64,000 bases of DNA from Gemmatimonadota bacterium (GCA_033763675.1 JANRJZ010000042.1:976-64975); one strand, 5' to 3'. Shown: positions 1-64,000, counted from the stretch's first letter. A program made the numbers and translations. The notes: generated by a model not told the origin, from the letters alone.

Positions 1-1
1 G

Positions 2-1012
2 GTGGCCGCCGCCGAGCTGGTGGCCCAGGGGCATGAGGTCATCGGCGCCACGATGAAGCTCTTCTGCTACGGGGACCGCGTTCCGGACCGCCCCTGCTGC
101 TCCCTCGATTCCATCAACGACGCCCGCGATGTCTGCCGGATGCTCGGCGTGCCGCACTACGTGCTCAACCTCGAGGACCGCTTCAGCCGCGACGTCATTC
201 GCAACTTCGTGGATGAGTACAGCCGGGGCCGGACGCCGATCCCGTGCGTCCGCTGCAACTCCTTCACCAAGTTCCGGGATCTCCTGGCTCACGCCGATGC
301 CCTGGGCTGCAGCGCCATCGCCACCGGCCATTATGTCATCGCGCGCGCGGGACGGCTCTACCGCGGCAGCGATCCGGCCAAGGACCAGAGCTATTTTCTC
401 TGGGGCATCGACCGGGCCGTCGTCGCCCGCATGCGCACCCCTGTGGGGACCCTCACCAAGGCCGAGACACGGGCCCATGCCCGGCGGCTCGGACTGGTCA
501 CCGCCGAGAAGCCCGAGTCGGTGGAGATCTGCTTTGTGCCGGATGACGACTACGTCCGGGTGCTGGCCGACCACCTCCCCGCCGATGCCCCGGCGCTCAC
601 CCCCGGGCCGCTGGTGAGCGTGACCGGCGAGGCGCTGGGCACGCACGAGGGCTTTGCCCGCTACACCATCGGGCAGCGGAAGGGCCTCCCCGGCGGCGGG
701 GGCGCGGCGCGGTACGTCGTCGCGATCCGCCCCGAGCGCCGGGAAGTGGTGGTGGGCGGGCTCGCGGACCTGCAGGGCCACACCGTCCGGCTGCAGGAGC
801 TCAACTGGCTGGCGGAGCCGCTCGCCCTCGGGGACGGCTGCCTGGTGCAGATCCGGTACCGCGCCACCGCCGTGCCCGCCACGGTGGTCGTGGCCGGCGA
901 GGGGGAGTACACCCTGGCCCTGGCGACCCCGGTGCGGGCGATCACCCCCGGCCAATCCGGCGTCCTTTATGCCGCGGATGGCCAGGTGCTGGGCGGCGGG
1001 GTGATCGCCTGA
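2..1012 (+). CDS. mnmA: tRNA-specific 2-thiouridylase MnmA (5' end cut by window edge)
   Basis: The ORF is open to the left edge. The translation carries MnmA/TrmU hallmarks (PCCSLDS, VRCNSFTKF, ATGHY). Stop TGA at 1010-1012 shares 1 nt with the next ATG. Confidence 0.9.
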   Translation: MAAAELVAQGHEVIGATMKLFCYGDRVPDRPCCSLDSINDARDVCRMLGVPHYVLNLEDRFSRDVIRNFVDEYSRGRTPIPCVRCNSFTKFRDLLAHADALGCSAIATGHYVIARAGRLYRGSDPAKDQSYFLWGIDRAVVARMRTPVGTLTKAETRAHARRLGLVTAEKPESVEICFVPDDDYVRVLADHLPADAPALTPGPLVSVTGEALGTHEGFARYTIGQRKGLPGGGGAARYVVAIRPERREVVVGGLADLQGHTVRLQELNWLAEPLALGDGCLVQIRYRATAVPATVVVAGEGEYTLALATPVRAITPGQSGVLYAADGQVLGGGVIA

Positions 1013-3042
1013 TGCGGGCCCTTCGGCTCGGCGCGGCACTGGCGCTTCTCCTGCCGCTCTCTCCCGGCGCCCTCGCCGGCCAGGACCGCGGCGGGCCGGG
1101 CATCGATGACTTCATCACGCTGCCCATCGTCTCGGACCCGCAGGTCTCCCCCGACGGCAACCTGGTGGCCTACACCCTGGCGACGCCGAGTTTCGAGGAG
1201 AATCGCGCGAGCAGCCGGGTCTGGGTCGCGGACCTCGCCACGGCCGGGAGCACCCAGGTCCCGGCGCCGGCGGGGAACGATCGGGCGCCACGGTGGTCGC
1301 CGGATGGCCGCTGGCTGGCCTTCATCTCCACCCGCGACGGGGGAGCGCAGATCTGGCGCATGCCCACCCGCGGCGGGGAGCCCGTCAAGGTGACCAACGG
1401 GAGCGACGGCATCGCCGATTACCTCTGGGCGCCGGACGGCAAGGCACTCTACTTCTGGACCGACGTCCCCTGGGGCGATTCGAGCGAGGCGGCCCGGCGG
1501 GCGGCGCCGTGGCCCACCGAGGCCCGGATCTTCACCGAGCTGTTCTACCGTCACTGGAACGAATGGCGCCTGGGTGTGCGCTCCCACCTGTTCCGGGTGG
1601 AACTGGCCGACGGCACCACCACCGACGTGACTCCCTTCGATCGGGACGTGCCGCCGCTGGCGCTGGGCGGGCGGGACATCGCCTTCTCCCCGGTGGGCAC
1701 CGAGCTGGCCGTGGTGTACAACCCCGACTCCGCGCTCGCCACGAGCACCAACAACGACATCTTCGTGATGGGCCCGGACGGCTCCGCCCGGCAGGCCATC
1801 ACGAGCAGCAAGGGCAACGACCACTCGCCACAATACTCGCCGGATGGGCGCTACGTCGCCTACCTGGCGATGCCCACGCCGGGCTTCGAGGCGGACCGCC
1901 AGCAGCTCATGCTGTTCGACCGCGCCAGCGGCCGCCGGTTCTCGGTGACCCCGCGCTGGGAGCTGTCCGTCAGTGCCTTCCAGTGGCTGCCGGATGCCCG
2001 GGGCGTGCTGGCGGAGGTCGAGGAGCGCGGTGGGCAGGCGATCTATCGCATCGAGGTGCCGACCGGACGGACCACGCGGCTGGTGCGCGGCGGCACCAAT
2101 ACCGCCCTGCAGGTGGCGAGCGCCGCCGAGGTCATGGTGTTCCTGCGCTCGACGGCGCGGCGGGCGCCCGAGGTCTGGGCCGCGACACTGGACGGGAAGA
2201 ACGCGCGGCCGGTCACCCGGGTGAACGAGGAGCGCTTCGGCGGGTGGGACATCCCGGCGCTGGAGGAATTCGGCTTCCTGAGCGCCCGCAACGACTCGGT
2301 CTTCGGCTGGATCATGAAGCCGCCGGGATTCGCGCCCGGCCGGCGCTATCCGCTGCTCTACCTGATCCACGGCGGCCCGCAGGGAGCCTGGCTGGACCAG
2401 TGGCATGGGCGCTGGAACTACGCCACGTTTGCGGCCCGCGGCTACGTGGTGGCTGCGGTCAACTTTCATGGCTCCACCGGCTACGGCCAGAACTTCACCA
2501 ACAGCATCAGCAGGAACTGGGGTGGGCTCCCCTACGACGACCTCATGCGGGGCCTCGACATCCTGGCACGGCTCCCCTACGTCGACAGCACCCGGATGGG
2601 GGCGGCGGGGGCGTCCTACGGGGGCTACATGGTGTACTGGATGGCCGGCCACACCAGCCGGTTCCGGGCGCTCGTCGCCCACGACGGCATCTTCAACCCG
2701 CTCTCCATGGCGGGCACCACCGAGGAGCTCTGGTTTCCGACCTGGGAGTTCGGCGGCACCCCGGCGGATCCGTCGGCGCGGGCCATCATGGAGAAATGGT
2801 CGCCGGCCAACTTCGTGGCCAACTGGCGCACCCCGATGCTGGTGGTGCACAGCCAGCACGACTACCGGGTGGACGTCTCCGAGGGGCTGCAGGCGTTCAC
2901 CGCCCTCCGCCTGCGCGGCATCCCGGCGAAGTTCCTGTACTTCCCCGACGAGGACCATTTCGTCACCCGCCCGCGCAACCGCCGGCTCTGGTGGTCCACG
3001 GTGCTGGATTGGTTCGATCACTATCTCCGCCAGGATACCTGA
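1012..3042 (+). CDS. S9-family serine peptidase (prolyl oligopeptidase/acylaminoacyl-peptidase type) with N-terminal beta-propeller; secreted
   Basis: Signal-peptide-like N-terminus (MRALRLGAALALLLPLSPGALAGQ) and repeated SPDG propeller motifs. The C-terminal alpha/beta hydrolase has a GASYGGYM nucleophile elbow and later Asp/His motifs (HSQHDYRV, DEDHF). Confidence 0.85.
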   Translation: MRALRLGAALALLLPLSPGALAGQDRGGPGIDDFITLPIVSDPQVSPDGNLVAYTLATPSFEENRASSRVWVADLATAGSTQVPAPAGNDRAPRWSPDGRWLAFISTRDGGAQIWRMPTRGGEPVKVTNGSDGIADYLWAPDGKALYFWTDVPWGDSSEAARRAAPWPTEARIFTELFYRHWNEWRLGVRSHLFRVELADGTTTDVTPFDRDVPPLALGGRDIAFSPVGTELAVVYNPDSALATSTNNDIFVMGPDGSARQAITSSKGNDHSPQYSPDGRYVAYLAMPTPGFEADRQQLMLFDRASGRRFSVTPRWELSVSAFQWLPDARGVLAEVEERGGQAIYRIEVPTGRTTRLVRGGTNTALQVASAAEVMVFLRSTARRAPEVWAATLDGKNARPVTRVNEERFGGWDIPALEEFGFLSARNDSVFGWIMKPPGFAPGRRYPLLYLIHGGPQGAWLDQWHGRWNYATFAARGYVVAAVNFHGSTGYGQNFTNSISRNWGGLPYDDLMRGLDILARLPYVDSTRMGAAGASYGGYMVYWMAGHTSRFRALVAHDGIFNPLSMAGTTEELWFPTWEFGGTPADPSARAIMEKWSPANFVANWRTPMLVVHSQHDYRVDVSEGLQAFTALRLRGIPAKFLYFPDEDHFVTRPRNRRLWWSTVLDWFDHYLRQDT

Positions 3043-3422
3043 TGCGCAGCCTCTTCGTCCGCTGGCTCATCAACACCCTGGCCCTCTACGTCGCGGTCCA
3101 GGTGGTGCCCGGGGTGGACTACGACGGGGGCCCGCTGGGTTTGCTGCTGGTGGCCGCGATCTTCGGCCTGGTCAACGCGGTGCTCCGGCCGGTCCTCACG
3201 CTGCTCACCTGCCCGCTGGTGCTGGTGAGTCTGGGGCTGTTCCTGTTCGTGATCAACGCCATGCTGCTGCTCTTTACCAGCTGGCTGTCGAACCCCCTCG
3301 GCCTGGGGTTCCATGTGGCGGGCTTCTGGCCCGCCTTCTGGGCCGGGCTGCTGATCAGCCTGGTGAGCCTCCTCCTCTCCATCATGGTGGGCGAGAAGGA
3401 GATCCGGGTGCAGCACCCCTGA
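3042..3422 (+). CDS. small 4-TM membrane protein, phage-holin-4/YvlD-like family
   Basis: ATG at 3042 overlaps the upstream TGA by 1 nt and lies in frame within track ORF 1293..3422. The 126-aa product (MRSLFVRWLINTLALYVAVQVVPGV...) is almost entirely hydrophobic helices, as in the YvlD/DUF360 family. Confidence 0.55.
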   Translation: MRSLFVRWLINTLALYVAVQVVPGVDYDGGPLGLLLVAAIFGLVNAVLRPVLTLLTCPLVLVSLGLFLFVINAMLLLFTSWLSNPLGLGFHVAGFWPAFWAGLLISLVSLLLSIMVGEKEIRVQHP

Positions 3423-3452
3423 GCTGAGGCCGGCGGGAATGGGTGGCCTGGA

Positions 3453-5666
3453 GTGGCTGTTACCCTGCCGTTACAGAAGCTGGCCCCGCTCGCGCCGGCC
3501 GGTAAATTCCCTCCCGTGACCGACGCCACGCTCCCCCGTGTCCCCACCAGCCCGGAACCGGCCCCCGACCTGGGACAGCCGGGCCTCTACAGCAACCGCG
3601 AACTCTCGTGGCTGGCATTCAATCGCCGGGTGCTGCATGAGGGGGAGGATCCCCGCACGCCGCTGCTGGAGCGGCTCAAGTTCTTCGGGATCTTCAGTTC
3701 CAACCTGGATGAGTTCTTCCAGATCCGGGTCGCCGGACTCAAGGACCAGCTCGCGGCCGGTTACAGCGAGCGGTCCCCGGATGGACTGACCCCGGAAGCC
3801 CAGCTGCGCCAGATCGCGGCCGTGGTGCGGGAGCAGGTCCGGGATCATGGCCGGGCGCTGCACGAGGAGGTCCTGCCGGCGCTGTCGGGCCACGGGGCCA
3901 CGCTGCTCGATATCGGCGACCTGACCGAGGCGGAGCGCGAGCAGGTGAACCGGCATTTCCGCGACAACGTCTTCCCGGTGCTCACCCCGCTCGCCGTGGA
4001 CCCGGCGCACCCCTTCCCCTACATCTCGAACCTGAGCCTCTCGCTCGCCGTGGCGCTCCGGGACCTGGACGGGGAGGAGCGGTTCGCCCGGGTGAAAGTC
4101 CCGAAGATCCTGCCCCGCTGGGTCCGCGTGAGCGAGGGATGGCGCTACCTGCCCCTGGAACAGCTGATTACCGCCAACATCGAGGCGCTCTTTCCGGGCG
4201 TGGAGATCCTCGGCTGCTACCCGTTCCGGATCACCCGGAACACCGACTTCGAGGTGGACCACGATGAGGCCGAGGACCTGCTGAGCACGATCCAGGAGGA
4301 AGTGCGGAATCGCCGCTTCGGTGCGGTGGTGCGGCTCGAGGTCTCGCCCAACCTCCCGCAGTCCATCCGGGAGGTGCTGCTGTCGGAATTCAACGCCGCC
4401 CAGGCGGAGCTCTCGGCCACGCTGGGCGCGGACGACGTCTACGAGGTCAGCGGGTTGCTGGACACCGCGGACCTGCTCTCGCTGGCGTCGGCCATCGACC
4501 TGCCGGCGCTCAAGGACCCCCCGCACCATCCCGTGATCCCCAATCGCCTGGCCGGCGGACGCAACATGTTCGAGGTCATCCGGGAGGGGGACGTGCTGGT
4601 CCACCATCCGTACGAGAGCTTCACCAGTTCGGTGGAGCGCTTCATCCAGACCGCCGTGGATGATCCGGACGTGGTGGCCATCAAGCTCACGCTCTACCGC
4701 ACCGGCGGCGACTCCAGCATTGCGCGGCTGCTGGCGCAGGCCGCCGAACGGGGCAAGCAGGTGGCGGTGCTGATCGAGCTGCAGGCCCGGTTCGACGAGG
4801 AGAACAACATCCGCTGGGCCCAGCGGCTGGAGGACGTCGGGGTGCACGTGAGTTACGGCGTGGCGGGTTTGAAGACCCATGCCAAGGTGATGCTGGTGGT
4901 GCGCCGCGAGGGCGAGACCATGCGCCGCTACGTGCACCTCGGCACCGGCAACTATCACCCGCGCACCGCACGGCTCTACACCGACTTCGGCCTGTTCACC
5001 ACCGACCCCGACTTCGGTGCCGATCTCACCGACCTGTTCAATGTCCTCACCGGGTTCGGCGCGCCGCAGGAATACCGGCGGCTGATCACCGCCCCGCGGG
5101 GAATGCGGGAACGGTTCGTGGCCATGATCCAGCGGGAGGCGGAGCATGCCCGGGCGGGGCGGCCCGCGCGGATCTTCGCGAAGATGAACGCCCTGGTGGA
5201 CCCGGCCCTCATCCGGGCGCTCTACGAGGCGTCGCAGGCCGGAGTGGCGGTGGACCTGATCGTGCGCGGGATCTGCTGCCTCCGCCCCGGGGTTCCGGGG
5301 GTGAGCGACCGGATCCGGGTGATCAGCGTGATCGGCCGGTTCCTCGAGCATTCGCGCGCGTTCTACTTCCTGAATGGCGGGGCGGAAGAGGTCTACATCG
5401 GCTCCGCCGACTGGATGCCCCGCAACCTCGACCGGCGAATCGAGGCCGTTGCCCCGGTGCTCGATCCGGCGCACCGGGCCGCGATCCGCGACCAGCTCAA
5501 CCTGATGTGGCAGGACAACCGGCAGGCGTGGGAACTGGATGCGGATGGGCATTACGCCCAGCGCCGGCCGCCCTCCCCGGACCTGGAACTCGCGACCCAC
5601 CGCGCGCTGGTCGAGAGCCACCGGGAGACGGGTCGGACGGGCGAATTCCCCATTCCGACCCGCTGA
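3453..5666 (+). CDS. ppk: polyphosphate kinase 1
   Basis: Characteristic PPK1 N-terminus (LYSNRELSWLAFNRRVLHEGEDPRTPLLERLKFFGIFSSNLDEFFQIRV) and full length of about 700 aa. The start is GTG at 3453; an alternative GTG near 3516 is possible. Confidence 0.9.
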   Translation: MAVTLPLQKLAPLAPAGKFPPVTDATLPRVPTSPEPAPDLGQPGLYSNRELSWLAFNRRVLHEGEDPRTPLLERLKFFGIFSSNLDEFFQIRVAGLKDQLAAGYSERSPDGLTPEAQLRQIAAVVREQVRDHGRALHEEVLPALSGHGATLLDIGDLTEAEREQVNRHFRDNVFPVLTPLAVDPAHPFPYISNLSLSLAVALRDLDGEERFARVKVPKILPRWVRVSEGWRYLPLEQLITANIEALFPGVEILGCYPFRITRNTDFEVDHDEAEDLLSTIQEEVRNRRFGAVVRLEVSPNLPQSIREVLLSEFNAAQAELSATLGADDVYEVSGLLDTADLLSLASAIDLPALKDPPHHPVIPNRLAGGRNMFEVIREGDVLVHHPYESFTSSVERFIQTAVDDPDVVAIKLTLYRTGGDSSIARLLAQAAERGKQVAVLIELQARFDEENNIRWAQRLEDVGVHVSYGVAGLKTHAKVMLVVRREGETMRRYVHLGTGNYHPRTARLYTDFGLFTTDPDFGADLTDLFNVLTGFGAPQEYRRLITAPRGMRERFVAMIQREAEHARAGRPARIFAKMNALVDPALIRALYEASQAGVAVDLIVRGICCLRPGVPGVSDRIRVISVIGRFLEHSRAFYFLNGGAEEVYIGSADWMPRNLDRRIEAVAPVLDPAHRAAIRDQLNLMWQDNRQAWELDADGHYAQRRPPSPDLELATHRALVESHRETGRTGEFPIPTR

Positions 5667-5667
5667 G

Positions 5668-6780
5668 TCAGTAGGCCAGGCCGGACAGCTCCGCGAACTG
5701 CTTCAGCAGGGCTTCCTGTTCCGGGGTCAGGGTGGCCGGGATCTGCACTTGGACCTGGACCAGCTGGTCTCCCCGCCGGTCACCCTTCTCGATGCCCAGC
5801 CCCTTGATGCGGAACTTCCGTCCCGGCTGGGTGCCCGCCGGGACCTTCAGCACGACCTTCTTGCCATCCAGCGTCCGCACCCGAAGGCGGGTGCCGAGCA
5901 CCGCCTGGGCCAGGTTGATCGGGACCTCGCAGACGAGGTCCAGTCCGTCCCGGTGAAAGAAACGGTCAGGCTGGACCTGGAAGGTCACGACGATATCGCC
6001 CGGGGGGAGCCCTGGAGCGGCGGACTGCCCCTGCCCCTTGAGCCGCACCTTGGCGCCGGTCTCGGTGCCCGGGGGCACCGTGATCAAGACCTCGCGCTCG
6101 TGCCGCACCTCGCCCGCGCCGCCGCAGGCCGGGCATGGGGTGGAGGGGATCCTCCCCTTGCCACGACACTGCGGGCAGGGCCGGCTGACCGCGAAGCCAC
6201 CCTGGCCGAAGGTCACATTGCCGCGCCCATTGCACTCGGGACAGGTCGAGATCTTGGCACCCGGTGCCGCGCCGCTTCCGGTGCAGGTACGGCAGGTCTC
6301 GGTAAGCGGGAGGCGCACCGGCACCTTCCCCCCCAGCGCCGCCACCCGGAACGGAATCTCCACCACCGTCTCGATGGCCTCGGCGATCTCCGGTTCGGCT
6401 CGACCGCCCCTGCCGAAAATGGAGGAGAAGATATCGCCCAGGCCGAAGCTGCCCACATCGGAGAAGTCGAACCCCTCGGTTCCGCCGCCGGGCCCGCCGC
6501 CGGCCGTTCCGGCCCGCGCGCCGCCGGCGCCCTGGCGACGGAAGCCCCCCCCGCCGTCAAATGCGCCCAGGCGGCGCATCTGGTCGTATTGCTTGCGCTT
6601 GTCAGCATCAGAAAGCACGGCGTGCGCCTCCGACACCTCCTTGAAGCGCTCGGCCGCCTGGGGGTTATTGGGGTTCGCGTCGGGGTGATGCTGCTTGGCC
6701 AGCCGCCGGTAGGCCTTCTTGATCTCCTCCGGCGTGGCGCTGTCGGGGACCCCAAGGACCTGATAGAAGTCCCGGGCCAC
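5668..6780 (-). CDS. dnaJ: molecular chaperone DnaJ
   Basis: J domain with HPD ([13 protein letters not shown]), a G/F-rich linker, and four CxxCxGxG zinc-finger repeats ([32 protein letters not shown]). Confidence 0.95.
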
Positions 6781-6781
6781 G

Positions 6782-7375
6782 TCAGGCGTGCCCTTCGGTG
6801 GAGTAGACCTGGACCCGGGCTGGGCGGATCAAGGTGCCCTTGAAGCGGTATCCCGCCTGGAAGGTGGCAGCGACAGTATGGTCCTGCTCCGGCGCGGCCG
6901 GCGCGATCACCGAAACCGCCTCCGCCACCGCAGGGTCGAACGGCTGACCCACGGGATCGAGCCGCTCGAGGCCGGCCGTCTCCAGTTCCTTCCGGAGCTT
7001 CCGGTCCATCAGCACCAGCGCCTGCTGCAGCACATCTCCGCCGGCGGCCACCCCCGCCCCCTGCATGACCCGGTCGAGGTCATCCAGCACGTCCAGCAGC
7101 CTGCCCGCGAGTTGCGCCTGGGAACGCTGGCTCAGTTCCTCCCGCTCCCGTGCCGCCCGACGGCGGAAATTGTCGTACTCTGCGGCGAGCCGGAGGTGCC
7201 GGTCCTTGGCGGCGTCCAGCTCCCCCTCGAGGCGGCGAATGGCCTCGGTGTCGGGCTCCAGCGGGAGCGCCGAATGCACCTCGACGGGAGCCCCCGCCGT
7301 CCCGGCATCCTGAGGGGAGGCACCGGTGGCGTCCCCGCCCAGGCCATCATTTCCAACGTTATGGGATTCAATCAC
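6782..7375 (-). CDS. grpE: nucleotide exchange factor GrpE
   Basis: GrpE-like coiled coil plus beta domain ([16 protein letters not shown]..., [10 protein letters not shown]...). It lies 1 nt upstream of dnaJ. The start is GTG at 7375. Confidence 0.9.
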
Positions 7376-7488
7376 TTGCAGGATCGCCTCGTGGCAGTCA
7401 GGACAAAGATAACAGCAACCCGTGTGCCCGGGGGGATGGGCCAGTCTGGCAGGAGACCAGACGCAGGGAGGCGCCCGCAGGTTACCCG

Positions 7489-8751
7489 CTAGACCGTGGT
7501 TCCCGCGGGCGACGGGTCCGTCCGGAGGAGCTTGAGGAGCCGGAAGAGAGCCATCTGGACGGCGCGGCTACGGACATCCTCCCGCGAGCCCGGAAACTGG
7601 TGCCGATGCACGGTCACGGCGCCCCGTATGGAGATGCCCAGGAATACCAGACCCACCGGCTTGTCGGGCGTCCCTCCGTCGGGGCCGGCGATCCCGGTGA
7701 CCGAGATCGTGAGTTCCGCTCCAAAGCGCCGGGCGGCGCCGGCGGCCATCGCCGCCGCCACCGGCTCGCTCACCGCGCCGTGCGTCGCGAACAGTTCCCC
7801 GGGGACATCGAGCAGCGAGCGCTTCGGCTGGTTGTCATAGGCGATGACCCCGCCGAGGAAGACCTCCGAGCTGCCCGGAATGGCGGTGAGCCGGGCCCCG
7901 ATCCCTCCCCCGGTGCAGGATTCCGCGGTGGCCAGGTGGAGGCCGGCTCGCCGGGCCTCCGCGAGGACCACGGCGGCGAGGTCATCGTCTCCCTCGCCGT
8001 AGCACCACTCCCGGGCCCGCCGAGTCAGGAGTGCGGCGCCGTCGGCCAGTCGCTGGTCGGCCTCCTCGGGTCCGAGGTTCCAGGCGGTCAGCCGCAGATC
8101 CACGCCCTCGAGGCCGGGGAGGTATGCCAGGGAAAGGGGGGCGACTTCCTCCTCGACCCCCTCCAGGCGCTCGGCCAGGGCGGACTCCGGCACTCCCGTG
8201 GTGCGCACCGTGCGCGACCGTACCACCCGCCCGCCGGCGCGAGGGGCCAGCCGGGGCAGCACCTCGTGGTGCAGCAGGCCCCGCATTTCTGCAGGGACCC
8301 CCGGCAGGAGAATCGCGAGGCCCGGCGGCCCTTCCAGCCAGAGTCCCGGCGCGGTCCCCCATCGATTTGGGAGGATGACCCCCCCTTGCGGCACCTCGGC
8401 CTGTCCCCGGTTCTTCGCGGGCGGCACCCGTCCCGCCCGTGCGAAGCGGGCGACCAGCGCCTCCCACACGTCCTGCCGGAAGGTCAGCGGCATGCCGAAG
8501 AGGTCGGCGATCACCTTCTTGGTCACGTCGTCCGCGGTGGGGCCCAGGCCACCGGTGGCCAGGAACGCCCCGGTGCGCTGGAGCGCCGCCTGGGCGGCCT
8601 CCCGGATGGCGGCAGGATCATCGGGCACGGAAGTGCGGCGCCGCACGGGAACCCCGGCCGCAGCAAGGGCCCGGCCGATCTCGGCACTGTTGGTGTCGAC
8701 CGTCTGGCCGAGCAGGAGTTCGGTGCCGATCGTGAGGAGTTCGATGGCCAC
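7489..8751 (-). CDS. cinA: CinA family protein (MoCF-binding domain + nicotinamide-nucleotide amidase domain)
   Basis: N-terminus MAIELLTIGTELLLGQTVDTNSAEIG and a C-terminal PncC-like region (ATAESCTGGGIGARLT). Adjacent to pgsA, a common pairing. Confidence 0.85.
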   Translation of the reverse strand: MAIELLTIGTELLLGQTVDTNSAEIGRALAAAGVPVRRRTSVPDDPAAIREAAQAALQRTGAFLATGGLGPTADDVTKKVIADLFGMPLTFRQDVWEALVARFARAGRVPPAKNRGQAEVPQGGVILPNRWGTAPGLWLEGPPGLAILLPGVPAEMRGLLHHEVLPRLAPRAGGRVVRSRTVRTTGVPESALAERLEGVEEEVAPLSLAYLPGLEGVDLRLTAWNLGPEEADQRLADGAALLTRRAREWCYGEGDDDLAAVVLAEARRAGLHLATAESCTGGGIGARLTAIPGSSEVFLGGVIAYDNQPKRSLLDVPGELFATHGAVSEPVAAAMAAGAARRFGAELTISVTGIAGPDGGTPDKPVGLVFLGISIRGAVTVHRHQFPGSREDVRSRAVQMALFRLLKLLRTDPSPAGTTV

Positions 8752-8761
8752 GGGGACCCGC

Positions 8762-9397
8762 TCAGTGATTGGTCTTGAAGAGGTTCCGGTAGCGGTACAG
8801 GTACACCGCGAACGAGTAGAGCGTCAGTGCGGTGGCGAGGGCCAGCGTGAGGGCCACCACGCCGCCATGGAACTGGTTCCAGTAGTCGGCGAAGCGGTTG
8901 TGCTCCCACCCCAGCGGCTTTCGGGCGTCGCGGAAGGTGAACCAGAGGAAGGTGGCACCGATGTAGATGTTCTGAATCGTGGCCTTGAGCTTCCCCGCCC
9001 CCGCCGCCGGGATCACGATGCCGCGGCGCTGAGCCCACCAGCGGAACCCGGTCATGGCCAGCTCGCGGCCGATGAGCAGCAGGCAGACCCAGAGCGGGAT
9101 GGAGCCCCAGACGGGGATGTCGTAGAGATCGTGCCGGGTGCGGGAAATCCAGTAGATGGGGATGATCGTGGCGAAGAGCAGCAGCTTGTCGGCGATCGGG
9201 TCCAGCAGCTTCCCGATGTCGGTCACCATGTTCCGGGACCGGGCCAAGTAGCCATCCACGACATCGGTGATGGCGGCGAAGAGAAAGATCAGGAACCCAA
9301 TCAGCTTGGGCCAGTAGCCGTCGATGAACGGCAGCAGGGCGATGACGGGCGTGAGGAGGATCCGGACCAGGGTCAGGATGTTGGGGAGGTTCCACAT
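8762..9397 (-). CDS. pgsA: CDP-diacylglycerol--glycerol-3-phosphate 3-phosphatidyltransferase
   Basis: CDP-alcohol phosphatidyltransferase motif (DVVDGYLARSRNMVTDIGKLLDPIADKLL) in a polytopic membrane protein. Confidence 0.85.
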   Translation of the reverse strand: MWNLPNILTLVRILLTPVIALLPFIDGYWPKLIGFLIFLFAAITDVVDGYLARSRNMVTDIGKLLDPIADKLLLFATIIPIYWISRTRHDLYDIPVWGSIPLWVCLLLIGRELAMTGFRWWAQRRGIVIPAAGAGKLKATIQNIYIGATFLWFTFRDARKPLGWEHNRFADYWNQFHGGVVALTLALATALTLYSFAVYLYRYRNLFKTNH

Positions 9398-9421
9398 GGT
9401 GGCGGGTCCCCCGGGCCGTTC

Positions 9422-10099
9422 CTAGGAGCCCAGGCTCTTCAGCACCATCTTGCTCACCGCCTTGAGCGTGTCGAACACCCCGTCGCCGTTCATGGCCACC
9501 GCCTCGAAGTACGGGGCGCGCTCGATCCACTGGCCGTCCAGCTGCTCCACCAGCGATTCCCCCTCATGATAGGGATCGGCGGTGAGCTTCTGGCGGGCGG
9601 GGTCCTCGACCGGCCAGCCCGGATTCAGCGCGGCCTGCAGCTCGCGAATGGTCGCGGCGTTGGGGAGGTCCCGCTTGTTGTACTGCACCACGAACGGAAT
9701 GCTGGTGAGGCTGTACCCGTGCTGGGCCATGTTGTCATACAGGTTCTGCATGGCCTCGATGTTGGCTTCCATCCGCTCGATCTGGCTGTCCGCCACGAAC
9801 ACCACGCCGTCCACCCCCTTGAGGATGAGCTTGCGGGAGGCGTTGTAGTAGACCTGCCCGGGCACCGTGTAGAGATGGAACCGGGTCTTGAAGCCTCGGA
9901 TGGTGCCGAGGTCCACGGGGAGGAAGTCGAAGAACAGGGTCCGCTCGGTTTCGGTGGCGAGCGAGATGAGCTTGCCCCGGCTGTTGGGGGCGACCTTGTT
10001 GTAGACGAACTCGAGGTTCGTCGTCTTCCCGCCGAGGCCCGGTCCGTAATAGACCAGCTTGCAGTTGATCTCGCGCGAGGCGTAGTTGATCATGCTCAT
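9422..10099 (-). CDS. mglA: MglA-type Ras-like small GTPase (with internal insertion)
   Basis: Near-identical to the MglA N-terminal two thirds as I recall it ([28 protein letters not shown]...RTLFFDFLP...TVPGQVYY...[10 protein letters not shown]). At 225 aa it is longer than the roughly 195 aa typical of MglA. Confidence 0.85.
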
Positions 10100-10116
10100 G
10101 GGATCGTCACTCCGCC

Positions 10117-10614
10117 TCAGGCCCCGAACAGCTTGTCAAGCTCATCTTCTGCCTCGCCCAGGAATCCGGTCTCGACCTGTGGCTGGCCGGCCGCGCCGCG
10201 CGTGAACATCTCCTCGAAAATCGTCCTGAGATCCAGCACCGTCTGCCGCACCCGCAGCTTCACGAGGCCCAGGGTCGTCCGGTTGTCGAACAGCACCACC
10301 AGGATCACCCGCCGCGCGATGTCGGCGAGGTACATGGACTCCTTCTCCCCCTGGTGGAACAGGCTGCCGAACTCGGGCTCCCCGATCATCCGGGCGAGCT
10401 GGTCGTTGGCGCTGAAGTCCGCCGCGGTCAGCGACGCGAACGCGGTGGGGTCGAAGGTGGGTTCCTCGCCCACCACCGCCACCATCTGTCCCGTCCGGTC
10501 CACGATCATCCCGGTGCGCGCGTTGGACTCGCGCAGGAATCCGGACAGGACCAGCTGGATCTTGGTCGAGTCTTCTTCCCGGAACGACCAGCTGGAAGCA
10601 CCTGGTGGCATCAC
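10117..10614 (-). CDS. mglB: MglB-like Roadblock/LC7 domain protein (putative MglA GAP)
   Basis: Roadblock-type sequence ([26 protein letters not shown]...). It ends 17 nt upstream of mglA, the same order as mglBA operons. Confidence 0.75.
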
Positions 10615-10626
10615 GTCCCCTTCTGG

Positions 10627-10893
10627 TTAACCGAGCGCCGCTTCCATCCGGCGCACCAGCGCGCGGGCCCGCCGCTGGAGCACTGGATGGCGCTCCCAAT
10701 CCAGATAGTCCCGCAGCAGCCGCACCGACTCCACCGTGGGAGCCCCGCCCAGGGCCCCGAGCGCCGCGAACCGGCGCAGCGGGCGCGGGCTGAAGAGGTT
10801 GGCCCGGTGTCGCGCCAGGTGCTGCTCGGCGAGCCACCACCCCAAGGCCGTCCCGGCCAGCAGCCCGAAGAGCACGGCACCCCTCCGCGCCAT
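10627..10893 (-). CDS. hypothetical 88-aa protein, N-terminal TM anchor + HEAT-like repeat
   Basis: Internal ATG of track ORF 10627..11247, overlapping the recR stop as ATGA (10891-10895). Hydrophobic N-terminus (GAVLFGLLAGTALGWWLA), then a HEAT-like pattern (FAALGALGGAPTVESVRLLRDYLDWERHPVLQRRARALV). GC3-rich codons. Confidence 0.45.
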   Translation of the reverse strand: MARRGAVLFGLLAGTALGWWLAEQHLARHRANLFSPRPLRRFAALGALGGAPTVESVRLLRDYLDWERHPVLQRRARALVRRMEAALG

Positions 10894-11483
10894 CAGCGGA
10901 GCTCCTGCCGTGCGCTCAGCGCGTGTGCCAGCGTGACGCCGTCCACGTATTCGAGGTCTCCCCCCATCGGGAGGCCGCGGGCCAGCCGGCTGACCCGGAT
11001 GTCCTGCCCGGCCAGGAGCTGCTGCACGTAGGTCGCGGTCACTTCGCCTTCCATCGAGGGGTTGGTGGCCAGGATGACCTCCCGGACCCCGCCCGCCCGC
11101 ACCCGGGCGACCAGTTGGTCCAGCCGCAAGGACTCCGGACCGACGCCGCTCAGGGGATCCAGCCGCCCGCCGAGCACGTGATAGGTGCCGCGGAACTCCC
11201 CGGCCCGTTCCAGGCTGGCGACCGCCGCCGGCTCCTCTACGACGCACACCAGCCCGGCATCGCGCCGGGGGTCGAGGCAGATCGGGCAGCGATCGGCTTC
11301 GGCCAGGTTGCCGCAGACCGTGCAGGGACGCACCCGCTCCGCCACCTGCACCAGCGCCTGCGCCAGCCGGGCGAGCCGTTCTCCGGGCTGCTGCACCAGA
11401 TGGTGGGCCAGCCGCTGGGCCGTCTTGCGGCCAACGCCGGGCAGCCGGGCGAACTCCGTCACCAGGTCGTCCAGGGCGCCCAC
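10893..11483 (-). CDS. recR: recombination protein RecR
   Basis: HhH N-terminus (LPGVGRKTAQRLAHHL), a C4 zinc finger (CTVCGNLAEADRCPIC) and a Toprim region. Confidence 0.95.
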   Translation of the reverse strand: MGALDDLVTEFARLPGVGRKTAQRLAHHLVQQPGERLARLAQALVQVAERVRPCTVCGNLAEADRCPICLDPRRDAGLVCVVEEPAAVASLERAGEFRGTYHVLGGRLDPLSGVGPESLRLDQLVARVRAGGVREVILATNPSMEGEVTATYVQQLLAGQDIRVSRLARGLPMGGDLEYVDGVTLAHALSARQELR

Positions 11484-11486
11484 AGG

Positions 11487-11795
11487 CTAGAGCGGGAGGT
11501 TGAAGGGGAGCGGGTTCGCCCGCCGCATCTCCTGCTGCAGCGCGTCGGCCGCGCGGCGCTGGGCTTCGGTCACCGCACCCTGCACCAGGTCGGCCAGCAG
11601 CTCGGCGTCACGCCCCGCAAAGACCCCCGGGTCGATCCACAGGCTGCGGATCGCGCCCTTCCCGTCTACCGTGACCCGCACCATGCCGCCGCCCGCCTGG
11701 GCGTCGTAGGTCGAGTCAGCCAGGCTGCGCTGGAGCTCCTGCAGGCGCCCCTGCATCTGCTGGCTGAGCTGCATCAACTGCTGCCAATCTGCCAT
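11487..11795 (-). CDS. ybaB: YbaB/EbfC family nucleoid-associated protein
   Basis: 102 aa with the typical MQ..QQMQ..LQE N-terminus and GGGMVRVTVDGKG core. Sits in the classic dnaX-ybaB-recR context. Confidence 0.9.
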   Translation of the reverse strand: MADWQQLMQLSQQMQGRLQELQRSLADSTYDAQAGGGMVRVTVDGKGAIRSLWIDPGVFAGRDAELLADLVQGAVTEAQRRAADALQQEMRRANPLPFNLPL

Positions 11796-11867
11796 GAAGT
11801 ATCGCTAAGTCCCTGCAAAGTCTGAGGAAAGTAGGGGCCCCGGGGGGCCAAGGCAAGCAAGCCCAAG

Positions 11868-13532
11868 CTAATCCAGCACCTCGAGATCGAGGCTGTCGGC
11901 CGCCGCCTCGAGCGCGGGGTCCCGCCCCTTGAGCACCTTGAGCCGTTCGGCCCGGGACTCCGCCTCGCTGAGGCGCCGGGCCCGGGGGCTGGCCGGGGCA
12001 CTCCCCGCCCCGCTGATGCCGAGCCGGACCGGTGCCCCCAGGACCCTGGCAAGCAGCGCCTGCACGGCGTCCTGCTGACGTTCCAGCGCCTCGAGGTGCA
12101 TCGGATTGCCATCGGCGACGCTGAGCCCCACCAGGGGCGGATCGGCCGATACCGGGCGGGCGGCCGCCAGCGCCTCACCCAGGAACCGCCCCTGGGCCCG
12201 GGCCACCAGTACGAGCTCCGGCCAGACGCGCTGCAGCCCGTCGAGGGTGAATTCTGCGCGCAGTTCCGGGGCCGGAAGCGTTGATGGCTCGGTGACTCGG
12301 CGACTCGGGGGCTCGACGGCTCGAGGGCTGGGCGGCTCGACGGCTCGACGGCCGGGTGGCGGGGCCGATGGGCCACCCTCGCCGGCCGGCGGGGGCGCCC
12401 CACCCAGGAGGGCCTCCAGGTTCACGGTCCGGTCCAGCAGGACCCAGCGCAGGAGGAGGGTCTCGACCGAGAGGCGCGGGCTGGAGCTCTTCCGGATGCC
12501 GCCCTCGGATTCGCCGAGCAGCTTGAGCATGCGCAGGAGGTCCCCCTGGGAAAGCTGTCCGCGATACCGCTCCAGGGTGTGCTGCATGGCTTCGGTCAGC
12601 CCCTCGGGCCGGGCCCCGACTTCGAGCATGAGGAGCGAGCGGAGCACCTCCCCGGCGCCCCCCATGAACTCCACGAGGTCCGCGCCGGCCTCGTCCAGGC
12701 GGTCGAGGAGGGCGAAGACTCCGGCGGGCCGGCGCTCGGTGAGGAGGGCGAGGAGCTCATCATAGACTTCGTCGGCAACCAGGCCGAGGATCTCCCGCAC
12801 GCGGAGGGCCGTGACCCCGCCCTCGCCGAAGGAGAGACACTGGTCGAGGACCGAGAGGGCATCCCGCATCCCGCCATCGGCCTGGCGGGCGATGAGGGTG
12901 AGGGCATCGTCGTCGGCCTCGATCCGCTCCTCGGCCAGGACCCCGCGCAGCCGGTCCCGGATCGCGGTGGGGCCGATGCGGCGGAAGTCGAACCGCTGCA
13001 GCCGCGAGAGCACGGGAGCGGCCATCTGGGCGATCTTCTGCGGCTCCGTGGTGGCGAAGACGAACACCACGCCGGGGGGCGGCTCCTCGAGGATCTTGAG
13101 CAGCGCATTCCAGGCTTCCCGGGTGAGCATGTGGGCCTCGTCCACGATATACACCTTGTGGTGGCCCTCCTTGCTCGCCGCGTACATGGCCCGCTCCCGC
13201 AGCTCCCGGGCGTCGTCCACCCCGCGGTTGCTGGCGGCGTCAATCTCGACCACGTCGAGGCTGGCCGACCCATGCCAGATCCGCTGGCAGCTCTCGCACT
13301 CGCCACAGGGCTCCCCGGCGGGTTCCACCTGGCCCTTCCGCTCGCAGTTGAGCGCCATGGCCAGGATGCGGGCCGCCGTCGTCTTTCCGACCCCCCGCGG
13401 GCCGGTCAGCAGGTACCCGTGCCCCACCCGTCCCTTGAGCACGGCGCCGCGAAGCACCTGGGCCACATGGTCCTGGACGAGCAGATCACTGAAGCGGCGG
13501 GGACGGTACTTCCGGGCAAGCGCGAGGGCCAT
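11868..13532 (-). CDS. dnaX: DNA polymerase III subunit gamma/tau
   Basis: ALARKYRPRRFSDLLVQDHV..., Walker A GPRGVGKTT, a zinc module (CGECESC) and the SRL motif region. Confidence 0.95.
   Translation of the reverse strand: MALALARKYRPRRFSDLLVQDHVAQVLRGAVLKGRVGHGYLLTGPRGVGKTTAARILAMALNCERKGQVEPAGEPCGECESCQRIWHGSASLDVVEIDAASNRGVDDARELRERAMYAASKEGHHKVYIVDEAHMLTREAWNALLKILEEPPPGVVFVFATTEPQKIAQMAAPVLSRLQRFDFRRIGPTAIRDRLRGVLAEERIEADDDALTLIARQADGGMRDALSVLDQCLSFGEGGVTALRVREILGLVADEVYDELLALLTERRPAGVFALLDRLDEAGADLVEFMGGAGEVLRSLLMLEVGARPEGLTEAMQHTLERYRGQLSQGDLLRMLKLLGESEGGIRKSSSPRLSVETLLLRWVLLDRTVNLEALLGGAPPPAGEGGPSAPPPGRRAVEPPSPRAVEPPSRRVTEPSTLPAPELRAEFTLDGLQRVWPELVLVARAQGRFLGEALAAARPVSADPPLVGLSVADGNPMHLEALERQQDAVQALLARVLGAPVRLGISGAGSAPASPRARRLSEAESRAERLKVLKGRDPALEAAADSLDLEVLD
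12276..12347. repeat. 24-nt tandem repeat (about 3 copies, third degenerate) inside the dnaX linker
   Basis: The minus strand encodes RAVEPPSP / RAVEPPSR / RVTEPSTL. On the plus strand the cores actcgggggctcgacggc (12303-12320) and gctgggcggctcgacggc (12327-12344) sit 24 nt apart. Confidence 0.6.
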
Positions 13533-13631
13533 GAGGGGAAAGTAGCGGGCTCGGCGGCTCGGCGGCAGGACGGGGGAACCGGGAAGGGGGAACGGGGCCT
13601 ACACCGGGCGACGCCCGCGGGTTACATTCCC

Positions 13632-13734
13632 GGTGCCCCAGGTCCGAAGGGCGCTGGCGCGCGAACCGCGTCAGGACCTCGCCGGTAGCAGCGCTAAGCG
13701 ATGTCCAGTGTCGCTTCGGGGTGCTTGGGGCACT
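13632..13734 (+). ncRNA. ffs: signal recognition particle RNA (small 4.5S type)
   Basis: The plus strand has the helix-8 signature GUCAGG-ACCUCGCCGGU-AGCAGC-GCUAAG (E. coli: GUCAGG-UCCGGAAGGA-AGCAGC-CAAGG). The termini pair over 11 positions, 9 Watson-Crick and 2 G-U (5' GGUGCCCCAGG at 13632-13642 with CUUGGGGCACU at 13724-13734). A TACATT -10-like hexamer lies at 13623-13628. The locus is next to dnaX, the usual neighbourhood, but divergent from it. Confidence 0.65.
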
Positions 13735-13804
13735 TCCTTTCCTCACCGCGATTCTCCCGCGGAATCTCCATCGTCACACGCCGGGCCCCTCACGGAGCCG
13801 CCGC

Positions 13805-15574
13805 ATGACATTGACCTCGCTCGACTGGGCCATCGTCATCCTGTCCGTCGCGCTCTCCTTCCTCCCTGCCCTGCTGCTGGCGCGGCGGGCGGGCAAGAGC
13901 ACGGCGGAGTTCTTCACCTCGGGCCGGGCCGCGCCCTGGTGGCTGATCGGCGTCTCGATGGTCGCCACGACGTTCAGTACCGACACACCCAACCTGGTCA
14001 CTAACCTGGTGCGGGAGAAGGGCGTCGCCAACAACTGGGCGTGGTGGTCCTTCCTGCTGACCGGCATGGCCACGGTGTTCTTCTACGCCCGCCTCTGGCG
14101 GCGCACCGGGGTGCTCACCGACCTCGAGTTCTATGAGCTCCGCTATTCCGGCCGCGAGGCCTCGCTGGTCCGCGGCTTCCGCGCCCTCTACCTCGGCCTC
14201 TTCTTCAACTGCGTGATCATGGCCACGGTTAACCTGGCCGCCGCCAAGATCGCCAACGTGGTGCTGGGGTGGCCCATCGGGCAGACCCTGCTGATCTGCG
14301 CCGGGCTCAATATCGTCTTCGCCGCCACTTCCGGGCTCTGGGGCGTGCTGGTCACCGACTTCCTGCAGTTCGGCATCGCGATGACCGGCGCCGTGGCGCT
14401 GGCCGTCTTCTCGCTCCGGCAGCCGGAGGTCGGGGGGCTCGCCGGGCTCATTGCCCGCACCGATCCCGCCACCCTCAACCTGGTGCCCGACTTCGGGGAC
14501 TGGGGGCTCACCCTCTCCCTGCTGGTCATCCCGCTTACCGTGCAGTGGTGGTCCGTCTGGTACCCCGGGTCGGAGCCGGGAGGCGGCAGCTACATCGCGC
14601 AGCGGATGCTGGCCGCGAAGAGCGAGCGCGACGCCCTCTCCGGCACCCTGTTCTTCAACGTGGCGCACTACGCGCTGCGCAGCTGGCCGTGGATCATCGT
14701 GGCGCTCTGTTCGCTGCTGGTCTTCCCCACGCTCGACGACATCGCCCGCACCTTCCCGTACGTGGACCCGGCACTCATCGGGCACGACATGGCCTACCCG
14801 GCCATGCTCAAGTTCCTCCCGGCCGGCTTCCTGGGAGTCATGATCGCGGGGATGCTGGCGGCCTACATCTCCACGATGTCCACCCACCTCAACTGGGGCA
14901 CCAGCTACCTGGTGCACGACTTCTACCGCCGCTTCCTCCGCGCCGACGCGACCGAGGCCCACTACGTGCTGGTGGGCCGGGTGGTCACCGCGCTCCTGAT
15001 GCTCGTTGCGGCGGGCGTCACGCTGGTCCTCGACACCGCCCGGGCGTCGTTCGACCTGATGCTCTCCATCGGTGCCGGCACCGGCCTGCTGTACCTGCTG
15101 CGCTGGTTCTGGTGGCGGGTGAACGCCTGGAGCGAGATCGCGGCCATGGCGGTGAGCTTCCTGGTCACCGTGGGATTCGTGGTGGCCGCGCGGAACGGGT
15201 ACCCTCTCGCCTCCCACGTGCAGCTCATCGCGACGGTGCTCATCACCACGGGGGCGTGGGTCGCCACGACCTTCCTGACGGCTCCGACGGCCCGGGACCG
15301 CCTGGTGGACTTCTATCGCCGCGTGCGACCGGGTGGCCCGGGGTGGAAGCCGATCCAGGCGGAAGCCGGGGTGGGCCCCTCGCCCGACAACCTCCCCCAG
15401 GCGCTCCTGGGCTGGATGCTCGGCATCGCCTTCGTGTATGCGGCGCTCTTCGGCACCGGCAGCTTCCTGTACGGGAGAACCCCGCAGGCGCTGGTCTGGC
15501 TGGCGGTCTGCGTGGGGAGCGGAATGGGGCTGGTGCGGCTGGTGCCACGCCTCTGGGGCAGCAGCACGCGCTAG
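13805..15574 (+). CDS. sodium:solute symporter (SSS) family transporter, paralog 1
   Basis: ATG at 13805 is in frame with track ORF 13721..15574, whose upstream part would overlap the SRP RNA. It is a polytopic protein with an SSS N-terminus (AEFFTSGRAAPWWLIGVSMVATTFSTDTP). By eye it is about 40-45% identical to the 54555..56201 product. Confidence 0.85.
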   Translation: MTLTSLDWAIVILSVALSFLPALLLARRAGKSTAEFFTSGRAAPWWLIGVSMVATTFSTDTPNLVTNLVREKGVANNWAWWSFLLTGMATVFFYARLWRRTGVLTDLEFYELRYSGREASLVRGFRALYLGLFFNCVIMATVNLAAAKIANVVLGWPIGQTLLICAGLNIVFAATSGLWGVLVTDFLQFGIAMTGAVALAVFSLRQPEVGGLAGLIARTDPATLNLVPDFGDWGLTLSLLVIPLTVQWWSVWYPGSEPGGGSYIAQRMLAAKSERDALSGTLFFNVAHYALRSWPWIIVALCSLLVFPTLDDIARTFPYVDPALIGHDMAYPAMLKFLPAGFLGVMIAGMLAAYISTMSTHLNWGTSYLVHDFYRRFLRADATEAHYVLVGRVVTALLMLVAAGVTLVLDTARASFDLMLSIGAGTGLLYLLRWFWWRVNAWSEIAAMAVSFLVTVGFVVAARNGYPLASHVQLIATVLITTGAWVATTFLTAPTARDRLVDFYRRVRPGGPGWKPIQAEAGVGPSPDNLPQALLGWMLGIAFVYAALFGTGSFLYGRTPQALVWLAVCVGSGMGLVRLVPRLWGSSTR

Positions 15575-16653
15575 CGGACCAGCAGCTCCAGTTCCCCTTG
15601 CGCGGCCGCGAGCGCGGCCGCCAGCCGGAGCTGGACCCGTGCCCGGTCCAGGTTCTGGCCCGCACGGCTGGTGCGGTAATAACGGTCCCCCTCGAGATAG
15701 TCCCCCAGGAACCGGAGACCCTGCTCGTAGCAGAGCACCACCCCGGCCGTGACGAACAGCTCCCGCTCCGCGGCCGTGAGCGCGGCGGCGCCCAGGCCCG
15801 CGGTGAAACCCGCCACCAGCACGCGGAAACGATCACGGTCCACCGCGACCGGCTCAGTCGCCGGCGCATCCTCCGCCACCGTTCCCACCCCCGAGCGCAG
15901 CAGGTCGCCGACGTCGTGCAGCCGGAGTCCGGGCATGACGGTATCGAGGTCCACCACCGCCACCCCTGCCCCGCTCGACGCGTCCAGCAGCACGTTGGCC
16001 GCCTTCGCGTCGTTGTGGGCGATCGTCTCCGGGAGCCCCGCCCCGGCGAGCGCCCCGGCCCACCGCTGGTGCTCGAGGGCGAAGGCGACCTCCGCCGCTG
16101 CCGCGCGCGACCGGTCGGGATCCGCCGCGGCGAGTGCTGCCTCGAACCGGCGCAGCCGGGCCGGCGTATCGTGGAAACCGGGGAGTGGGGACCGGAGCGG
16201 AGGGCCGTCGTAACTCGCCATCAGCGCGTGAAACCGGCCGAACGCGCTGCCGACCGCATGCACCTCCGCCGCGCTGCCCGCCTCGCGGATGGCCCGGGTC
16301 CCCTCCAGCCAGGGAAACAGGCGCCACCATGCCCCCGCCTCATCCGGGACGCCCAGGCGACCCTCCGGCGTCCGGAGCGGTTCGGCAACGCGCCAGCGGG
16401 CTTCGGGCCATCCGGCGGCGCACGCGGCATTCCGCAGGTGCGCGGAGACCTGGACACAGTTCTCGAGCACTGCCGTGGCGTCGGGGAACACCGCCGGATT
16501 CAGGCGCTGCAGCAGGAAACGGCCCGCCAGGTCCGGCCGGGTGCCGGTGATCCGCCAGGCCGCGTTGATGTGCCCGCCACCGACCGGCTCCGGTGCCCCC
16601 AGCGACTCCACGCCGAATGCCGTGAGGATGCCGGCGAGGCCCGCAGGCGTCAT
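15571..16653 (-). CDS. APH/ChoK-fold sugar kinase, NahK/AmgK-like (anomeric N-acetylhexosamine/MurNAc kinase candidate)
   Basis: Start MTPAGLAGIL at 16653 overlaps the upstream stop (ATGA). Motifs are GGGHINAAWRI (the NahK-type GxGxIN), catalytic HNDAKAANVLLD, and VVDLDT. The rest of track ORF 15571..17433 is an out-of-gene extension through the upstream gene. Confidence 0.7.
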   Translation of the reverse strand: MTPAGLAGILTAFGVESLGAPEPVGGGHINAAWRITGTRPDLAGRFLLQRLNPAVFPDATAVLENCVQVSAHLRNAACAAGWPEARWRVAEPLRTPEGRLGVPDEAGAWWRLFPWLEGTRAIREAGSAAEVHAVGSAFGRFHALMASYDGPPLRSPLPGFHDTPARLRRFEAALAAADPDRSRAAAAEVAFALEHQRWAGALAGAGLPETIAHNDAKAANVLLDASSGAGVAVVDLDTVMPGLRLHDVGDLLRSGVGTVAEDAPATEPVAVDRDRFRVLVAGFTAGLGAAALTAAERELFVTAGVVLCYEQGLRFLGDYLEGDRYYRTSRAGQNLDRARVQLRLAAALAAAQGELELLVR

Positions 16654-17555
16654 GGCCAGAGGGCCCCGGGATACTCGCCCCGGTCTACCAGCGCCTGCAG
16701 CTCGCGCTGTACCCAGGGCCGGTCGCCAGGGTAGGTGACGCCGCACCACCGACTGGTCGTGGGCAGCACGGTGACCCGGGCCTCGCCGGCCGCGATGCCG
16801 TGCGCCACCGAGTCGGGGAGGTAGCACTCCGCGTCGTTGGCCGGGCCCGCCTCGAGAAAGCGCCGGAAGTCGCGCTCGAGGAGGGGAAAGATGCCGGAGG
16901 AAAACGCCCACAGGTTCATCGACACCGGGGTCGTGGCCGGCACCCGCAGGCGCCGGCCGTCGCGCTCCCCCTCGAACCACCCCGGCTCCGTCAGGACCAG
17001 TCGGCGGGTTTCGGACGCCTGCTCCAGGGTCCCGTCGGGCCGCGCGCCAAGCAAGGCCCGGTTCACTCCGCCGGAGGGACTGGCGGTCTGCTCCAGCGGG
17101 TACCCGATGACCGCGTGGGTGGTGGACTGCTCCGGCTGTCCGGCGAGGAACCGGGCCGCGGCGGTGATCGCGTCCCGGCCGTAGAAGTCGTCGGCGTTGA
17201 GGACGGCGAAGTGCCCCGGCACGGCCGCGCGCGCCGCCAGCACCGCCTGCGTGGTGCCCCACGGGCGGGTGCGCCCGGGAGGAACCGTGTGGGGCGACGG
17301 GAGGTCCTCGAGGCGCTGCAGCACCGTCCGCACCGGCAGGCGGGGGCGGTACCGGGCCCCCAGCTGCTGCTCGAACGCTTCCTCCATCTCGGGGCGGATC
17401 ACGAAGACGATGGCCCCATAACCGGCGCGCCACCCGTCATGGACGGCATAGTCCATGAGGGTGGCGCCCCCCGGGCCAAGCGGATCGAGTTGCTTGAGTC
17501 CCCCGTAGCGGCTGCCCAGCCCGGCGGCGAGCAGCACGAGGGCCGGGGCGCTCAC
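16650..17555 (-). CDS. sugar-phosphate nucleotidyltransferase
   Basis: N-terminal NTP-binding loop LLAAGLGSRYGGLKQ. The GTG start overlaps the M14 stop (GTGA, 17552-17555). Translationally coupled to the downstream kinase. Confidence 0.7.
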   Translation of the reverse strand: MSAPALVLLAAGLGSRYGGLKQLDPLGPGGATLMDYAVHDGWRAGYGAIVFVIRPEMEEAFEQQLGARYRPRLPVRTVLQRLEDLPSPHTVPPGRTRPWGTTQAVLAARAAVPGHFAVLNADDFYGRDAITAAARFLAGQPEQSTTHAVIGYPLEQTASPSGGVNRALLGARPDGTLEQASETRRLVLTEPGWFEGERDGRRLRVPATTPVSMNLWAFSSGIFPLLERDFRRFLEAGPANDAECYLPDSVAHGIAAGEARVTVLPTTSRWCGVTYPGDRPWVQRELQALVDRGEYPGALWP

Positions 17556-20221
17556 CGCTGCGGCGCCATGAGCACCGCATTGGTGAGCAGCCGGGCCGTC
17601 CCGCGCCAGAATCCCCGGTAAACCGGGTTGCCGGCGAACAGGACGACCTGCCCGCTGCCCGCGGATTCGACCGCGGCGTACACGCTGTTCTGCAGGTGCC
17701 TCTCGGTGTTCCCGGGCCAGCTCCAGCCCGAGAGCAGGAGGTCCGTTCCGGTGAAGGCCACGGGATTCGCCCCCTTTTCGGAGGGCTTGAGCAGGGTGCT
17801 GGTCTCGAGGAAGACGGGCAGCTGGTCCCGCTCATACCCATACGTGAGCCAGTGGGAGCGGTCGAGTGTACCCCGGAAGATGCTGCCCGGGATGAACTCG
17901 GGCTGGTTCCCGCCCGGCGCGGACGGGGACACCAGCGGCGGCCCGATCGGCTGTCCGGCGGCCACTGTGGTGTCCTTGGGCGCCGTGCTGTCGCCGGTCA
18001 CTTCGCTCGCGGTGGTGAGGCCGAGTTCCTTCCGGCCCAGCAGCCCGACCGCGTCGCCGACGGCAATGACGGCGGCCCCCTCTTCCACCCAGGTCTTGAG
18101 CCGGCGGGCCCCTCCCTCACCGAGTTCCCGCCACATCCGCCCGGCGGAACCCTCGGGAATGATGAGGGTGTTGTAGTCGCCGAGGTTCATCCAGCTCAGG
18201 GTGGCGAGATTCACCGGGATCACCGGGATCCCCAGCTCCCGCTCGAAGTAGAACCAGAGCGCCCCGAAGGAAGTCTGGTCCACGCCATCGCCCGCGGCGA
18301 GGAGAATGCGCGGTGCGTGGAGCGGCATCACCGTCTCGCTGCCCACGCCGTACTGCCCGCTGTCGGGGAACCCGCTCTGCACCGGGGTCACCTGCACCCC
18401 GAGTTCGGTCGCGAGGGCCGCAATCCGCTGGTGCACCTCGGCCGGATTGCGCTGCAGCCGCACGATGAACGTGCCGCGCGGATAGGCGGTGCTGCCGGCC
18501 ACCACCTGCTCCGTGGCCGTCCCCACCTTGAAGCCCTCCCGCAGCAGCCGCATCGCGAGCCGGGCGCCGCTCTCGCTCTCGTTGCCGAACAGGTATGCCG
18601 ACTGGGCCCGGGCGGGCGGCGTCACGGCCGGCGCGGGGACGGCACGCACCCGCTCCCCGCCGATCCGGGTCGTGTCGTCGGTCCACCAGGCTTCGAGCCC
18701 CTGGGTAAAGGGGAGCGACCAGCCGGTCACATCGTAGAACTCGTAACCCTCGCGGTCGGCGTCCTCGCCGCGCCGCTGGTTCCGCTGGTAGGCGCCCAGC
18801 TGCGCCCGGACGAACCCGGAATCGAACACGGCGCGCGGCTCGAGCATCGTGGTCGCGAGCCGGGCCTGCGGCTGGTTGAGGTCCACCACGTAGGTGCCGG
18901 CCGGAAAGGTGCGCCGGGTGGCCGCCCCGCCGTAATAGGACGTGGCCCGCAGCGTGGTCCACGGCTGGGTGAGGCGGGAGACTTCGATCTCCTCACCGAT
19001 CAGGCGCCGCAGGAGCCAGGCCACCCGGGTGGCGTCGGTGCCGGAGAAGAGCACCCGCCGCAGCGGCCGCTTCTGCGCCTCCGCCATCCCGCTCTGGTGG
19101 AAGTCGTGGAAGTCCCGCAGCCGCTCCGCCCGGTTGCGCGCGGCGTACTCGAGGGTCGCGAGGGAGGCGATGTAATGGTGGGCGATCGCCATCTCGAAGG
19201 TCATATAGGTGCCGTCGTCCTTCCGCTTCCGGAGCTCGGGCCCGCCGTCGGTCTCGTAGGTCATCCCGACGCCGCCGCGCATCGTGGGCCACATGTCGAT
19301 GTAGCCCGGATAGAAGAAGTCGAAAACGTCCCGCACGTAGTACTGCCAGCTGAAGCGGTCGAAGGCCTGCCCGTTGCTGCGCCCGAAGCGCTCGAACCAG
19401 GCGTAGGTCCGCGCCGGCAGGTTCTGGTTCTGGGCCTGGTCCACCGGCGGGAAGAAGTACTGCGAGGTGGTGCTGTGGAGGTCCGCGACCACCTGGGGGC
19501 GCCAGCGGACATAGACCGCCGCGAGGGCGCGGGACTCGAGCTGCGACTGGGCCAGGAGGTCCCGGTTCATGTCGAAGCGGTAGTGGTTGAACCGCCCCCA
19601 TACCGCCCAGGGCTCCGTCTGCTCCACCGCCGCGGGCTCGTCGGTGTTCACCATGATGGAGTTGTACCAGGCGGCAAACCGCTCATGCCCGTCCGGATTC
19701 TGGCTCGGGTTGATCAGCACCACGGCGTTCCGGAGGACCTCGAGGGTCGCGGGTTCCTCGGAGGCGAGCAGCTGGTACGTGGTCTGCATCGCAGTCTCGA
19801 AGCCGGCCGGCTCGTTGCCATGGACCGAGTGGGTGAGCAGCACCGTCACCGGTGTCCGCTCCGCCAGGGCCCGCGCCTCGGCGGCCGTCGTGCGCCGCGG
19901 GTCGGCCAGGCGGGAGAGGTTGTCCCGGATCTCCTCCAGCCGCGCCAGGTTTTCCGGCGCCGAAATCACCAGCAGCCGCATCACTTTTCCCTCGGCCGTC
20001 CGGCCCATCACCTCGGTCCGCACCCGGTCCGGCGCCGCGGCGATCAGGCGGTCCAGCACCTGCTGCTGCTGGTGATACATGGTGTGCTGCGAGCCGATGG
20101 CGTAGCCGAGCAGCGAGTCGGGCCGGGGCACGGCGGGGCGGTAGGGCCCGCGGGCGTAGAAGTCGAACCCCTGCGCGTTGAGCAGCGAGGGGGCGAGCAG
20201 CAGGACGGCGAGGAGTCGCAT
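17552..20221 (-). CDS. secreted M14-family zinc carboxypeptidase with C-terminal class-I-amidotransferase-like domain
   Basis: Start MRLLAVLLLAPSLLNAQG (signal peptide) at 20221, residue 103 of track ORF 17552..20527. M14 region (LLTHSVHGNEPAG ... VADLHS). Long C-terminal extension. Confidence 0.8.
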   Translation of the reverse strand: MRLLAVLLLAPSLLNAQGFDFYARGPYRPAVPRPDSLLGYAIGSQHTMYHQQQQVLDRLIAAAPDRVRTEVMGRTAEGKVMRLLVISAPENLARLEEIRDNLSRLADPRRTTAAEARALAERTPVTVLLTHSVHGNEPAGFETAMQTTYQLLASEEPATLEVLRNAVVLINPSQNPDGHERFAAWYNSIMVNTDEPAAVEQTEPWAVWGRFNHYRFDMNRDLLAQSQLESRALAAVYVRWRPQVVADLHSTTSQYFFPPVDQAQNQNLPARTYAWFERFGRSNGQAFDRFSWQYYVRDVFDFFYPGYIDMWPTMRGGVGMTYETDGGPELRKRKDDGTYMTFEMAIAHHYIASLATLEYAARNRAERLRDFHDFHQSGMAEAQKRPLRRVLFSGTDATRVAWLLRRLIGEEIEVSRLTQPWTTLRATSYYGGAATRRTFPAGTYVVDLNQPQARLATTMLEPRAVFDSGFVRAQLGAYQRNQRRGEDADREGYEFYDVTGWSLPFTQGLEAWWTDDTTRIGGERVRAVPAPAVTPPARAQSAYLFGNESESGARLAMRLLREGFKVGTATEQVVAGSTAYPRGTFIVRLQRNPAEVHQRIAALATELGVQVTPVQSGFPDSGQYGVGSETVMPLHAPRILLAAGDGVDQTSFGALWFYFERELGIPVIPVNLATLSWMNLGDYNTLIIPEGSAGRMWRELGEGGARRLKTWVEEGAAVIAVGDAVGLLGRKELGLTTASEVTGDSTAPKDTTVAAGQPIGPPLVSPSAPGGNQPEFIPGSIFRGTLDRSHWLTYGYERDQLPVFLETSTLLKPSEKGANPVAFTGTDLLLSGWSWPGNTERHLQNSVYAAVESAGSGQVVLFAGNPVYRGFWRGTARLLTNAVLMAPQR

Positions 20222-20327
20222 GAGTACGGAGTGGAGGAGGTGGATGCGCCGCTCCCGGTCTCGCGGTGGCGGCCGCTGTGGCCGCCCGGAGCCGGGCCGG
20301 CAGTGAGTATAGCCCGGGCCGGGCCCG

Positions 20328-21284
20328 TCAGCTACGGCCGAGCGGTGCCGGGCGGGCGGGCGCCACGCGCTGGCGACTGAGCAGGTCCCAAGTTTCCACC
20401 ACGACCGCGCCAAGAAGAAACACCAGGGCGGTGTAGTACAGCCATCCGACGAACAGGATGATCGCCCCCAGGTTGGCGTCGGCGGAGAAGCGATCGACCA
20501 CCGCCAGGTGCACCAGGTACCAGCCATACAGCCGCTTGGCGACCTCGAACAGCGCCGCGGCGAAGAGCGAGCCGGCCAGCGCCGCCACCCGGGGGAGGCG
20601 GCGGGGCGAGGCGTGGCGGTACACGACGTAGAACACCAGCAGCGAAAAGGCGAACGCCACCACCTCCGTGATGACCTGCCCCACCGTCCCCACGAAGAAC
20701 CCGAGGCCGGGGAGCGCCTGCGTCAGCTGCTCGCCGCGGGCGTTGAGCACCTTGAGCCCCCCGGAGAGCACGGCATTCCCCACCACCAGGACCAGCGTGA
20801 GGATGACCATGCCCGCGTCCCGAGCCTTGCCCTTGAGGTAGAGGAACACGAAGTGCTGGCCGGTCGGCCGGCGGGGGACGTCATAGACGAGGGTGAGCGA
20901 CGTGCGGATGGAGGCGAAGAGCCGGGTGGAGAACCAGAGAAAGAGCGGAAGGGCGTAGAACGAGATCGCGGCCCGGGCCCGGGTGAAGCCGAGGAGGAAC
21001 TGCTCCACCCGGGCGAAGGGGCCCGGCCCGTCGGGGCCGGCCCACGCCGGCACGACCCGCTGGAACAGCTGGTGCAGGTCCTGCGCGGTCGAGCCGGGCG
21101 ACAGCTTGACGATGTGGGTCAGCGCCACGAGCAGCAGCAGGAGCAGCGGAATCGCGGCGAGCAGCGCGTCAAAGGTGAGGGCACTGGCCAGGAAGGGGAT
21201 ATTGTGCCGGTCGGCCTGATGGACGGTGCGGCGGGCGAACGCCCCCAGGGCCTGCAGCCGATTCCGGAGCAGCCCGTCCGTCAG
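20328..21284 (-). CDS. YihY/BrkB family membrane protein (start codon unresolved)
   Basis: The track ORF starts at GTG 21128. However, the in-frame upstream 52 codons encode the conserved YihY N-terminus (LASALTFDALLAAIPLLLLLL) and contain no ATG, GTG or TTG. A CTG at 21284-21282 overlaps the upstream TGA (CTGA). Confidence 0.65.
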   Translation of the reverse strand: MTDGLLRNRLQALGAFARRTVHQADRHNIPFLASALTFDALLAAIPLLLLLLVALTHIVKLSPGSTAQDLHQLFQRVVPAWAGPDGPGPFARVEQFLLGFTRARAAISFYALPLFLWFSTRLFASIRTSLTLVYDVPRRPTGQHFVFLYLKGKARDAGMVILTLVLVVGNAVLSGGLKVLNARGEQLTQALPGLGFFVGTVGQVITEVVAFAFSLLVFYVVYRHASPRRLPRVAALAGSLFAAALFEVAKRLYGWYLVHLAVVDRFSADANLGAIILFVGWLYYTALVFLLGAVVVETWDLLSRQRVAPARPAPLGRS

Positions 21285-21649
21285 GCGACGGGCTCCTCGT
21301 CCTCGTCCAGGTCCAGCGCGGCGGGGGCGCGGCGGCGGGCGCGGGCATCGGCCAACCGCCGCTCCAGCTCGGTCCGTACCTCGTCCCGGCGTTCCTCCGG
21401 GCTGCTCGGGGCGGGGCGGCGGAACTCGCCACTCACCTTTTCGCTCAGCTCCCCGATCTTCTCCTCCGCCAGCGCCCGCGCCTTCCGCAACCGGCGCTTC
21501 AGCTGGCGGCGGGTCTCGTCCCCGCTCTGGGGCGCGAAGAGCAGGCCGGCCGCCAGCCCCAGCAGCGCCCCGAAGAGGATGGGGCGCAGGGACCCGCCCT
21601 CCCGCTCCACGTAGACCACCTCGCGCTCGTCATCCCGGGCCATGGTCAT
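21281..21649 (-). CDS. YtxH domain-containing protein
   Basis: 122 aa with a single hydrophobic helix followed by the YtxH motif (FGALLGLAAGLLFAPQSGDETRRQLKRRL). ATGA overlap with the upstream aldolase gene. Confidence 0.65.
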   Translation of the reverse strand: MTMARDDEREVVYVEREGGSLRPILFGALLGLAAGLLFAPQSGDETRRQLKRRLRKARALAEEKIGELSEKVSGEFRRPAPSSPEERRDEVRTELERRLADARARRRAPAALDLDEDEEPVA

Positions 21650-23061
21650 TCCCCCGCTTCGGCATCGTCCTCGGCCGTGACCAGCGCGCGCGCCAGCGAG
21701 GCGTGCGACTGGTACGGCGCGTGGACATACTTGGCGACCAGCGCCGCGGTGCCGTTCACCTTGAGCTGGTCGAACAGAAACCCGAATGTCTTTTCCAGGT
21801 CCGCCCCGATGGCCTCCCGGATCCCGGCGGGCAGCGTCCAGAGCTCCCGCTTGAAGGGGCCGATCGCCTTCTTCCGCGCCTTGTAGTAGAACTGCTCCGG
21901 GGTGTCGCCGGCCTTCTTCTCGCTCTGGGCGTTCTCATCCAGCCAGGCGTACATCCGCCGGCGCAACTCGCCCGGCAGCGCCGGGTGATCGAAGACCAGC
22001 GACTGGAAGTTGGTGGCGAGGTGGATCTCCGCCGTCTCCAGCCGCGGGAAGTTCCCGAACGCGTCGGAGGGCAGCGTACTGGCGCCATGTTGCACCGCGC
22101 CGGACATCCCGTACTCCTCCCGGGCTACCCGGGAGAGCGCCGCGAGGGCGTCGAGGTCCAGCTTCACCTTGGCGATGCTCCCGTCCGGCAGCACCACCCC
22201 GCCGTGGCTGGTGCCCGTCTGCACCGAAATCTTGGAGATCCCCTCATGGTCGCCATGGCGCCGGAGGGAGGGCACGTAGCCGTCCATGAAGGCACGGAGT
22301 TCCTCGACGGTGCTGTTCTTGTGCCCGACCTCGCCGATCTCGGCACCCACCGAGACCGAGATGCCGTCGGGCTCGATGTCGCGGATGAACGCCGTGATCT
22401 CCGCCGCGTGCTCGAAGTTGAGCCGCTGCTGCTCCAGCAGGGTGTCCTTCGAGAGGTCCACCAGGGTGGAGGTGTCCACGTCGATGTTGTAGAACCCCGC
22501 GCCAACTTCCTCCTGGATCAGCCGCTTCACCTCTTCGACCTCCGCCCGGGCGTCCGCCTGGTACTTCTTGGCATTCACCTGGCAGTGGTCCCCCTGGATG
22601 AAGATCGGCAGCAGGTAGCCCTCGCGGAGCGCGGCCGCAATCATCACGGCCACGTATTCCGCCGGGCGCTGATCGGTATAGGCGATCTCCGATCGCGCGA
22701 TCTCGACCAGGATCGCCCCCGCCTGCCGCGACCGCGCGGCCCGGAAGATGGCGCGCGCCGTGTCATAGGCCAGCATCCGGACGTTCATCGCGGGCACGGT
22801 GAAGCCGCCGCATTCGCCACGGCCGCGGGCGAAATAGATCGGTCCGATGGTGGACGGCCGGACGCCGACGGCCTGCCCCAGCTCCCAGAGGAGCCAGCGG
22901 GCGGCGTCCCGACGGGCGGGGGCCGCAAAGACCGCGTCAAACACCAGCCGATCGGTGGCGTCAGACTGGAGCGCCGCGGGATTGGGAACCTTCACCCCTT
23001 CCCCGGCCCGGGTAACGGCACCCCCGAACAGGGCGAGCAGGTCGCTGCGATGGTCGGACAT
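21646..23061 (-). CDS. class II fructose-bisphosphate aldolase family protein (long form)
   Basis: TVPAMNV, IFIQGDHCQV, VQTGTSHGG and AVQHGASTLP motifs, typical of class II (metal-dependent) aldolases. Confidence 0.85.
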   Translation of the reverse strand: MSDHRSDLLALFGGAVTRAGEGVKVPNPAALQSDATDRLVFDAVFAAPARRDAARWLLWELGQAVGVRPSTIGPIYFARGRGECGGFTVPAMNVRMLAYDTARAIFRAARSRQAGAILVEIARSEIAYTDQRPAEYVAVMIAAALREGYLLPIFIQGDHCQVNAKKYQADARAEVEEVKRLIQEEVGAGFYNIDVDTSTLVDLSKDTLLEQQRLNFEHAAEITAFIRDIEPDGISVSVGAEIGEVGHKNSTVEELRAFMDGYVPSLRRHGDHEGISKISVQTGTSHGGVVLPDGSIAKVKLDLDALAALSRVAREEYGMSGAVQHGASTLPSDAFGNFPRLETAEIHLATNFQSLVFDHPALPGELRRRMYAWLDENAQSEKKAGDTPEQFYYKARKKAIGPFKRELWTLPAGIREAIGADLEKTFGFLFDQLKVNGTAALVAKYVHAPYQSHASLARALVTAEDDAEAGE

Positions 23062-23118
23062 AAGTGACTGTCCCCTTGAGAGTTACAGTTCACGCATCTG
23101 GCAATGTAGGCCGGCCGT

Positions 23119-23145
23119 CACCGGGCGTCAAACCAGCGCCCGGTG
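23119..23145 (-). terminator. possible stem-loop terminator downstream of the PPC-repeat gene
   Basis: caccgggcg (23119-23127) pairs with cgcccggtg (23137-23145), giving a 9-bp stem and 9-nt loop 11 nt past the stop at 23156. There is no clear U tract. Confidence 0.3.
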
Positions 23146-23155
23146 GCCACCTTGC

Positions 23156-24850
23156 TCAGCGGATGCGGAGTTTGATGGTGTACTTCCCGGTGGCCTTGTC
23201 GAAAGTGTTGGCCCGGACCCAGTAGCGGCCATTGGCCGGCAGCTCGATCGTGACCTTGGCCGATTCCCCGACGCTGGCCCCGTCCGTCTCGAGGGAGGTG
23301 AAGGTCCCCTCCCGGCCGGGCGCTCGACCGATGAGCAGGTAGGGCCGGAAGTCGTCGGACTTCATGCTGACGATCGCCACCTGCCCCTTCCGGCCCTCGA
23401 AGACCCAGGTATCCACGAAGGTCCCGTCGCCGCTGTCCTCGTCGTCGGCGGTGAGCTGGCCCCGCATCTCCTCACCCTTCTTGAGCTCCTTCACCTGGCG
23501 CGGCGCGGTGGTCTCGCCCTTGATGGCCTTGGAGAGGTTGAGGCCGGGCTGCAGCGGCCCCGCGGCGGGCGCAGGCTGGGACGGGGTGGGCCCCGCCGGG
23601 GTCACCGGCGCAGGCCCCCCAGCCCGATCGCTGGTCACCACCAGCGTGTACCGCCCCTCACCGGAAAAGAGCGCGTTGGGCCGGACCCAGTACTCGCCGT
23701 CCCGGGGCAGCGTGACGACCAGCTTCGAGTCATCGCCGCCGGCGCCGTCGTTGTCCGCCGACTGCCAGGTCCAGCGGCCGTTCTCGACCGGCCCGAAGGT
23801 CAGGTAGGAATCCACCTCCCCCGAGCGCTGGACCATGGTAAGGGTCTCGCCGCGGCGCCCCTGGTACACCCAGATATCGGCATAGCTGCCGTCGGAGATC
23901 TTGTCATCGCCCGCACCGAGGGTGCCGCTCAGTTCCTGGCCCAGGACGAGCGGCATCCTGGCTCCGGGGGTGCTGGAGACCAGCGGGTTCCCGCCCGCGC
24001 CGGTGGCGGGCGCCTCGACCATGACCATGCCGCCCACCTCGGCGACCAGCAGGGTGTAGCGACCGGTCTTGTTCTTGAACAGGGTGTTGGCCCGCACCAG
24101 GTAGTCGCCGCCGGCGTCGAGCGTCAGGCTGACCTTCGAGTCGGTGCCGCCGGCGCCATCGTCGTCGCTCTCGATGCTGCTGAACTCGCCGTTCTTGAGA
24201 CGCCCCACGACCAGGTAGGCGTCGAAGTCGGGGGACCGCAGCGTGACCTCGAGTTGCTGGCCGGCGCGGCCCTGGAAACGCCAGGTGTCGGCGAAGCTGT
24301 CATCCTCGAGGACTTCGTCCCCCTGGCGCAATTCGCCGTTCACCGGGGTCCCGAGACTCAGGGTACCGGCGATGGGCGGCGCGCCCCCACCCGTGACCTG
24401 TGGCGCCGGCGCCCCGGCCGCGCCGATCTCCAGGCTCAAGGTGTAGCCGCCGGTTTCCCCTTCGCTGAGCGTATTGGCGCGTACAACATACTCGCCGTCG
24501 CGGGGCAGCGTCGCGCTGACCAGGGCATCGGTCCCGCCGGCGCCGTCGTCATCGGCCTCGACGAGGTGCCATTCGCCGTTGTCGTCGGTATACCCGACGG
24601 CGAGGTAGGCGTCGAAATCCTTGGCCCGCATGGTGACCCGGACCGCCTGGCCCCCGGTGCCGCTGAAGCGCCACAAGTCGGCGTAGGTGTTGTCATCGAG
24701 GCGGAGGTCGCCACTCCTCAGCTCCCCCCGGGCCTCGACCCCGGGCCGGAGCACTGCCTGGGCCGCCGCCGCGTCCGCGACGAGAAGGAGCAGGCCGGCC
24801 GCCGCGGCGGCCGGGAGGAAGAGCGCCTGAAGTGGGTGTCGTGTCGGCAT
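23156..24850 (-). CDS. secreted protein with four tandem pre-peptidase C-terminal (PPC)-like domains
   Basis: A signal peptide, then four units of about 100 aa sharing G(E/T/Q)L..(G/D)D...D.(S/T)(Y/F)(A/V)D.W.F.G..G..........D(F/S).(A/P)YL...........(S/A)D(D/N)DGAGG.D(A/S)(L/K)(V/L)...L...G.Y.VRAN........G.YTL. Confidence 0.7.
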   Translation of the reverse strand: MPTRHPLQALFLPAAAAAGLLLLVADAAAAQAVLRPGVEARGELRSGDLRLDDNTYADLWRFSGTGGQAVRVTMRAKDFDAYLAVGYTDDNGEWHLVEADDDGAGGTDALVSATLPRDGEYVVRANTLSEGETGGYTLSLEIGAAGAPAPQVTGGGAPPIAGTLSLGTPVNGELRQGDEVLEDDSFADTWRFQGRAGQQLEVTLRSPDFDAYLVVGRLKNGEFSSIESDDDGAGGTDSKVSLTLDAGGDYLVRANTLFKNKTGRYTLLVAEVGGMVMVEAPATGAGGNPLVSSTPGARMPLVLGQELSGTLGAGDDKISDGSYADIWVYQGRRGETLTMVQRSGEVDSYLTFGPVENGRWTWQSADNDGAGGDDSKLVVTLPRDGEYWVRPNALFSGEGRYTLVVTSDRAGGPAPVTPAGPTPSQPAPAAGPLQPGLNLSKAIKGETTAPRQVKELKKGEEMRGQLTADDEDSGDGTFVDTWVFEGRKGQVAIVSMKSDDFRPYLLIGRAPGREGTFTSLETDGASVGESAKVTIELPANGRYWVRANTFDKATGKYTIKLRIR

Positions 24851-24886
24851 ACGGTCCGGGTCCTGGAGGGTGAATGACAGGGGAGC

Positions 24887-26263
24887 CTAGGCCACGTCGC
24901 CCGGGGGCAGCGCCAGCGGCTCGGCGGTGTACCCCGGCCGCCCCATGGCGGCGAAGGTGAGTCGCTTGCCCAGCTCCACGCCGGGCTGATCGAACGGGTC
25001 CACCCCGTACCACACGCCGGCGTAGCCGGTGGCGAGCTGGAAGAACATGATGGCTTCTCCCAGGGTCCGCGCCGAGAGCTCCGGCAGGTGCAGCGAACAG
25101 TTCATCCGGCCCATGCTCGCGAGGGCGGCCGAGGTGGCCTGGTACTCGGCCTGCAAGAGCCCGGCCAGCGAATGCCCCGGCAGGTAGGCCAGGTCCGCCG
25201 GGAGGCCCGCGGCCTGGGGAATGGTGACATCCTCGGGAAACCGGTCCACCGCCATGAAGGTGACCACCTTGTCGAACGGCCCCTCCATGAAAAGCTGCAC
25301 CTGGCTGTGCTGGTCGGTGGGGCCGACCGCGGCCAGCGGCGTGGGGCCCGTATGCACCTCCTGACCCCGGCGGTCCTTGGCCTTGCCCAGGCTCTCGGCC
25401 CAAAGCTGACGGTACCACTCGGCGAACTCCCGCAGCCGGTCGGTATACGGCATCAGGACGTGGATGCGGGCCCCCAGCGACGTATCGGCCGCCCAGTGGA
25501 GCGCGGACCAGAGGGCGGACTGGTTCTGCAGCAGGTCGTCCGTCTCGGCGCCGGCCAGGGCATCCCGGGCCCCGGCGAGCAGCCCTTCGATGTCGATCCC
25601 CACCAGCGCCGCCGGGAGCAGCCCCACCGGCGAGAGTACGCTGAAGCGGCCGCCCACCGCCGGCGGCACCTCCAACGCCGCGATGCCATCCCGCACGGCG
25701 ATCTCTCGCAGCGCCCCGCGGGCGGGATCGGTGGTGAACACCAGGTGCCGGGCGGCGGCGGGGCCGAGCGCGCGCTCCAGCCAGTCCCGCACGACCAGAT
25801 ATTGGGCCATGGTCTCCGCCGTGCCGCCGGACTTGCTGATGACGTTGACCAGGGCCCGGCGCGGGTCCATCCGGCGGAGCGCTTCCGCCACCGAGGTCGG
25901 GTCCACGTTGTCCAGCACGGTCAGGCGGGGAAAGAACTCCCGGCCTTCGTCATCCAGCTCATTCCAGCCGGGCCGCTTGAGGGCGTTGAGCAGCGCCTTC
26001 ATCCCGAGGGCGGACCCCCCGATCCCCAGGACCAGGACGTGATCAAACGCCTGCCCCACCCCCTCGGCAAAGCGCCGGATCTGGGTCACGGAGGCGGCCT
26101 GGTCGCCGAGGCCATGGAAGCCGTACTCGCCCGCGCCGCGGCGGCGACGCACCTCGGCCTGCACCTCGCCAAAGCGGCGGGCCAGTTCCAGCAGGCGCGG
26201 ACGGGGCAGCCCGTGCATCCCGTCCAGCCGGTCGCTCAGCATCCGTCCGTAGTGCAGCTTCAT
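24887..26263 (-). CDS. pgi: glucose-6-phosphate isomerase
   Basis: Start MKLHYGRM at 26263 overlaps the upstream stop (ATGA). PGI motifs are VLVLGIGGSALG, ISKSGGTAET and GPTDQHSQVQL. Confidence 0.9.
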   Translation of the reverse strand: MKLHYGRMLSDRLDGMHGLPRPRLLELARRFGEVQAEVRRRRGAGEYGFHGLGDQAASVTQIRRFAEGVGQAFDHVLVLGIGGSALGMKALLNALKRPGWNELDDEGREFFPRLTVLDNVDPTSVAEALRRMDPRRALVNVISKSGGTAETMAQYLVVRDWLERALGPAAARHLVFTTDPARGALREIAVRDGIAALEVPPAVGGRFSVLSPVGLLPAALVGIDIEGLLAGARDALAGAETDDLLQNQSALWSALHWAADTSLGARIHVLMPYTDRLREFAEWYRQLWAESLGKAKDRRGQEVHTGPTPLAAVGPTDQHSQVQLFMEGPFDKVVTFMAVDRFPEDVTIPQAAGLPADLAYLPGHSLAGLLQAEYQATSAALASMGRMNCSLHLPELSARTLGEAIMFFQLATGYAGVWYGVDPFDQPGVELGKRLTFAAMGRPGYTAEPLALPPGDVA

Positions 26264-36421: not shown

Positions 36422-36480
36422 GGCGGCTCCCGGGGCTGGACGCGCCCGACAAGATGTCGCTGCCGGCCCGAAAGCGCGAC

Positions 36481-36506
36481 GGGGGTCGGATGTGGTGTCC
36501 GCCCCC
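36481..36506 (-). terminator. possible terminator hairpin downstream of nrdJ
   Basis: The minus strand reads GGGGGCGGA-CACCACA-UCCGACCCCC, 37 nt past the nrdJ stop, followed by GUCGCGCUUUCGG. The stem is imperfect and the U tract weak. Confidence 0.3.
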
Positions 36507-36542
36507 CGTGCCTCCCGGCGCGATCGAGGATCGGCTACCGCC

Positions 36543-39071
36543 TCAGCCGCACTCCGAGAAGCCGCAGACGTGGCACTTCATGCACCCCTCGGCGAATTCG
36601 AGCTGCGAGCCGCAGTCGGGGCAGGCCCCGGTCAGGATCGGCTGCTGATGCACCGCGTGCAGCTGTTCCCCGCCCTGGGTCACCTGGGCCAGGGTGGGCA
36701 CCACGGTGGCGGAGGGCATGGCGGCGGGGAGGCCGCCCATTCCCAGCTCCTGCTGCACGCCCGCCTTGTCCTGCATCCACTTCTCGATGGCGATGCCGAC
36801 CGCGTCCGGCACCGACAGGACCTTGTTCGGTCCGAGACCGATGGCCCGGTCGGAGCTGATGCCCCGGATCTGGCGATGGATCTCCTTGAGCGGGATGCCG
36901 GAACGGAGCGCCAGGCTGATCAGCCGGCCCATCGCCTCGACATCGGCCATGATGGCCCCGCCGGCCTTGCCGAGGCTCATGAATACCTCGAACGGCTGGG
37001 CCCGGTCGTCCTCGGTGATGGTGACGTAGAGGGTCCCCAGCGGGGTCTCGATGCGCCGGGTGGTGCCGCGGAGCATGTCCGGCCGGGAGCGCTTCTGGCG
37101 TCGCTGCAGGTTCTCCGCCTCGAGGTCGAGCACAAGCCTCCGGAGCCGCTCGTTCTCGGCCCGGACCTCCGCGATCTCGCCGTGGAGGTCCGCCGCGTCA
37201 GCCCGCGCGGGGGCGTCGGCGGACTGCATGACGAGGTCGGAGCGGGCCTCCGCCTTGCCGCTGCTGGTGGCCTGCTCGGCCACCTTCCGGGCGGTGGAGC
37301 CGGTGGAGAGCACCTGCATGTCCCGGCTGCCGTCGCGGTAGACGGTGACGCCCTTGCAGTTGAGCGAGAAGGCGAGGCGGTAGATCTCCTCGACATACTC
37401 CTCGGTGGCGTCGTTGGCGAAATTGCAGGTCTTGGAGATGGCGCTGTCGTTATGTGCCTGGAACGCCGCCTGCATCCGGATGTGCCACTCCGGCTTGATC
37501 TCGTTCGCCGTGGCGAAGACCCGCTGCCACTGTTCCGGCACCTCGGGGAGGTGAATGCTGCCGGTCTCGGCGATCCGGGTCATCAGGGCCTCGGAGTACC
37601 ACCCCTCCCGCCGGGCGATCGCGACGAAGTCCTCGTTCACGTCCGGCATGAGGACGCCGGCCTGGTTGCGCATGAAGGCGACGGCGAACAGCGGCTCGAT
37701 CCCCGAGCTGCAGCCGGCAATGATCGAGATGGTGCCGGTGGGCGCCACCGTGGTGACGTTGCAGTTGCGCAGCCGCCGCATGGGGCGCACCCGGTTGCCC
37801 TGCGCGTCCCGGGCGCAGCTGCTGTCCGGGCCCCAGATGCTCTGCTCCCACTCGGGGAAGACGCCGCGCTGGGTGGCGAGCCGTTCCGACTCGACCTTGG
37901 CCTCCTCGTCCATGAAGGCCATGACCCGGCGGCCCATCTCGACCCCCTCATCGCTGTCGTACGGGATCCCGAGGCGGATCAGGAGGTCCGCCATGCCCAT
38001 GACGCCCAGCCCGATGCGGCGGATCCGCTTGGAGAGCTCGTCGATCTCGGGGAGCGGATAGTTGTTGGCGTCGATCACGTTCTCGAGGAAGTGGGTCGAG
38101 AGGTGGATGACCTGGCGCATGTGCTCCCAGTCCACCTGCCCGTCCTTCACGAAATACCCGACGTTGATCGACCCCAGGTTGCAGACGTCGTACGGCAGCA
38201 GCGGCTGCTCGCCGCAGGGGTTGGTCGCCTCGTAGGCGCCGAGGTGCGGCACCGGGTTGTACTGGTTGGCCCGGTCGATGAAGAACACCCCCGGCTCGCC
38301 GGTCTTCCAGGCGCCGTGGATGATCTTGCTCCAGACCTCGCGAGCGGGGAGCTGCCCCACGACCTGCCGGGTCTTGGGGTGGATGAGATCGTACTCGGCG
38401 TCCGCCTCCACCGCGGCCATGAAGGCATCGGTGACGGCCACCGAGATATTGAAGTTGGTGATCTTGGTGATGTCGTCCTTGCAGGTCACGAAGTCGAGGA
38501 TGTCCGGGTGGTCCACCCGGAGGATCCCCATGTTCGCGCCCCGGCGGGTGCCGCCCTGCTTAACCACGTCGGTGGAGGCGTCGTACAGGCTCATGAAGGA
38601 CACCGGGCCGCTGGCCACCCCCATCGTGGACCGGACGATGTCGTTCTTGGGCCGGAGCCGGGAGAAGGAGAAGCCGGTGCCACCCCCCGACTGGTGCACC
38701 AGGGCCATGGCCCGCAGCGTGTCATAGATGCCGCTCCGGCCATTGGAGAGGGCATCGTCCACCGGCAGCACGAAGCAGGCCGACAGCTGCCCCAGGGGGC
38801 GGCCGGCATTCATGAGGGTGGGGCTGTTCGGCATGAACATCCGGTGGGCCATCAGGCCGAAGAAGGCCTCGGCCAGGGCCTCCACGGCCCCGGCGGAGGC
38901 CCCGTAGCGGCGATCCGGCTCGGCGATGGTTCGGGCGACGCGCCAGAAGAGATCCGGCGACGACTCGGTCGGCTTTCCCTGATCGTCCTTGATGAGGTAG
39001 CGCTTCTCCAACACCGTCAGGGCATTGGCCGACAGGTCGAGGGCGTGCTTCGCGTCGCTGGAAATCGCCAT
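36543..39071 (-). CDS. nrdJ: adenosylcobalamin-dependent ribonucleoside-diphosphate/triphosphate reductase (class II) with C-terminal zinc-finger tail
   Basis: Start MAISSDAKHALDLSANALTVLEKRYL at 39071. RNR motifs are NPCGEQPL and SACFVLPV. The C-terminus is CPDCGSQLEFAEGCMKCHVCGFSEC. Confidence 0.95.
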   Translation of the reverse strand: MAISSDAKHALDLSANALTVLEKRYLIKDDQGKPTESSPDLFWRVARTIAEPDRRYGASAGAVEALAEAFFGLMAHRMFMPNSPTLMNAGRPLGQLSACFVLPVDDALSNGRSGIYDTLRAMALVHQSGGGTGFSFSRLRPKNDIVRSTMGVASGPVSFMSLYDASTDVVKQGGTRRGANMGILRVDHPDILDFVTCKDDITKITNFNISVAVTDAFMAAVEADAEYDLIHPKTRQVVGQLPAREVWSKIIHGAWKTGEPGVFFIDRANQYNPVPHLGAYEATNPCGEQPLLPYDVCNLGSINVGYFVKDGQVDWEHMRQVIHLSTHFLENVIDANNYPLPEIDELSKRIRRIGLGVMGMADLLIRLGIPYDSDEGVEMGRRVMAFMDEEAKVESERLATQRGVFPEWEQSIWGPDSSCARDAQGNRVRPMRRLRNCNVTTVAPTGTISIIAGCSSGIEPLFAVAFMRNQAGVLMPDVNEDFVAIARREGWYSEALMTRIAETGSIHLPEVPEQWQRVFATANEIKPEWHIRMQAAFQAHNDSAISKTCNFANDATEEYVEEIYRLAFSLNCKGVTVYRDGSRDMQVLSTGSTARKVAEQATSSGKAEARSDLVMQSADAPARADAADLHGEIAEVRAENERLRRLVLDLEAENLQRRQKRSRPDMLRGTTRRIETPLGTLYVTITEDDRAQPFEVFMSLGKAGGAIMADVEAMGRLISLALRSGIPLKEIHRQIRGISSDRAIGLGPNKVLSVPDAVGIAIEKWMQDKAGVQQELGMGGLPAAMPSATVVPTLAQVTQGGEQLHAVHQQPILTGACPDCGSQLEFAEGCMKCHVCGFSECG

Positions 39072-39301
39072 GGCTGTCCCTGCTGCGGAGACGAGAGTGG
39101 GTAACAGTTCCGTTGTTTTCTGATCACGACGGAGTAGATCGGGGGAGTCAAAAGTAGAAACGCGGGGCGGGAACGACAATACGCGCGGAACCGACGCAAT
39201 CACGCGGAAATCGAGTTTTCACATCACAAACATGTTTCGCGTCCCGCGTCCCGCGCCCCCGCCGCCGCCACCCGCGACACTCGCGCCACGCGTGAGTCCC
39301 T

Positions 39302-39811
39302 TCACTTGACAACCAGCGGGAAGGTCCCCGCCCGGTGCCGCTCCGCCTGCCCCACATAATGCCGCCAGGTCTGCTCGATCCGATCGGCCAGCCGGGCGTC
39401 CACCTTTCGCACCACCCGTCCCGGCATGCCCATCACCAGCGACCCCGGCGGCACCCGCATTCCTTCCGGCACCAACGCCCCGGCCGCGATCAGGCTCCCC
39501 GCCCCGATCTCCGAGCCATTGAGCAGAATGCTTCCCATGCCGATCAGGCAGTCGTCCGCGACCGTGCAGCCGTGGAGGATCACCCGATGCCCCACCCCGA
39601 CCCGCGACCCGATCGTGCAGGGGAGCCCCTCGTCCACATGGACGATGGTCCCGTCCTGGAGGTTGGTCTGGGCCCCGATCACGATTGGTGCCATGTCCCC
39701 CCGGAGCACCGCGCCGTACCAGACGCTGGACTGCTCGGCCAGCGTCACATCCCCCATCACCGCCGCCGTCGGCGCGATGAAGGCGGTCGGGTGAATCCGC
39801 GGCTGGATCAC
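39302..39811 (-). CDS. gamma-class carbonic anhydrase family / hexapeptide-repeat protein
   Basis: The GTG start at 39811 overlaps the kinase stop (GTGA). Left-handed beta-helix repeats and the typical VWYGAVLRGD and LHGC motifs. Confidence 0.85.
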   Translation of the reverse strand: MIQPRIHPTAFIAPTAAVMGDVTLAEQSSVWYGAVLRGDMAPIVIGAQTNLQDGTIVHVDEGLPCTIGSRVGVGHRVILHGCTVADDCLIGMGSILLNGSEIGAGSLIAAGALVPEGMRVPPGSLVMGMPGRVVRKVDARLADRIEQTWRHYVGQAERHRAGTFPLVVK

Positions 39812-41832
39812 GGGGTGTCGGGCTGAAAGGGGGCCTGAGTCCAGCCGTCCACTGGCTGGCCCTCGCGCATGGCGGGGGTCCAGGCCATGCTCTGGGCGTA
39901 GTTCTCGACCGCGCGGGTGAAGGCGGGGTCGTTGGAGGCCTGCCGGGTCCGGAGCGCGAGGGTCTTCCCCTGCCGTGACACCTTCACGATCAGGACCACC
40001 GGGGAGGGGTGGGTGCGCCCGCCGTTCGGGATCGGGACCCGCATCGGGCTGAGGGGCTGAGGCGGGGTGTCGTAGCAGGCCCGGCCGAACTTGTTGGCCG
40101 CCGCCGGATTGTCGCAATCGAGGCGCGCCAAGGCCCGCCGCCGGAGTTCGGCCGCCGAGCCGGGCGGGGGCGCCGGCGAGTTGCTGGCACTCAGGTTGGG
40201 GGAGAACTGCAGCGTGCGCCCCCGCTCGATCTTCACGCTATCGATATACAGCGCATAGCCCGGCGCCGAGACTCCGATCTCGTGCCAGCCAACCGGCAGG
40301 GAGATGCCACCGCTCCCCCGGGCCACCAGCCGGGAATCGATGAAGAGATTGGTCCCAACGGGGAGCGAGCCGAACAACAGCACCCCGCTGTCCGCCGGAG
40401 CGGGCTCGGGCTGGGCGGCCGCCGCCGGCGTCGCCGGGCGGCTGGCCAGGGTCTCGGGCACCGCCGCGGCGCCCCGCCCGTCCAGACCCACCCCGGGCAG
40501 CAGCGCATCGTCGTCGAAGAGTGAATCCCCGGCCTGCAGCGTGTCCGGGGCAACCGCGCCGGGGACACTGTCCGGCCGCACCGGCCCGCCCAGCACACCG
40601 GCCTTGTAGAGGTAGAGCCCACCCAGGGCAAAGCCCAGGATGGCCAGCACAACAAACATCCAGGGGACCCAACCCGCCCTCGGCGGCTCCTGCACCACCA
40701 CCGACCGGCGCATGACGGGACGCCGTGCCTCCCCGGGCATCATGACCGATTCCGAGGCCCGCCGCGGGGAGAGAGCCGGGTTGGAGCCCGACTGGGACAG
40801 CGGTGACAGCGGGACCGAGGCGGCGGGCAGCGGGGTCGTGGACTGCGGGGAGAGGATGGCCTGGGCAGTGGAGATCCGCCGCGCGGTCAGTGACTCACGC
40901 GGCTGGCCTTCCAGCGCCTTGAGCAGCGCCTCCGCGTCCTGGAACCGGTCGAACGGGTCCTTCGCGATCAGCCGCTTGATGATCTCGAAGACCCGGCGCT
41001 CGTCCACCGTGTCGAGCAGGGGGACCGGGATCGGTTCCATGATGTGCTTGTACCCGATGGCGAAGCTGTCCTCGCCATCGTACGGCACCTCTCCCACCAG
41101 GGCCTGGTAGGCCAAGATGCCGAGGCTGTAGAGGTCGCTGCGGCCGTCGATGCTCTGGGCCCGGGCCTGCTCGGGGCTCATGTAGTGCGGGGTCCCGATG
41201 GACATGCCCGTCCCGGTGAGCTTGGAGCCGGTGCCCGCCTTGGCGATGCCGAAGTCCGTCACCACGCACTGCCCAAACTCGTCGAACATGATGTTGTCGG
41301 GCTTGATATCCCGGTGGACGATCCCCCGCTTGTGCGCGTACCCGAGCGCCCCGCCCACGTCGGTGAGCAGCTTCCGGATCTCCCCCGGGGTGAGCTTCTT
41401 CCGCTCCGCCATGATCCGTGACAGCGAGCCGCCGCGCAGGAACTTCATCACGAAATGGATGACGCGCCCGGTCTTCCCGACGCGGTAGATCGGGATGATG
41501 TTCGGATGCTCGAGCTGGGCGGAGGTGCGGGCTTCCCGGGTGAAACGCTCGACGAACTCGGCGTCGAAGGCCAGCGAGAAGGGGAGGACCTTGATGGCGA
41601 CTTCGCGCTCGAGGTGCTTGTCCATCGCGCGATACACGATGGCCATGCCGCCGCGACCCAGCTCCTCGAGCAGCTCGTACTCCTCGGACAGCGCCTCGCG
41701 GACGATGTCGAGTTCCGTAACGTCCCCGGTGGCGATCGCCTGCACCGGCGTCGTCACCCGGAGATCCAGGCCACAGGTAGGGCAGAATTGCGTGGCAGGC
41801 TGAACTTCCGCGCCACACCGTGAGCAGAACAT
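39808..41832 (-). CDS. Ser/Thr protein kinase: zinc ribbon - kinase - TM - PEGA - TonB_C-like
   Basis: Domains in order:
- Zinc ribbon: MFCSRCGAEVQPATQFCPTCG
- Hanks kinase motifs: GRGGMAIVY, HRDIKPDN, DFGIAK, SPEQ
- TM helix: WVPWMFVVLAILGFALGGLYLY
- PEGA-like: LLFGSLPVGTNLFIDSRLV...GWHEIGVSAPGY
- TonB_C-like tail: VVLIVKVSRQGKT...WTPAMREGQPV. Confidence 0.9.
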   Translation of the reverse strand: MFCSRCGAEVQPATQFCPTCGLDLRVTTPVQAIATGDVTELDIVREALSEEYELLEELGRGGMAIVYRAMDKHLEREVAIKVLPFSLAFDAEFVERFTREARTSAQLEHPNIIPIYRVGKTGRVIHFVMKFLRGGSLSRIMAERKKLTPGEIRKLLTDVGGALGYAHKRGIVHRDIKPDNIMFDEFGQCVVTDFGIAKAGTGSKLTGTGMSIGTPHYMSPEQARAQSIDGRSDLYSLGILAYQALVGEVPYDGEDSFAIGYKHIMEPIPVPLLDTVDERRVFEIIKRLIAKDPFDRFQDAEALLKALEGQPRESLTARRISTAQAILSPQSTTPLPAASVPLSPLSQSGSNPALSPRRASESVMMPGEARRPVMRRSVVVQEPPRAGWVPWMFVVLAILGFALGGLYLYKAGVLGGPVRPDSVPGAVAPDTLQAGDSLFDDDALLPGVGLDGRGAAAVPETLASRPATPAAAAQPEPAPADSGVLLFGSLPVGTNLFIDSRLVARGSGGISLPVGWHEIGVSAPGYALYIDSVKIERGRTLQFSPNLSASNSPAPPPGSAAELRRRALARLDCDNPAAANKFGRACYDTPPQPLSPMRVPIPNGGRTHPSPVVLIVKVSRQGKTLALRTRQASNDPAFTRAVENYAQSMAWTPAMREGQPVDGWTQAPFQPDTP

Positions 41833-41886
41833 GGCCGAACCTAGGCGGGTGCGGCGCGGCGAGTCAAGTGCGTGAAGATGCTAGAG

Positions 41887-44160
41887 TTAGGGTCTGACCT
41901 CGAAGCCCGCGCGGCTGCGGCGGATCGCGCCCGTCGCGTCCCGGACCGCGACTTCGAGATCGTACTTGCCGGGCGAGAGCCGTTCCAGCGACACGCTGCG
42001 CTGCAGCTGGGTGCGGGGCCCCTGGGACTGGTCCTCGAAGGCGAGCCGGATGGCCGGCTTCCGGGAGCCGAAGATCCCGAGGAATCCCCCGCCCCCCTGC
42101 CGGGTGATGAAGACCTCCGTCGTGAACGGCGCCCCTTCCGGCAGGCCATACACCTCGTAGTAGAGCTCCAGCGGGGACGCCTTGCGATAGCGCCGCAGCG
42201 GGTTGAACCAGACGGTGTCGCGGGCGGTGGGCCGCCACTGCAGGTTCGCCTCCCGGGTCCCCACCACCAGTCCGCTCAGCTCGAAGCGGGTGCCGGAGAA
42301 ATCACCGGCGGTGATGGTGTCGCTCGCGAGGATCACCCCGTTGTCGTCTCCCTGCTCCACGGCCAGCCGGTAGGTGAGCTCGCCGGGGATGACCGGGACC
42401 CGGACCTGCCCCACCAGGTGCTCCCGCTCCGGCACCGGCTCCCGGGCGATGAAGAGCCGCGTGGTATCCATCGTCGCCACCGGCCGCCCGGTGCGGTCCA
42501 CGACGCTGAGGCGCACCCGCACCGGATAGAGGTGACCCCGGTCGGACGGCACCTCGCGCAGCGCAGAGCCGGGAATCGCGTAGGAGAGATGCAGCAGGCT
42601 CCCGGCAGAATCGCGGCCCGCCACCACGACGTCGGTGGACACCCGGAGGCGGCTGCCGTAACGCAGCTCGTACGTGTCGCTTGCCGTACCCCGCTCGATG
42701 CTCCGGCGGCCCAGCATGCGTTCCTCGGTGAGGTACTGCTGGGAGCCGGCGGTGCCCGTCTGCAGCAGGCGGCTGTAGATCGGAGAGAGACGCTCGCGGG
42801 TGGAGAGCAAGTCGCTCACCCGGCCGGTGGTGACGTTGTCGCGGTCCCCGCGCAGGGCCAGGGCGTTGCTGAAACCCAGGACATCGAAGACGCTCTCCAC
42901 CAGCTTGTAGTCCTGCACATCCTCGCGGGCCACGAAATGGAAGACCAGGTTGCCATCGGCCCGCTCGTACATCCACGACTCATTGAACTGGATGCCGGGC
43001 GCGTTGTAGGTGGCACGCTCAACCGGCTCCCCGTGGCGGATGTACACGACCCCCCGGTCATCGAAGTCGCGACTGCCGCTGCGGAACCGCTCCACGATGT
43101 CGTAGTGCCGGTTGGGAGAGACCAGCTGGAAGTTGCGCCGGGCATAGAACACCCGCCGGTAGTGTTCCCGCAGCCGCTCGCCGTCCCGCAGCAGGGACGC
43201 CCGGTCGCGCTGACCCCAGAAGCGGCGCAGGAAGGAGACCCGGCGGTCCCCGGTATTGGCGTCGAATTCCGCGAGGGCGCTGTCATTGGCCACCAGGGCC
43301 AGGTCCGCGCGATAGGCCGCGACCGTCTCGCTGTCGTCGACCCGGGCCCCGTCATAGTAGGAACGCTGCCCCGCGAGGTTCCCGGCGAGCAGCTCGGTTC
43401 GCGCCAGCTCCAGCAGGCCCAGCCCCTGCGCGCCGCCGCCCACGAGGTAGGAACGGAACGCCACCAGCGCCGAATCGATGTCCCCCACTTCCCGTTCCAG
43501 CCGGCCGCGGTACAGCAGCACGTCGGGGTTGGCCGCGGCGCTGGTGGCGGCGGCCTGGCGCAGCGCCTCGCGGGCCAGGGCGGTCTTCACGTTGATCCGC
43601 TGGCGGAGCGCCGTGGAGGCGAGCTCCACCAGGCCACGGACGAACGACGGGTCGGTCTGGACCGAGCGGGCGTAGGCGTTGGCGGCGCGGGAGAGGTGGT
43701 CCTTGCCGAACATCGCCTGCAACCCCTGCACAATCGCGATCTCGGAATCGCCGACCCGGTCTTCCGCCGCCCCGAGCCCGTACCAGGCCCAGGGCCAGGT
43801 CGGTTCGATCTCGGTGGCCCACTGGAACTCTCCCGCCGCATCATCGAAGCGGCTCCGGCTCCCCTGCTCCCCCAGGCGCATCGCCACGAAGCCGAGCTTG
43901 AGGTGGCGCATGGCGTTATTGCGGTCGGCGCGCGCCTCCCCGATCAGCCGCTGTTCCAGCAGCAGCAGTGAGGCGCTGTCGGGCACGGCGGCAATCGAGT
44001 CCCGGAATCGCTCGATCGCGAGGCGGTCTTCGGGGGATTGGGCGGCGAGGGAGGAGGCGGCAAGCAGTACCACCAGCAGCAGCGGCCAGCGCCTCACGGC
44101 GCTCGGGAGGCGCGGTGTACAGAAGCGAGATCCCGCCTTGGCGACTCGGCTACTCGGCAT
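41887..44160 (-). CDS. GWxTD domain-containing secreted protein with N-terminal TPR-like region
   Basis: Start MPSSRVAK at 44160, then a signal sequence (WPLLLVVLLAASSLAAQ). GWxTD-type motif RRFWGQRD. Length 757 aa. Confidence 0.7.
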   Translation of the reverse strand: MPSSRVAKAGSRFCTPRLPSAVRRWPLLLVVLLAASSLAAQSPEDRLAIERFRDSIAAVPDSASLLLLEQRLIGEARADRNNAMRHLKLGFVAMRLGEQGSRSRFDDAAGEFQWATEIEPTWPWAWYGLGAAEDRVGDSEIAIVQGLQAMFGKDHLSRAANAYARSVQTDPSFVRGLVELASTALRQRINVKTALAREALRQAAATSAAANPDVLLYRGRLEREVGDIDSALVAFRSYLVGGGAQGLGLLELARTELLAGNLAGQRSYYDGARVDDSETVAAYRADLALVANDSALAEFDANTGDRRVSFLRRFWGQRDRASLLRDGERLREHYRRVFYARRNFQLVSPNRHYDIVERFRSGSRDFDDRGVVYIRHGEPVERATYNAPGIQFNESWMYERADGNLVFHFVAREDVQDYKLVESVFDVLGFSNALALRGDRDNVTTGRVSDLLSTRERLSPIYSRLLQTGTAGSQQYLTEERMLGRRSIERGTASDTYELRYGSRLRVSTDVVVAGRDSAGSLLHLSYAIPGSALREVPSDRGHLYPVRVRLSVVDRTGRPVATMDTTRLFIAREPVPEREHLVGQVRVPVIPGELTYRLAVEQGDDNGVILASDTITAGDFSGTRFELSGLVVGTREANLQWRPTARDTVWFNPLRRYRKASPLELYYEVYGLPEGAPFTTEVFITRQGGGGFLGIFGSRKPAIRLAFEDQSQGPRTQLQRSVSLERLSPGKYDLEVAVRDATGAIRRSRAGFEVRP

Positions 44161-44210
44161 CGGTCTCGTATGGTTACGCGGTCGGTGGTCCGGCTGCAAC
44201 GGCTCTCGGG

Positions 44211-46109
44211 CTAGGGGACGTCGCTCCCCTGACCTTCCGCCACACGTTTCAGAAACGTCACCAGCCCGTCCCGCACCGCGAGGGCGTAGGCCAGCTGCCC
44301 CGCCGGTTGCCGAAGGGCGGCCTCCTGGTCCGGCAGCATCAGGAAGAGTCCCTCGCACAGCACCGCCGGCATCCAGGTGGGGCGGACCAGCGCGAGGTCC
44401 CCGCGCGCGGCCCCGAGGTCCCGCAGACCGAGCCGCCGGACCAGCGCGGCCTGGATCTCCTGGGCCAGCGGCAGGCTGCGGGGGTGGTTATAGAAGACAC
44501 TCGAGCCGTTGTTGGTAAACGGATTCACCCCATCCGGCAGCGCGTTGTTGTGAATCGACACCAGTATCTCGGCATCGAGCGAGTCCGCGAACCGGGTCCG
44601 GGCGTTGAGGTCCAGGCTTTCGGGCCCGCGACGGGTCAGCACCGCCTGCGCGCCGGCGGCCTCCAGCAGCCGGACCAGCTCCAGCGAGACGGCCAGGTTG
44701 GCTTCCGCCTCCGTGAACCCGGTGGGGCCGGTCGCGCCCAGTGGCGGGTGGCCCGGATCCACCACGATGCGCCGCCCGCGAAGTGGCGCCGCCCGATCCA
44801 CCCGAGGTGGGCGCCGAATCTCAAGCAGGAGGTCGTTCCCGCTCCACCGGGTCCGGTAGCCCCAGACGACATCGCGGAGTTCGACGGTGATCGTCACCTC
44901 GTCGGAGGCGGCCTGAAGCCAGCGGATATCCCGCAGGTACCGGTCGGTGGCGCCGTACCGGGTCCAGTTGATGTCGCTGACCGTGTTGTAGAGCCGGAGC
45001 GTCAGGCGGCCCTGCTCCTCCTCGACCCGAAACGGAACGCGCCCGGTGAGCGGGACCCGAACCGTGATCCGGTCGGGCCGCGGCGTCGTCGTCAGCGACA
45101 GTACGGTGGCGCGAAGCGCGGGCGTCGCCGGCGGCAGGGGGACCAGATCGGCGGCCGGCACCCACACCTCCTGCTGCCTGGAGATCCGGATCCGCGCATC
45201 CTCCCCCAGCCGCCCGGTGAACTGGGCTCGCGTGCCCGTGGGAAAGAACCAGTGATAGGTGGCGCCGGGGCGCGCGCGCCCCACCGTGAGGCTATCCGTC
45301 GCCCCGGTACCCGCGGTGTCATCGTCGAGTTGGACGACCTGCGCCAGGGTGTCGAGCAGCGTCACCGCGAGTGGCCAGCGCAGCCGGACGGTGTCGGCGC
45401 CGAGCACCGCCTCCACGACAACGCCCGTAGAGTCCCCCGGAATGGCGCGGCCGCGGATGGCGCCAACGTAGCGTTCGGCTCGCCCTGGCGCGAGGAGGTT
45501 CGCGGTGTCCCGGTCGAACGCGCGGATTCCCCACGGAACTTCTCCGGGCCCCCGCTCGGCGGCGAGCGGAACCACGTCGCCACCGGGAAGCCGGAGGCGG
45601 ACCTCCGCCCCCTCCGCCGCGCGCAGGCTGACCGGGAGGTATTCGTCCCGGGGCCACCAGACCCGACCCCCCGGACTGAGGCTGAGACTATCCACCCAGA
45701 CCGGCGCGACCGGGGGACGGAAGCGGGGGACGGTCCGGAGCGGATGCTGGTACCGCAGGGTGTCCGAGTCGACGGTGGCGACCAGCGTGAAAGCCGGCAG
45801 GGAGTCCGGGGGGAGCGGCACCCAGGCCAGCCAGGCGCCATTGGGCCAGACCTTCACCGCCGCATCATTGATGGTCAGCCGGGCCCGGCCGGTGCCGACG
45901 GTTCCGAACAGGAAGGTTGAGTCCCGGGCGTCCACGACGTCCCGTGGCCCGGGATAGACGACCCGGATCTCGAGGGGGCCGTCCGCCATGGGAACCGGCG
46001 GGAGGAGGGATGCGTCTGGCGGGAGGGGCCCGGGGGCAGATCTCGGCCGGGCACAGCCGGCCAGGAGGACGAGCGCCAGGGGCAGAACACCGAGCACCGC
46101 AGGGGGCAT
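44211..46109 (-). CDS. N-acetylmuramoyl-L-alanine amidase (Amidase_3/AmiC-like) lipoprotein with long N-terminal region
   Basis: Start MPPAVLGVLPLALVLLAGC (lipobox) at 46109. C-terminal Amidase_3 motifs are VVDPGHPPLGATG, LVSIHNNA and VLCEGLFL. Confidence 0.8.
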   Translation of the reverse strand: MPPAVLGVLPLALVLLAGCARPRSAPGPLPPDASLLPPVPMADGPLEIRVVYPGPRDVVDARDSTFLFGTVGTGRARLTINDAAVKVWPNGAWLAWVPLPPDSLPAFTLVATVDSDTLRYQHPLRTVPRFRPPVAPVWVDSLSLSPGGRVWWPRDEYLPVSLRAAEGAEVRLRLPGGDVVPLAAERGPGEVPWGIRAFDRDTANLLAPGRAERYVGAIRGRAIPGDSTGVVVEAVLGADTVRLRWPLAVTLLDTLAQVVQLDDDTAGTGATDSLTVGRARPGATYHWFFPTGTRAQFTGRLGEDARIRISRQQEVWVPAADLVPLPPATPALRATVLSLTTTPRPDRITVRVPLTGRVPFRVEEEQGRLTLRLYNTVSDINWTRYGATDRYLRDIRWLQAASDEVTITVELRDVVWGYRTRWSGNDLLLEIRRPPRVDRAAPLRGRRIVVDPGHPPLGATGPTGFTEAEANLAVSLELVRLLEAAGAQAVLTRRGPESLDLNARTRFADSLDAEILVSIHNNALPDGVNPFTNNGSSVFYNHPRSLPLAQEIQAALVRRLGLRDLGAARGDLALVRPTWMPAVLCEGLFLMLPDQEAALRQPAGQLAYALAVRDGLVTFLKRVAEGQGSDVP

Positions 46110-46154
46110 GGGGTGCAAGGTACACGGCCACCGCGACTTAGGGCAGATCATCCG

Positions 46155-46183
46155 TTGACGCTCCACGGGCGCAATCCTAGATT
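46155..46183 (+). promoter_or_regulatory. sigma70-like promoter for the FHA/kinase operon, -10 overlapped by a palindrome
   Basis: TTGACG (46155-46160), a 17-nt spacer, then TAGATT (46178-46183). The perfect inverted repeat GCAATC-cta-GATTGC at 46171-46185 overlaps the -10. It sits in the divergent intergenic region 46110-46296. Confidence 0.35.
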
Positions 46184-46296
46184 GCTGGGATAGCCCTTCC
46201 GTACAACGTCCCAAGATCCGAGGATCACACCATCAACATGCACCCGGCGTGCGTCGGTTGGCTGGTCAGCTTCACCGCCTTCGGGGCGAGGGGCTG

Positions 46297-47214
46297 ATGT
46301 CACCACCGGCGCCGGAGGTCTCGCGCGGCCCGGCAGGTGCGGGCGCCAGCGTGAAGTGTCCGAACTGCAACGCCGGCGTCGCGGCCGACCTGCCCTTCTG
46401 CGGCCAGTGTGGCACCCGGCTGACCCAGGCGCGCGCGGCGCATGCCTGCACCCGTTGCGGCCGGCTGAACGAGCAGGGCTCCAAGTTCTGCCCCGCCTGC
46501 GGGGCCGCCTTCGGCAATACCGGGCCGCAGCCCCAGGTCCCCGCCACCCCGGCCAAGAGCGGCGGGCCCGTCACGGCGCATCTGGCCCTCCTGGACCGGG
46601 GCGGGCAGGTGGCGCAGCGCTTCCCGCTGCTCAACGCCGTGACCACCCTGGGCCGACAGGGGGCGGACGTCAACTTCCCCGATGATGACTATCTCTCCCC
46701 GCTGCACGCCCAGTTCCTCCTGATCGACGGCATCCTGACCCTGCGGGACCTCGGCAGCAAGAACGGCACCTGGCTCTACCTCGACGAACCGCACAAGCTC
46801 ACCGATGGGGACCTCATCCTCCTCGGCAGCCAGATCCTCCGCTACCGCCGGCTCGGCTATCCAGGGCCGCGTCCCCCGGAGCAGGACCAGACCCGGCGCC
46901 TGGGCAGCCTGACGCCCGCCGCGGACATCGCCAACCTGGCCCAGGTCCGGGGCGATGGCAGCGCCCGGGACATCCTGACGCTCTCCCCGGGACGGTCGGT
47001 ACGGGTGGGCCGGGAACAGGGGGACTGGCAGTTCCCGTACGATTCCTCCATGAGCGCCCTGCATGCCCTGATCCGGAGCGAGGACGCCGACTTCGTCCTG
47101 GTGGATGCCGGGAGCCGGAACGGCGTGGCCGTCGCGGTGCGGGGAGAACGGCGGGTACCGCCGGGCGCGCGGCTCCTCGCCGGGGACCAGATGCTCCGCG
47201 CGGAGATCGGATGA
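46297..47214 (+). CDS. double zinc-ribbon protein with two FHA domains
   Basis: ATG at 46297 is preceded by GAGGGG; the track starts at GTG 46249. Zinc ribbons are CPNCNAGV...FCGQCG and CTRCGRLN...FCPACG. FHA1 is TLGRQGADVNF...SPLHAQF...GSKNGTW. FHA2 is VRVGREQGDW...SALHALI...GSRNGV. Confidence 0.8.
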   Translation: MSPPAPEVSRGPAGAGASVKCPNCNAGVAADLPFCGQCGTRLTQARAAHACTRCGRLNEQGSKFCPACGAAFGNTGPQPQVPATPAKSGGPVTAHLALLDRGGQVAQRFPLLNAVTTLGRQGADVNFPDDDYLSPLHAQFLLIDGILTLRDLGSKNGTWLYLDEPHKLTDGDLILLGSQILRYRRLGYPGPRPPEQDQTRRLGSLTPAADIANLAQVRGDGSARDILTLSPGRSVRVGREQGDWQFPYDSSMSALHALIRSEDADFVLVDAGSRNGVAVAVRGERRVPPGARLLAGDQMLRAEIG

Positions 47215-48932
47215 AGGTCTGCACCACCTGCGGCGCCGAGTATGGCGACGAGAAGCTGTTCTGCGAACGGGATGGCACCTCCCTCCGGAAGTCGGGAGGG
47301 GCGGGCGATCTCGTGGGCCAGGTGATTGCGGAGCGGTACCACATCACGAAGAAGCTGGGCGAGGGCGGGATGGGCCAGGTCTACCTGGCCGAGCACGTGA
47401 AGATGGGCCGCCGCTGCGCCATCAAGATCATGACCCCGGGCACGATGAGTGACCCGGACGCGATCAGCCGCTTCAACCGCGAAGCCGCCAACGCCAGCCG
47501 CATCAGCCACCCCAATGTCTGCGCGATCTACGACTTCGGCGAGACGCCCGATGGGCTGATCTACCTCGCGATGGAGTTCATCGAAGGGAAGAGCCTGAGC
47601 GGGCTGATGGAGGAGGCGGGGACCCTGCCGCTGGCGCGCGCCGCCCTGATCGTCACCCAGACCGCCGAGGCGCTGCAGGTCGCCCACGACCTCGGTATCG
47701 TCCACCGGGACCTCAAGCCTGACAACATCATGGTGATCACCGCCCGCGGGAAGGACACCGTGAAGGTGGTGGACTTCGGCATCGCGAAGGCGATCGGCGG
47801 GGACGACGGCAGCGCCCAGAAGGTCACCAAGACCGGGTTCGTGGTAGGCACGCCGGAGTACATGAGCCCGGAACAGCTCTCCGGCGACCCGGTGGACGGC
47901 CGCAGCGACAACTATTCTTTGGGCCTGGTCTTCTACAAGATGCTGACGGGGGCGAGTCCCTTCCCCGCCGACAGCCAGCAGGAGACGATGATCAAGCGGC
48001 TGACGGACGATCCGCTGCCGCTGGCGGCGGCCCGGCCCGACGTCCGCTTCCCGCCCGAGCTGCAGCGGGTCATGGACCGGGCCCTGGCGCGGAGCCCGGC
48101 GGAGCGCTATCGCACCGCGGGCGACTTCGCGCGAGACGTGAAGGGACTCTCGAGCGTCCTGACTGGACAGGTGGATGCCGAGGCCGGCACCCAGGTGGTG
48201 CGGCCGGAGGACCTCAAGGCGGCGGTGCCGGCCACCCGGGTGGATCCGGCGGCGGGCCGGGCGGTCAAGCCCGTGCCGAAGACCCCGGCGGCTTCCTCGG
48301 CCCCGGTTGCCGCTCCCGCCAGGCCACGCCTGCCGCTGGTCCCGATCACGATCGCCGTGGCCGTCCTGGCGGTGGGCGGCGGGGGCTTCGTGTTCAAGGA
48401 TGCCATCTTTGGGGCGTCGCCCGCAGATTCCGGTGCGGTACAGGACACCAGTCGGCTGGCAGGCGGGACGCCGATTGTGCCGGAGAGCATTACGGTCAAC
48501 CCCGGCGCCACGCCGGGGACCGTGGAACCGGGGGGCGGGCGGGACACTGGCACCAAGCCGCCACGGCAGGGAGGCGGCCGGCCGACGGGGGGGCAGACCA
48601 ACCCCGACGGCACCCCGGCGAACCCGGGCGGTACCACTTCCGATCCGCCGGCGACGCCGGATCATGGGGCGCTAGAGCGCCAGGTCCTGGCGTATTATGA
48701 CGACCTCGGCTTCGAGGACGATCCGAGCAAGCGCCTGGAGGCGCGGCGGTTGGGCCAGCAGGTGTTCGGCCTCACGACGATGCCCCGCCCGGTCCGGGCC
48801 AGGGCAGCGTGGCTGGTCATGCAGGGATATCTCAAAGAGGGCAACGCCGACAAGGCACGGGAGTGGCTCGATCACGCGATCGAACTGGACCCGTCTCAAC
48901 AGTCCTGGAAGACCGTCCGGGCGCAGATGTGA
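47211..48932 (+). CDS. Ser/Thr protein kinase: N-terminal Cys motif - kinase - TM - TPR-like extracytoplasmic tail
   Basis: ATGA overlap with the upstream gene. N-terminal Cys motif MKVCTTCGAEYGDEKLFCERDG. Kinase motifs GEGGMGQVY, HRDLKPDN, DFGIAK and SPEQ. TM helix LVPITIAVAVLAVGGGGFVF. Helical C-terminus. Confidence 0.9.
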   Translation: MKVCTTCGAEYGDEKLFCERDGTSLRKSGGAGDLVGQVIAERYHITKKLGEGGMGQVYLAEHVKMGRRCAIKIMTPGTMSDPDAISRFNREAANASRISHPNVCAIYDFGETPDGLIYLAMEFIEGKSLSGLMEEAGTLPLARAALIVTQTAEALQVAHDLGIVHRDLKPDNIMVITARGKDTVKVVDFGIAKAIGGDDGSAQKVTKTGFVVGTPEYMSPEQLSGDPVDGRSDNYSLGLVFYKMLTGASPFPADSQQETMIKRLTDDPLPLAAARPDVRFPPELQRVMDRALARSPAERYRTAGDFARDVKGLSSVLTGQVDAEAGTQVVRPEDLKAAVPATRVDPAAGRAVKPVPKTPAASSAPVAAPARPRLPLVPITIAVAVLAVGGGGFVFKDAIFGASPADSGAVQDTSRLAGGTPIVPESITVNPGATPGTVEPGGGRDTGTKPPRQGGGRPTGGQTNPDGTPANPGGTTSDPPATPDHGALERQVLAYYDDLGFEDDPSKRLEARRLGQQVFGLTTMPRPVRARAAWLVMQGYLKEGNADKAREWLDHAIELDPSQQSWKTVRAQM

Positions 48933-48938
48933 GGCAAC

Positions 48939-49961
48939 TTGGCTAACGTGCACATCTCCGTCTTCGGCAAGACCGACGTGGGCAAGACCCGCGACCACAA
49001 CGAGGACACCTTCCTCGTCGCGGACCTCACCCGCAAGGTCGCGTCCCTGCAGCCCGACGTGCGCGAGCACGATGTCGGGCCGCGCGGCACGCTCTTCATG
49101 GTCGCGGACGGCATGGGCGGCGCCGCCGCCGGCGAGGTGGCGAGCCGCATGGCCGCCGACCTGGTCTTCAGCCACATGTCGAGCGCCTGGGCCGAGGACA
49201 GCGATGTCAGCGCGCAGCGCTTTGCCTACCGGATGAAGGAAGCGGTGGAGCTGGCCAACAACCGGATCCACCTGCACGCCAAGGAGCATCCCGAAGTCCG
49301 CGGCATGGGCACCACCGCCACGGTGGCCGGCGTCTTCGGGAGCGATCTCTACCTGGCCCAGGTCGGGGACAGCCGGGCGTACCTGATCCGGAAGGGCGCC
49401 ATCACCCAGATCACCAAGGACCAGTCGCTCATGCAGCGACTGGTCGAGGCCGGGGAGCTCACCGAGGAGGAGGCCGAGCAGAGCGAGCGGCGGAACATCA
49501 TCCTCCAGGCCCTCGGGCCCGACCCCCGGGTCAAGGTGGACCTCACCTACCAGCCCCTCCGCCGGGGCGACCTGCTGGTGCTCTGCTCCGACGGGCTCTC
49601 CGGCCAGGTCAAGAAGGAGGAGATCGCCCAGCTGGTCGCCGAGGGCGGCGAACTGGTGGACATCTGCTCGCGGCTCATCACCCTGGCCAATGAGCGGGGC
49701 GGCCCGGACAACATCACGGCGATCGCCGCCCGCTTCGGCGGCGACGGGCTGCCCGAGCCGGACGGCAGCGCGGAAGTGGGCCACCAGGTCTATCCGCTCA
49801 CCGAGGCGGAGGCCACCACCGAGCCGGTCCCCGTCTACACCGGCAGCCCCGCCCCCGTGCCCATCAACGAGCAGCCGGCCCAGCCCCGGCGCACGGCGCT
49901 GGGGCTGCTCGCGCTGCTCGCGCTGGCCGCCGCGCTCTACCTCGCGTTCGGTGGCCGGTGA
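48939..49961 (+). CDS. PP2C-family Ser/Thr phosphatase with C-terminal TM anchor
   Basis: PP2C motifs DVGKTRDHNED, VADGMGG, VGDSRAY, CSDGL and GGPDNIT. C-terminal hydrophobic helix LGLLALLALAAALYLAF. Start is TTG 48939 or GTG 48948. Confidence 0.9.
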   Translation: MANVHISVFGKTDVGKTRDHNEDTFLVADLTRKVASLQPDVREHDVGPRGTLFMVADGMGGAAAGEVASRMAADLVFSHMSSAWAEDSDVSAQRFAYRMKEAVELANNRIHLHAKEHPEVRGMGTTATVAGVFGSDLYLAQVGDSRAYLIRKGAITQITKDQSLMQRLVEAGELTEEEAEQSERRNIILQALGPDPRVKVDLTYQPLRRGDLLVLCSDGLSGQVKKEEIAQLVAEGGELVDICSRLITLANERGGPDNITAIAARFGGDGLPEPDGSAEVGHQVYPLTEAEATTEPVPVYTGSPAPVPINEQPAQPRRTALGLLALLALAAALYLAFGGR

Positions 49962-49974
49962 CGGGCCGGCGTCC

Positions 49975-51426
49975 ATGAAAGCGCAGTTCACGTTTCTCTC
50001 CGGCGCCCGTGCGGGCCAGACCGACGTCTTCAGCCAGGCCCATATCAGCATCGGCCGGCACCCCCAATCCGAACTCCGCTTCGACGCCGACCAGGACCTC
50101 GACGTCTCGAGCCGCCATGCCTCGGTCACGCTGGTGGGCGAGTTCTACGTCCTCCGGGACCTGGGTAGCACCAACGGCACCTTCGTGAACGGCAAGAAGC
50201 TCACGGGGGATCACATGCTGGCCACCCGGGACGTGATCCGCTTCGGCCCGAGCGGCCCGCAGGTGGAGTTCACCGCCATCGGAGCCCCGCGGCCGGCGCC
50301 AGGCCCGACGCCACCGGCCAAGCCGGAGGGCACGGTGGTCTTCGGCCAGCAGCCACCCGCCCCGCCGCCACCGCCCCACCCGCAGCTCTCCCCGGAGCAG
50401 TTGCGGAGCCCCCGGCGTACCCCGGGGCCCGGCACGCAGACCAAGGTCCGCATGGAAGTCCGGCGCCAGACCAAGGGGCTCCGGACCACCACCATCGGGC
50501 TGTTCGCCCTGCTGCTCGTGCTGTCCGGCGCCTATCTCTGGCAGGTCCGGGCGGCCGACCAGGCGCTCGCCGACCAGCGGCGGGTGCTGCTCGGACAGGT
50601 GGACAGCCTGATGCAGGAGATCGGTGCCATCGCGCAGGGCAACGAGGGCCTGCGGGCGGCCCTCGACTCCTCCCAGGTCGAGGCGGAGCGGCTGCGGCAG
50701 CTGCTGGCCAACGCGCCGGACCAGGACCGGATGGCGGAGCTGCGCGCCCGGCTGGAACAGGCGCTCCGGCAGCAGCGTTCCCTCGCCGGTGCGGCCTCCG
50801 TGGATGCACGCGGGATTGCCGCGGCCAATCGGGACGCGGTTGCCCTGGTGTTCGTGGAGTTTCCGGACGGGCGGGTCATCACCGGCACCGCCTTCGCGGT
50901 CCGATCCGATCCGAACGGCGGGCTGCTGATTACCAACAAGCACGTGGTGGTGGACTCCAACGGCACCGTTGCCAGCCGGCTGGGAGTGGTGTTCGAGGGC
51001 TCCCGGCAGAATTTCCGCGCCGACCTGGTCCGGGTGTCGCCGGATGCAGATGTCGCGCTGATCCGGGCCTCGGTGCATCGGGGCTTCCCGGTCGTGAAGT
51101 CGCTGGCGGACAGCGGCCGGGTGGTGGAAGTGGGCGAGCCGAGCGCGGTGCTCGGCTTTCCGCTGGGTCTCGACCTCGCGGGCGGGCAGGATTGGAGCCA
51201 GGTGGGGGTGGCGAGCACGCTCACCCTGGGCACCGTGTCCCGGACCCTCCCCGACCTGGTGCAACTGGACAGCTACGGCGCCCAGGGCGCGAGCGGCAGT
51301 CCCATCTTCGACCGCAACGGCAACGTCATCGCGGTGCTCTACGGCGGCCAGCCCGGCAGCGACGGCCGTATCCTCTACGGTGTACCGATTCGCTTCGCCC
51401 ACCGGCTGCTCTCCAATAGCGATTAA
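49975..51426 (+). CDS. FHA domain - TM - coiled coil - trypsin-like (S1) serine protease
   Basis: ATG at 49975 is in frame within track ORF 49690..51426.
- FHA domain: ISIGRHPQSELRF...SSRHASV...GSTNGTFVNG
- Pro-rich linker, then TM helix TTIGLFALLLVLSGAYLW
- Heptad-like region: LADQRRVLLGQVDSLMQEIG...
- Candidate catalytic triad: ITNKHVV, ADVALIR, GASGSPIF. Confidence 0.8.
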   Translation: MKAQFTFLSGARAGQTDVFSQAHISIGRHPQSELRFDADQDLDVSSRHASVTLVGEFYVLRDLGSTNGTFVNGKKLTGDHMLATRDVIRFGPSGPQVEFTAIGAPRPAPGPTPPAKPEGTVVFGQQPPAPPPPPHPQLSPEQLRSPRRTPGPGTQTKVRMEVRRQTKGLRTTTIGLFALLLVLSGAYLWQVRAADQALADQRRVLLGQVDSLMQEIGAIAQGNEGLRAALDSSQVEAERLRQLLANAPDQDRMAELRARLEQALRQQRSLAGAASVDARGIAAANRDAVALVFVEFPDGRVITGTAFAVRSDPNGGLLITNKHVVVDSNGTVASRLGVVFEGSRQNFRADLVRVSPDADVALIRASVHRGFPVVKSLADSGRVVEVGEPSAVLGFPLGLDLAGGQDWSQVGVASTLTLGTVSRTLPDLVQLDSYGAQGASGSPIFDRNGNVIAVLYGGQPGSDGRILYGVPIRFAHRLLSNSD

Positions 51427-51457
51427 CTCCCCCGGGTGAGGGGGGTCACCGCCAGAA

Positions 51458-54400
51458 ATGGCCCCACATCCCATGATGGACGGGATGCCCCCCCGCCCCA
51501 TGGCTGTCCTGCGCGCGAAGATGGACCGCCTCCTGAGTCGCGCCGCGCTCGGGGGGGCACTGCTGTTCGTGGCCGGTGTCGGCGCCGGCACCTGGTGGGC
51601 CTTGGACCAGATCCATGAGGCGGTACGGCAATCGGTGCAGACCGGCCTCACCACCGTCCTTGCCAATGCGCGCGAGGCCACCCACCACTGGGTCACTCGA
51701 CAGCAGGTGCTGGTTGCCGGGCTCGCCTCGGACCGTGGACTCAGCCGGGCGGTGGAGCGGCTGCAGGATCCTCGTGCCACGGCACGGGCAGCCGGGGACG
51801 CCATCAGCACCATCAGCACCACCCTGGAGCCCGCTGTCCGCGCCAGCAGCCTCCAGGGGTTCTGGATCCTCACCCCGGATGGCTACCCGCTCTATCGCTC
51901 GCCCGACACCCTCCCGGCCGACCTTCCGGTCGCCATGCAGGAGCCGTTCGAACGAGCCCTCGACGGCCTCCCCACCCTCAGCTCCTTCGCGACCGACACG
52001 CTGCGGCCCGGGCCCGTTGCCGCCCTGGCGCCCATCCGGGACGCGCACGGCCAGCCGATCGCGGCGCTGGCCCTGGCCCTGCCCGCCCGCACGGAACTGG
52101 AGCAGATCGCCGCCCAGAGCCATCACCGGGCGCTGGGCCAGGTCTATTTCTTTGACCGCACCGGGCGGATTCTCGGGACCAGCATGGCGCCGGAGCCCTG
52201 GAGGGACGAGGCCCGCCTGGTGGACCCCCGCACCGGGCGGTTCACCCGGATGGCCCTGGCGGCCATCGCGGGGGGCAGCGACCTCGATCTCGACGGCTAC
52301 ACCGATCACCACGGAGAGCGGGTCGTCGGGGCCTGGGAGTGGGACCCCCAACTGGGCATCGGCATCGCGGTCGAAACCCGCGCCGCGGACGCCTACCACG
52401 TCGTCGAGACGGCGCGGCGTGCCCTGCTGGCGGCGCTGGCCATCACGCTGTTGCTCTTCCTCGCGGTGCTCGCCAGCGTCACCCAGGCCCGGCGCCGGGC
52501 GCTGGCCCTCACGGCGCTGCAGCATCGCCTGGCGGCGGTGCTCGAGTCCACCACCGACCCGGTCTGTTTCGCCGATGAACTCGGCACCCCCATCTACCTC
52601 AACGAGGCCGGCCGGGTGCTCCTGGTGGGCCCCCACGGCTCACCGTCCGCCGCGATCTCGGCGGCGCGGCTGCTGCTGCGGCCGGAGGCGCGGGAGGCGG
52701 CGCAGCGCCATGGCACCTGGAGCGGCGAGAGCACCCTGCTCACCGCCGATGGCCGCGACCTCACCCTCTCCCAGGTGCTCATCTGCCACCGCACCGACGC
52801 CGGCGTGGTGGACTTCTACTCCACCTTGGCGCGGGACATCACCGACCGGAAGCAGCTCGAGCGCCGGCTGTCGGAGGAAAAGGAGCGGGCCGAGGTGACC
52901 CTGGGCTCGATCGGTGACGCGGTGATCCGGACCGATGCCGCCGGCCAGATCGAGTACCTGAACCCGGTGGCCGAGGAGCTCCTCGGCTGCCCGGCGTCGG
53001 AGCTGGAAGGCCGCGGGATCTCCTCCGTCCTGACCCTCGCACACGAGTCCACCCGGGAGCCGCTGGAGAATCCCGTGGAGACGGCCATCCGGGAGCGGCG
53101 GGTCGTGGGCCGGTCCAATTTCTCCCTCCTTGTCCGCCCCGATGGCCGCGAGTTCGCGATCGACGAGAGCGCTGCCCCCATTACCGGCGGCGACGGCGAG
53201 ATCCTCGGCGCCGTGTTCATCTTCCACGACGTGAGTCGGGCCCGGAGCCTGGCGCGGCAGCTGGCGCACCAGGCCAGCCACGACTTTCTGACCGGCCTGG
53301 TCAACCGGCACGAGTTCGAGCGGCGGGTGGGGCGGGCTCTCACCCGGGCGCAGCAGGATGGGGTGACGCATGCCCTCTGTTTCCTCGACCTGGACCAGTT
53401 CAAGGTGGTGAACGACACTTGCGGGCACGTCGCCGGGGACGAGCTGCTCCGGCAGCTGGCGCAGGCCCTGACTCGCAAGGTGCGCCGCCGGGATACCCTG
53501 GCCCGGCTGGGCGGCGATGAGTTCGGGGTGCTGCTGGAACACTGCGTACCCGGCCAGGCCAGCCGGGTCGCCCAGGACCTGCTGGCCACGATCCAGGAGT
53601 TCCGGTTCTCGTGGGAGGGGAAGCCCTTTGCCCTGGGGGTCAGTATCGGGGTGGTGCCGATCACGGCCGAAAGCGAGAGCCTCGCGACCATTCTCCGCGA
53701 CGCCGACGCCGCCTGCTACGCCGCCAAGGAGCGGGGCCGCAACCGGGTGCATATCTACGAGACCAACGATGTGGAGCTGGCGGTGCGCCAGGGCGAGATG
53801 CAGTGGGTCAGCCGGATCACCAGCGCCCTGGAGGAACACCGCTTCCGGCTCTATGGCCAGCCGATCGTCCCCCTCATCACCCGGCCCGGGGAGCCGCAGC
53901 GGGTGGAGGTGCTGCTGCGGATGGTGGACCATGACGGGACGCTGATCGCCCCGGGGGCATTCATCCCCGCGGCCGAGCGCTACAACCTGATGGGGGCGGT
54001 GGATCGCTGGGTGGTGCGGGAAGTGACGGCGCTGTATGAACGGGCGGGCGCGCAGGGCGCCGTCCCCATCGCCTCGATCAACCTCTCCGGGGCCTCCCTT
54101 GGCGATCCGACGATGCTGACCTTCGTCCGGGAGCAGCTGGCGCGGCATGCCCTGAGCCCCGCCACCCTCTGTTTCGAGATCACCGAGACGGCCGCGATCG
54201 CCAACCTCGGCCTCGCGGCGCATTTCATCCGTGAGCTCAAGGCCATGGGATGCTGGTTCGCCCTGGACGACTTCGGCAGCGGCATGTCGTCCTTCGCCTA
54301 CCTGCAGAGCCTGCCGGTGGACGCACTCAAGATCGCCGGGGCGTTCCTCCGCCACATCGAGACCGATCCGGTCGAGCACGCCATGGTGGAGGCGATCACC

Positions 54401-54640
54401 CGGGTGGGCCACGTGATGCGGCTCAAGGTGGTGGCCGAAGGGGTGGAGAACTTGGACACGCTGGCCACGCTGCGGGCCATCGGCGTAGACTACGCGCAGG
54501 GTTTCGCCATTGCGGAGCCGAGCCCGCTGGAGCCGCTGGTGCTCGGCCCCGGGCTCAAGGTGCTGGGCGGCGGAGCAGCAGGGCGCCGAGGGCCAGCATC
54601 CCCCCCAGGATCACCACGCTCCAGGCCAGCCATCGCCTGA
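51458..54640 (+). CDS. membrane sensor diguanylate cyclase/phosphodiesterase (periplasmic Cache-like - PAS x2 - GGDEF - EAL)
   Basis: Two TM helices flank a loop of about 280 aa. There are two PAS-like regions. The GGDEF domain (RLGGDEFGVLL) has an RxxD I-site 5 residues upstream (RRRDTLARLGGDEF). The EAL domain carries EVLLR, EITET, DDFGSGMSS, EGVE and QGF. Confidence 0.9.
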   Translation: MAPHPMMDGMPPRPMAVLRAKMDRLLSRAALGGALLFVAGVGAGTWWALDQIHEAVRQSVQTGLTTVLANAREATHHWVTRQQVLVAGLASDRGLSRAVERLQDPRATARAAGDAISTISTTLEPAVRASSLQGFWILTPDGYPLYRSPDTLPADLPVAMQEPFERALDGLPTLSSFATDTLRPGPVAALAPIRDAHGQPIAALALALPARTELEQIAAQSHHRALGQVYFFDRTGRILGTSMAPEPWRDEARLVDPRTGRFTRMALAAIAGGSDLDLDGYTDHHGERVVGAWEWDPQLGIGIAVETRAADAYHVVETARRALLAALAITLLLFLAVLASVTQARRRALALTALQHRLAAVLESTTDPVCFADELGTPIYLNEAGRVLLVGPHGSPSAAISAARLLLRPEAREAAQRHGTWSGESTLLTADGRDLTLSQVLICHRTDAGVVDFYSTLARDITDRKQLERRLSEEKERAEVTLGSIGDAVIRTDAAGQIEYLNPVAEELLGCPASELEGRGISSVLTLAHESTREPLENPVETAIRERRVVGRSNFSLLVRPDGREFAIDESAAPITGGDGEILGAVFIFHDVSRARSLARQLAHQASHDFLTGLVNRHEFERRVGRALTRAQQDGVTHALCFLDLDQFKVVNDTCGHVAGDELLRQLAQALTRKVRRRDTLARLGGDEFGVLLEHCVPGQASRVAQDLLATIQEFRFSWEGKPFALGVSIGVVPITAESESLATILRDADAACYAAKERGRNRVHIYETNDVELAVRQGEMQWVSRITSALEEHRFRLYGQPIVPLITRPGEPQRVEVLLRMVDHDGTLIAPGAFIPAAERYNLMGAVDRWVVREVTALYERAGAQGAVPIASINLSGASLGDPTMLTFVREQLARHALSPATLCFEITETAAIANLGLAAHFIRELKAMGCWFALDDFGSGMSSFAYLQSLPVDALKIAGAFLRHIETDPVEHAMVEAITRVGHVMRLKVVAEGVENLDTLATLRAIGVDYAQGFAIAEPSPLEPLVLGPGLKVLGGGAAGRRGPASPPGSPRSRPAIA

Positions 54641-56201
54641 GGTCCCGGCCCAGGTCGTCGAGCGGCGGGAGCCCGGTCGCCGCGCGCTGCGGTCCCCACG
54701 CGCCCCCGGGCCGGACCCGGCGGTAGAAACCCTCCAGCACCTCGGGCCGCTCCGGCGGCGAGAGCAGCATGACCGGCAGCCACACGGCGAGGCTGCCGAA
54801 GGCCGTGACGGCCAGCTTGACGCCGAAGCCAAGCGCGGCGTAGGCGGGGACCAGGCTCGCGAACGCGATGACCAGGGCCGCCCCCATGGCCGCGATTTCC
54901 GCCCAGGCGTTGATCCGCCACCAGAACCAGCGCAGCAGCAGCACCAGCCCCGGCCCGGTGCCGATCAGGATCAGGAACCGGAACACCGTGCCCACGTCGT
55001 CCATGAAGAACGACACCGCCGCCGCCAGGACGGTGAGCCCGATGGAACACCACCGCGCCGCTGCCATCAGCTTCCGCTCCTCCGACACACCGGCGAACCG
55101 GGCGTAGAGGTCGTTCACCAGGTAGCTGGCTCCCCAGTTGACCTGGGTGGAGACGGTGGACATGAACGCCGCCAGCAGGCTGGCAAAGACCAGCCCGAGG
55201 AGCCCGGGCGGGAGGTATCGCAGCATGAGGATGGGATACGCGAGTTCCGGATCCTCGAGCCCCGGCAGGAGGAGCAGGGCCGCCAGTCCCACCAGGATCC
55301 AGGGCCAGGTCCGCACCACGTAGTTGAGGATGTTGAAGGCGTGGGTGGCCCGCTCCGCCTCCTGCTCATTGGCCGTGGCCGACAGCCGCTGCACGAACAT
55401 CCCGCCACCATCGCTGTTGCGGAACGCCCACCACTGGATGCCCAGGTACCCGAGCAGCGTGGTGAGCGGCAGGAGCGCGTCCTCGCCCCGGGGCACCAGC
55501 TGCAGGTGGGCGCCCTTCCCCGCCGCATGCAGCCCCTCGACCAGCGCGCCGACGCCGCCCACCTCGTGCAGGGCGTAGAACATCACGATGAGGGCCCCGG
55601 CCATCGCCAGCACGTACTGGAGCAGGTCGGTCACCACGACGCCCCAGAGCCCCGCAACCGCGGTGTAGGCCACGGTGATGATGACGATCGGCATGATGGC
55701 CCAGAGCCGGTCGTCCCCCGGGAGTCCCTGCAGGTTCTGGAGCAGCCCCAGCCCCTCCATCACCTTCCGCAGCGCCAGCATGCCGTAGCCGATGGAGATG
55801 CAGTTGAGCGGCACCGCGAAGAGAAAGGCGCGAAAGCCCCGCAGGAATGCGGCGGGATGACCGCCGTAGCGCAGCTCCGTGAGCTGCAGGTCGGTCATGA
55901 CGTTGGCGCGGCGCCAGAGCTTGGCGAGGAGCACCGCCAGCAGCACGTGCGCCAGGGCGAAGCACCACCACTCCCAGTTGCCGGCCACGCCCCGTCGCGC
56001 CACCACCCCCGCCACGTAGAGCGGGGTGTCCACGTTGAAGGTCGTGGCCGCCATCGAGGTGGCGGCCAGCCACCACGGGATCGCGCGGCCACCGACGAAG
56101 AACTCGGCCATGTTCCGGGCGCCCCGGCGCGCCACCCAGAGCCCCAGGGCCAGGCTGGCGCCGAGATAGAGCGCGACGACCAGCCAGTCAAGCAGGGTCA
56201 T
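54555..56201 (-). CDS. sodium:solute symporter (SSS) family transporter, paralog 2
   Basis: Start MTLLDWLVVALYLG at 56201 overlaps the nagZ stop (ATGA). SSS N-terminus AEFFVGGRAIPWWLAATSMAATTFNVDTP. It is the last gene of the murQ-anmK-nagZ string. Confidence 0.85.
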   Translation of the reverse strand: MTLLDWLVVALYLGASLALGLWVARRGARNMAEFFVGGRAIPWWLAATSMAATTFNVDTPLYVAGVVARRGVAGNWEWWCFALAHVLLAVLLAKLWRRANVMTDLQLTELRYGGHPAAFLRGFRAFLFAVPLNCISIGYGMLALRKVMEGLGLLQNLQGLPGDDRLWAIMPIVIITVAYTAVAGLWGVVVTDLLQYVLAMAGALIVMFYALHEVGGVGALVEGLHAAGKGAHLQLVPRGEDALLPLTTLLGYLGIQWWAFRNSDGGGMFVQRLSATANEQEAERATHAFNILNYVVRTWPWILVGLAALLLLPGLEDPELAYPILMLRYLPPGLLGLVFASLLAAFMSTVSTQVNWGASYLVNDLYARFAGVSEERKLMAAARWCSIGLTVLAAAVSFFMDDVGTVFRFLILIGTGPGLVLLLRWFWWRINAWAEIAAMGAALVIAFASLVPAYAALGFGVKLAVTAFGSLAVWLPVMLLSPPERPEVLEGFYRRVRPGGAWGPQRAATGLPPLDDLGRDLRRWLAWSVVILGGMLALGALLLRRPAP

Positions 56202-57631
56202 TCCGGGCTTCCCTGCCGCACCCCCAGCCAGCGGGCCACCGCGTGCTGCATGAGCGGCTGCCGGTGCCACGCCACCAGCACCGGCGGCCCCGCCGGGATC
56301 TCCGCCAGCAGCCGTTCGTGGGCAAAGAGCACCACCAGCGCCGCGCCCGGCACGGCCGTGGCCAGGGCCGCTCGCGAGTCGGCGCCGAACCCCGCCCGGC
56401 CCTTGGCCGCCCGGGGCTCGGCGAACGCCAGCACTACCCGCGGTGCGCCCCGGCGCTCGAACACGCCCCGGGCCGCAAGCCGCCGCCGCACCAGGTCACT
56501 CGGGCCGGGAGCGTACCAGCCCCCCTGATCATCGTCGATCACCTGCAACTCGAAGCCGCCAGAGAGATCGGGGAGGTCGCCCCGGTGCAGGCCCGTGGCC
56601 AGCAGCCGCGCGGCGACCGCGTCGGCGCCGGCGTGATCGGGCGCGAGGGGCGTCTGCGCCTGCTCCACGGCGGCAACCGCCGCGTCATACCGGGCAAGGG
56701 AGGTCCCTACCTGGGCAGGGGACAGTGTCCCGTCCGCTGCTGCCGCAGTGAGCGCCGCGATGGTTCCCGGGATGTCGCCGGGATAAAGCAGCAGGTCGCA
56801 GCCGGCGCGGATGGACGCGACCGCGGCCTCCGGCTCTCCCCGGCCGGCGCGGGCACCGCTCATGATGAATGCGTCGGTCACGATCAGCCCCTGGAAGCCG
56901 AGCCGCGCGCGGAGATGCCCCAGGATCACCGGGGAGGAGGTGGCGGGTGCGCCGCTCGGATCCCAGGCGGGGAACGCGACATGCGAGGTCATCACCGCCC
57001 CCACGCCGGCGGCCACCGCGGCCCCGAACGGGACGAGGTCACTGGATTCGAGCTGGCTGCGCGAGAGGGGTACCGCCGGGAGGGTATCGTGGGAGTCGTG
57101 CCGGGTCCGGCCGTGGCCGGGGTAGTGCTTGGCGCAGGCCACCACGCCCTCGCGCTGACAGGCCTCGATCCAGGCGGCCACCTGCCCGCCCACTCGCGCC
57201 GGGTCCGCCCCGAATGCCCGGGTCTGGACGATCGGGTTCTCGGGCTCGAGGTCGAGGTCGGCCACCGGGGCGAAGACCCAGTTGATTCCGACCGACCGGG
57301 CGTCCCGTCCGGTGGTGGCGCCGGCCCAGGTGATGACCCCGGGATCGTCGAGCGCGGCCAAGGCCCGCGGGGGCGGCACCTCCGTCAGTCCCCGCGCCTG
57401 CTGCCCTGCGCCGCGCTCGAGATCGGCGCCGATCAGGACCGGGCGGCCGGCGGCAGCTCGGATCTCCGCGGTGAGGGCCGCGACCTCGTCCGCGCGGGCA
57501 CCCGGAACGCCAAAGATGATGAAGCCCCCGACCCCCAGGTCGAGCGCCCGGCGCATGGCCCCGAGTTCGTGATGGAAGCCGGTCTCCCGGCGCCAGCGAA
57601 GGGCCGGAAGGACCAGGCGGGCCAGGGTCAT
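56198..57631 (-). CDS. nagZ: beta-N-acetylhexosaminidase NagZ (GH3) with C-terminal extension
   Basis: Start MTLARLVLPAL at 57631 overlaps the anmK stop (ATGA). GH3 motifs KHYPGHG and LIVTDAFIM. At about 477 aa it is longer than the roughly 340 aa typical of NagZ. Confidence 0.85.
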   Translation of the reverse strand: MTLARLVLPALRWRRETGFHHELGAMRRALDLGVGGFIIFGVPGARADEVAALTAEIRAAAGRPVLIGADLERGAGQQARGLTEVPPPRALAALDDPGVITWAGATTGRDARSVGINWVFAPVADLDLEPENPIVQTRAFGADPARVGGQVAAWIEACQREGVVACAKHYPGHGRTRHDSHDTLPAVPLSRSQLESSDLVPFGAAVAAGVGAVMTSHVAFPAWDPSGAPATSSPVILGHLRARLGFQGLIVTDAFIMSGARAGRGEPEAAVASIRAGCDLLLYPGDIPGTIAALTAAAADGTLSPAQVGTSLARYDAAVAAVEQAQTPLAPDHAGADAVAARLLATGLHRGDLPDLSGGFELQVIDDDQGGWYAPGPSDLVRRRLAARGVFERRGAPRVVLAFAEPRAAKGRAGFGADSRAALATAVPGAALVVLFAHERLLAEIPAGPPVLVAWHRQPLMQHAVARWLGVRQGSPE

Positions 57632-58737
57632 GCCGGAGTCACCTGCCCCAGCACCCGGGGGCCGCTGGCACCGGTGGCGGTCGCGACATTCACCGGCTGG
57701 CCGTGGATGGTCAGGTAACCCAGCAGCGCGAATGCCACCGCTTCCTTGGCGTCTCCGTTGAAGAAATGCTCCTCGAACCGGCGCAGCCGGAGCCCCCGCG
57801 CGGCGAGCAGCGCCACCAGCCGCTCCCGCAGCACCGGGTGGTGCAGGCCGCCGCCAGAGGCGACGACCTCCGGTGTCCCCGGCACCCAGCGGGCGATCGC
57901 CTCGGCGATGCTGCGGGCGGTCAGTTCCACGGCCGTGGCCACCCCATCGGGGCCGGGCGCGTCCCGATGGATGCGCTCCGCCACCGCGAGCCCGAAGCGT
58001 TCCCGCCCGGTGCTCTTGGGAGGAGGTGCGGCAAAGAACGGATCCGAGAGCAGGGTCTCGAGCAGCGCCTCCCGCGCCCGGCCGCGGCGCGCCAGCTCGC
58101 CGTCGTGGTCGAAGCGGAGCGAGCGATCCACCATCCGGGCGACGGCGTCCACCAGTGCCACCCCGGGGCCGGTATCGAAGGCCAGCACTCCCGCCTCCTC
58201 GGCCCGCCGGGGGACGTACGTGAGGTTCGCCATCCCGCCGATGTTGAGCAGGACCCGCGGCTGCTCCGGGTGCCCGAAGAGGAGCATGTCGGCGATCGGC
58301 ACCAGTGGCGCCCCCTGCCCTCCCGCCGCCACGTCCCGCGCGCGGAAGTTGCTCACCACGCGCACCCCGAAGCGCTCCGCCAGGACCGCGGGCTCTCCCA
58401 GCTGCCAGCTGGTGGCCGGCGGCTCGTGCCAGATGGTCTGCCCATGCATGGCGATGAATCCCAGGTCCGAGGCGCGGGTGTGGGTCTCGCCGAGCACCGC
58501 CTCGACCGCTTCCGTGGCCCACTCGGAAAGCCGCACGTGCAGCAGCGCCAGCTCCCGCGCGCCGCCCGCGGCGATGGCGGTGAGGATCTGCTCCCGTTCC
58601 GCCGCGCTGTACGGCCGGCTCTCAAAGCCGAGCAACTCGCAGCTGGTGGGACCGTCGAGCCGGACCAGGGCGGCGTCCACCCCGTCGAGCGAGGTGCCCG
58701 ACATCAGTCCGACGGCTAGCGTGGGGCGTTCGGTCAT
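57628..58737 (-). CDS. anmK: anhydro-N-acetylmuramic acid kinase
   Basis: Start MTERPTLAVGLMSGTSLDGVDAALV at 58737 overlaps the murQ stop (ATGA). Characteristic AnmK N-terminus plus the NIGGMAN motif. Confidence 0.9.
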   Translation of the reverse strand: MTERPTLAVGLMSGTSLDGVDAALVRLDGPTSCELLGFESRPYSAAEREQILTAIAAGGARELALLHVRLSEWATEAVEAVLGETHTRASDLGFIAMHGQTIWHEPPATSWQLGEPAVLAERFGVRVVSNFRARDVAAGGQGAPLVPIADMLLFGHPEQPRVLLNIGGMANLTYVPRRAEEAGVLAFDTGPGVALVDAVARMVDRSLRFDHDGELARRGRAREALLETLLSDPFFAAPPPKSTGRERFGLAVAERIHRDAPGPDGVATAVELTARSIAEAIARWVPGTPEVVASGGGLHHPVLRERLVALLAARGLRLRRFEEHFFNGDAKEAVAFALLGYLTIHGQPVNVATATGASGPRVLGQVTPA

Positions 58738-59660
58738 GGCGTCACCACCGCCGGCGGATCGCCGACGATGGCCCGGAGGTGGCCCTGATGTTCCGCCAGG
58801 AGCCGGGTGGCCTCCGCCAGCGAGACTCCTCGCCGTTGCATGACGATGGCCGGCTTGACCTGCCCCTCCGCGGCCTGAAGCAGCACCCGCGCGGGTTCCC
58901 GTCCGATCCCGGTCGTTTCCATGAGGATCCGTTCGCTCCGGTCCTGGAGCTTGGCGTTCCACGCCTTGAGGTCCACCATCAGGTTGCCGTAGGTCTTGCC
59001 CAGCCGGATCATCGCGCCGGTGGTGAGCAGGTTGAGCGCCAGCTTGGTGGCGGTCCCCGCCTTGAGCCGGGTGGAGCCGGTGACGACCTCCGGCCCCACC
59101 AGCAGGGTGATGCACACGTCGCAGCTTTGGCGCAGGGCGGCAGGCGGCTCGGAGCAGCTCACCAGGGCGGTCCGCGCCCCGAGCGCCCGGGCCCGCCCCA
59201 GCGCCGCGCCGACGAACGGGGTGGTCCCGCTCGCCGCAATGCCGATCACGACGTCCCCCGCGGCCACCCGGTGGCCGTCCATGATGGCCGCCCCGGCGGC
59301 GGTATCATCCTCGGCGCCCTCCACCGAACGGAACATGGCCTCCGGGCCGCCCGCGATGAGCCCCACGATCATCCCGGGGTCGGTGCCGAAGGTGGGCGGG
59401 CACTCGGCCGCGTCGAGCACGCCGAGCCGGCCACTCGTGCCGGCCCCGACGTAGAAGAGGCGGCCTCCAGATCGGAAGGCCGCCTCGAGCAACTCGATCG
59501 TCCGGGCGATTTCCGGCTTCATCCGCGCCACCGCCTCGGGTACCCCCGCATCCTCGGCGGTGACCAGCTCCACGATCTCCAGCGGGGTGGCGCGGTCGAT
59601 CTCCGCGGTGCGCGGGTTGCGCCGCTCGGTGAGCCGGGAGTCGAGATAGGTATCGGTCAT
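58734..59660 (-). CDS. murQ: N-acetylmuramic acid 6-phosphate etherase
   Basis: LTERRNPRTAEID N-terminus, a SIS domain (GAGTSGRLG), and a conserved E-containing C-terminal region. Confidence 0.9.
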   Translation of the reverse strand: MTDTYLDSRLTERRNPRTAEIDRATPLEIVELVTAEDAGVPEAVARMKPEIARTIELLEAAFRSGGRLFYVGAGTSGRLGVLDAAECPPTFGTDPGMIVGLIAGGPEAMFRSVEGAEDDTAAGAAIMDGHRVAAGDVVIGIAASGTTPFVGAALGRARALGARTALVSCSEPPAALRQSCDVCITLLVGPEVVTGSTRLKAGTATKLALNLLTTGAMIRLGKTYGNLMVDLKAWNAKLQDRSERILMETTGIGREPARVLLQAAEGQVKPAIVMQRRGVSLAEATRLLAEHQGHLRAIVGDPPAVVTP

Positions 59661-59718
59661 TGGTGGGCGCGGGGGGCGCGACCTAAATTAGGTGTAGTCG
59701 GTCCACCCCAGCAATGAC

Positions 59719-61491
59719 GTGCCTTCCCCAGACCGCGAGGCCCGCGTGCGGCTGCGCCCCCTGTTCCTGCTGTCCCTGACCCTCCCCCTCCTCGGCGCAT
59801 GCGCCTCCTCCACTCCGCGGGGGCCGGCCACGGCACCCGCCAGCGCCCGGGGTGTCAATCCCGACTGGCCCCTCGCCGGCAAGGCCCGGGTAACGGAGGG
59901 GCGCCGGGCCATGGTGGTCTCCGGCAGCCCGCTTGCGAGCGAGGTGGGGCGCCAGGTGCTCGAGGCCGGGGGCAACGCGGTGGACGCCGCGGTGGCGGTC
60001 GGCTTTGCCCTGGCGGTGGTGCACCCGGAAGCCGGGAACATCGGTGGCGGCGGCTTCATGGTGTTCCGGATGCAGGACGGCACCAACGCGGCCCTGGACT
60101 ACCGCGAGGCCGCGCCCGGCCGCGCCAGCCACGACATGTATCTCGATCGCGCCGGCGAACCGACCGCGCTGTCCGACAAGGGTCACCTGGCGGCCGGCGT
60201 GCCGGGTGCGGTGGCCGGGATGCTGGAGGCCCATCGTCGCTTCGGCAAACTGCCGCTCACCGACCTGGTCACCCCAGCCATCCGTCTGGCCGCAGAGGGC
60301 TTCGTGGTGGATGAGTACCGCAGCCGCTCCATCGACAACTATCGCGCGTGGCTGTACACCTTTCCGGCCTCACGCCGGTACTTCCTGCCGGACAGCGGCC
60401 AGGCGCCGGCACCAGGGAGCCGCTGGGTTCAGGCGGACCTGGCCCGGACCCTCACGGCCATCCGCGACCACGGGGCCGACGGCTTCTACAGGGGTTGGGT
60501 GGCCGACTCGATTGTGGCGGAGATGGACCGGGGCGGCGGCCTGATCAGCCACGCGGACCTTGCGTCCTACCGCGCCGAGTGGCGCGAGCCGCTCCGGATC
60601 AGCTATCGCGGCTACACCATCTACTCCATGCCCCCCGCCTCCTCCGGCGGCGTTACCCTGGGCCTGATGCTCAATATCATGGAGGGGTACGACCGGCTCC
60701 CCCCCTTCGGCTCCGCCGCACTGCTGCACCGCGAAGCCGAGGCCATGCGGCGGGCCTTCACGGACCGGAACACCTACCTCGGCGATCCGGCGTTTGTCCG
60801 GATGCCGCTGGAGCGGCTGCTGTCCAAGGAGTACGCGGCCACGCTCCGGCAGCAGATCGACCCGAAGCGCGCCACGCCCACCCCACCCTTCGATCCCACG
60901 CTGCGGGACGGCAACTCCACCACCCACTATTCCGTGGTGGATGCCGACGGCAACGCTGTGAGCTGCACCACGACGCTCAACGACAGCTACGGCAGCGCGG
61001 TGGCGGTGTCGGGCGCCGGGTTCCTGCTCAACGACGAAATGGACGACTTCACCACCGCGCCGGGGCGGCCGAACGGCTACGGCCTGGTGCAGGGGGAAGC
61101 CAACGCGATCCAGCCGGGAAAGCGGATGCTTTCCGCCATGACCCCGAGCATCGTGCTGGACCGCGAGGGCAAGCTGCTCATGGTCGTGGGCACTCCCGGG
61201 GGTCCCACGATCATCACCCAGGTGTACCACGTGATCTCCAACGTCATCGACCACGGAATGTCGCTCCCCGATGCCGTGGCGGCGCCCCGGATGCACCACC
61301 AGGCGCTTCCGGACGAGGTGCGGCTGGAACGAAACGGCTTCCAGCCCGGCGCCATCGCCGAACTGGAGGCGCTGGGTCACTCGCTGGCGTACCGCGGGCG
61401 GTGGGGCGACGTCGAGGCGATCATCCGGACACCCACCGGGTGGCAGGGCGTCTCGGACCCGCGATTGGGTGGGGGGGGAGCGGGGTACTGA
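59719..61491 (+). CDS. ggt: gamma-glutamyltransferase (lipoprotein-type signal)
   Basis: Lipobox LLGAC, the autoprocessing site GNSTTHYSVVD, and GGPTIIT/PRMHHQ motifs. An alternative GTG start is near 59746. Confidence 0.95.
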   Translation: MPSPDREARVRLRPLFLLSLTLPLLGACASSTPRGPATAPASARGVNPDWPLAGKARVTEGRRAMVVSGSPLASEVGRQVLEAGGNAVDAAVAVGFALAVVHPEAGNIGGGGFMVFRMQDGTNAALDYREAAPGRASHDMYLDRAGEPTALSDKGHLAAGVPGAVAGMLEAHRRFGKLPLTDLVTPAIRLAAEGFVVDEYRSRSIDNYRAWLYTFPASRRYFLPDSGQAPAPGSRWVQADLARTLTAIRDHGADGFYRGWVADSIVAEMDRGGGLISHADLASYRAEWREPLRISYRGYTIYSMPPASSGGVTLGLMLNIMEGYDRLPPFGSAALLHREAEAMRRAFTDRNTYLGDPAFVRMPLERLLSKEYAATLRQQIDPKRATPTPPFDPTLRDGNSTTHYSVVDADGNAVSCTTTLNDSYGSAVAVSGAGFLLNDEMDDFTTAPGRPNGYGLVQGEANAIQPGKRMLSAMTPSIVLDREGKLLMVVGTPGGPTIITQVYHVISNVIDHGMSLPDAVAAPRMHHQALPDEVRLERNGFQPGAIAELEALGHSLAYRGRWGDVEAIIRTPTGWQGVSDPRLGGGGAGY

Positions 61492-61519
61492 CTCCGGGAC
61501 CCCATGACGGGAAGCGAAC

Positions 61520-61547
61520 GGGGGGCCAAGGCATGCCTTGGCCCCCC
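61520..61547. terminator. bidirectional palindromic terminator hairpin between convergent ggt and the lipoprotein gene
   Basis: Perfect 12-bp stem GGGGGGCCAAGG / CCUUGGCCCCCC with a CAUG loop. On the plus strand it is followed by GUCUGUUG. It lies 29 nt after the ggt stop and 20 nt after the minus-strand gene's stop. Confidence 0.5.
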
Positions 61548-61566
61548 GTCTGTTGCAGCTGCCGGC

Positions 61567-62367
61567 TTACCTGGTAACGGTGAAGTCCGACGTCAGGGTG
61601 AAGATCACCTTGAAGCCGGGCGCCACGATCACGTCGCGGTCCGCGGTCTGGTTGGCCAGCACCGCGCCGCCTACCGCCCCGGCGATGCCGCCGACCACGG
61701 CCCCGGTCTTCCCTCCCACGACCTTGCCGGCCACCGCGCCGCCAGCCGCGCCGGCCCCGACCCGCACCGCGCCGCCGGCCGTAACGCCCTGTCCCTGGAG
61801 GTCGTGCTCGATGAACTTGGTGCCCGCCTCGGCGCTGATGGGATAGCTCGAGCCGCCGATCGAGACCTCCTGGGCTGCGATCCGGACCCGGCCGTCCGCG
61901 TCATTCTTGTTCTTGGCCGGCTCCAGGATCATGACCTTGAAGGTCACGACCGAGCCCGCGGGGATGGCCACCCGGCCATTGGCGTCCTTCATGTCCTGGG
62001 CGACGGTAACCCGAAAGGTCTTGCCGACCTTGTCGTGCCGGGAGTGCAGCGAATCGTTGGCGGTCCCTTCAATGGTGGTGCCTGAGGCGAGCGTCATGGT
62101 CCGGGTCGCCGGGGCCGAGGGGGCCGGGGTGGGCGCCGGGGTGGTGGGCCGGGGCTTCGGTGCCGCCGGCGTGGGATTCTGCGGTGTCGGGGCCGGTGCC
62201 GGCGCGGGCTGCTGGCCCGTGGGCTGATCGTTCAGGGCCGTGGTAGACTCTGCCGGGGCGAGCTCGAGATCACGGGCCAGGCTGTCAGCGGCCGCCTGCT
62301 GGTCGCCACCCTTGCCGCAGGCGATGAGCGCCGTCAGGGCGAGACCGGCGGTGAATTTCCGAAACAT
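61567..62367 (-). CDS. lipoprotein with Pro-rich linker and C-terminal glycine-zipper region
   Basis: Start MFRKFTAGLALTALIACG (lipobox) at 62367, residue 220 of track ORF 61567..63024. Glycine zipper GAGAAGGAVAGKVVGGKTGAVVGGIAGAVGGAV. Confidence 0.6.
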   Translation of the reverse strand: MFRKFTAGLALTALIACGKGGDQQAAADSLARDLELAPAESTTALNDQPTGQQPAPAPAPTPQNPTPAAPKPRPTTPAPTPAPSAPATRTMTLASGTTIEGTANDSLHSRHDKVGKTFRVTVAQDMKDANGRVAIPAGSVVTFKVMILEPAKNKNDADGRVRIAAQEVSIGGSSYPISAEAGTKFIEHDLQGQGVTAGGAVRVGAGAAGGAVAGKVVGGKTGAVVGGIAGAVGGAVLANQTADRDVIVAPGFKVIFTLTSDFTVTR

Positions 62368-62427
62368 GGAACCTCCCTCTCCAGATGGCTTGCCCCGCGC
62401 CGAGCGCCGGGGCGACATTGTGGAACG

Positions 62428-64000
62428 ATGCTGCACCTTCGAAGAATCCTGCCCGCGGCCCGCCCCTACTGGGGGACATTCGCCGCCGGGTTTCTGTGCG
62501 TCCTGGTATCCAACTTCTTCACCACCCTGGCGCCGCGCTTCCTGCAGCAGGGCATCGATGCGCTGGGCCCCGGCGGCGCCTTCGCCGGGGTCCGCCGGGC
62601 CATCTTCGCGCTGCTGGCCGTGGCGGCCGCGGGCGGCCTGGCGCGCTTCGGGATGCGCCAGACCCTCAACGGCGTCAGCCGGCGGGTCGAAACCGACCTG
62701 CGGGACCGGCTCTACCGGCACCTCCAGCGCCTCCCGGCGGCCTTCTACGACCGCTTCAGCACCGGCGATCTCATGGCCCGCACCACCAACGACCTGCTCG
62801 CCGTGCGCATGGTGGTGGGTCCCGGGCTCATGTACCTGAGCGACACCCTGGTCCGCACCGCGCTGGTCCTCCCCTTCATGCTGCACATCAGTCCGCGGCT
62901 GACGGGGATCGCGCTGCTGCCGCTGCTCGGGTTGCCGGTCGGCATGGTGGTCTTCGGCCAGGCCATCCACCGCCGCAGCCAGCGCATCCAGGCCGCCTTT
63001 GCCGACCTGTCGAGCGCCGTCCACGAGAATCTCTCCGGCGCTCGCGTGGTCCGGGCCTACCGCCAGGAGCAGGCGGAGATCGCCCGGTTCCGCACGTTAA
63101 ACGCGGACTACGCGAGCCGCAATCTAGCACTGGCGCGGGTTTCCGGGGCGTTCCACCCCCTGCTGGCCCTGTTCGGCGGGCTGGGCGCTGCGGCCGTCAT
63201 CTGGGTCGGGGGCGGGTTGGTGATCCAGGGCACAATGACCGCCGGGGAGTTCGTGGCCTTTGGCGTGTACCTGGTCACCCTGGTCTGGCCCATGATCGCG
63301 CTGGGCTGGGTCGTGAATCTGGTCCAGCGGGCGGAAGCCTCGATGGGGCGGATCAACGAGTTGTTCGACACCGTCCCCGCGATCCAGTCCCCGGCCCGCC
63401 CCACCCCGCTTTCGGGGCGTCCGGTCGCCCGCCGCCTCACCTTCGAAGGGGTCTCCTTCCGCTACCCCACCGCCACCGACCGCGGGCTGGTGCTGGAGGA
63501 CATCTCCTTCTCGGTGCCCGCCGGCGCCTCACTCGGCGTGGTCGGCGCCACCGGCGCCGGCAAGTCCACCGTGGCCGAACTCATCGTGCGCACCTACGAC
63601 CCGGAACGGGGTCGGATCCTGATCGACGGGGTGGACATCCGCGCCCTGGCCCTGGACGACCTGCGCCGGGCCGTCGGTTTTGTCCCCCAGGAGACGTTTC
63701 TCTTCAGTGACACCCTGCGGGCCAACGTGCTGCTCGGCGCGCCCGACGATGGCCGCCTCGAGCGGGTGGCGGAGACCTCCCAACTCACCGAGGCCCTTCC
63801 GGCGCTGCCCAACGGGCTGGACACGCTGCTGGGGGAGCGCGGCGTGAACCTGTCCGGCGGCCAGCGCCAGCGGACGGCGATCGCCCGGGCGCTGGCCCAG
63901 GATCCGCCGATCTTCGTCCTGGACGACGCCCTGTCGGCGGTGGACGGCGAGACCGAACTGCGGATCCTCCGGGGCCTCCGCGACGCCCTGGCGCAGCGCA
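62428..64000 (+). CDS. ABC exporter, fused permease/ATPase (MsbA/multidrug type); 3' end cut by window edge
   Basis: This ORF is not in the ORF track because it has no stop in the window. I translated it by hand from ATG 62428. MLHLRRILPAARPYWGTFAAGFLCVLVSNFF... is the type-I exporter TMD. It is followed by Walker A GATGAGKST, signature LSGGQRQR and Walker B IFVLDDALSAVD. Track ORF 62385..63710 is the wrong frame. Confidence 0.9.
   Translation, partial: MLHLRRILPAARPYWGTFAAGFLCVLVSNFFTTLAPRFLQQGIDALGPGGAFAGVRRAIFALLAVAAAGGLARFGMRQTLNGVSRRVETDLRDRLYRHLQRLPAAFYDRFSTGDLMARTTNDLLAVRMVVGPGLMYLSDTLVRTALVLPFMLHISPRLTGIALLPLLGLPVGMVVFGQAIHRRSQRIQAAFADLSSAVHENLSGARVVRAYRQEQAEIARFRTLNADYASRNLALARVSGAFHPLLALFGGLGAAAVIWVGGGLVIQGTMTAGEFVAFGVYLVTLVWPMIALGWVVNLVQRAEASMGRINELFDTVPAIQSPARPTPLSGRPVARRLTFEGVSFRYPTATDRGLVLEDISFSVPAGASLGVVGATGAGKSTVAELIVRTYDPERGRILIDGVDIRALALDDLRRAVGFVPQETFLFSDTLRANVLLGAPDDGRLERVAETSQLTEALPALPNGLDTLLGERGVNLSGGQRQRTAIARALAQDPPIFVLDDALSAVDGETELRILRGLRDALAQR

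Follow-up and report, generated by a model that had tools for sequence, protein, structure and literature searches.

In actinobacteria, the cluster fhaA-fhaB(fipA)-pstP-rodA-pbpA-pknA-pknB is a cell-wall and division operon, and in mycobacteria the membrane-anchored S1 protease MarP reportedly controls the cell-wall hydrolase RipA. Experiments with mycobacterial HtrA-LppZ have found that it counteracts the Amidase_3-type enzyme Ami3 (PMC6538288). The T6SS threonine-phosphorylation pathway, PpkA-PppA-Fha/TagH, involves docking between TssL-pThr and Fha (PMC3953482). The vWA-STPK-FHA-PP2C operon of Deinococcus radiodurans is characterized by antagonistic control and is linked to DNA damage (bioRxiv 10.64898/2026.01.23.701218). 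An FHA-FHA-trypsin architecture was listed, without further study, for Bacteroides thetaiotaomicron NP_811686.1 in a 2008 domain survey (PMC2605481).

The window analyzed here is a 64,000-nucleotide stretch of DNA from a Gemmatimonadota bacterium (GCA_033763675.1 JANRJZ010000042.1:976-64975). It carries a cassette made up of a zinc-ribbon/2xFHA adaptor, a membrane Ser/Thr kinase, a membrane-anchored PP2C phosphatase and an FHA-TM-HtrA-like protease (g1 to g4), followed by a c-di-GMP gene (g5) and flanked by cell-wall genes:

39808..41880, - strand: second Ser/Thr kinase with a zinc ribbon, a TM segment and, in the periplasm, a TonB_C-like domain (Pkinase 4.5e-49, Zn_Ribbon_1 3e-6, TonB_C 6.8e-6)
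41887..44358, - strand: GWxTD-domain protein (TIGR04514, 36.5 bits, cut-off 28)
44211..46109, - strand: lipoprotein ending in an Amidase_3 domain of the compact CwlV/LytH type (Amidase_3 1.7e-32; PDB alignments)
46155..46183, + strand: sigma-70-like promoter of the g1 operon, TTGACG-17-TAGATT (sequence scan and conservation)
46184..46296, + strand: 5' leader of the g1 operon (conserved GAGGA...ATC...GGCG block and a 19-codon upstream ORF)
46297..47214, + strand: g1, cytoplasmic protein with a double zinc ribbon and two FHA domains (Pfam)
47211..48932, + strand: g2, Hanks-type Ser/Thr kinase with a single TM segment (Pfam Pkinase 4.6e-50)
48939..49961, + strand: g3, Stp1/IreP-family PP2C phosphatase, membrane-anchored at its C-terminus (NCBIfam and hydropathy)
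49975..51426, + strand: g4, FHA-TM-HtrA-like S1 protease without a PDZ domain (Pfam, AF2 and Foldseek)
51458..54640, + strand: g5, TM-dCache-TM-PAS-GGDEF(I-site)-EAL enzyme (Pfam and NCBIfam)
54555..59687, - strand: peptidoglycan-recycling genes encoding an SSF transporter, a NagZ-like GH3 enzyme, AnmK and MurQ (Pfam and NCBIfam)

Like the actinobacterial cluster, the cassette is an operon beside peptidoglycan enzymes; both pair a soluble FHA protein with a membrane-bound one and include a PP2C anchored in the membrane and a Hanks kinase that crosses it once, and the NCBIfam model that scores highest against the FHA domains of g1 and g4 is FhaB/FipA (under its cut-off). It differs from that cluster in that it lacks a PASTA domain, RodA and PbpA, its membrane FHA protein is extended by a periplasmic protease, its cell-wall neighbors are hydrolytic or recycling enzymes (amidase, NagZ, AnmK, MurQ) rather than synthetic ones, and its host is a diderm. 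The combination of a Hanks kinase, PP2C and FHA reader is also found in the T6SS pathway; however, while the T6SS trio switches an envelope-spanning machine via pThr docking, the output here is a protease and not a secretion apparatus. The part of the window covered, about 36.5-64 kb, contains no T6SS genes, and the NCBIfam VI_FHA model scored 26-39 bits (cut-off 120). D. radiodurans likewise encodes a kinase, an FHA protein and PP2C in an operon, but that system is cytoplasmic, has a vWA partner and lacks a protease or envelope context. As in HtrA/DegS, HtrA-LppZ/Ami3 and MarP/RipA, the g4 product is predicted to be an inner-membrane-tethered periplasmic chymotrypsin-fold protease, although it has no PDZ domain and instead carries a cytoplasmic FHA domain. 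NP_811686.1 is similar in fusing FHA to an S1 protease, with two FHA domains to the one of g4, and is 24-25% identical to the three-FHA relative P0266 (P0266 being the query). Related Bacteroidota-type proteins also have a TM segment between FHA and protease and are encoded beside kinase and PP2C genes. The literature yielded no experimental study of the FHA-TM-protease and kinase/PP2C architecture.

The five genes are all located on the + strand with spacings of -4, 6, 13 and 31 nt, the first being an ATGA overlap of g1 and g2 (47211-47214); the overlap and gaps match exactly the co-directional arrangement described in the initial annotation. The promoter proposed there is the sole sigma-70-like match in 45900-55000. 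Both hexamers are kept, with a variable spacer sequence, in 16 of the 17 relatives checked (for the 17th, the extracted stretch starts downstream of the -35 box), and they are also retained in the deep relatives L023, L026, L027 and L028. In the leader, the upstream ORF (46238-46297) ends in a TGA that overlaps the g1 ATG, and 8/14 relatives have an ORF of equal length with the same stop/start overlap. Neither a conserved RNA structure nor an Rfam match was found in this leader. An alternative in-frame GTG start for g1 is located at 46249.

The g4 protein consists of an FHA domain (residues 1-102; Pfam 2.3e-16), a disordered linker, a TM segment (residues 171-189), a helical stalk of ~100 residues and a protease domain (residues 289-480; Trypsin_2, 1.4e-18). 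The topology predicted by modeling is that of a cytoplasmic FHA domain, one TM segment and a periplasmic stalk and protease (AF2 mean pLDDT 79). The best Foldseek matches of the protease domain are the protease domains of DegP, DegS and HtrA1 (TM-score 0.75-0.83), and among proteins of solved structure those nearest in sequence are M. tuberculosis HtrA1, DegQ and MarP; the NCBIfam HtrA, DegS and MarP models all scored far under their cut-offs against g4. As it lacks a PDZ domain, g4 has no periplasmic peptide sensor, while its cytoplasmic FHA domain implies control from inside the cell. The catalytic triad (H323, D359 and S440) and the pThr-binding residues (R28, S45, H48 and N67) are conserved in 22/22 sequences, and all seven are invariant or at least 90% conserved in a far-family alignment of 67 sequences with a mean column identity of 37%. 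A TM segment separates FHA and protease in 114 of 118 far-family representatives. A tentative candidate docking site is T166-x-x-L169, which adjoins the TM segment; it does not vary within the near clade, and its conservation in the far family is 67%. T120 is conserved in the near clade only.

The other members of the cassette are similarly intact. The g1 protein matches Pfam DZR (double zinc ribbon, 7.9e-9) and, over two stretches, FHA (2e-19). Its 8 Cys and its two GR/SxxH/NG sets are all retained in 16-17 of 17 orthologues, and no TM segment was identified by hydropathy. The g2 kinase has an N-terminal CxxC...CxxD zinc-ribbon-like motif (residues 4-21, conserved in 17/19 orthologues), followed by the kinase domain, a Thr-bearing juxtamembrane region, a TM segment (residues 376-394) and a periplasmic part composed of a poorly conserved Pro/Gly/Thr-rich linker of ~100 residues and a small helical tail. 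GxGxxG, the AIK lysine, HRDLKPDN, DFG and TPEYMSPE are conserved in every orthologue covering them (17-18 of 19, the remainder being truncated or frameshifted). The juxtamembrane motifs EAGTQVV and PATRVDP contain candidate FHA docking sites (TQVV and PATRVD), and a P-x-T motif is kept in this segment in deep lineages. The g3 phosphatase scores 241.1 bits against the NCBIfam Stp1/IreP model NF033484 (cut-off 230) and is anchored at residues 320-338; of 20 orthologues, 16-20 retain the residues of its metal-binding motifs, or 19-20 if a single residue is set aside. The Pfam and NCBIfam searches agree with the domain architectures initially assigned to the five genes, except that the TPR tail of the kinase is matched only below threshold (E 0.007), and the FHA and kinase residues whose absence would have counted against the initial proposal are conserved.

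Across about 45 related loci, the part that stays constant is PP2C with the FHA-TM-protease behind it. Every Gemmatimonadota locus whose sequence extends upstream of g4 has PP2C at that place; PP2C is in turn usually preceded by the kinase, and the zinc-ribbon/2xFHA protein often heads the series. All 17 order-level loci of sufficient length keep the g1-g4 order and its tight junctions (-4, ~6 and 10-22 nt). Among about 20 deep loci (g4 identity 35-47%), PP2C directly precedes g4 in all, often overlapping it, with the kinase in cis in 11/14 and g1 in 7/11. Because the kinase is not in cis in L027, L033 and L046 and g1 is missing from several lineages, these partners are not obligatory neighbors. 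In the Bacteroidota-type L114/L115, a 2xFHA-TM-protease, an FHA protein, PP2C and kinases are encoded in one operon (near which, in L114, no cell-wall genes were found), and in a Bacteroidota MAG a kinase gene overlaps that of a 2xFHA-TM-protease by 4 nt, beside NamZ. That Bacteroidota-type contigs have the same four part types, differently ordered and in other surroundings, favors a functional cassette over inherited gene order. The proposed linkage of an FHA/kinase/PP2C set to an FHA-tethered extracytoplasmic protease is borne out.

The cell-envelope neighborhood noted initially is also real: in Gemmatimonadota, the module has a divergent amidase-GWxTD-second-kinase operon on one side and the convergent NagZ-AnmK-MurQ recycling genes on the other. 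The amidase, a lipoprotein with the signal/lipobox sequence MPPAVLGVLPLALVLLAGC, heads the divergent operon and is divergent to the module in 8/9 deep loci; PDB alignments replace its former AmiC-like label with the compact CwlV/LytH type. The recycling genes noted initially are present (AnmK 408 bits, cut-off 387; MurQ 391 bits, cut-off 168), but they are convergent on the - strand and not a co-directional downstream operon. With the exception of L030, all deep Gemmatimonadota loci whose sequence continues beyond g4 have AnmK-MurQ, usually with NagZ, on that side.

We consider it somewhat more probable than an even chance that this is a Gemmatimonadota-wide Hanks-kinase cassette in which the pThr state, read by FHA domains, sets periplasmic proteolysis of cell-wall enzymes (inside-out signaling); its role is probably the control of cell-wall turnover. 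From the sequence features above we infer the following scheme. The g2 kinase would autophosphorylate Thr in its own juxtamembrane segment and/or phosphorylation would fall in the g4 cytoplasmic linker, possibly with a contribution from the second kinase of the divergent operon. The FHA domains of g1 and g4 would bind pThr at these sites, and docking would recruit or cluster the single-pass protease, such that the cytoplasmic phosphorylation state sets proteolysis in the periplasm. PP2C, encoded directly upstream of the protease, would reset the system. The most likely substrates are cell-wall remodeling enzymes, foremost the divergently encoded Amidase_3 lipoprotein; HtrA-LppZ/Ami3 and, reportedly, MarP-RipA are precedents for a membrane-anchored S1 protease controlling cell-wall hydrolases. 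If correct, control of the amidase would tie peptidoglycan cleavage to the adjoining NagZ-AnmK-MurQ recycling pathway.

The substrate could instead be the kinase itself: FHA docking would place the protease by the phosphorylated kinase, whose disordered periplasmic linker/tail would be clipped, giving feedback or an irreversible on/off switch. The g2 ectodomain would suit such cleavage, FHA binding to the juxtamembrane Thr motifs would set the two ectodomains side by side, and kinase and protease are adjacent in two phyla. We nevertheless regard this as unlikely, as the PP2C-protease pair persists in the three loci without a kinase in cis and kinase ectodomains differ between lineages (Big_2 in L030, SH3_3 in L112).

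The initial annotation had gone further and placed g5 in a five-gene unit converting the pThr signal into both periplasmic proteolysis and a c-di-GMP change. The GGDEF and EAL catalytic residues of g5 and its RxxD I-site, five residues ahead of GGDEF, are conserved (Pfam GGDEF 4e-42, EAL 1.7e-60 and PAS; dCache_1 7e-10, under the Pfam cut-off). With a gap of 31 nt and no terminator detected between g4 and g5 in the window, their co-transcription is possible; nearly all order-level loci that extend downstream have g5 after g4, and the longer g4-g5 gaps, those of L010 and L018, showed no promoter-like site. However, the gap varies from 31 to 203 nt, in contrast to the tight g1-g4 junctions, and g5 occurs only in the window's own clade. 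It is missing from L020 and L022, the two most divergent order-level loci (with a molybdopterin oxidoreductase gene ~0.8 kb after g4), and from every deep relative with downstream sequence, L027 having an MFS transporter in its slot. In addition, g5 has its own periplasmic dCache and PAS sensors and no FHA domain or identified phospho-acceptor. On this distribution, g5 is a late, lineage-specific insertion outside the conserved core and mechanism, and c-di-GMP is therefore not a core output. The c-di-GMP claim has adjacency in one clade as its sole support, and the full five-gene model seems to us distinctly unlikely.

A further reading is that regional collinearity holds together neighbors that are not functionally coupled: a kinase/phosphatase pair with housekeeping duties and a protease for envelope quality control. 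About 25 kb around the module keeps its gene order throughout the phylum. This stretch takes in GGT and ABC transporter genes, for which no cell-wall role is evident, and the adjacency to amidase and recycling genes may for this reason be partly inherited gene order. We judge the uncoupled arrangement improbable, however, for three reasons. First, the protease itself bears a canonical, conserved pThr reader. Second, PP2C-g4 junctions overlap or are very short. Third, the component set recurs with different flanking genes in L030 and, reordered, in Bacteroidota-type contigs. An anti-phage or conflict system with the Ser/Thr kinase and a protease effector is highly implausible: among PADLOC models, g2 matches those for the PD-T4-6 and mad6 kinases, and g4 has weak matches to RT-Protease_XI, but these matches span generic kinase and protease domains only, g1, g3 and g5 have no PADLOC match, the protease is predicted to be periplasmic and the locus, unlike mobile defense islands, is fixed beside housekeeping cell-wall genes phylum-wide.

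The second kinase is the last gene of the divergent operon, a place that it also has in most of the order-level loci and in several deep ones. Upstream of it, the true start of the GWxTD gene is probably near 44050-44100, because relatives align only from residue ~107 on.

The locus comprises five open reading frames (ORFs) on one strand and a divergent operon on the other. The G+C content of the window is approximately 70%, and its nearest relatives are all MAGs of the Gemmatimonadales/Gemmatimonadota. The features discussed here are as follows.

Features of the FHA-protease locus (window positions)
46297-47214, + strand: g1, ORF for a double zinc-ribbon protein with two FHA domains
47211-48932, + strand: g2, ORF for a membrane Ser/Thr kinase
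48939-49961, + strand: g3, ORF for a PP2C phosphatase
49975-51426, + strand: g4, ORF for an FHA-TM-protease
51458-54640, + strand: g5, ORF for a dCache-PAS-GGDEF-EAL enzyme
39808-46109, - strand: operon of an amidase, a GWxTD protein and a second kinase, divergent from the g1 promoter
44214-44822, - strand: amidase catalytic domain, compact CwlV/LytH/CwlD type

An initial annotation had placed the five ORFs at these same positions, and its coordinates and spacing are correct throughout: g1 and g2 overlap by the sequence ATGA (47211-47214), and the later gaps are 6, 13 and 31 nt. Across species, the g1-g2 junction is -4 nt, g2-g3 approximately 6 nt and g3-g4 10-22 nt. No terminator-like site was found between the g1-g5 genes, nor was a promoter-like site found in the longer g4-g5 gaps of the two relatives checked (L010 and L018). 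The promoter proposed for the operon, TTGACG-17-TAGATT (46155-46183), is the sole sigma-70-like site within 9 kb. Of 17 relatives checked, 16 retain both hexamers with a drifting spacer sequence (the sequence extracted from the remaining one starts downstream of the -35 box), and four much deeper relatives retain them too. This footprint is typical of real -35 and -10 boxes. The short gaps, the single conserved promoter and the lack of terminator-like sites are indirect evidence for a g1-g5 transcription unit.

The domain architectures first assigned to the five products were borne out by Pfam and NCBIfam, with one qualification for g2, and hydropathy of the products agrees with the expected topologies. 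Active-site residues were aligned using orthologues from 22 genome loci. g1 encodes a double zinc ribbon followed by two FHA domains. Gly-Arg, Ser-x-x-His and Asn-Gly are present in all three FHA domains of the operon (two in g1 and one in g4), and the pThr-loop residues are conserved in 16-22 of 17-22 orthologues; each domain thus has the residues of a pThr reader and is predicted to bind pThr. g2 encodes a Hanks-type kinase (Pkinase match: 4.6e-50) with a conserved N-terminal CxxC...CxxD motif and one TM; the TPR-like tail ascribed to it has only a sub-threshold match. Its GEGGMGQV, AIK, HRDLKPDN, DFG and TPEYMSPE motifs are kept in every orthologue covering them (17-18 of 19), that is, in essentially all intact orthologues. 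Degenerate FHA or kinase residues, which the initial annotation had named as grounds for abandoning its reading, are not seen, because these residues are conserved in the orthologues. g2 cannot be assigned to the PknB/Stk1 PASTA kinases: it scores 313 bits against NF033483 (cut-off 450) with only model positions 2-353 of 563 aligned, and PASTA repeats have no Pfam match in it. g3 encodes a Stp1/IreP-type PP2C with a C-terminal anchor (NF033484: 241.1 bits, cut-off 230, spanning model positions 1-231 of 232) and conserved RDHNED, DGMGG, SDG and GGPDN metal-binding motifs.

g4 joins an FHA domain to a Trypsin_2 protease domain through what hydropathy identifies as a single TM. An AlphaFold2 model built on a 47-sequence alignment (mean pLDDT 79) begins with a confidently predicted FHA domain (residues 1-102), followed by a Pro-rich linker that is disordered (104-155), a long helix that includes the TM (155-219), more helices up to residue 288 and a confident two-barrel protease (289-480), with the chain stopping 3 residues past the protease domain. 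The triad H323, D359 and S440 is conserved across orthologues, and in the far family of divergent g4 relatives the FHA pThr-loop residues either never vary or show at least 90% conservation. Foldseek matched the protease to the protease domains of DegP, DegS and HtrA1 (E ~1e-13, target-normalised TM 0.75-0.83, 20-25% identity). By sequence, the protease is closest among solved chains to M. tuberculosis HtrA1, DegQ and MarP, and the FHA domain to GarA, OdhI and FhaA. A domain search of g4 found no match to a PDZ domain, and its scores with the TIGR02037, DegS and HtrA models, 20-44 bits, are far under their cut-offs (above 400); although its fold is HtrA-like, g4 therefore lacks a defining feature of the HtrA family. 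Nor does it belong to the MarP family, which has four N-terminal TM helices to the single TM of g4 (NF033740: 38.6 bits, cut-off 250). An exact look-up of the g4 sequence returned no identical record, and a phmmer search over 1.84 billion representatives returned 295 clusters at E<1e-30, many of them full-length at 35-50% identity; all named ones are from Gemmatimonadota.

Modules of a Ser/Thr kinase, a PP2C and FHA proteins are known regulators of cell-wall synthesis and secretion, and the partners on which their FHA readers act are cytoplasmic or lie in the membrane. A reader fused to a periplasmic protease would provide a direct route from cytoplasmic phosphorylation to proteolysis beyond the membrane. 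The best-supported reading of the operon is one of inside-out signalling, from cytoplasmic pThr to periplasmic proteolysis; DegS-type sensing, in contrast, runs outside-in. We observed the genes, domains, topology, conserved residues and linkage, and infer the phospho-sites, docking, mode of activation and substrate. The FHA domains of g1 and g4 would recognise pThr marks written by the kinase, their docking would recruit or cluster the g4 protease and so set periplasmic proteolysis, and the PP2C, always encoded beside the protease, would reset the system. Candidate docking sites are the conserved EAGTQVV and PATRVDP motifs in the juxtamembrane region of g2, where a P-x-T motif persists in deep lineages (the L032 group has T-E-L-[IL]), and T166-x-x-L169 beside the g4 TM, which does not vary within the near clade and reaches 67% conservation in the far family. 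T120 of the g4 linker was rejected as a conserved phospho- or docking site, being confined to the near clade.

The targets of the protease would likely be cell-wall hydrolases, the product of the divergent amidase gene above all. MarP reportedly activates RipA, which offers one of two precedents for such control of a cell-wall hydrolase. The other is experimental and concerns an amidase: mycobacterial HtrA-LppZ counteracts the Amidase_3-type Ami3 (PMC6538288). As a rival to hydrolase targets, the g4 protease might instead cleave the kinase's own disordered ectodomain.

Extended beyond this locus, inside-out proteolysis of cell-wall hydrolases under the control of Thr phosphorylation would represent an unrecognised class of Hanks-kinase output (a pThr reader, a TM helix and a periplasmic HtrA-like protease), carried by a cassette of FHA-protease, FHA adaptor, PP2C and kinase in at least Gemmatimonadota and Bacteroidota. 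We regard this broader proposal as possible but somewhat doubtful, and its main interest is that it suggests an output of bacterial Ser/Thr kinases of a new and testable kind. If true, diderm bacteria would have a new means of controlling their cell-wall hydrolases and the turnover of peptidoglycan. Signalling in the Gemmatimonadota, a widespread soil phylum with, to our knowledge, almost no molecular genetics, would also become open to functional study for the first time. In the literature searched for FHA-protease fusions, the sole find was a 2008 domain catalogue, with no functional study, and searches for FHA signalling in Gemmatimonas found nothing. That catalogue is the one listing of an FHA-trypsin fusion, a related two-FHA protein of B. 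thetaiotaomicron (PMC2605481). As B. thetaiotaomicron is genetically tractable, the hypothesis could be tested there if its FHA-FHA-trypsin locus has the same cassette.

Conserved synteny was found for g1-g4, and for g5 only within its own clade. The g1-g4 order is retained in all 17 order-level loci (near relatives) long enough to show it. A deeper sample was drawn from the genomic contexts of the g4 phmmer relatives and from a metagenome scan, analysed by tblastn; the scan, with a 12-sequence alignment as query, gave 80 loci, most of them generic FHA matches and approximately 13 usable. In these deep loci (approximately 20), a PP2C gene is always immediately upstream of g4, often overlapping it. 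The kinase is upstream of the PP2C in 11 of 14, g1 is present in 7 of 11 and a divergent Amidase_3 gene is found in 8 of 9. Convergent AnmK-MurQ genes (usually with NagZ) lie downstream in all Gemmatimonadota deep loci with sequence there, except L030.

Such linkage might reflect mere collinearity of neighbouring genes. Approximately 25 kb, with GGT and an ABC transporter among its genes, is collinear throughout the phylum, so the closeness of the amidase and recycling genes counts for little on its own. Two lines of evidence speak against collinearity as the whole explanation. First, L030 keeps kinase (with a Big_2 ectodomain), PP2C and FHA-protease together between quite different flanking genes. 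Second, the parts recur outside the phylum. In a Bacteroidota MAG (L112:1846-8299), a kinase gene overlaps a 2xFHA-TM-protease gene by 4 nt, two genes from NamZ. In L114 (7001-15474), which is probably a Bacteroidota contig because of its T9SS-type neighbours, a 2xFHA-TM-S1-protease, an FHA protein, a PP2C, a kinase-FHA fusion and a 1219-residue kinase are encoded in a row. In these Bacteroidota-type proteases, the TM lies between FHA and protease and the active-site motifs are intact. This recurrence of the same four part types in another order and context is the strongest argument that they form a functional cassette.

Several variants of the locus were also observed. In L033 (64-1934), a zinc-ribbon/2xFHA gene and the PP2C gene directly after it are separated by approximately 290 nt, so that operon no longer has its kinase, and in L046 both g1 and the kinase are absent in cis. 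L029 (8471-12202) encodes a 656-residue protein with three FHA domains, a TM and a protease, followed by a kinase gene and with no PP2C or amidase nearby; P0189 and P0287 are related forms of 812 and 828 residues.

The initial annotation had also converted the pThr signal into a change in c-di-GMP through g5. The enzyme itself has a dCache-like domain, PAS, GGDEF with an I-site (Pfam: 4e-42) and EAL (1.7e-60), and GG(D/E)EF, the RxxD I-site, E-x-L (reading EVL), N, E-x-x-E, DDFG, K, EGVE and Q are all present, with catalytic and I-site residues conserved in 12-13 of 13 orthologues. However, g5 is absent from L020 and L022, the most divergent of the 17 order-level loci, where a molybdopterin oxidoreductase operon begins approximately 0.8 kb after g4, and from all of the deep loci that include downstream sequence. 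In L027 its slot is held by an MFS transporter gene (11394-12608; Acatn/MFS_1, possibly AmpG-like) that overlaps the end of the FHA-protease gene. This loss, absence and replacement argue that g5 was inserted between g4 and the convergent recycling genes in one clade only. As g5 is missing from the deep loci and the distance from g4 to g5 varies between 31 and 203 nt across species, we have dropped the link from pThr to c-di-GMP from the core model. g5 and the convergent SSF transporter gene share 86 nt at their 3' ends (54555-54640); relatives' alignments end approximately 40 residues before the g5 stop and approximately 17 before the SSF stop, and both tails are unconserved. A role as a defence system was rejected on genomic context, the PADLOC matches being to generic kinase and protease domains.

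In its predicted working, the system resembles two known ones, the actinobacterial fhaA-fhaB-pstP...pknB cluster and the T6SS threonine-phosphorylation pathway, but belongs to neither. The actinobacterial cluster carries SEDS/bPBP genes (rodA and pbpA) and a PASTA kinase, whereas no rodA, pbpA or PASTA kinase is found in 39.8-61.5 kb. The T6SS pathway has a TagH-type Fha and adjacent T6SS core genes; here, VI_FHA is under its cut-off and there are no T6SS genes among the neighbours. A true example for contrast is L113 (7001-11640), where a 2xFHA-TM-SLT (lytic transglycosylase) protein gene adjoins that of a PEGA-domain Ser/Thr kinase inside a T6SS cluster. The L113 protein shows the same design principle, with a pThr reader joined across the membrane to another periplasmic cell-wall enzyme.

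The divergent operon encodes an Amidase_3 lipoprotein (first), a GWxTD protein and a zinc-ribbon kinase with a periplasmic TonB_C-like domain. It is conserved in most relatives, including L027, where g2 is missing. As it carries its own kinase, two Hanks kinases flank one regulatory region. Calling the amidase "AmiC-like" was inaccurate: its catalytic domain aligns end to end with compact CwlV/LytH-type enzymes, and because AmiA, AmiB and AmiC stop aligning with it around residue 95-111, it appears to be without the autoinhibitory/regulatory insert of the cell-separation amidases. Its N-terminal region of approximately 430 residues has no Pfam match. Peptidoglycan-recycling genes do lie downstream of the g1-g5 operon as first annotated (NagZ, with AnmK and MurQ above their cut-offs, and an SSF transporter); they are on the opposite strand and convergent.

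A highly conserved block of approximately 45 nt (46110-46154) extends from the amidase ATG to the -35 box (CTGCAAGGTACAC...GACTTA...GGCAGATC), and its GCAAGGTA core persists in the deep relatives L026, L027, L032-L047 and L046. On the - strand, this block contains TAAGTC approximately 25 nt upstream of the amidase start codon, possibly the -10 box of that gene with a short leader. An Rfam search of 39-60 kb of the window found no RNA elements, and an RNA-structure reading of the conserved g1 leader was rejected, as RNAalifold gave only 3 pairs and no covariation. The leader contains a 19-codon uORF (46238-46297; MHPACVGW...) whose TGA overlaps the g1 ATG (TGATG). In 8 of 14 relatives there is also a 19-20-codon uORF whose stop overlaps the g1 start in this way, and the uORF ATG is mutated in L001, L003, L004, L008, L010 and L014, with the surrounding nucleotides conserved.
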